DNA of 26,226 nucleotides from a virus (lineage: Duplodnaviria > Caudoviricetes). The notes below the pieces were generated by a model. That model did no database searches, was not told where the DNA came from, and worked only from the letters and a program-made list of their open reading frames with translations. Positions 1-26,226 of the stretch are shown here, one piece after another; positions within the stretch are counted from its first letter, which is position 1, and every line of letters starts with the position of its first letter. The translations under genes were made by a program, and so were the position numbers. The stretch is from positions 1 to 26,226 of IMG/VR virus record IMGVR_UViG_3300024265_000187, one strand, 5' to 3'.

Positions 1-2
1 TC

Positions 3-323
3 ATCGATGAAGCACACAGCATGTCATCGGCAGCGCAGAACTTTCTGCTCGGGCTCCTGGAGCGACTGCCGGATCACAGGGCGATCATCGCCACGACAAC
101 AGAAGACAAGCCTTTCAAGTCCGACGCCCTGTTATCCAGATGGATCAAGATCACACTCAGGCAACCGGACCCGGCCGAGGCCACGACACTGATACGAGAC
201 CTCATAGCCCAGGTAAACGGCGTTGAGGCCAGCGACAGCACCATATGCAGACTTCTGAAGGATAGGAACTTCAACATGAGGGAGGCGATTACCGACATAG
301 TCCAAATGGGGGCGAGATTTTAA
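3..323 (+). CDS. C-terminal part (5'-truncated by window edge) of a clamp-loader-clade AAA+ ATPase, DnaX gamma/tau-like
   Basis: Frame is open from base 3: IDEAHSMSSAAQNFLLGLLE (Walker B, cf. DnaX IDEVHMLS..AFNALLKTLE), IIATTT (sensor 1), LLSRW (SRC-like Arg finger), NMREA (sensor 2). Confidence 0.85.
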   Translation: MDEAHSMSSAAQNFLLGLLERLPDHRAIIATTTEDKPFKSDALLSRWIKITLRQPDPAEATTLIRDLIAQVNGVEASDSTICRLLKDRNFNMREAITDIVQMGARF

Positions 324-326
324 CGC

Positions 327-355
327 TTGACACAGTATACACGAAACCGCACAAT
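327..355 (+). promoter_or_regulatory. Sigma70-like promoter for the replication/recombination operon
   Basis: TTGACA (327-332), 17 bp spacer, CACAAT (350-355); intergenic, upstream of SD AGGAAGGA and ATG 392. Confidence 0.6.
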
Positions 356-391
356 ACCCGAAAACGCGGACAGCGCAGGAAGGATAAAACA

Positions 392-1795
392 ATGGCCGAG
401 GTAGAGAGATCATACAGAGACGTAACAGGACTACGAATATCAAGGCTGCACGTCGTGGACACGATGAAGCTGGTAGAAGCGGTAGTAATACCAGACCAAC
501 GGACGCTGACGATAGTCGAGGGACCGAACGCAGCGGGGAAAACCACACTGCTGAGGTGCATCCAAATGGGGTTGGGTGGGAAGCGCGTCGATCCGGACAC
601 ACCAATACGAAACGGTGCAACAGAATCAGAGATCGAACTAATACTAGCAGACCACCTACGAGACAGATACAAGCTGACGCTGCGCCACAAGGGTGACCGT
701 CGATACTTCGAAGTGAGATGGATAAACAAGGACGGAAGCACCAGCAAAATCCAAAAGCCACAGTCAGTAATAGATGCGCTGACGGCAGAGGCATGTTGGG
801 ACATAAGAAAATTCCACACTGCGAAGCCCGCAGAACAACTTGAGATGTTGATCTCGGCACTAGGACTGAGAGACCAATTCAACGTACTAGCGAAGAGAAA
901 GAGAGACGCGCTAGACGCGAAAAACGAGAACGATGCAACCAAGAAATCACTCGAAACCAGAATCTCAAACACTCCCGATCCGTCACCGAACAAAGAACTG
1001 ACGCAGCCGGAAACCATTGACATAACTGCGCAAATCGCAGCAGCAACAAAGACGAACCAAGAACACGACAAGCTAGAAGGACTGATAGCACAAACTGCAA
1101 CAGACGTCGGAGAAACAATACGAAAAATCGCCGAGCTGAACGACAGACTAACACAACTAAAATCCGAAGGGAAAGTACACGTCGAAAGAACTAATCAAAT
1201 CCCACCAAGAGTCAATGCAGACGAACTGACGGCTCAGCTTGAAGACATTGAGAACAAACGAGAGGCAGCACGACTACAAAAACAGGCGCGGGAATGGGCA
1301 ACAGAACTGACGGCAACAAAAGCAACGGCCGAAGAAATCGATGAAGAACTGGACGCAATCAAAGACAGGCAGAAGACGATTATCACGGAAACGGACATCG
1401 GAGAAACCGTCCGCGGGCTGTCGTCAGATGGTATTCAGCTTATGCACGACAACCTACCGCTAACACAAGCGTCAGGATCGCAAAAGCTGACGATAGCAGC
1501 CCTTGTTGGAATGTCTCAAAAGACACCGCTAAACGTAATATGTGCAGATGAAGCGGACGGGCTCGACAGCAATGCGATAGCAATGCTGCGAACGCTTGCG
1601 AAAGAGCGGGGCTACCAACTTTGGATGACAGGAACAAGGATCGGATGCGAGGCTGACGACGACACGACGCTGGTCGAATTGCGAGATGGACGACAACAGA
1701 ACCCACCAACACAGAAGGACATAAACCTTGCTACAGAAGTGATGACACAACGGAAAGACGAAACGATAGTAGATGAAGACGGTTTCGATCTATGA
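392..1795 (+). CDS. SMC/Rad50(SbcC)-like ABC ATPase with central coiled coil
   Basis: Walker A GPNAAGKTT, long heptad-rich middle, signature ASGSQ, Walker B/D-loop ICADEADGLD; good SD. Confidence 0.85.
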   Translation: MAEVERSYRDVTGLRISRLHVVDTMKLVEAVVIPDQRTLTIVEGPNAAGKTTLLRCIQMGLGGKRVDPDTPIRNGATESEIELILADHLRDRYKLTLRHKGDRRYFEVRWINKDGSTSKIQKPQSVIDALTAEACWDIRKFHTAKPAEQLEMLISALGLRDQFNVLAKRKRDALDAKNENDATKKSLETRISNTPDPSPNKELTQPETIDITAQIAAATKTNQEHDKLEGLIAQTATDVGETIRKIAELNDRLTQLKSEGKVHVERTNQIPPRVNADELTAQLEDIENKREAARLQKQAREWATELTATKATAEEIDEELDAIKDRQKTIITETDIGETVRGLSSDGIQLMHDNLPLTQASGSQKLTIAALVGMSQKTPLNVICADEADGLDSNAIAMLRTLAKERGYQLWMTGTRIGCEADDDTTLVELRDGRQQNPPTQKDINLATEVMTQRKDETIVDEDGFDL

Positions 1796-2202
1796 GCCAA
1801 CGCAAGTCAGTCACATTCAGAGACTCGAACATGGGGGAGTGCGACATAGTAGCGTTCGCAATCCACCTGTCGGAAGTTTTTGGAACAACGCAACGAGGGA
1901 TCGCAGCAATAGTGCGGCTAACAAAACCGTACAGCGAATGGAGGCGCAGAGTAGAATGGTGTCAACACTGTCAACGATACGTGCCCGTACAGTTCATGGA
2001 CACAACGGCGATCGACGAACACGCAGCCCGCCGAATAAAGTTCAAGGATCATCCAGACAGAGACGATCCTAGAGAAGCATGCAGAGGAAGTAACACCGAC
2101 TCCGTGTGGAACGGGGCAGTACCACAACAATGCGAGCTAGCGCCCGACGCACTCGTGAGACTCCTGTCAACCGCAGGACTAGCTGGAGGACAATGCGCAT
2201 GA
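1792..2202 (+). CDS. Hypothetical protein with CxxC (possible Zn binding)
   Basis: ATGA overlaps with both neighbours; WCQHC plus two further Cys; same codon style as the arm. Confidence 0.7.
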   Translation: MSQRKSVTFRDSNMGECDIVAFAIHLSEVFGTTQRGIAAIVRLTKPYSEWRRRVEWCQHCQRYVPVQFMDTTAIDEHAARRIKFKDHPDRDDPREACRGSNTDSVWNGAVPQQCELAPDALVRLLSTAGLAGGQCA

Positions 2203-2966
2203 AGCCAATTGGATTAGCGTTCGACATCGAAACGGCGATAGACCCGCACGCAGCACTACCAGAAGCAACGATCAAGCCCGGCAATACCAAAGACCCGGGG
2301 AAGCTGGCAATCAAACAAGACGAGGCCAACGAAGCCTTGATACGAAAAGCAGCACTCGACCCACACTTCTCGCGAGTGGTTGCAATTGGATACCTGTTAA
2401 AACCAGACAGCGACGATGACACTGAACAACACTACGTTGACGTGATCAACACCCCGGACGATTACCTGTTCGGACTGGACGGAGATGCAGCAGACCACAA
2501 AGAAGACCTGGACAAGCGAGAACTTGCACTGATCATCGACCTGTGGGCAACAATAACACGCACGATCGACACAGACAGAAGGTTCGCGACGTTCAACGGT
2601 ACAGGGTTCGATCTCAAATTCCTGTACCGCAGGTCCCTGATACTCGGACTACCGGTGCCGGAACGAGTAATGGATCGAACATACCATGTAGACGCACTGT
2701 TGGCACTGACCGAATCAGAGCCGGGAACCGGTAGAGGGATCATGTTCCAAGCACCAACACCAACACCGCGCAACCTGAGATTCTACTCCGCAACCCTGCT
2801 GAACCCGGACCCGCACGCGGGACTCGTTGACATCGACAAGTCACAAAACGCAACGGCCATAGGAATACCAGAACGAAGACAAGAGCTGGTAGACGACACG
2901 AACGCGGCAACGCTTGCAACATACCTGCTTGCCAACAAATGCGTGACAATCCTCGGCACCGCATAG
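2199..2966 (+). CDS. DnaQ/PolB-type 3'-5' exonuclease-fold protein (ExoIII motif degenerate)
   Basis: ExoI LAFDIET, ExoII TFNGTGFDLKFL; start moved to ATG 2199 (GGAGG at 2185-2189, ATGA overlap). Confidence 0.8.
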   Translation: MKPIGLAFDIETAIDPHAALPEATIKPGNTKDPGKLAIKQDEANEALIRKAALDPHFSRVVAIGYLLKPDSDDDTEQHYVDVINTPDDYLFGLDGDAADHKEDLDKRELALIIDLWATITRTIDTDRRFATFNGTGFDLKFLYRRSLILGLPVPERVMDRTYHVDALLALTESEPGTGRGIMFQAPTPTPRNLRFYSATLLNPDPHAGLVDIDKSQNATAIGIPERRQELVDDTNAATLATYLLANKCVTILGTA

Positions 2967-2990
2967 AAACCAGAAAGGAACTGATCAAAA

Positions 2991-4154
2991 ATGGAAACGA
3001 ACGAAGACACAATACCAACGGAGGCCACAGAAGCAACGGAAGCAGAATCTACACTAGTGCCATCCAACTCGATGATCGACCGGCTAATGAGAATAGCAAA
3101 CGCAGTAGCAGAGAGCGGATCGGCACTGCCAAAAGGGTGCAGAAATGCAGCGGGCGTATTCCGCAAAATGTTGACAGGCGTCGAGCTTGGACTGCCACCA
3201 ATGACATCGCTCAACGAACTGGACAGCATAAACGGAAGAGAAACGCTAAGCGCACGAATGAAGGTTGCAATAATACGCAAGCGGAAAATCGGCAAGATCG
3301 AAGTTGTAGAAACTACGGCAGAGAGTGCGACTGTAGCGGTCTCGAAAGCGTGCTGGCCTGATGACCGCCAAGAACAAATTACCTTCACGATGGACGACGC
3401 CCGAACGGCGAAGATATCGGAGAAAGACAACTGGAAACACTGGCCAAAGGCGATGCTATTGAGCAAGGCATTGTCAATCGCGTGCGCGACACACTTCCAA
3501 GAAGTCTTCGAGGGAGTTGGATACACGGCAGACGACTTGGGGGCAGAAACAGACGAGGAAGGCCGAGTCCTTGAAAGGTTAGAACCAACCACGGCAGAGA
3601 CTCCACCGTGGCGAAAAAAAGCCGAGGACGAAACGGTGGAAAAGGAACAACCACCACAAGGCAAGGCCAAGCCTACGCAGGAACCACCAGCACTGCCAAA
3701 AGCTGCACAGAAACCAGCCACATCGGACGTGCCGCCCGCTGCCGCCACCGCAGGTGAATCGAACTATCAGCCACACGACACATCACCAGGCGGAATGAAA
3801 AGGGCAGTCAAAGAAGTTGGCCTTACGGCTGACCAATGGAGGGAATCATTAGCAAACCACTTCAACGGCGCGAAGAAATTGGCAGACCTGACCTTGGTAG
3901 ACGCCGAACGATGCGCAATCTGGCTGAGACGGCTCAAGCAAATCACGCTGATGAGAGAGGACGCGGGGTACGGTGCAGCACAATGGGCGTCGGTGCTGGC
4001 CAAGCGCCAAGTGGACCATGAGCACCAACTGTCACTAGATCAGGTTCACGAAATCTGGAGTAAGCTGTTCGAGAACACGACTCCTTTTAGACGAGGCAAG
4101 CTGGGGATTACGGAAGAGAACGCAAAACCAGACGGTGCAGACACGGGAAAATAA
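2991..4154 (+). CDS. RecT-like single-strand annealing protein (phage recombinase) with C-terminal extension
   Basis: TGVELGLPPMTSLNELDSINGR, FTMDDARTA, KDNWKHWPKAML and GVGYTADDLG match the phage RecT-like pattern; Pro/Ala linker follows; SD AGAAAGGA. Confidence 0.75.
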   Translation: METNEDTIPTEATEATEAESTLVPSNSMIDRLMRIANAVAESGSALPKGCRNAAGVFRKMLTGVELGLPPMTSLNELDSINGRETLSARMKVAIIRKRKIGKIEVVETTAESATVAVSKACWPDDRQEQITFTMDDARTAKISEKDNWKHWPKAMLLSKALSIACATHFQEVFEGVGYTADDLGAETDEEGRVLERLEPTTAETPPWRKKAEDETVEKEQPPQGKAKPTQEPPALPKAAQKPATSDVPPAAATAGESNYQPHDTSPGGMKRAVKEVGLTADQWRESLANHFNGAKKLADLTLVDAERCAIWLRRLKQITLMREDAGYGAAQWASVLAKRQVDHEHQLSLDQVHEIWSKLFENTTPFRRGKLGITEENAKPDGADTGK

Positions 4155-4330
4155 AGCCCCCCAAGTGGACCACCGCACCCCACGGTGGCGCCAGATCAAT
4201 CGGGGGGATAATCGAAGACATGGTAATACGACACGGTGAGCAGTTGGGAATCAGCATACTAGGATACCCAACATCATGGTGTTTAACTCGAGGCGAGTTG
4301 GATAGACTATTGCAGGGAATGGGAATCTGA
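4145..4330 (+). other. Candidate -1 programmed frameshift site and 59-codon extension of the RecT-like protein
   Basis: In-frame G_GGA_AAA (4145-4151) directly before TAA; stem-loop 4157-4207; -1 frame open to TGA 4328-4330. Confidence 0.65.
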
Positions 4331-4344
4331 AAAGGAGAGCAACA

Positions 4345-4920
4345 ATGCCAGAAGAAGGATTCGGACCACAAGACTCAGGTGATTATAACTTTGGAGCAAC
4401 AGCACCCCCGGAAGGATTTGATCCAAACACATCAGCACCAAAGAGACCAGACGCCGGTGAACACACGATGACAATCACGACGTTCACCATGCACCCGGAC
4501 CACACGTTCAAGTGGAAAGGGGAGTCGTATGCACTTACGCAACTACGCCCAACGCTCGTTGTCACATCACCCGGCAGCAACGAAGGCAGAGAGTGCATCG
4601 ACTTTTTGCCAATGCCAACCGAAGGGAGGGAAATGGGCCTGCTTGCAAATCGATGGGCAAATCTCCTGAAGGGGTTCGGCTTCAACGTAACAAAAGACTC
4701 GCTAGTGCCGGTAGGCTTCAAGCTAACCGACCTCATAGGAAGATCAGCAAACGTCACAATTCAAGAAGAAACAGACTCCGACAACCAACCCAAGAAGTAC
4801 CGAGGCGTCGTGCAGACAGGAGTCGCATTGTTTGGATACAGCCCGGTGGACGAAGCAACGAAAGGACCGGACGCAACGCCAACGGCGGCCGAGGGCAAAC
4901 CTAAGCCCTTTGACCTGTAA
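4345..4920 (+). CDS. Probable OB-fold ssDNA-binding protein (DUF669-like)
   Basis: PDAGEHTMTIT near the N-terminus, DLIGRSANVTI, flexible tail ending PFDL; sits next to the recombinase; SD AAGGAG. Confidence 0.6.
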   Translation: MPEEGFGPQDSGDYNFGATAPPEGFDPNTSAPKRPDAGEHTMTITTFTMHPDHTFKWKGESYALTQLRPTLVVTSPGSNEGRECIDFLPMPTEGREMGLLANRWANLLKGFGFNVTKDSLVPVGFKLTDLIGRSANVTIQEETDSDNQPKKYRGVVQTGVALFGYSPVDEATKGPDATPTAAEGKPKPFDL

Positions 4921-4938
4921 CCGGCCTAGAGACGAAAC

Positions 4939-4975
4939 GGGTGGGCGACACGAACAGCATGCCAGTCGCCCACCC
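4939..4975. repeat. Perfect 11 bp inverted repeat (intergenic hairpin)
   Basis: GGGTGGGCGAC (4939-4949) / GTCGCCCACCC (4965-4975), 15 nt loop; no U-tract on +. Confidence 0.8.
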
Positions 4976-5003
4976 AACAGGCACGCGCAGAAAGGACGCC
5001 CGA

Positions 5004-7268
5004 ATGAACACGACGCTGTTCGACACAGCACAAAACGAAGTAACAACGCGACTGATACTGGACCGAATCGTATTCAACGAGAACGGACGGATCATCGCAA
5101 AGGCGCACATCCAAGCAACGTATCCACTGAAATCAGAAGCAGGAAAACCCGTAACCCACGTATCAATCCTTGGAGCAATGCCGAACGCATCGGCTGGCCA
5201 AGAGTACGAAGTAACCGGGAAACTGGAATACGATACCAAATGGCACCAATGGCAAATCAAATTCTCGACGCACAGAACAATCCTACCCAACGATGAAGAC
5301 TCCATTCTCAGATACCTGATCGACGTTGCGCGATGGGTAGGTCCGGATATAGCCGCAAAGCTGGTAAAGGCATTCGGAAACCACACGCTGACCACAATCA
5401 AAACCGATCCCGAGCACGTCGCAGAAACCATACCAGGAATAACGCTCACACGAGCGAAAGAGATGCAGTCAACGCTTGTAGAAAATGAAAAGTCAGAGCA
5501 AGCGATGATCGAGATCAACACGATGATCGGTGGAGTGCTACCGCCTTCAATAACACGAAAAGCTATCTCCACATGGGGATCGGATGCAGCGTTAAAAATA
5601 AAAGACAACCCATTCATTCTAACCAGCCTCCCGGGCGTTGGGTTCATAATGGCGGACGCCATACACCGAAGAATGAAAGGCGCGGAGGACGATCAAAATC
5701 GACACAAATCCGCAATAGTTCACGTACTACAAGAGGCAGCACAGAACGATGGACACACGGTAATAACCACCAACCAAGCAGTGTTGAAAGCAAACATCCT
5801 CACGGGCGGGCTGCGAACAGACTCCATAGCAACGGCCGAAAAAAACGGACACATCAGAACAAGCGACATGGCAAGCGACATGAGCCTAGAAGACTTGGTT
5901 GCCGCCGAAGAGTACGTTGCAGGGAAAATATCAACCATGCTGTCGGAGGAAATGCCACCGACAAGAATAGAAACGACAGACACGACACTGAACAACGAAC
6001 AACGAGCAGCATTCCACGGAATCCAAAACAGCAACGTCTTCATCCTGACAGGAGCACCGGGAACCGGGAAAACATATACGCTAGCAAGAATTGTGAAGGC
6101 GCTTAGAGACACGAACGCCTCAACAGTGCTGGTGGCACCAACCGGAAAAGCAGCAAAGCAGATGGAACTAGCACTCCAAGATACGTGCCCGACAACAGCC
6201 ACAACGATCCATTCGGCACTCGGCCCAACCATCGATGAAGACGGGAACTTCTGCTTTGATCGAGATGAACACGACCCCATCCCCGCGGACGTGATAATTG
6301 CCGACGAATTCAGCATGGTTGACGTTAGGCTCGCAAGAAGTCTACTGAAGGCCATAAGCCCGACGACGAAACTAATCATCGTAGGGGATCACTACCAGCT
6401 ACCGTCTATAGGCCCGGGCGCCGTACTCCGAGACCTGATTGCGGCCAAAGTGCCATGCCACGAACTGTCAAAAATACAACGCAACGCGGGGCTGATCGTG
6501 AAAGCATGCCACGCGATCAAGGCAGGAAAAATCGTGCAACCGGCCGAAAAACTAGATGCCGACGCTGGACAAAACTGGCGACACATCGAAACGGAAAGCA
6601 CGGCACAAACCAAGCAGGTGATAGAAGCACTGCTGCGAGACAAGCTGCCGGGAATGGGCATCGACACATTATGGAACGTACAACTGATCAGCCCAACAAA
6701 CGAGAAGGGAGAACTATCGTGCCAACAACTGAACAAGCTAGCGAAGCAAATCATCAACCCAACACCACCACCATTCCCTCGAATCCCGTTCGCACACGGA
6801 GACAAGGTAGTCCGACTAAGAAATGGCACCGCGAAAAGCGCCCGTGGCGCAGTCGCGGTGCGAGGTATCACTCGGAGAGAAACGGGAGCAACGGCAAAAG
6901 AAGACGTAAGAATAGTAAACGGTGACGTCGGAATCGTTCACGACATCGACGACAAGCACGTCATCGTAGAATTCAGATACCCGGATCGAAAAGTAGAAAT
7001 CAAAAAGGGCGACCACAAGCTGAAAATGGCATACGCAATGACCGGCCACAAGATGCAAGGAAGCGAAGTGCCGATCGTAGTCCTTCCACTGCACAAATCG
7101 TACTCGCGCATGCCGATGGTAAACCGCGAATGGTTGTACACGGCAATGAGCCGAGCGAAGCAAGCACTGATAACGGTTGGTGACCTCGGCGTAATGCGAC
7201 CGATCATTTCAAAAGTCGGAATGCAGGCGAGGCAGACGACACTAGCGTCCAAGGTGAAACTGCAATGA
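5004..7268 (+). CDS. recD2: RecD2-like SF1B DNA helicase
   Basis: N-terminal OB-like region, HhH motifs (WVGPDIA, IPGITLTRA, LPGVGFIMAD), Walker A GAPGTGKT, APTGKAA, DEFSMVD, VGDHYQLPSIGPG, AYAMTGHKMQGSE, LYTAMSRAK; start at ATG 5004 after AGAAAGGA. Confidence 0.92.
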   Translation: MNTTLFDTAQNEVTTRLILDRIVFNENGRIIAKAHIQATYPLKSEAGKPVTHVSILGAMPNASAGQEYEVTGKLEYDTKWHQWQIKFSTHRTILPNDEDSILRYLIDVARWVGPDIAAKLVKAFGNHTLTTIKTDPEHVAETIPGITLTRAKEMQSTLVENEKSEQAMIEINTMIGGVLPPSITRKAISTWGSDAALKIKDNPFILTSLPGVGFIMADAIHRRMKGAEDDQNRHKSAIVHVLQEAAQNDGHTVITTNQAVLKANILTGGLRTDSIATAEKNGHIRTSDMASDMSLEDLVAAEEYVAGKISTMLSEEMPPTRIETTDTTLNNEQRAAFHGIQNSNVFILTGAPGTGKTYTLARIVKALRDTNASTVLVAPTGKAAKQMELALQDTCPTTATTIHSALGPTIDEDGNFCFDRDEHDPIPADVIIADEFSMVDVRLARSLLKAISPTTKLIIVGDHYQLPSIGPGAVLRDLIAAKVPCHELSKIQRNAGLIVKACHAIKAGKIVQPAEKLDADAGQNWRHIETESTAQTKQVIEALLRDKLPGMGIDTLWNVQLISPTNEKGELSCQQLNKLAKQIINPTPPPFPRIPFAHGDKVVRLRNGTAKSARGAVAVRGITRRETGATAKEDVRIVNGDVGIVHDIDDKHVIVEFRYPDRKVEIKKGDHKLKMAYAMTGHKMQGSEVPIVVLPLHKSYSRMPMVNREWLYTAMSRAKQALITVGDLGVMRPIISKVGMQARQTTLASKVKLQ

Positions 7269-7531
7269 TAACACCTATAGTCGTCGGAGCGGAAAACGAA
7301 ATCATGCAACCGGTAGAAATGCTGCCGAACGAATTGAGAAGCGCATTACAAGACATCCATGATGCACCAAGAATAATTTGCGATCGACACAAGTCGCAAA
7401 GTTTCAATTGGGATTTTGTAGCAAGAAGAATCGGCGAACACATCGCGTGGATCGAGGAGCAACGGTGCAATGACGTAAAGAAATGCGCCTTACTCCTACA
7501 GGCCAAAATTGTTAGGGCAATGAACGAATGA
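7265..7531 (+). CDS. Hypothetical protein
   Basis: ATGA overlaps on both sides; fills the gap in the operon. Confidence 0.7.
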   Translation: MITPIVVGAENEIMQPVEMLPNELRSALQDIHDAPRIICDRHKSQSFNWDFVARRIGEHIAWIEEQRCNDVKKCALLLQAKIVRAMNE

Positions 7532-8070
7532 TAATCGCAGTAGATTCAAGAGAACAAAAACCGTACAAGTTCAAAGGGCTGTTTCCGGAAAGCGGTGACC
7601 TAGTAATTATGGAAACGGGAATACCAGAAGGAGACTACTTAACGATCGGGGGATCATGGGTCGATAATGGAGAGCGCAGCCTTTTGGCTCAAGACGAAAC
7701 GGTTGTCCACGCACGATCGTTCAAGAAAGAAGAATGCGCACTGATAGAACGCAAGACGTTGGCAGATTTGTACGGAACCATCGGGCATGGTCGTGACAGA
7801 TTTGTTAGAGAACTCGAACGAATGAAGGTGTACGGGTACGCAGCAATCCTGATCGAAGCGCAAATGTCACAGATAGCAGAGCCCAACGTACACCTGAAAC
7901 ACCCAACACAAATGAGTCCCAAGTCGGTAATCGCATCGCTCATTGCATGGTCGCAAAGATATGGAATCCACATTGTAATGTGCCCTGGGCGGGCGAATGC
8001 AGAGCGGATTTGCTTTAGGATACTAGAACGATGGCACCAGGACTCGATACCACTAAATCGCAAAAAATAA
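7528..8070 (+). CDS. ERCC4/XPF-domain structure-specific nuclease
   Basis: IIAVDSREQ, GDY and IERKTLADL (GDxnERKx3D signature). Confidence 0.9.
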   Translation: MIIAVDSREQKPYKFKGLFPESGDLVIMETGIPEGDYLTIGGSWVDNGERSLLAQDETVVHARSFKKEECALIERKTLADLYGTIGHGRDRFVRELERMKVYGYAAILIEAQMSQIAEPNVHLKHPTQMSPKSVIASLIAWSQRYGIHIVMCPGRANAERICFRILERWHQDSIPLNRKK

Positions 8071-10565
8071 GACAGGCTTGTGACGCGCTCTTTTCTCCAG
8101 GACAGGTGGTCGAGCTGCGCGTGCTTGGAATCAACCATAAGGACGGAGCTAACGCTTCAGGGTGGTTCAACGACTTCGACAAATTGACGGAGTGCGCAGT
8201 TAGATACGATGCCAAGAATCCTCTTGGAATCTACACAACATTGGGCGAAGTTCACGCGGGATGCATCGCAAGAAGCAATAACCAAATCCAAGAACGAACC
8301 AAGGTCACGACGTCGGACAAAGACATCCTGACTAGACACTGGTTTCCAGTTGACATCGATCCAACCAGACCATCAGGAGTCTCTAGCACCGACAACGAGT
8401 TGCGATTGGCGCAAGAAATGGCCGACGAAGTGCAACGCTGGCTGAAGGAAGAACATGGTTTCAACGACGCGCTTAGAGCCAACAGCGGCAATGGTGTTCA
8501 TCTGCTGTACAGGGTGCTGATGCCTAACGAAGATCGATACAAGCTACTATTCAGCAAGGCAATGGCAGCCGTCAGCAATCAATTCACCAACGATCAAGTG
8601 GGGATAGACACCGGCAACTTCAACGCTGCGAGGATCTTCAGGCTGTACGGAACTACGGCAAGAAAGGGGTTGGACCTGGAGGGAGAGCGACCACACCGGC
8701 AATCAGAACTGGTGTTTGAAGGTGATCCGCCGACCTTCGATTCCATGAGAGCAACACCATTGGAAACTATCGCAAAGCTTGTCTCTGGACGCTCTGCTGC
8801 CGCCGCCGCATTGCCGAATTCCAAAAGAACAAGGAACCATGAAGATCCCGATAAGAAGCTGTTCGACCTGGATGCGTTTATCAAGAAGTACGGGATCACA
8901 GTTGTCAGGATTGAACCGATCGGATCGAAAGGCGCGAAATACATACTCGACCATTGCGTGTTCGATTCATCACACACCGGAACTTCGGCAGCATTAGGAC
9001 GGGGGGAAACCGGAGCGATATTCTACAAGTGTTTCCACAATTCTTGCACAGAGAAGGGATGGCAAGAGGTCAGGGACAAGTTCGGTGACAGCAAGAAGTC
9101 TCGCGCGGGCCGGCGCAAGAGATCAGACATTACGGAAAGAACCGACGACAGCAACCCGTGGACCTTGGCGCAACTGTTGATCGAAGAACTCTATACAGAT
9201 GAGTGTACTGGACAGGTTCACATCCGAAGACAGGGAGAAGTGTTCTACACGTATCGACCCACCAAGCGATGCTATGTCGAGGTCAGCGATGACGAGATCA
9301 GGATGGGAATCACGCGCTGGTTGGGAGATATGACAGAAAAGCTGAGCCAACGACAGGTCAACGAAGTGTATCGCGCATTGTGCGCACGAGTAACCGTCAC
9401 ATCCGAAATCGAAATCCCGTTCATGTCGAGGGTTAACCAGGAAGAGGGATGTACAACGGGCGATCCGCGGCGAAGAAACTACGTGACGCTGAAGAACGGA
9501 ATACTGGACTTGGATTTGGTAGTCGAGGATCGGCCACCGGACGAATGCCTGTTGACGCACACGGCCGAGTGGTTGACGTTGAACGCCTTACCGTTTGGAT
9601 ACCCGACCACGGACAGAGATGCACAGTGTCCGAGTTGGCATAGATTCCTGAATCAGATCATGGAGGGTGATGCACAGAGAATCGACATCATTCAAGAGGC
9701 GTTCGGCTATTGCCTGATGCCCAGCACGTTCCTTGAAAAGTTCTTCGTTCTGTCGGGTGTCGGCCGCAATGGAAAATCAACCCTGCTGAATGTCTTGCGA
9801 CACATGTTGGGACCGGACAATGTTGATTCATTGACACCTGAACAGCTTGGTGATCGGTATCTTGTAGCGCGACTTCAATCTAAGTTTGCAAATCTATGCG
9901 CGGACATGAGTGAGATTCAGAGAACCCAGGAAGGCATGCTGAAATCAATCGTTTCCGGTGAGCCGATCATCAGTGACAGAAAGTACAAAGACGCAGTCCA
10001 AATCCGGCCGAGGGCAAAGCTGTTTTTCGCCGCCAACCTACTGCCGAGGTTTGGAGACACGTCGCTGGGGATGTGGCGCAGGATGATCTTGCTGCCGTTC
10101 AACTACATCGTTCCACTGGACAAGGTTGACGTGCATCTATTCGCCAAGCTGCAAAAAGAAATGCCCGGCATCCTGCTGTGGGCCATTGGCGGGATGGTCA
10201 GGTTGTGCAGTCAGAAACGATTCAGTGCTTCAGGCATCTGTGCGAAGGGTGTGAGGGACTATCGGATGCAGTGCTTCCCGATACTCACTTTCCTAGAAGA
10301 ATGCACTGACGGAGAAGGAGAGGCCACCACAAGAGAACTGTGGACGGCATACAAAAAGTGGTGCAAGGCCTGCGGGCTGATTAAGCCCAAGCCGATGCAC
10401 GCATTTGCCCGAGACGTGGTGATGTTCCGCAGCGCAGTACAACGAAGGCAGACGGGCTCGGAGAACGCGGGGAATGTCAGATTTTTCGGGATAAGCCTGA
10501 AGCCGAACCTGGACATCGATGTGATCAGCGAGGGTGGCACGGCATCGGAAAGCTACGGATGGTAA
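8031..10565 (+). CDS. AEP primase-polymerase fused to Zn-binding domain and D5/P4-type SF3 helicase
   Basis: VDIDP (motif I), SGNGVHL (motif II), RIFRLYGT; CVFDSSH...CFHNSC; CPSWHRFLNQI; Walker A GVGRNGKST; FAANLLP; WRRMILLPF; C-terminal wHTH-like ELWTAYKKWC. Confidence 0.9.
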   Translation: MAPGLDTTKSQKIRQACDALFSPGQVVELRVLGINHKDGANASGWFNDFDKLTECAVRYDAKNPLGIYTTLGEVHAGCIARSNNQIQERTKVTTSDKDILTRHWFPVDIDPTRPSGVSSTDNELRLAQEMADEVQRWLKEEHGFNDALRANSGNGVHLLYRVLMPNEDRYKLLFSKAMAAVSNQFTNDQVGIDTGNFNAARIFRLYGTTARKGLDLEGERPHRQSELVFEGDPPTFDSMRATPLETIAKLVSGRSAAAAALPNSKRTRNHEDPDKKLFDLDAFIKKYGITVVRIEPIGSKGAKYILDHCVFDSSHTGTSAALGRGETGAIFYKCFHNSCTEKGWQEVRDKFGDSKKSRAGRRKRSDITERTDDSNPWTLAQLLIEELYTDECTGQVHIRRQGEVFYTYRPTKRCYVEVSDDEIRMGITRWLGDMTEKLSQRQVNEVYRALCARVTVTSEIEIPFMSRVNQEEGCTTGDPRRRNYVTLKNGILDLDLVVEDRPPDECLLTHTAEWLTLNALPFGYPTTDRDAQCPSWHRFLNQIMEGDAQRIDIIQEAFGYCLMPSTFLEKFFVLSGVGRNGKSTLLNVLRHMLGPDNVDSLTPEQLGDRYLVARLQSKFANLCADMSEIQRTQEGMLKSIVSGEPIISDRKYKDAVQIRPRAKLFFAANLLPRFGDTSLGMWRRMILLPFNYIVPLDKVDVHLFAKLQKEMPGILLWAIGGMVRLCSQKRFSASGICAKGVRDYRMQCFPILTFLEECTDGEGEATTRELWTAYKKWCKACGLIKPKPMHAFARDVVMFRSAVQRRQTGSENAGNVRFFGISLKPNLDIDVISEGGTASESYGW

Positions 10566-10825
10566 AGACTACAGATTGCTCCTACTGCAGTGCGCCCAAA
10601 CAAACCCCTAACGAATCGCGATCGCAGAAAAATCTATTAAGAGAGTGTATTGACGAGGGATGGCGACACGAAGCGTTCCAGCATTATTCTGTTCGCGTGG
10701 GGATCGCACTGCTGGGAATGGTGCTTGCTGTGATCGTAGCGTCAATGATGTGGTGCAGTACGGCGGCCCTACTAAGACAACACTCGTTGACCGATGTTCT
10801 GCAACCAATCAGATTGACGTGGTGA
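10559..10825 (+). CDS. Possible small membrane protein (CxxC plus one TM segment)
   Basis: Start overlaps the primase stop; VGIALLGMVLAVIVASMMW is hydrophobic; 54 bp convergent overlap lowers confidence. Confidence 0.35.
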   Translation: MVKTTDCSYCSAPKQTPNESRSQKNLLRECIDEGWRHEAFQHYSVRVGIALLGMVLAVIVASMMWCSTAALLRQHSLTDVLQPIRLTW

Positions 10826-10942
10826 CAACGTCTTGCCTCTGTAGTTCTGATCAAGACTGTCTAGGAATTCCACCTCTCGACAAGACATTCCGTGATCAGA
10901 ATTTAGCAAATCATCGACAAGCCGTTCTTCATCATAGGTCAT
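10772..10942 (-). CDS. Small hypothetical phage protein (56 aa)
   Basis: MSCREVEFLDSL...LSPRQSDWLQNI resembles a recurrent small phage protein pattern; start chosen at ATG 10942. Confidence 0.65.
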   Translation of the reverse strand: MTYDEERLVDDLLNSDHGMSCREVEFLDSLDQNYRGKTLSPRQSDWLQNIGQRVLS

Positions 10943-10987
10943 ATCGCCATTTCCAGTCCGGATCCGCGTACTATCGATAGAACACAT

Positions 10988-11218
10988 TTAAGAGAAGGGA
11001 TACATTCCGCACTGAGCACAAGGCTTGGAGCCCGGACACCCAGTAAGTTGATCTAGTTTCTGTTGTACACACCTCATTTCAGACTGAAGAATAGAGATCT
11101 GGTTAGAGTGTTGACCAATCGTCCAACTATCACCATTATCAGGAACATCACCACGAACGGCTTCTAGTGCATCATCCTGCCGTTGGTCTGCTTTCATGCA
11201 CTGCTCTTCGTGTGTCAT
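10988..11218 (-). CDS. Hypothetical protein with short coiled coil and Cys-rich end
   Basis: In series with the HTH gene; AGGTG upstream of ATG; C-terminal CAQC. Confidence 0.6.
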   Translation of the reverse strand: MTHEEQCMKADQRQDDALEAVRGDVPDNGDSWTIGQHSNQISILQSEMRCVQQKLDQLTGCPGSKPCAQCGMYPFS

Positions 11219-11226
11219 AGCGGCAC

Positions 11227-11577
11227 CTACTTTCTACGGGCCTTGTTACCGAACCGATCGAATGGCCGAGGCTTAGATTCAGACTTACCAGATGCGGGCC
11301 GAGTCACAATCTCAATGTCAAGGCCTAGCGCCTCGAGGATTTGAAGAAACGTGCTGAGCTGAACACCACCCCTTGATCGTACGCCTTCTCCGTGGACCAA
11401 CCGGACAAGCGAGTCTCTTGTGAACGGCCGATCCTTAGCAACCCTGTAAAGGCTCAAGCTCAATCGACCCATCGTCTCTTCAATTACTGTGGCGACGGAC
11501 TCAACGGTCGATTGCTTTCCGGCCACTACCAGCATGTCGAGAGAGTCGTTCCACGTAGCGGTTTTTTTCTTTGACAT
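11227..11577 (-). CDS. XRE/Cro-family helix-turn-helix regulator
   Basis: LSLYRVAKDRPFTRDSLVRLVHGE...LSTFLQILEALGLDIEI has the XRE HTH pattern; TGATG coupling. Confidence 0.75.
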   Translation of the reverse strand: MSKKKTATWNDSLDMLVVAGKQSTVESVATVIEETMGRLSLSLYRVAKDRPFTRDSLVRLVHGEGVRSRGGVQLSTFLQILEALGLDIEIVTRPASGKSESKPRPFDRFGNKARRK

Positions 11578-11813
11578 CAGATTATCACCTTGCCAACAAG
11601 TTCAAGCCCAGGAAGCAACGCTTGATCACGACGCACGGCGCCGTTGGATAGAATATCACTAGCACGCTTGAGAACAAAAAGGTCTGTGTGAAAACGGATA
11701 GCAACAAACTCGCGAACCTCCTTCCTGGTAGCAGGCTTTGAAGGATGGCCGAAAACACGGCCGATGGCCAATCGTTGATCATCGTCTAATTCGAGATTCG
11801 TTATAACCTTCAT
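11577..11813 (-). CDS. Hypothetical protein (MKVITNLELDDD...; alternative start 11894)
   Basis: Coupled to the HTH gene; start position uncertain. Confidence 0.6.
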   Translation of the reverse strand: MKVITNLELDDDQRLAIGRVFGHPSKPATRKEVREFVAIRFHTDLFVLKRASDILSNGAVRRDQALLPGLELVGKVII

Positions 11814-11911
11814 GCGGCAATCGTCTTCATAGTTGTGTCGGTGGCCGGTCGGGCTTCCGGCGTCATGTTTTTTCAGCCAACAGACTGCATTCATTCCTTC
11901 TGATGGCCGAT

Positions 11912-12235
11912 GGAGCTGATGCTACTAGCGATACCAACAACGGTGGGGAACATCCACCTTGCTCACGTTTGTCATAATGACCAAAACCAAAAGGCGCTCT
12001 ATCCATCCCTAACGCATCTCCGACACTAACGGAGACAGGACTTGAACCTGCGACCTTCGGATTATGAATCCGACGCGCTGCCAACTGCGCTACTCCGCAC
12101 TAATGCCCGGACCGCTGGCAAAACAAATCTTCGGCCACTTTCTAGTAAGGCCGGGTTGGCGTCTCATTGCGCCCACCACCGATCCGGGCTCAACGAGGGT
12201 TGGTAGAAACCCGCTCGCGTTACTCAATCAGCTCC
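11912..12235 (-). ncRNA. Candidate structured ncRNA (~325 nt) with embedded tRNA
   Basis: Nested long-range helices 12235-12227/11920-11912 (9 bp), 12218-12215/11931-11928 and 12205-12199/11938-11932, plus a three-way junction 12189-12105; own promoter. Confidence 0.5.
12027..12099 (-). tRNA. tRNA-Met(CAT), initiator-like variant; CCA not encoded
   Basis: TGCGGAG-TA-GCGC-AGTTGGCA-GCGC-G-TCGGA-TTCATAA-TCCGA-AGGTC-GCAGG-TTCAAGT-CCTGT-CTCCGTT-A folds into a full 73 nt cloverleaf. Confidence 0.92.
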
Positions 12236-12253
12236 TAGCTCCCAACACGAAAC

Positions 12254-12282
12254 AGGGTATACACGATTCAAGGCAGTGTCAA
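12254..12282 (-). promoter_or_regulatory. Sigma70-like promoter for the ncRNA/tRNA/small-gene unit
   Basis: TTGACA (12282-12277), 17 bp spacer, TACCCT (12259-12254); immediately after the structural-operon terminator. Confidence 0.7.
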
Positions 12283-12295
12283 CATGTTTTCGCGC

Positions 12296-12329
12296 AAATA
12301 AATGGCCCCGAGAGAAGGATCCCGGGGCC
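12296..12329 (-). terminator. Intrinsic terminator ending the structural operon
   Basis: GGCCCCGGGA-TCCTTC-TCTCGGGGCC (10 bp stem with one G-U pair) followed by ATTTATTT. Confidence 0.65.
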
Positions 12330-12332
12330 GGT

Positions 12333-12395
12333 AAAGAAACACCGTTGCGGGGGGGGGCCGAAGCCCGGCGCCCGGCGACGGAAGCAGCCAACGGT
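12333..12395 (-). terminator. Upstream hairpin with C(UUCG)G tetraloop; possible first terminator
   Basis: ACCGTTG...GGGC-TTCG-GCCC...CAACGGT followed by GTTTCTTT, starting at the lipoprotein stop codon. Confidence 0.45.
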
Positions 12396-12985
12396 CAGGG
12401 TGGAACCGAAGAATTGCCCCCAGGAGGAGCCACAGGAAGCCGCTCAAGGGCCTCTAGTCTTCGGCCGAAGTCCTGGAGCATTTGATCCATAGAAGCGAGG
12501 AAGGCCCCCTGCTGTTCGTCTAGCGGAACGTCAGCCGGCTGCTGAGTACCCTGGATCATGGAAATCAGAGGAACAATGGCCGTCAGCCCCCTGATGATGT
12601 TGTCAGATTGCCGGTTTGAAGCACCAAAGGCGTCTTCCGATATGCCCTGTATGCCAGAAGACGTAGGAGTGTACATCGCGATCCGCTGGAGCGACGACGA
12701 CTCCAGGTCCAGCCTTCCGGACTGATCAAAATGCAAGTCGCCCACGCCGAACAGAACGGCGGCCTCCTGGTTGCCCTCAGAATCATAGGTGACGGTTCCC
12801 TCCTCTTCGTTCCATCCGAACTGAGTCCATTGGTCACTCGCGCCGAGGATCTTCTTGCCTTGTCCGCCCGGATCGAACAACTGGCATCCTGGCAACCATG
12901 CCAACAAGGCCAATACGAACATCACCACAACGAAGGGCTCTTCGCATACGAAGGATACAACACGCTTCCAGGATTGACTCTTCAT
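12395..12985 (-). CDS. Predicted lipoprotein
   Basis: Basic N-terminus, hydrophobic FVVVMFVLALLAW, lipobox LPGC; SD GAGAGGA. Confidence 0.75.
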   Translation of the reverse strand: MKSQSWKRVVSFVCEEPFVVVMFVLALLAWLPGCQLFDPGGQGKKILGASDQWTQFGWNEEEGTVTYDSEGNQEAAVLFGVGDLHFDQSGRLDLESSSLQRIAMYTPTSSGIQGISEDAFGASNRQSDNIIRGLTAIVPLISMIQGTQQPADVPLDEQQGAFLASMDQMLQDFGRRLEALERLPVAPPGGNSSVPP

Positions 12986-13004
12986 AGGATTCCTCTCTTG
13001 TTAT

Positions 13005-13886
13005 TCACACAGCACGAACGAAGTCTCCTGTAGAATTGTCGTGTACGTTGATATCTCCGTCCAGCTTCGATCGGTTCTGTGCGCCACCGTAGATGTTAAC
13101 TTGCCCATCCAGTCCGTCAACGAGCCATGAGGACGTGTCAGGATCCCAAACGTTGAGTACACCAGTACGACTGGCACGGTGTCCATGTCCATTCGGATCA
13201 GGAGTAAACAACGGAATTGGCGCATGGCCAGCAGCAGCAGGCAAGGCAAACCCCCCGGGCGTAGCGCTGTTCCCGTTACCGCTGAAGTCTGGCTCAGGGT
13301 CGTCGGCCCCCAGGATTGGCAGATAAAAGTTTGGACCCACATTGTCAAGATGTGAGGTCCAGCGATGCAACAGAATTTGGCCACCGTCACCAAGTCTCTG
13401 GTTATTCCAAATCTTGGCCTCTGCGATTCGGCCATTGAACCGGAACGATTCCTGGCCATCCTGAAACTGTCCGATAATCAGGTCAGTACTAGTACTATCG
13501 ATGCCCCCAGAATGGCTCGCGGTGTAATCATTCGTCGTCTGTGCAACAGGATCCCAAACCTGCATGTCCAGTGTAGTTCCATCAAATCGGCATGTAACGT
13601 GATACCATTGGTTTAAGGTTGGCACAGAACCAACCTGCAAATGTACAGGCGTCGCAGTGTCAAATATGGTAAACAGAAATCCGAAGAACCCGCCACCACC
13701 CGTAGTGTTCGCGAGCCGAAACACATAGGATTGCCACTTACTCAAAATATGCTGTACGTCGCCCGATGTTGTTCCGGTCGGATACACCCAACACATCATA
13801 GAAAAGTCTTGGGCAGATACGTCGAGGATCGAATCATCCAAGACGCGCAACCGCTCACTGTTACTGTCTATCCATTCTCGTGCCAT
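13005..13886 (-). CDS. LamG/concanavalin A-like jelly-roll protein (virion adhesin candidate)
   Basis: DFSMMCWVYP, NQWYHVTCRFDGT, LIIGQ and FNGRIAEAKIWN are Laminin_G_3 hallmarks. Confidence 0.85.
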   Translation of the reverse strand: MAREWIDSNSERLRVLDDSILDVSAQDFSMMCWVYPTGTTSGDVQHILSKWQSYVFRLANTTGGGGFFGFLFTIFDTATPVHLQVGSVPTLNQWYHVTCRFDGTTLDMQVWDPVAQTTNDYTASHSGGIDSTSTDLIIGQFQDGQESFRFNGRIAEAKIWNNQRLGDGGQILLHRWTSHLDNVGPNFYLPILGADDPEPDFSGNGNSATPGGFALPAAAGHAPIPLFTPDPNGHGHRASRTGVLNVWDPDTSSWLVDGLDGQVNIYGGAQNRSKLDGDINVHDNSTGDFVRAV

Positions 13887-14377
13887 CAGACGTCGGAGTA
13901 TTGAAACTTCAATCCAAACAAGAGCGCGGCCGCAGCCATCGTGTCGGTAACACTGTCACGGAAAATTTCTGCATTTACAAGATCGCCAGCTTCATAATCA
14001 CCGGCAGTAAGAGTAATGCTGTGCGATTGAAGTAAAAACGCTGTACCGCTCTTCGTCTCAGTTCCCGTTTCCGTCGTTCTGGTTGCAGCACCACCAACAT
14101 CTTCGCCATCTTCGAGGGAAAGCAGGCTCCAATCCCAAGTCAAAGTTCCAGTAGTTGCGTCAGCAGTCCACTTGGGAATCAGCACTGGGCTACCAACGTA
14201 GTTATCAGGCACGAAGAAAGACAACCGGGCTCCGTCTTTTGTTCCGGAGTTAGTGAAAACGAGAATCTGCGGATCAATGACGGCGCCGGAATCTGAAATG
14301 CTGTACGGTTGCCAGTAAACTTTTCCAGAAGAATCAGGAATAGCGTTTCCAAGGATAGGGATTGATCTAGTTGCCAT
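13886..14377 (-). CDS. Putative virion protein (beta-sandwich)
   Basis: Beta-rich (FFVPDNY, AGDLVNAEIFRD, LFGLKFQY); TGATG coupling. Confidence 0.75.
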   Translation of the reverse strand: MATRSIPILGNAIPDSSGKVYWQPYSISDSGAVIDPQILVFTNSGTKDGARLSFFVPDNYVGSPVLIPKWTADATTGTLTWDWSLLSLEDGEDVGGAATRTTETGTETKSGTAFLLQSHSITLTAGDYEAGDLVNAEIFRDSVTDTMAAAALLFGLKFQYSDV

Positions 14378-14646
14378 CAGATGCCACCCCTTGTCACTTT
14401 GGTCTCAAGGAACCCGGTGATGATAGCGGTTTTGGCCGCATCACTGAATACGCCAGGAGCCACCCTCTCTATGGCATCACGAAATCGTGACGCAATGGCA
14501 TCCCACTCGTCTTCGCATGATTGAATGGCGACTGCCGACTGACTCTTGTCCCACGTAACAGACATTCGAGAAGCCTTCGACGGACCACCTCCATCACTTA
14601 CGCGGCGCTCAATCGCACGCAGCTCTTCGCTTATCATTTGAACCAT
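14377..14646 (-). CDS. Hypothetical protein
   Basis: 1 bp stop/start overlaps on both sides. Confidence 0.7.
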   Translation of the reverse strand: MVQMISEELRAIERRVSDGGGPSKASRMSVTWDKSQSAVAIQSCEDEWDAIASRFRDAIERVAPGVFSDAAKTAIITGFLETKVTRGGI

Positions 14647-15431
14647 TATTTTTCCACCAAATACGCATCGAAACCAGCAGCAACACGAACATTGATAGTA
14701 TCCGTCTGAACCTGTATTTTCACGATGAGTGGACCAGAAAAACCCTTCGGAACCATGTACTCATGATTCAATGGAGAGATGTCGGTAAAATACCTAACCT
14801 CTTTAGCGATGAATGCGGAATCAGGTTGTCCTGCGTTCTCTTTGACAAAAAGAAACCAATCTACTTTGACGGACACGGCGCCAGCAACCCTCAGGGCAGC
14901 AGCAGTAACATGCCGAATCCTAAATTCTTGTGTCGATGGAACACCATAAATTGCCATCATCGTTTGACCTTGTCCGGCAGCAATCATGGCAGTAATCGTT
15001 GCATCTATTTGCGCAGTTGCCGTGATAGTTCCTGCGCTAACGCCAAGAGAGCCAAAGGTGCGCCCGATCATCCGATGAATAATTACATAAGAGTTTGCAG
15101 TCGGAACGCTCGATGTACCATTGAGCACTACAACCTCGCCGACTTCTGGAGAGTCCCAATCGATTAATCCAAAAACCTCGACGGTTCGTATTCCAGGCCC
15201 TACCGGATCACCGTCATCGTCGGCACTGGATGAAGCAATATCATGCATTCTTGCCTGGGTAGGCGCAACCCAAACCTTCGTAGACGTAATGCCGTCGGCG
15301 CCATCCCATACGTCTGTATCTATGTTGGCGTCACAATCAGGCGCGCAACCGAACTTATTCAAAGTCAGGTAGCCAGTAGCACGACCAAGCGATGCCTCAA
15401 GCCCAAAATCTTTTGCCCCCAAAAAGGTCAT
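14646..15431 (-). CDS. Putative virion structural protein (beta-rich)
   Basis: LNKFG...DTDVWD, VEVFGL, EVVVLNGT and GQTMMAIYGVP resemble uncharacterised phage structural proteins; start at TAATG overlap 15431. Confidence 0.75.
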   Translation of the reverse strand: MTFLGAKDFGLEASLGRATGYLTLNKFGCAPDCDANIDTDVWDGADGITSTKVWVAPTQARMHDIASSSADDDGDPVGPGIRTVEVFGLIDWDSPEVGEVVVLNGTSSVPTANSYVIIHRMIGRTFGSLGVSAGTITATAQIDATITAMIAAGQGQTMMAIYGVPSTQEFRIRHVTAAALRVAGAVSVKVDWFLFVKENAGQPDSAFIAKEVRYFTDISPLNHEYMVPKGFSGPLIVKIQVQTDTINVRVAAGFDAYLVEK

Positions 15432-16333
15432 TACCAGATTTCCCAACTAGTATTATTGCTCAAAATTTCTATAGCTTCCTTGTCCGGCGAATCAACCAAA
15501 GTCACGGTGGACGCGCCTTCGATCAACTCGGAGCCAAACGGATCGACAGTTACATCGTTTCCCCCGGTTCCAACATTCTTGATCTTGAATCTCCGACCCT
15601 CGTTGCCCGTCGCCGTTGGTAGATTGACTGTAATAGCAACCAGGGTTGTGTCACACCTAACAGCATGATTGGACTTCGTCAACGTAACATCACCGGTAAC
15701 CGTAGTGATCTTCAAAACAGCCTCACCACCCGGAGCGGCATCGGTATTCATCCACACGCGCGTCTTGGGAGGATCAGCGGGCGGAGACGTTCCAACATGA
15801 ACATCGTCGTAGAAATCCGTAACGTCCGCACCATTGGTCTTGACCGATTGGCCATCCGTTCCATCGGCAATTGGAAGCGCAAACTCATTATGGATAATCA
15901 TCGCACCGTCGACATTGTGATCGACACGAAAAATCTCTACACCAGTAGTAAGATCACGCAAGAAAAACGCATCACCACCAGCGGAATTCTTGAACCCTAT
16001 CCGCCAACGATCAGGGAATCCCCCGGCGTCAAGAAAATTGATACCGGCTTCAGCATCAATAGTACGATGAAGACAGATCAAGGTAAAATCGGCGTTAATC
16101 GTAAGGGCACCGGTCAAAGTGCCACCAACAAGAGGAAGAAAAAGCGCAAACGTCGCACGCGCCTCATCTAGCGCCTCTCTCACGTTCTTGGGAAGAGAAG
16201 CCCAATCACCGGGAGTCGTTGGAATGTAAGGAATGCGAACAGCGCGAGCCCAATGGTCAAGATTGTCGACTATTAACCGTGGGGCGCCATCGAGCCCCAA
16301 CGGAGAAAGATTGTCTTGGATCAACAACGGCAT
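15431..16333 (-). CDS. Short tail fibre/spike-like protein
   Basis: NVREALDE and FLPLVGGTLTGAL fibre motifs, VGTSPP linker, C-terminal AITVNLPTA..GRRFKIK..IEG..W domain common at fibre tips; start at TAATG overlap 16333. Confidence 0.75.
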   Translation of the reverse strand: MPLLIQDNLSPLGLDGAPRLIVDNLDHWARAVRIPYIPTTPGDWASLPKNVREALDEARATFALFLPLVGGTLTGALTINADFTLICLHRTIDAEAGINFLDAGGFPDRWRIGFKNSAGGDAFFLRDLTTGVEIFRVDHNVDGAMIIHNEFALPIADGTDGQSVKTNGADVTDFYDDVHVGTSPPADPPKTRVWMNTDAAPGGEAVLKITTVTGDVTLTKSNHAVRCDTTLVAITVNLPTATGNEGRRFKIKNVGTGGNDVTVDPFGSELIEGASTVTLVDSPDKEAIEILSNNTSWEIW

Positions 16334-16704
16334 TAAATCTGATATCCAACCTCTACGCCCCAAGCAACGTCGTCAGTACCAGCACGGACAAGCAGAAGCT
16401 TGTCACCCGTACGGAAAAACCACGGAGACGGATCAGATCGTTCATCCGCGGGGATAACCATGTTCATGTCAGAGCCAACACCGCGATCGTTAGCCTTATA
16501 AAGATCGACGTCGAACTCTTCTCCCTCTACGGAGTCTAGCGAAACCTGCAAATCAGCATTGGTGTTCGAGCCCTGCAACAATCGGAAATGTACACGAATG
16601 TACACCAGCTTAAAGGCGGCGCTACCCTCGGGTGGAGAAAACAAAACGGACATGTCACCACTGCCTTCTTCGAAAAATTGAGACGTGGATTGTTCAATCG
16701 CCAT
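16333..16704 (-). CDS. Putative virion protein
   Basis: Beta-rich, 123 aa, tightly packed in the operon. Confidence 0.7.
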   Translation of the reverse strand: MAIEQSTSQFFEEGSGDMSVLFSPPEGSAAFKLVYIRVHFRLLQGSNTNADLQVSLDSVEGEEFDVDLYKANDRGVGSDMNMVIPADERSDPSPWFFRTGDKLLLVRAGTDDVAWGVEVGYQI

Positions 16705-16706
16705 AA

Positions 16707-17198
16707 CTATGCATCCGGGTCATTGAAAATACGAACATTGTCACCAATCGGAAGGGCCCCATCCAACCGCAACAGAAACGGAATTACCTGTACCTGAACA
16801 CTACCATCATCGACAAGCGACTCATAAGTTGACAAACCACCACTCGGGAAAGCGGTGCCATCAGTACCGGTTATAACATTGACAAACTGAATAATTTTGG
16901 GAGTAGAGCCTTCAGTGAAACGAAAAAACATGTCGTAGTCAGGCAGGTCGCCAGGAGTACCGGGAATCTCAAGGGGACCCCACGGAGTAAGATCAAAAAG
17001 CTCAAGAGAAGAAGCCAGCTCAGTAAGTCCAATTTCGCCCGAAACGCGATGAACTCCAGGAATAGGAACGATGTCGTTACCTGAAAAACTAATGGTCCTG
17101 AAAATCTTCCAACGAACAAAGATGATTCCGGGAACATCTACACGCTTGTTTGTGTTTTCAAGAATGTAGTAGGCGCCACGAGTGGTACGAACGATCAT
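16707..17198 (-). CDS. Hypothetical virion protein, possibly a divergent tail-tube-fold protein (163 aa)
   Basis: TGATG coupling at 17198; position after the terminator-like gene; alternating beta pattern (VSGEIGL, MFFRF, KIIQFVNV). The fold call is inference. Confidence 0.5.
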   Translation of the reverse strand: MIVRTTRGAYYILENTNKRVDVPGIIFVRWKIFRTISFSGNDIVPIPGVHRVSGEIGLTELASSLELFDLTPWGPLEIPGTPGDLPDYDMFFRFTEGSTPKIIQFVNVITGTDGTAFPSGGLSTYESLVDDGSVQVQVIPFLLRLDGALPIGDNVRIFNDPDA

Positions 17199-17659
17199 CA
17201 GTTTCCACCACGTGCGACCATAACAGTGAAGTTGCGAATAGAATCGGCGACCACAATGTTTCCATGCGAGGCATCTGTACCAAACGTAATCGACCACTCT
17301 CCGTTTTCCAGCCCAGCCATCCCCTTGGTCTTGGTGAACGCATCTATATTATCGTCCACCTGCGCCATTTTTGAAAGAATCTCGACAGTAGCGCCATCGG
17401 CAGTGCGAACCTCAGTGACAATGCTGATCTTTACTTGCACACTCCATTGCTTAGCCGTGTCCGCTCGCCCCGACGCAGTAGCACCCAACAACTGCAAGGC
17501 GACATAAGCCGTTTGATGAGATCCAAGAAGATTCTCGCCCTCGACAACCTCACGAATTTTAACATTGCTATCGGCGCCGGAAGAACCAACCAACTCCTTC
17601 ATATGACTGAACAACAAGCTGAAGACGCCCGTAATAGTACCCAGAAATCCATCAGCCAT
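17198..17659 (-). CDS. Probable tail terminator/completion protein (lambda gpU / SPP1 gp17-like)
   Basis: Size, position after the adaptor and helix-beta-beta-helix-beta pattern; SD GAGG. Confidence 0.5.
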   Translation of the reverse strand: MADGFLGTITGVFSLLFSHMKELVGSSGADSNVKIREVVEGENLLGSHQTAYVALQLLGATASGRADTAKQWSVQVKISIVTEVRTADGATVEILSKMAQVDDNIDAFTKTKGMAGLENGEWSITFGTDASHGNIVVADSIRNFTVMVARGGN

Positions 17660-17672
17660 AACAATTCAATCC

Positions 17673-18905
17673 TCAAAACAGGCGACGATAGCGCTTGGCA
17701 ATAACTTCAACTTCAGGCAAGATTTCAGTAGGATTCTTGCTGACGGCTGCACCCGAAGCAACAGCAACCCCACGCTGAGAAGAAAATCTAACACCAACAG
17801 TTCTTCGTTGTTGAAACTCGTAAGACGCCTGCAACACATTGGCGTGCCGAAGATCACCAGGAACAGTATGCGGATCATCCAAAAGGCGATGATGCAAAAT
17901 GGTTAGCTTGGGAGTTTGCCCCGATGTTCCTTCGGACGACGTAATGATAACACTGGACTGCGTCTCTTCGTCGTTCAATCGAACACCAACACTAAGCTGA
18001 CCAGTATTGACGGCAGCCAAAATCAACGTTTCCATGGCAACCAATCCGGTCGTATTACTCAGCGCAAACGTGTATTCTACCGGCCCGGGATCTACGCTCG
18101 TGGTCGCACCAAGCTGTAACGCTGAACCAGCAGTATTCATATCAGCCCAAAGATTCACAAGATTCGTCGCGCTGTTTCTCGCGGCATCCACCGACAAAAC
18201 GTAAACTCTCAAGTTGGTCCCCGACGCCGCTGTAGCAAAAAGAGAAACTTCGAACGTAGAAATATTCCAAGTGGGCATAAACACATCTTGAAGCGTAAAA
18301 CGTAAAAACGCTCGAAGAATGGTGTCAAAAACGGTTCTAGATGCAAGAATCGTTGTGTCCGTCAACCCAGTCAACTGATAATCAATGCCTTCGTCATGTA
18401 CAATGTTGTAGTCCAACGTATCAGTAACCGAATTCAGGGTAAGGGTGGAATCTTCTAGCGCAATCTCATCATCTGTCTTGTATCCGCCGGTGTACGTCAC
18501 CTGGATTTGGCCAGCATTATCCTGTTCGTTGCCTAGCCAATTACGGCCGAGCCGACGAAGAACACCATCTGACCCTGGGCGCCCGCCTGCGCCCGCTTCC
18601 AATATGTAGCCAGTTCCCTCGACCAGTTCGGTGTAATTGTCGGAGTCATCGAAGTCTCTGGTTGCAGACTCGCGAACGATGTGCACCTGTACGATCGGAG
18701 AAGAACGAAGCCGGATGGTTCGTTCACCTCCAGAAAGAGTTTCGACAAGAGCGTGGCGGCGGAGCAGCGGGCGTCCAGCAAGGTTTTCAATGGTTCCTGC
18801 GGTCGAGCGAACGATTTCTGTGATTATAGCGTCATCGGTCGAATCAACAATTCCCATGCGGCTTTTGACTTCGGCCACAGTGGCAAATCCCCTGTCGAAG
18901 AACAT
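17673..18905 (-). CDS. Head-tail connector/adaptor (HK97 gp6 / SPP1 gp15-like) with ~205 aa inserted domain
   Basis: FATVAEVKSRMGI..DDAII..IENLAGRPL, SPIVQV, IQVTYTGGY ... VPGDLRHA, LPEVEVIAKRYRR. Confidence 0.8.
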   Translation of the reverse strand: MFFDRGFATVAEVKSRMGIVDSTDDAIITEIVRSTAGTIENLAGRPLLRRHALVETLSGGERTIRLRSSPIVQVHIVRESATRDFDDSDNYTELVEGTGYILEAGAGGRPGSDGVLRRLGRNWLGNEQDNAGQIQVTYTGGYKTDDEIALEDSTLTLNSVTDTLDYNIVHDEGIDYQLTGLTDTTILASRTVFDTILRAFLRFTLQDVFMPTWNISTFEVSLFATAASGTNLRVYVLSVDAARNSATNLVNLWADMNTAGSALQLGATTSVDPGPVEYTFALSNTTGLVAMETLILAAVNTGQLSVGVRLNDEETQSSVIITSSEGTSGQTPKLTILHHRLLDDPHTVPGDLRHANVLQASYEFQQRRTVGVRFSSQRGVAVASGAAVSKNPTEILPEVEVIAKRYRRLF

Positions 18906-18922
18906 AATGCGCTCCGCCTATC

Positions 18923-19486
18923 TCAATTGTCTTCGTATTCCAGGTAGTACATAGGACCTGTGCCACCGGTCATGTCCGCGTTGTTGCTTGTGATCGTGAT
19001 GACTATTTTGTCACCCTTGTCCAGCAACAGGTCTGCGCTAGTGCTCGTCAAAGTGTGGGCGGTCAGGGTGTCATCGGTAAGCCCTGTTTCGGTTTCGCTT
19101 CCACTTGCCAACAGCGCGTTTCCATCACCGGTAATTCCGACTACGACAGTGCCACCAGCCGACTCCGGTGCGTCGGTATACCTGCGCGTGACACCAGTGA
19201 TCTTCATCTTGCGCACAGCATAGGTAATATAAGTGTTGGCAGAATTCTCCACCAAATCATCCAATCGGGCCTCCATAGCGTTTTGGCCGAATCCAAACTT
19301 TTCGGTAGCACTGTTGTGTAGAACCTCTGGTAGCGTATCGACATCAGATCGCAAATGAATAGACGAGTTCTGTCTGTTCGTTGTACTCATCGCGCCCGTT
19401 CCACCCGAAATGGCTGGAGGATTTGCTTCGTTTCCGACTTGCAACACGCCCGTAACCTTTTGGTCACCACTGACTGTACTGGCCAT
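18923..19486 (-). CDS. Putative virion (head decoration/spike) protein
   Basis: Gly/Thr-rich; beta-sandwich C-terminus (LDKGDKIVITIT); SD AGGAG. Confidence 0.7.
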   Translation of the reverse strand: MASTVSGDQKVTGVLQVGNEANPPAISGGTGAMSTTNRQNSSIHLRSDVDTLPEVLHNSATEKFGFGQNAMEARLDDLVENSANTYITYAVRKMKITGVTRRYTDAPESAGGTVVVGITGDGNALLASGSETETGLTDDTLTAHTLTSTSADLLLDKGDKIVITITSNNADMTGGTGPMYYLEYEDN

Positions 19487-19495
19487 ATCAGACTC

Positions 19496-19729
19496 CTAGC
19501 TAAAGATCTTCTCTTCGATTCGCTCGACTCGCCCCTTGATGTTGCTGACGTCGGCCTTAATCTCGATGCACGCATCATGCACATCGTCGAGCTTAGTTTT
19601 CTTGCTACTACCGTTGTCGTATTTCAACCACACGAGCCAAGCAAAGCAAGCGGCACCGACCAGAAGGCCGACGTACCCGAATTGGCTGAGGTCCATTTTC
19701 TCAAACGGAGCCTGTAGCAATAACAGCAT
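19496..19729 (-). CDS. Small membrane protein, single TM plus coiled coil (holin-like candidate)
   Basis: SD AAGGAG before ATG 19729; FGYVGLLVGAACFAWLVWL; IKADVSNIKGRVERIEEKI. Confidence 0.65.
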   Translation of the reverse strand: MLLLLQAPFEKMDLSQFGYVGLLVGAACFAWLVWLKYDNGSSKKTKLDDVHDACIEIKADVSNIKGRVERIEEKIFS

Positions 19730-20546
19730 TTTCAGACTCCTTATTGTCGTCCGACACCGGGAAAAGTGAGGGGTCGTGTTCATGTCCCCACGCAATACGA
19801 CTATCGAAATCGAACACTCCGCAGTGCTTTACGTCTACGGCACGCGTTGCTCCGTAACTGACCCCAAGCTCATGTAACAATCGCGAGAAGAACCAGTCTT
19901 CCGGTTCGGTTCGAGCTACGCGCGAGATACCGGGTTCGGTTTGTTCACCTGTCGTAAGCGTACGGATTTCATCGTTGATCGTGAAGAGGTATTCGTGCAC
20001 GGGCGCATGACGCAAGTCCATCACCAGAAGCCCACTGTTAACTAGAAGTGTCGCACAATCACCTTCCCATCCTTCCAATCGCCCAATGAGATCGGGACCG
20101 GTAAACGTCGTCGGCAACTTCATGGTTTCTTGCAGCGTAAGTCTCCGCACATCACCCTTGATCGCAGCATTGGGATCAGACATGCAAACACCCGTGCTGG
20201 TCAGCCCGCGACCATCCTTGATCGGTACAACGGCAGAGAGCACATCGAGATCGTGTTTCTCCATCTCCGCAATCATAATATTCAACCAATTGGGTTGAAC
20301 CGGAACGATGTCGGCGTGCAACAGGCAGAAGTGAGTAAGTGGCACCGCACCGCTCTCTTTCAAATTGAGCGCCGTGCAGAAGATGGAGTTGAAGTTGTGA
20401 GCCAACAGTGAACAGCAATTCATGTGGACCACGCAGTCAGACAGCTTGGGCGCCTTCAAGATCGCCTGCACCGTACCAATGCCGATCTGCCCACTATGCG
20501 TAGGAACTCCGATGAACGTGAAGGATTTGTTTGTGTTCGATGCCAT
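19701..20546 (-). CDS. GT-A fold (GT2-like) glycosyltransferase
   Basis: FIGVPT, THFCLLHADI (DxD position reads HAD), NSGLLVMD, EDWFFSR, VKHCG. Confidence 0.75.
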   Translation of the reverse strand: MASNTNKSFTFIGVPTHSGQIGIGTVQAILKAPKLSDCVVHMNCCSLLAHNFNSIFCTALNLKESGAVPLTHFCLLHADIVPVQPNWLNIMIAEMEKHDLDVLSAVVPIKDGRGLTSTGVCMSDPNAAIKGDVRRLTLQETMKLPTTFTGPDLIGRLEGWEGDCATLLVNSGLLVMDLRHAPVHEYLFTINDEIRTLTTGEQTEPGISRVARTEPEDWFFSRLLHELGVSYGATRAVDVKHCGVFDFDSRIAWGHEHDPSLFPVSDDNKESENAVIATGSV

Positions 20547-20551
20547 GGGAA

Positions 20552-20887
20552 CTAGATTCCTTTCTTCTTTTTATTCTTGGGCTTGCTGTCCGTCTCTTCA
20601 ACTGCCGGTTCAGGCTCTTGGCCGTCGTCCTGCGGAGGCTCTTGGCCGTCGTCCTCAATTGCCGCGGGAAGCGGACCCCAACCATTCGCTTTCGCAACCT
20701 CTTCCCAATTGGCAGGGTGAACTTTAGCGCCCGCTAATTCCGCCTTTTGCCGAGTTGTATTAATCAACCCGGCAACGTAACAGTCGGCCTTCGGATCCCA
20801 CACGCAGAACCTTGCCGGATTTTTCGGCATAGGTACAACAATGCAACCGTTAGGCAACTTCTTGAAATTTCCGCCCGCTATTCCCAT
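20552..20887 (-). CDS. Hypothetical protein with acidic repeat and Lys-rich tail
   Basis: SD AGAAAGGA before ATG 20887; DDGQEP twice; KPKNKKKK. Confidence 0.7.
   Translation of the reverse strand: MGIAGGNFKKLPNGCIVVPMPKNPARFCVWDPKADCYVAGLINTTRQKAELAGAKVHPANWEEVAKANGWGPLPAAIEDDGQEPPQDDGQEPEPAVEETDSKPKNKKKKGI
20612..20655. repeat. 20 bp direct repeat, 24 bp period, in frame
   Basis: AGGCTCTTGGCCGTCGTCCT at 20612-20631 and 20636-20655. Confidence 0.9.
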
Positions 20888-21575
20888 AGCAATCTTCCTT
20901 TCTAACAATAGCCTCTTCGCAATCAGTTCCTTCGGACAACCCAACTATATGCTCACCTAAAAGGGGGTGGGTTGTCCAGCATCCACCAGAATTGATAGAC
21001 GCCCAATAACCATTTTCTCCAAAGCACGCAACAAGAGCATCTCTAACACTATCCTGATACGCATCGTGGCCAGCGAGGATCCCGGTTCGGCCCTTCCACG
21101 CGTTGATGTCGCTTATGACGGCTTCGGTCGTATGGTCTCCGTCGATAAAAACAAAGTCAGCACCACGAATAACCGGCACCGCACGAACGCTGTCCATACA
21201 CAGGATTTCAATGTGATCTTCCAAGTCGAAAGCCTTGATATTCTCCCCAAACACATCCAGCAGCGTGCGATTGGCCGCCAGCATCTCCTTGATCTGTAAG
21301 TTGTATTCATCTCCACCGTTGGTGCCATCCGCGAAGCTTATCTCAAACGTGTCAACGGCGTAAAGCTCGAAGTTGCAGCCCATACGATCCAGGAGTTGCT
21401 TACAAAGATGGATGATGCTTGTGCCCTTCCAGACACCAACTTCTACGAGTACAGGAGCGGTGACAACAGAAGTGCTTCCAGTGCCAACGTCGCATTTCTT
21501 TTCGGCCTCCGAAAAGTGATCGGCAACCCAATCATAAACAGGCCGAAAATTGAACCAACCTCTAAGATCGATCAT
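20850..21575 (-). CDS. Class I SAM-dependent methyltransferase (Methyltransf_24-like)
   Basis: LVEVGVWKGTS, YAVDTF, FVFIDGDH, GILAGHD; start ATG 21575 after AAGAAGG. Confidence 0.85.
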   Translation of the reverse strand: MIDLRGWFNFRPVYDWVADHFSEAEKKCDVGTGSTSVVTAPVLVEVGVWKGTSIIHLCKQLLDRMGCNFELYAVDTFEISFADGTNGGDEYNLQIKEMLAANRTLLDVFGENIKAFDLEDHIEILCMDSVRAVPVIRGADFVFIDGDHTTEAVISDINAWKGRTGILAGHDAYQDSVRDALVACFGENGYWASINSGGCWTTHPLLGEHIVGLSEGTDCEEAIVRKEDCYGNSGRKFQEVA

Positions 21576-21600
21576 GGGAACCTTCTTAATGGGAACGAAG

Positions 21601-21640
21601 AAAAAAGGTGGATGGTGGCGTTCCCCAACCACCACCCACC
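21601..21640 (-). terminator. Intrinsic terminator after capsid and cement genes
   Basis: GGTGGGTGGTGG-N10-CCACCATCCACC-TTTTTT (12 bp stem, U6). Confidence 0.85.
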
Positions 21641-21660
21641 CCGAACACAAACCACCACCA

Positions 21661-22095
21661 CTAAGTTGCGTCGACCTCCGCCGTGCTCGCGTCAGACGAG
21701 TCTTCGGGGCCAAACATGATAAGCGTTGCACCGTAGAGCGCCGAGTTGGCATTCAAGTTGTCAATCGGCTTGAAATACCGTTTCAGCGCAGTCAGGTCGA
21801 AGTAAGCAAACGACGAAGTGTTGTCGTCGGCATTCACGAACGTCAGTAGCCGAGGATTGATGTCAGTCACCACAGGGGCAGGAACCGTTGCGAAATTGGC
21901 AGCGGCCTCATCCGATTGCTGAATATCGAAATTCAGAGTGACGTCATCGACAATACCCTTACTAATCACAAGAATGGCCTCGTTCCATCCTCGCGTGTCG
22001 ATCGCAGTGTTGTTCCCATCTGTCGAAGTCAGAAAATCCGTGGGCGGAATTATCTGCTGAACGCTAATGCGTCGATTGATGAGTCGTCCCATCAT
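21661..22095 (-). CDS. Capsid cement/decoration protein (jelly-roll, BPP-1 Bbp16-like)
   Basis: Directly after the capsid gene and before the terminator; AIDTRG, IQQSD and KRY motifs; SD AAGGAG. Confidence 0.65.
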   Translation of the reverse strand: MMGRLINRRISVQQIIPPTDFLTSTDGNNTAIDTRGWNEAILVISKGIVDDVTLNFDIQQSDEAAANFATVPAPVVTDINPRLLTFVNADDNTSSFAYFDLTALKRYFKPIDNLNANSALYGATLIMFGPEDSSDASTAEVDAT

Positions 22096-22162
22096 TTTCT
22101 CCTTTTGAATAAAACTGGTTTCCAGTTGCCAACAACGTTAATAACTCAGCAAGCTAAGCGCG

Positions 22163-23605
22163 TTACGTCGTAGACGTTCTTCCCTTCACCAGTTGAGTCC
22201 CGTCCATCGCCGAAATCGCCACACGCGCGGTGGAACGAATCCACGTTTGATCGGCGCTAAACCCGGCTTCTGCCGAATTCAGAATCCGCAGGGCTCGACG
22301 CTCACCAAATCCATACGCCAGTCGCAGGTCACCATAGGCGAAGAAATCGGTCGTCACCGCATCATCAGCCGCATTGGGTAGTACGTCGACCGGAACAACG
22401 GGATCACCAAGCAGTGACGTTATTCCGCCAAGGGCTGTGTCTCTATCCACAACAACCGGGTCTCCGGCCGATGTCACAATGCTCTTGATAATCGCAAGAA
22501 TGTGGCGATGCATGTACCACTTGGCGTTTCGTTGCGACTTTGTCGGCACCAACCCCTGCATTAACGCCAGATCAGTGAAAGTAATATCGCTGAAAGACGT
22601 TGACGTAGTATTTGTCAGCGCCCCACCAATGGCATTACCCAAAATGTGAGTAACGACGTCAGATTGGGCCAACACACCGGTAACACGAGCCTGAGTAGAC
22701 TGACCAGTCCCTGTAAACCCGTTGGTATCGCGTGCCAGCGCATGGGCATCCACAATCTCTTCACCCATCCAAACGCCGAAGTCGATCGCCGTATCTTCCA
22801 GCAGCTCATTCGACCACTTGGTCAGCGTAGCATACAGCCGAGCGGTCAACATCACGTCGTCCGTATTCGGATCGCTATCTGTGATGTCAACGTTCTCGTC
22901 AGGATAGAAGATCGTCAGGCCAGAAGTCCGTCGCGGAATGATGAGAATACCGGCACCCATCGGCATGCGACGCGCATTCTGTTGAAACTCCCCGTGCTCT
23001 TCGATGTTCCTGATCAGCTCACTAAGCATCTCGTCGGGCACGGTCGCACCGGCACGCGCATGATCTCCAGCCTCCAAGGCCTTGAATACCGCGCCGAAAA
23101 ATGGTTCGTCCTTGGCTTTCTCGACGAACGACTTCATGCGCTCACGAACGACAAGATCGTGAGCACAGTGCCCCATGACCAACAAACCAAATGCCTTGCA
23201 CGCCTGCTCAGATGCAAAGTTCACGGCATACTTGCTGTTGGCTGATGTTTTCCACGGACTGTTACCAATGAACCCACTGCTTTTGCCCGCGGGCAATTGC
23301 TTGAGCGCAGCGCGAGTTGCGTTGATGTGGGTCTCCAGAGACTTGTTCTGGTTTTCCAGCTGCAGCACGATCTTCTCAACAGAATCGGCAACCACAACGA
23401 TGCGAGCATCCTGCTTTTCAACATCACCGGTGATGGACTTTACCCTATCACCGACAGCCTTAATCGCGGTTCCTGTTTGGCCAATCGACTCTTGAATTTC
23501 ATCCAGCGTTGCAGCGTTCGCTTCAGGATCCACTTCATAGTGAATGCTGTTCAGGAACCCCACCCGACAACGATGCAAATGGCTCCACGGCCTCTTGCTT
23601 GACAT
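22163..23605 (-). CDS. Major capsid protein, HK97 family, with N-terminal coiled-coil delta domain
   Basis: AGATVPDE, WSNELLEDTAID, FTGTGQ, AKWYMH, LLGDPV, YGDLRLAY, FSADQTWIR. Confidence 0.93.
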   Translation of the reverse strand: MSSKRPWSHLHRCRVGFLNSIHYEVDPEANAATLDEIQESIGQTGTAIKAVGDRVKSITGDVEKQDARIVVVADSVEKIVLQLENQNKSLETHINATRAALKQLPAGKSSGFIGNSPWKTSANSKYAVNFASEQACKAFGLLVMGHCAHDLVVRERMKSFVEKAKDEPFFGAVFKALEAGDHARAGATVPDEMLSELIRNIEEHGEFQQNARRMPMGAGILIIPRRTSGLTIFYPDENVDITDSDPNTDDVMLTARLYATLTKWSNELLEDTAIDFGVWMGEEIVDAHALARDTNGFTGTGQSTQARVTGVLAQSDVVTHILGNAIGGALTNTTSTSFSDITFTDLALMQGLVPTKSQRNAKWYMHRHILAIIKSIVTSAGDPVVVDRDTALGGITSLLGDPVVPVDVLPNAADDAVTTDFFAYGDLRLAYGFGERRALRILNSAEAGFSADQTWIRSTARVAISAMDGTQLVKGRTSTT

Positions 23606-23619
23606 AGAAAGTATCCTTC

Positions 23620-24681
23620 CTAATTACCGACATGAATGCCCACGGCATCAGCATGTCGGATTAGATGTATTTGTGCCTTAGCCCGAAAGGATTCAGCCGA
23701 CTCTTTAACAGGCTTGACGTCCTTAACGCTTGCAAGAGCATTGCGCAGCAACGCCTTGTTTATGGCCGAGTTGGACACGGAGTTCTCAACTTCTCCCGTG
23801 TGATGGGGCAGATGGCGGTACTTACAGACAACCGTCCCATCCGGATTGTACTCAGCACCCTTCTCGATGATGAACGCCGAATCGGGAAGGGTGTCATGAG
23901 AGGGATTTGTCGCATCGACACAGAGCGTAGCTAGCGACTGGGCAATCTCATTCAATCCCGATGCCGTCGTGCAGTCTCGACCATCTCTCTGCCTACCAAC
24001 AGAGAGGTTGGCTACTTGATCGGACAGTTCGGCAATCTCCTGCGACAGTTTCCCCATGAATCCGTCAGCAATTCTCTTGGACACCTCTTCCAAGAAATCA
24101 TCAGAACCAACGTCTTTCAACCTCGACTCTAACACCGCAATCCGATCAATAGATTTTGCAGCAATGAGTGATTCACGGTTGACCGGCTGGCTTGTCAACG
24201 CAACATGTATCAACTCGGACTCAGTAACGACGACGTGCTGCTCGCCACCGCGCTTCGATTGGCGCAATTCTGCTTTTCTACGAAGGAAACCAGCGGAAAG
24301 CGCCTTTATGAACTTCCTGTGAACCTTGCCCTTCCAATGCTCAGAAACCTCATCGGTGTCGAACTCACCCTTCTTGAGAATAAGCCCCTCTTTGGCCCTG
24401 ACCACATCAGCACGACCAACAACATTAGAAAGCCCGCTGGAGGTAACGGGATCGAAATGTTGATTCACAACAGGACCACCAGCGGCCTTGAACGCCTTGA
24501 GGTCAACACCCATCGGCTCGAATCGTTCGCCATCCCGATCAACGGTATTGGCGTTCAGTATCCCCCTAAAAAACCGGCCAGGATCATCGGGTGAATTAAT
24601 CGACTTGATGGATAGCCTTGGATGGTAATGGATGCGACCGTCGTCACAATCAATCGTGTCAATAACTTCAAATTCGTCCAT
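23620..24681 (-). CDS. HK97-type prohead protease with C-terminal extension
   Basis: VDRDGE, NQH (His), LSAGF (Ser), ELIHVALTSQPVN; C-terminal LPDSAF..RHLPHH..LRNALA (DUF6582-like). Confidence 0.88.
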   Translation of the reverse strand: MDEFEVIDTIDCDDGRIHYHPRLSIKSINSPDDPGRFFRGILNANTVDRDGERFEPMGVDLKAFKAAGGPVVNQHFDPVTSSGLSNVVGRADVVRAKEGLILKKGEFDTDEVSEHWKGKVHRKFIKALSAGFLRRKAELRQSKRGGEQHVVVTESELIHVALTSQPVNRESLIAAKSIDRIAVLESRLKDVGSDDFLEEVSKRIADGFMGKLSQEIAELSDQVANLSVGRQRDGRDCTTASGLNEIAQSLATLCVDATNPSHDTLPDSAFIIEKGAEYNPDGTVVCKYRHLPHHTGEVENSVSNSAINKALLRNALASVKDVKPVKESAESFRAKAQIHLIRHADAVGIHVGN

Positions 24682-24683
24682 AG

Positions 24684-26021
24684 TTACGCCACTCTCAATT
24701 CGGCTTCTATCTCAGCATCCTGTTTCCTGCGCATCTCGACACCGCGCTTAGCCGCCTCGGCGTCATCCAACGGTCCGTCCAGCAGCAATCGAGCAGGAAC
24801 CATGTTATCACTCACCCAATACTCGTCACCATGAATCTGTTCGTCAAATCCAAGATCAAATACTCTATTCACTTCGTTGACCGGAACGCCAGTATTAACC
24901 CACTCCCTAGCCTCCTTCGCGCGATCTAGTTGACGATCTTGCAGAATGGGAACATTGGAAAAATCGAACTTGGCTCGAAATACTCCAAAGCGTTCGTCAA
25001 CCGCAATGTTCCAGAATTCCGCAGCCATCTCAGCCCACGGCATAACAGTGTTCAACCAGAAGTTCTCAGTATCCTTGTCGCGACTGCCACCTCCGATTGA
25101 AACTCCGGACGACGGCGCTTGCGCCCCGAGAAGCGATTCGGGCACGTTGTAGATCGCCAGAATTTCTGCCCGGCTAAGATTCTTAAGCGTCGGAAACTCC
25201 ATATCCTTGTGAGTGGATGACACGGGGAACGGTCTCAACCCATTGCCCATGAACGCCGGTTGATGTGCGCGCTTAGCACCTCCCCGTTTTAACGACCAAC
25301 GTCTTTGCGCTTCTTCGGCCTGATCCTGTGTAAACCGATCGTCGTCGGTAGAAAACACAATCCCCGGATTCGCCCCGTTCTCGAAAAACGATCGGTTGTA
25401 CACGCCGGTGGCAATGTCCGAATACACGGCAAGCCAGCCGGGCGACAAAGGTGACAAACCGTAGACATTACCAAACGGATTGTCCAACTTCCATTCGACG
25501 ATCTCATCACCAGGAATCAACGGTTCATCGTTAGTACGACGGAGCCATCGCCAAGCAAAATCCTCGCCAGTCTTCGGATCTCGTTGAATATCCGGCTTCA
25601 GATCGCGGAGGCCCCAAACGCGCAACGATTTTGGCTTCATGCCCTGCTGATCAACGCGCTCGATAAACACATGTCCATCAGTCAGGATTCGATTCATAAC
25701 GGCAAACATGAACTGCTTGCCGGATTGCTTCATGTTTGGGCGGCGGGCCAAACGAACTTCGGTCCCACTCTTGATTTCCTTCCCGTCCAACGTCCGGTGC
25801 CTGAACGGAGTGCGTGCAACATTCCGCGCAATTAGCGTGACCGCAGAGTACACCCATCCCGACTGAGCATAAGGCTTGTCAGTCTTGACCCCGGACCTGG
25901 AATCGCAATCAATTTCGTCACCGGCAGAAGCAAAATAAGCGGGGAATTCGGCAATCGACACGCAGGCTTTGTAGGCCGCACGAATCAGAATCGGCGGAAT
26001 GAAATCTCTGAATGTTGCCAA
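24684..26021 (-). CDS. Phage portal protein, HK97 family
   Basis: VYSAVTLIARNVA, YGLSPL, FFENGANPG, KDMEF, ILAIYNVPESLLG, VNEVN; TTG start after GGAAGGTGAGG. Confidence 0.93.
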   Translation of the reverse strand: MATFRDFIPPILIRAAYKACVSIAEFPAYFASAGDEIDCDSRSGVKTDKPYAQSGWVYSAVTLIARNVARTPFRHRTLDGKEIKSGTEVRLARRPNMKQSGKQFMFAVMNRILTDGHVFIERVDQQGMKPKSLRVWGLRDLKPDIQRDPKTGEDFAWRWLRRTNDEPLIPGDEIVEWKLDNPFGNVYGLSPLSPGWLAVYSDIATGVYNRSFFENGANPGIVFSTDDDRFTQDQAEEAQRRWSLKRGGAKRAHQPAFMGNGLRPFPVSSTHKDMEFPTLKNLSRAEILAIYNVPESLLGAQAPSSGVSIGGGSRDKDTENFWLNTVMPWAEMAAEFWNIAVDERFGVFRAKFDFSNVPILQDRQLDRAKEAREWVNTGVPVNEVNRVFDLGFDEQIHGDEYWVSDNMVPARLLLDGPLDDAEAAKRGVEMRRKQDAEIEAELRVA

Positions 26022-26055
26022 GGCGCCTCACCTTCCAGCAGGATCACACCGTTCA

Positions 26056-26083
26056 ATCATGCCGGACAGCGAATCAAAGTCAA
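26056..26083 (-). promoter_or_regulatory. Possible sigma70-like promoter upstream of portal
   Basis: TTGACT, 16 bp spacer, CATGAT in the intergenic gap. Confidence 0.35.
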
Positions 26084-26086
26084 GCT

Positions 26087-26224
26087 CTACATGGCAAACA
26101 GCTGCCTCTGCCTGGAGCCCTCCAAGGCTTTGAACCAGCGATTATGCACTCTTTTCTTAGTTCGTGTGCCTATGTTGGTATACCCCATCGCGGCCCAAAA
26201 CTTATTCGCTTCCAAGCCCTGCGC
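26087..26224 (-). CDS. C-terminal fragment (window-truncated) of a probable GNAT acetyltransferase
   Basis: Own translation, not in the ORF track: AQGLEANKFWAAMGYTNIGTR...FAM*; ANxFWxxMGY matches the GNAT motif B pattern. Confidence 0.6.
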   Translation of the reverse strand, partial: AQGLEANKFWAAMGYTNIGTRTKKRVHNRWFKALEGSRQRQLFAM

Positions 26225-26226
26225 GC

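Follow-up and report, generated by a model that had tools for sequence, protein, structure and literature searches.

A predicted programmed -1 ribosomal frameshift near the stop codon of a RecT-type annealase gene from a phage

Does translation of a phage annealase gene always end at its stop codon, or do some of the ribosomes continue in the -1 frame and add a further domain to the protein? The question is raised by a 26,226-nucleotide stretch of viral DNA (the window), in which a RecT-type gene closes with a slippery heptamer and the -1 frame stays open up to the next gene. On the window sequence alone, the case for frameshifting is suggestive only. As the slip site, an RNA signal and the hidden frame recur in four distant relatives, a fraction of the ribosomes likely slips, and this sequence comparison makes a programmed -1 ribosomal frameshift at the end of the gene very probable. 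The mechanism is a known one in an unexpected class of gene.

The window is a stretch of the genome of a tailed phage. Its - strand carries the portal, capsid and head-tail genes, while a + strand operon encodes an AAA ATPase, an exonuclease-like protein, the RecT-like protein, a 191-aa protein, a RecD2 helicase, an ERCC4 nuclease and a D5-type primase. The features at the centre of this analysis are:

2991..4154, + strand: RecT/Red-beta family annealase gene, 387-aa zero-frame product (PHROG 4171, E 1.6e-18)
3066..3560, + strand: annealase core domain, residues ~26-190 (AF2 pLDDT mostly >86)
3786..4076, + strand: tandem pair of helical repeats, residues 266-362 (HHalign comparison of the two repeats and AF2 model)
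4145..4151, + strand: slippery heptamer G_GGA_AAA, Gly386-Lys387 (from the sequence; counterparts in relatives L085-L088)
4152..4154, + strand: zero-frame stop TAA
4151..4330, + strand: -1 frame of 59 codons, linker and conserved domain of three predicted helices that carries a G-Y-P-x-S-W motif
4332..4920, + strand: SD and next gene, 191 aa, likely SSB-like, no family match

The identification of the gene as a RecT/Red-beta annealase is based on a profile match and a predicted fold. Besides the match to PHROG 4171, ORF 2991-4154 matches Pfam RecT (PF03837) with an E of 0.0012, below the gathering cut-off, and tblastn with the ORF returned matches annotated as RecT-like. The top two PDB rows of a Foldseek search with the model were lambda Red-beta (7ujl, E 3.1e-3, probability 1.00) and Listeria RecT (7ub2, E 0.1, probability 0.94), both short of an E of 0.001. 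In the AF2 model the core (residues 26-190) is followed by a disordered linker and then by the helices of residues 266-362, which form two repeats (HHalign probability 93%, E 2.6e-7) that we take to be GemA/DUF1018-like. By sequence, and tentatively by predicted fold, the core domain resembles that of RecT/Red-beta annealases (PF03837, PHROG 4171), whereas the longer tail, with its two helical repeats and the predicted frameshift-encoded domain, is unlike other members of the family.

In agreement with the initial annotation, the heptamer G_GGA_AAA at the RecT stop is in phase with ORF 2991-4154, and its coordinates are right. In-phase GGGAAAN occurs only this once among the window's nine genes on the + strand (3,286 codons), and strict heptamers number 8 in the 7,858 codons of its 28 genes. 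Relatives for comparison came from a metagenome scan with an alignment of five proteins as query, which covered 47 of 64 parts and from which the best 80 of 391 confirmed loci were taken. Among these 80, four loci (L085-L088) stand apart. They have the gene order of the window in common, and their RecT proteins are 30-34% identical to that of the window; synonymous sites are saturated, with the same codon as the window at 28-38% of 4-fold sites. L085 and L086 are 95% identical, so that the four relatives represent three lineages. Searches of viral contigs with single proteins (RecT, the -1 peptide or the next gene) matched only the window's own contig. For a more distant comparison, 173 other RecT loci were examined, 17 of which run off their contigs, and 127 distinct gene ends were counted.

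An in-phase site near the RecT stop is conserved in all of the relatives, as G_GGA_AAC in three and C_GGA_AAC in one. G_GGA_AAC is found 9, 9 and 1 codons ahead of the stop in L085, L086 and L088, respectively, while L087 has C_GGA_AAC 1 codon and C_GGA_AAG 6 codons ahead of it. From the heptamer to a conserved Met/Leu column of the -1 frame there are 18-19 codons in the relatives and 23 in the window. Of the 127 distant RecT ends, 1 has a G_GGA_AAN, 5 have an N_GGA_AAN, and 3 have a strict heptamer within their last 12 codons. Gly386 is encoded by GGA in four of four lineages, and of 15 invariant Gly/Pro columns only two keep a single codon (Gly386 GGA and Pro365 CCT), both at putative slip sites. 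Judged from codon usage and from the distant RecT ends, the heptamer is conserved beyond the constraint on the protein. Two further homologues, available as protein sequence only, have G-N or G-K near the C-terminus. An upstream SD-like stimulator is an optional element of such signals in bacteria; the candidate sequence is weak here (-3.3 kcal/mol in the window), as it is in three relatives, while that of L087 is strong but only 5 nt from the heptamer. One distant RecT gene (L067) has T_TTA_AAA at its end and is followed by an ATGA-coupled gene; this heptamer is likely due to chance, since the near-identical L058 and L061 carry none.

The hidden frame itself was described correctly at the outset. 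It is open from 4091 to 4327, continues for 59 codons past the slip site and ends with TGA at 4328-4330 directly before the SD of the next gene, and in the window it has no ATG, GTG or TTG ahead of 4220. Its codon score is 0.059, compared with a median of 0.23 for real genes and a mean of -0.16 for stop-free wrong frames. That the frame is coding, as had been supposed, is corroborated by the relatives: in all four, a homologue of the window peptide is encoded in the -1 frame past the RecT end (the L085 copy is cut by the contig end), with 32-38% identity and 12 invariant columns. A profile built from three relatives matches the window frame with an E of 2.9e-13 among 599 frames, and the match begins 16 residues before ATG 4220. 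In six of six pairwise comparisons the third codon positions differ most. On these comparisons the frame is under coding selection and has no start of its own, with the caveat of CTG or TTG codons in L085-L087.

The AF2 model of the encoded domain consists of three helices with pLDDT >90, the first of which (residues 19-30) spans the Met of ATG 4220. A fold search gave a best Z of 2.8, too low to be informative. The peptide had no meaningful match in Pfam, PHROGs or PDB sequences and no significant match among longer proteins and cultured phages, and its ESM Atlas neighbours are unnamed clusters of 59-70 aa or AMP-binding fragments with low shared-feature counts. A profile search across 1.84 billion representatives identified 19 sequences homologous to the domain (P0065-P0083), all called as separate proteins of 37-70 aa; they constitute a nameless small-protein family with the G-Y-P-x-S-W motif. 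One cluster member of the family is labelled as a Phycisphaerae genome bin, the sole hint at a host. A natural in-frame fusion of RecT with the extra domain, which had been named as a possible find, does not occur among these 19. Six of them start with Met at one column, ten residues before the column of 4220, and 17 begin upstream of the 4220 column. The six shared Met starts suggest that other lineages have the domain as a free small gene, and the cassette may then represent an ancestral coupled small gene that was captured by frameshifting. The extra helical module anticipated in the initial annotation is upheld as a predicted three-helix domain; it forms a distinct family, however, and is not a clear third repeat of the RecT tail. 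The idea of a third repeat found no support: the HHalign probability was 0.7-4% and concerned the last helix only; a tail-module profile gave an E of 0.55 against the domain, with a pattern that was chosen after the peptide had been seen.

Downstream of the heptamer, two competing structures can be drawn in the window:

4157..4207, + strand: C6/G6 stem-loop with inner hairpin, window-specific candidate stimulator (-24.0 kcal/mol)
4160..4248, + strand: alternative long-range helix 4160-4164 / 4244-4248, located where the relatives have their covarying helix

The geometry given earlier for the first of these is accurate: C6 at 4157-4162 pairs with G6 at 4202-4207 around an inner stem of 4170-4175 and 4183-4188, after a spacer of 5 nt. 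The C6/G6 stem ranks in the best 0.65% of 3,370 sampled 60-nt windows. Against shuffled sequences its z-score is -1.8 at 60 nt and -0.2 at 91-105 nt (-0.17 at 105 nt). In the longer fold its pair probability is 0.61, versus 0.37 for the five-pair helix homologous to that of the relatives, which is shifted in register by 1 nt; the fold with the latter helix has an energy of -29.1 kcal/mol, close to the -29.5 kcal/mol of the C6/G6 fold. Both place a helix 5-8 nt past the slip site (spacers of 5 and 8 nt).

In the relatives, the long folds give a hairpin of 75-80 nt that starts 7-8 nt after the heptamer and is branched in L085, L086 and L088, with z-scores of -1.7, -3.9 and -2.8 for the folds of the relatives. 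An 8-bp helix with a spacer of 7 nt is fully paired in all four, with four compensatory columns and pair probabilities of 0.81-1.0. With the heptamer as anchor for the 5' arm and the invariant Gly-Glu codons for the 3' arm, this was the sole helix of at least 5 bp among 1,980 offsets, and the longest helix in a background of 108,135 column pairs of the RecT alignment had 6 bp. The helix had first been spotted by eye, and the offset scan is therefore a check and no blind discovery. Folds of 60-nt windows and an automatic alignment fold gave no convincing common stem, as the covarying helix spans 75-80 nt. The supposed covariation of the stem thus holds in part: the relatives do share a covarying helix, but it is of longer range, and the C6/G6 stem is specific to the window. 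The published rule of a hairpin 4-10 nt downstream is satisfied by 25-36 of 40 random positions and carries no weight alone. A terminator in the gap was discarded, as a scan gave 8 sites against 7.6 expected and none on the + strand, and Rfam had no match to 3900-5100.

In place of a frameshift, the -1 frame could be a separate small gene, on which ribosomes initiate independently or re-initiate past the RecT stop, with the heptamer incidental or a relic. The proposed starts would be CTG or TTG in the relatives and, in the window, the following codon:

4220..4222, + strand: ATG inside predicted helix 1, no conserved start (CTC in L085, L086 and L088; ATG in L087)

This explanation, which we consider unlikely, draws on the 19 homologues called as free proteins of 37-70 aa, six of them with Met at one column, although these may also be frameshift frames that were given arbitrary starts. 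In the window, the G6 run is SD-like and lies 12 nt before ATG 4220; a start there, which the initial annotation itself had raised against frameshifting, would remove half of predicted helix 1, lies downstream of where 17 of the 19 homologues begin, and falls on a codon that is CTC in three relatives and never Met in the 19 further homologues. ATG 4220 as an independent start is thus not sustained. At or beside the column where the six homologues start, the window has GCC, L088 GTC, L085 and L086 GTC and then a CTG that overlaps the RecT stop, and L087 a TTG that lacks an SD. The CTG and TTG, like the ATG of L087 at the 4220 column, favour a separate gene, but L085, L086 and L088 contain no ATG, GTG or TTG ahead of the conserved block, and L088 no CTG there either. 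Other points weigh against frameshifting itself, namely the imperfect heptamer of L087 with a strong SD-like sequence only 5 nt upstream, the low efficiency of the G_GG.A_AA.C motif in E. coli, a comparison that counts just three independent lineages, and in the window a fold that lacks significance over 105 nt (z -0.17) and a homologous helix of only five pairs. A separate gene, in turn, leaves unexplained the phased heptamer and the covarying helix at a fixed spacing of 7 nt. Weak initiation of the small gene may occur in some relatives.

Transcriptional slippage would make the same fusion and would need a conserved run too. The A run here is 3-4 nt long, while slippage in dnaX needs runs of ~9 according to the account of it in PMC5009743, and the codon phase and the 7-nt spacer to the helix are ribosomal signatures; we regard this route as highly improbable. 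The same can be said of a single longer gene broken by mutation or assembly error, even though the two frames are collinear and could be one protein. All four divergent relatives have this -1 break at the corresponding position, which largely refutes this reading, and the searches gave no intact fused form. No indels were seen at the cassette in one contig examined (depth 14) or in one IMG/VR contig; both may be the source of this DNA and are hence not independent.

For the favoured reading, a programmed ribosomal frameshift, the mechanism would be as follows. Ribosomes at G_GGA_AAA would pause at the downstream RNA helix, and tRNA-Gly and tRNA-Lys (tRNA-Asn in the relatives) would slip in tandem, stimulated by the 3' helix. 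A minority would thereby move back one base, bypass the TAA and add the 59-residue extension with its predicted three-helix domain. The comparative evidence supports the two isoforms proposed originally, with likely products of 387 aa (major) and 446 aa (minor), and we infer that the two forms would co-assemble; the fixed ratio and mixed oligomers of the initial annotation are likewise conjectural. Data on motifs in E. coli suggest that the slip rate is probably low: in the sections of PMC4066793 on heptamer efficiency, G_GG.A_AA.C is of low efficiency and G_GG.A_AA.A is cited as inefficient in older work, while V_VV.A_AA.R and H_HH.U_UU.Y motifs are efficient.

A second site, shared by all five loci, may lie upstream:

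4082..4090, + strand: T_CCT_TTT, candidate -1 site further upstream (Pro365-Phe366), followed by a -1 stop TAG at 4088-4090

In all four relatives C_CCT_TTT is immediately followed by a -1 frame TGA (L085 2042, L086 3457, L087 2431, L088 2494). CCT TTT is common to all five loci at the invariant Pro365-Phe366, on the border of the helical-repeat domain; the base 5' of it is C in the relatives but T in the window. Both are minor codons, and their joint identity across the four lineages would be expected with probabilities of 0.0007 and 0.006; within the last 45 codons, CCT TTT occurs in 0 of 127 distant RecT genes. As a counterpoint, Leu156 CTA is equally conserved and has no such explanation (ATG CTA, Met155-Leu156, at 3453-3458 in the window; this rare Leu codon is kept in all lineages). 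The -1 stop also follows partly from the Glu/Asp codons after Phe, and in the window the heptamer is imperfect and no qualifying hairpin lies downstream. That Y_CCT_TTT is a second -1 slip site, giving a 366-aa form, is therefore conceivable but somewhat doubtful. More tentative still is a scheme of two -1 sites in series, which would yield proteins of 366 (ending Pro-Phe), 387 and 446 aa and a filament of three variants at set ratios, with the small gene captured. Neither a terminator-like hairpin before the 4082 site (z -0.4 to +1.5) nor pairing of the site with the SD of the next gene, which varies between the relatives, gained support.

The closest parallel to the 4145 cassette is lambda gpG/gpGT, whose slip site is G_GGA_AAG. 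In lambda, and by prediction here, slipping close to the 3' end of the gene equips a minority of the subunits of an oligomer with an additional C-terminal domain. As outlined in the lambda section of PMC5009743, a low-level -1 slip there (30:1) adds the T domain, which bridges to a partner. The present gene is unlike gpG/gpGT in that it encodes an annealase in a replication-recombination operon, with no sequence relation seen, and in that its stimulator resembles a covarying, branched hairpin of 75-80 nt. Lying between exonuclease-like and SSB-like/RecD2 genes, it does not belong with the tail assembly chaperones; the cassette would work like the G/GT family but is not a member. The IS3/IS911 family uses G_GG.A_AA.C and G_GG.A_AA.A heptamers (passages in PMC4066793), and the three-way junction described for IS911 in part of PMC5009743 is matched by the branched predicted folds of L085, L086 and L088, whereas a transposase and a consistent upstream SD at stimulatory distance are absent here. 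The tau/gamma pair of dnaX likewise comprises two isoforms of a DNA-metabolism protein made by -1 frameshifting. Going by the dnaX portion of PMC5009743, E. coli dnaX, with its stop one codon past the slip, resembles the candidate 4082 site, and the reversed form, in which the zero-frame stop comes immediately past the slip, is similar to the 4145 site. Unlike the cassette, dnaX is a chromosomal clamp loader with an A_AAA_AAG motif and ~50% efficiency. Other phage frameshifts that alter C-termini, according to the phage examples in PMC5009743, are the capsid and tail extensions of T7, T3, A2 and A118 and the cro gene of A2; the former concern structural proteins, often Ig-like, and the latter shortens its protein.

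A full-text literature search, at the level of listings and the openings of abstracts, gave no description of a RecT frameshift. In the portions of text covered, the term 'RecT' is absent from PMC5009743 and PMC10885494, 'frameshift' from the annealase review PMC11611040, and 'recombinase' and 'annealing' from PMC3711429; a RecT case may be listed in the cluster tables of GeneTack. Nearly all described phage frameshifts concern tail or capsid genes. If the prediction is true, phages also set the subunit stoichiometry of recombination machines by recoding, and such genes are mis-annotated as a truncated protein plus either a gap or a tiny hypothetical gene.

What the additional domain might do is suggested by analogy. 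In Red-beta, the domain at the C-terminus binds exonuclease and SSB, as stated in the relevant part of PMC11611040, and lambda gpGT bridges partners. By this comparison, the extra domain could be a sub-stoichiometric adaptor through which a few filament subunits dock a partner of the same replication-recombination operon, an idea to which we give slightly less than an even chance. The SSB-like, exonuclease-like or RecD2 protein would be our guess as to that partner. The case would also define a new small domain family, whose adaptor role is testable. RecT proteins serve as recombineering tools and bind their partners under the control of their C-terminal domains, so that a C-terminus that can be switched is directly of interest.

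Several minor observations concern the surrounding genes. The 191-aa gene holds the same place in L086-L088, with 37-40% identity and an acidic tail in the relatives, and is followed by a GC-rich hairpin (4938-4975 in the window, ~4350-4410 in L086, ~3370-3430 in L088) that has a T-rich tail in L086 and L088 and is terminator-like. Unrelated small ORFs are inserted 5' of RecD2 in the relatives. In the DnaQ-like exonuclease (window 2199-2966) the motif D-I-E-T reads N-I-E-T in the four relatives; with Asn in place of the first catalytic-type Asp, the enzyme may be inactive in L085-L088. In the tail region, the gene at 14646-15446 (- strand) contains an in-phase G_GGT_TTT 30 codons ahead of its stop, and the -1 frame there runs for 120 codons without a stop, across the next ORF (14377-14646). 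A structural-gene frameshift is possible at this site, but ORF 14377-14646 has its own coupled ATG. A methyltransferase (PF13578) is encoded at 20850-21752 (- strand) within the head gene module, and of the 60-nt folds in the early operon the most stable one (-30 kcal/mol) lies inside the RecD2 gene, at 6803-6890 (+ strand).

Follow-up and report, generated by a model that had tools for sequence, protein, structure and literature searches.

Lone tRNAs with a CAU anticodon are common cargo of temperate phages. In the phiLM21-like prophages, according to the accessible part of PMC12429752, a single tRNA is present in 15 of 25, and in 14 of those it is a Met or fMet tRNA (CAU). A published hypothesis, set out in the available portion of PMC10264068, holds that phage tRNAs replace host tRNAs cut by anticodon nucleases; for phages whose hosts have an fMet-cutting VapC, though, the same portion reports a tendency to avoid tRNA-fMet.

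Phage tRNAs are also found beside or within structured RNAs. Many members of the GOLLD class exceed 800 nt, their 3′ region is universally conserved and tRNAs are sometimes located in a linker (PMC12286853, accessible part), while theta ribozymes are structured RNAs that adjoin a phage tRNA, often tRNA-Met, and cleave within 5 nt of its 3′ end (PMC10879173, available text). The P4 CI and P1/P7 C4 RNAs are described as RNase P substrates in the accessible sections of PMC5499578.

The window, which is the whole stretch of 26,226 nucleotides analysed here, is part of a tailed-phage type genome with an HK97-fold capsid (viral record IMGVR_UViG_3300024265_000187). On its minus strand lies a CAU tRNA in a non-coding gap that extends ~350 nt from a putative promoter to the next gene. 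An initial annotation had described this element as a candidate novel structured RNA that wraps the tRNA inside itself. On balance we think that the phage probably carries here an optional tRNA cassette, whose structured precursor is unusually long.

Genomic setting and the tRNA gene

In family searches of the window ORFs, portal, HK97-type capsid and head-tail adaptor genes were recognised on the minus strand, while the plus strand encodes RecT-like, RecD2, ERCC4 and primase proteins; these structural and replication modules converge on the tRNA cassette. A longer assembly (L002/G001; 36 kb, 45% complete) shows three differences from the window in 20,562 bases compared. The sole pointer to the host is a member of the primase cluster that carries the label Planctomycetota and is ~50% identical in the N-terminal region. 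Over positions 1-8000, which hold the replication module, the coding strand has a strong A-over-T skew (0.28-0.43) that fades in the structural module. A large insertion in the 410-aa head-tail adaptor is common to four family members. None of the ORFs scanned at 13005-22095 and in contig L227 could be recognised as a gene for tail tube, sheath or tape measure.

All features of the cassette and its neighbours described below lie on the minus strand. The last gene of the structural module is a 196-aa ORF (12985-12395) with a lipoprotein-like N-terminus, as judged by eye; it has no family match, and a homologue search returned only the ORF itself. It is followed by a terminator-like hairpin at 12329-12304, found by a terminator scan, with 10 bp, 8 of them G-C, and a T-rich tail, which would act as an insulator between the late operon and the cassette. 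A putative sigma-70-like promoter, TTGACA-17 nt-TACCCT, lies at 12282-12254; it was recognised by eye and by a strict scan, and a general promoter scan did not list it. If used, it would start transcription near 12247 and give a leader of ~148 nt.

Downstream of the cassette, an SD-like AGAAGGA (11901-11895) stands 4 nt before a 5-codon ORF at 11890 and directly before the ATG at 11894, which opens an orphan ORF of 105 aa (11894-11577). An 18-codon ORF from 11866 has a stop that overlaps the ATG at 11813, and the orphan protein, for which homologue searches found no relative, more probably starts there (78 aa) than at 11894. The stop of the orphan ORF is overlapped by the start of a Cro/C1-type HTH-like protein (11577-11227), which has no Pfam match but has ESM Atlas hits of 0.91-0.93 (TM about 0.6) to HTH_3/HTH_31 clusters. 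The initial annotation had placed the element between a promoter and the next SD, at the head of an HTH operon. The promoter-like site, the non-coding gap and the HTH-like gene are all present, but the SD abuts the ATG of the 105-codon ORF with 0 nt of spacing, and the HTH gene is the second ORF after the cassette rather than the first.

The tRNA itself (12099-12027) is real. It is called by ARAGORN and matches Rfam RF00005 at 65.8 bits, against a gathering threshold of 29; it has the anticodon CAU and encodes no CCA at its 3′ end. In the Rfam alignment its informative positions are U1xU72, G2:U71, C3:G70, A73, G29:C41, G30:C40, A31:U39 and C11:G24. The 1:72 mismatch of bacterial initiator tRNAs is present as U1xU72, and in the place of the third of the three G:C pairs of initiators (29:41, 30:40 and 31:39) there is A31:U39. 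Bacterial initiator tRNAs also have a purine11:pyrimidine24 pair, where this tRNA has C11:G24. In the accessible part of PMC5389676 an initiator is defined by the 1:72 mismatch, by 3:70 and by an essential G30:C40, and natural variants in the three-pair feature exist. By these features the tRNA reads as initiator-like, with the essential middle pair intact; A31:U39 and C11:G24 are departures from the usual pattern and count against this reading, and the CAU tRNA may alternatively be an elongator Met or a lysidine-modified Ile tRNA. Near-identical anticodon arms occur in three unrelated viral contigs, where the flanks are unrelated.

Over its first bases (12026-12013) the trailer repeats, in degenerate form, the 5′ start of the tRNA, and this repeat contains a variable base at 12019. 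Here the window allele differs from that of L002 and of a contig from run X1, two sequences that may share one source. With the window allele the trailer is able to compete against the acceptor stem, and the predicted probability of the cloverleaf is 0.001; with the allele of the other assemblies it would rise to 0.22, which favours the cassette reading.

Folding of the leader, wrap and trailer

All the helices named in the initial annotation are complementary when checked against the sequence, and the AGUA segments of its internal loop are found on both strands, at 12224-12221 and 11926-11923. In the folding-energy comparison that it proposed, the 324-nt stretch outdoes its shuffles (z -3.33, 0/100), and still does when a short linker stands in for the tRNA (z -2.82, 1/100 shuffles). 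The two flanks behave differently, however. The 5′ flank beats its shuffles (z -2.65, 3/200) and the 3′ flank does not (z -0.55, 60/200), so the folding signal comes from the leader.

Within the leader, a predicted three-way junction of 85 nt (12189-12105) consists of a 10-bp stem closing two hairpins, at 12173-12158 and 12153-12132. Its z is -3.92 (0/200 shuffles), for a stretch that was picked after the fold was seen. In an ensemble with the cloverleaf enforced, which also gives the values quoted below for the closing stem and for hairpin 11958-11942, the stem has a probability of 0.89-0.99 and its hairpins 0.99, so that the junction claimed earlier is favoured in folding. Its 3′ boundary is 5 nt ahead of the 5′ end of the tRNA. 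This concentration of the folding signal in the leader and not in the trailer, together with the closure of the junction just before the tRNA, would suit an arrangement of two products from one promoter, in which RNase P frees the ~148-nt leader, with its junction, as a stable small RNA and the tRNA is a mere neighbour. The T4 tRNA region likewise yields two small RNAs of unknown role, as the available part of PMC3014915 describes. We nevertheless judge this arrangement unlikely for the present locus: no search returned a homologue of the leader, and 9 of 262 segments of the phage's own genome fold as well as it does.

In the predicted wrap the outer part is favoured and the inner part is not. 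Both an inverted-repeat search and the fold ensemble give a closing stem of 9 bp between 12235-12227 and 11920-11912, with a probability of 0.96-0.97; weaker extensions (0.69, 0.53) reach 12245, and stem and extension together would start within 2 nt of the predicted +1. Inside this stem, the region 12226-12196 is predicted to fold in competing ways, namely as GCGA/UCGC, as a local GGGUU/AACCC hairpin or as an irregular stem with 12010-11992. The last of these, formed by 12212-12196, is favoured (0.73), against 0.19 for GCGA/UCGC, 0.02 for GGGUU/AACCC and 0.0004 for UACCAAC/GUUGGUA. The complete nested model has a probability of 4e-7 and lies 9 kcal/mol above the best fold. Since ViennaRNA gives no score to non-canonical AGUA loops, the inner nested part is disfavoured rather than ruled out. 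Of the nested order first proposed, then, the closing stem is favoured and the inner helices are disfavoured; the switch that was suggested between UACCAAC/GUUGGUA and GGGUU/AACCC finds no support in the ensemble, where both forms are rare. The trailer (12026-11921) contains besides the variable site a hairpin at 11958-11942, weakly terminator-like in the terminator scan, with a probability of 0.89-0.98.

The same predictions bear on the regulatory role that had been put forward, in which the RNA is a processing-gated leader or switch: excision or cleavage of the tRNA would refold the trailer and set translation of the orphan and HTH genes, so that host tRNases or RNase P are sensed. The cassette does lie between a promoter-like site and the HTH gene, and the SD comes no more than 11 nt after the closing stem, in contact with its weak outer extension (0.53). 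Yet opening the SD costs 6.6 kcal/mol in the uncut transcript and just as much once either cut is made (with the other allele, 6.6 against 6.05; on shorter transcripts, 5.9-6.3 against 5.4-6.9), so that removal of the leader or of the tRNA does not make it cheaper. In the ensemble the switch helix is almost never formed, the SD has no spacing from the first ATG of its ORF, a relative of the phage has the HTH gene without any leader, and the inverted repeats include no conspicuous antisense target pair of the P4 or P1 kind. We therefore regard gating of this kind as very unlikely.

Distribution among relatives and other CAU-tRNA loci

Searches with two motifs, a family-specific one from the primase and one from the head-tail adaptor, found few relatives of the phage. 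One of them is L101, where the gene order (structural genes, a lipoprotein-like gene, a hairpin with a T-run in the position equivalent to that of the window, a TTGAC promoter and the HTH gene) is that of the window without the tRNA. Its HTH protein is 35% identical to that of the window, and the ATG of its HTH gene is at the predicted +1 of the promoter, with no tRNA and no spacer RNA between; L094 has the same sequence over the promoter, a site similar to that of the window. From the position of this start codon (L101:9240-9275) the repressor-like gene may be leaderless, as is lambda cI. A second relative, G003/L257, is covered from the structural module through the replication genes and has no tRNA. 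In a third, G002, a CAU tRNA is found inside the structural operon, at a site different from that of the window cassette. Because it is absent from L101 and G003/L257 and elsewhere in G002, the cassette is optional and occupies different sites.

L101 encodes a tyrosine integrase and is a temperate member of the family; upstream of the integrase gene, L101:8605-8650 resembles by eye the 3′ half of a tRNA and is a candidate attachment core. A temperate relative of this kind, with the unfolded trailer and a wrap much of which is within the range of chance, would accord with the view that the tRNA of the window is an attachment site or a captured host copy flanked by chance folding. This we consider very improbable, since the tRNA is complete, a genome set of 185,579 species contains no exact match to 30 nt of its sequence, no integrase is present in G001 (36 kb, 45% complete) and the leader folds better than shuffles.

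The G002 cassette (L225:1344-1705) has a promoter-like TTGACG-17 nt-TAGCCT, a hairpin-rich leader of 119 nt with a z of -2.0 to -2.9, and predicted pairing of its ends; Rfam finds only the tRNA in it. Two 11-nt repeats are present as well, one an exact direct repeat that includes the TTGACG and has its copies 329 nt apart, the other a repeat of D-loop sequence that immediately follows the tRNA. Judged by eye, this cassette and that of the window have motifs in common and in the same order: GCGA/UCGC, a GGGnn/nnCCC hairpin with an ACC loop and a GUnGGCG/CGCCnAC hairpin.

It is these two tRNA-bearing members that raise the question of whether all of the ~350-nt transcript forms a single structured RNA of an undescribed kind, housing the initiator tRNA as a module in a layout common with G002, much as GOLLD does at more than twice the size, and shielding or storing the tRNA in its wrapped form until release. 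Both have a TTGAC-17-TA..T promoter, a leader of more than 100 nt and pairing between 5′ end and trailer, and the motifs noted above and the z that persists in the window element without its tRNA point the same way. Other comparisons do not. Alignments of the flanks to those of G002 are at the level of shuffles (p 0.26-0.82 in 12 tests); and covariance models of the two leaders do not detect each other and find nothing below E 0.17 in the loci collected. A pattern built from the shared hairpin and the tRNA start matched 27 viral loci, none of them a new homologue. Moreover, the G002 element has a z of only -1.32, and ranks 50 of 75 in cross-flank pairing. The single-RNA explanation is possible but doubtful. 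Covariation across homologues would be the mark of a conserved RNA family; the searches found no homologue, and a two-sequence consensus fold with G002 did not recover even the cloverleaf. We are just as hesitant about its wider form, an undescribed class of phage RNA of ~330-350 nt in which an initiator tRNA lies between a folded leader and a trailer, closed by a stem from +1, and which would move between sites within one phage family, as in the window phage and G002, and store the tRNA or shield it from host tRNases until release. If the wrapped RNA were real, the question why tRNAs are enclosed in phage RNAs such as GOLLD would gain a minimal model, one small enough for direct tests of anticodon-nuclease protection and RNase P-gated release.

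Homology searches of the flanks had a uniform outcome. Rfam, both at the gathering threshold and up to E 10 around the site, gave only the tRNA, here and at the loci of the relatives, which agrees with the initial view that the element outside the tRNA belongs to no known Rfam family. When the element or its flanks were compared by blastn with GenBank phages, with plasmids and with E. coli genomes, only the tRNA part matched or the matches had an E of at least 0.09, and the same held for the G002 leader. The nhmmer search that had been proposed found the locus itself but no other homologue of either flank among the fetched loci. No flank homologue was present among the matches listed by scans of viral sequences, scans of the genome set gave 0 matches, and none was seen in a metagenome scan of 16 loci, made up of the present one, 12 that are relatives by their primase and 3 unmatched ones, most of which are too short to span the site. 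In the IMG/VR structured-RNA survey PMC10690425, the part of the supplements searched, large files aside, has no entry for the two record numbers. The accessible portions of that survey, of PMC2864571 and of preprint 10.64898/2026.09.22.753630 show nothing that matches, and no description of such an RNA was met in a literature search that lay largely outside subscription journals.

How unusual the wrap is can be judged from a control set of 119 viral loci matching the CAU-tRNA pattern, which may themselves contain terminators or other RNAs. A perfect inverted repeat of at least 9 bp across the flanks is found at 17 of 86 distinct loci, and at 15 of 84 others when the present locus and one incomplete row are removed; most of these are A+T-rich and some have partial tRNAs. 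The window locus ranks 33 of 75 in expected pairing between 150-nt flanks, and 12 of 75 loci have a 5′-flank z of -2.6 or below. Folding programs tend to wrap the flanks of tRNAs in any case, and the wrap is unremarkable here, with the pairing rank, the flank repeat and the leader z all within the control range. To be within that range does not mean to be without function, however, since the controls may hold such RNAs. As a separate observation, a hairpin with GAC, a GCC stem and a GAGAG or GAAAG loop recurs just 5′ of phage CAU tRNAs, at L225:1467-1494 and directly upstream of the tRNAs in L203 and L214, with a close match between G002 and L203; GAAAG/GAGAG hairpins are found in 5 of 75 leaders, against 1.2 expected.

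The reading that we prefer, an optional cassette with a long precursor, draws on several of these results: the tRNA is the sole Rfam match, initiator features are present, CAU tRNAs are frequent phage cargo, the distribution is that of an accessory element and the folding of the flanks is ordinary. RNase P cleavage, 3′ trimming and CCA addition are the established route of tRNA processing. Here a predicted promoter of its own would give a ~350-nt precursor with a folded 148-nt leader and paired ends; host RNase P would cut at 12099, and 3′ trimming and CCA addition would finish a tRNA that could top up or replace the host initiator tRNA in infection. The closing stem and junction would be folding or stability aids of the precursor, not a separate functional RNA, and the small genes downstream would be co-transcribed passengers.

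Some features fit this reading less well. Strict promoter-like sites are present at 11 of 71 loci, the present one included, and four of the 11 have leaders of at most 6 nt, compared with which the leader of the window is long. Among the same 11, predicted pairing of the trailer with the first 30 nt is greatest at the window locus, with 13.6 expected pairs, and G002 is third with 6.2, by a measure that was chosen late and applied to a small sample. That a compact phage keeps ~280 non-coding bases and an 85-nt junction also suggests a function beyond processing.

Comparison with described systems

Several described RNAs were considered as identities for the element and rejected. GOLLD and ROOL gave no Rfam match up to E 10, the gap is ~350 nt and the z of the 3′ flank is -0.55. 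What the locus has in common with GOLLD is that of a phage RNA near tRNAs; it differs in its size, in the lack of an Rfam match and in its unfolded 3′ part. For theta or HDV-like ribozymes, a relaxed descriptor of our own, not that of the authors, found 0 nested double-pseudoknot cores at the tRNA's 3′ end, in agreement with the initial annotation; 4 relaxed cores elsewhere, against 3.6 in shuffles and with 0 strict ones, mark an HDV-like fold in the leader as chance. Y RNAs (YrlA/YrlB) have no Rfam match here, and a Ro60 (TROVE) gene is present in 0 of the 3 partial records G001-G003.

The P4 CI and P1/P7 C4 RNAs act by antisense, pairing with targets in the same leader. The window element resembles them as a promoter-proximal structured RNA upstream of small regulatory genes, for which processing of the RNase P type is plausible, whereas they are hairpin-like substrates and not tRNAs, and the window element has a full tRNA. 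It has no match to the Rfam c4 family, and no evident target pairing among the inverted repeats, and was not assigned to this group.

The small RNAs RNAC and RNAD of T4 similarly come from a phage tRNA region and have no known role, as described in the accessible part of PMC3014915, but theirs is a multi-tRNA cluster, and the window element outside the tRNA matches no GenBank phage. If the locus does produce a long precursor, it would add the small point that some phage initiator tRNAs are made with leaders that are long and folded, here in a phage family that has received little study and has one relative labelled Planctomycetota. The lone Met or fMet (CAU) tRNAs of phiLM21-like prophages, as the available text of PMC12429752 presents them, are likewise single and optional, present in some members and absent from others; unlike these, the window locus has a ~148-nt leader with a predicted three-way junction and paired ends.
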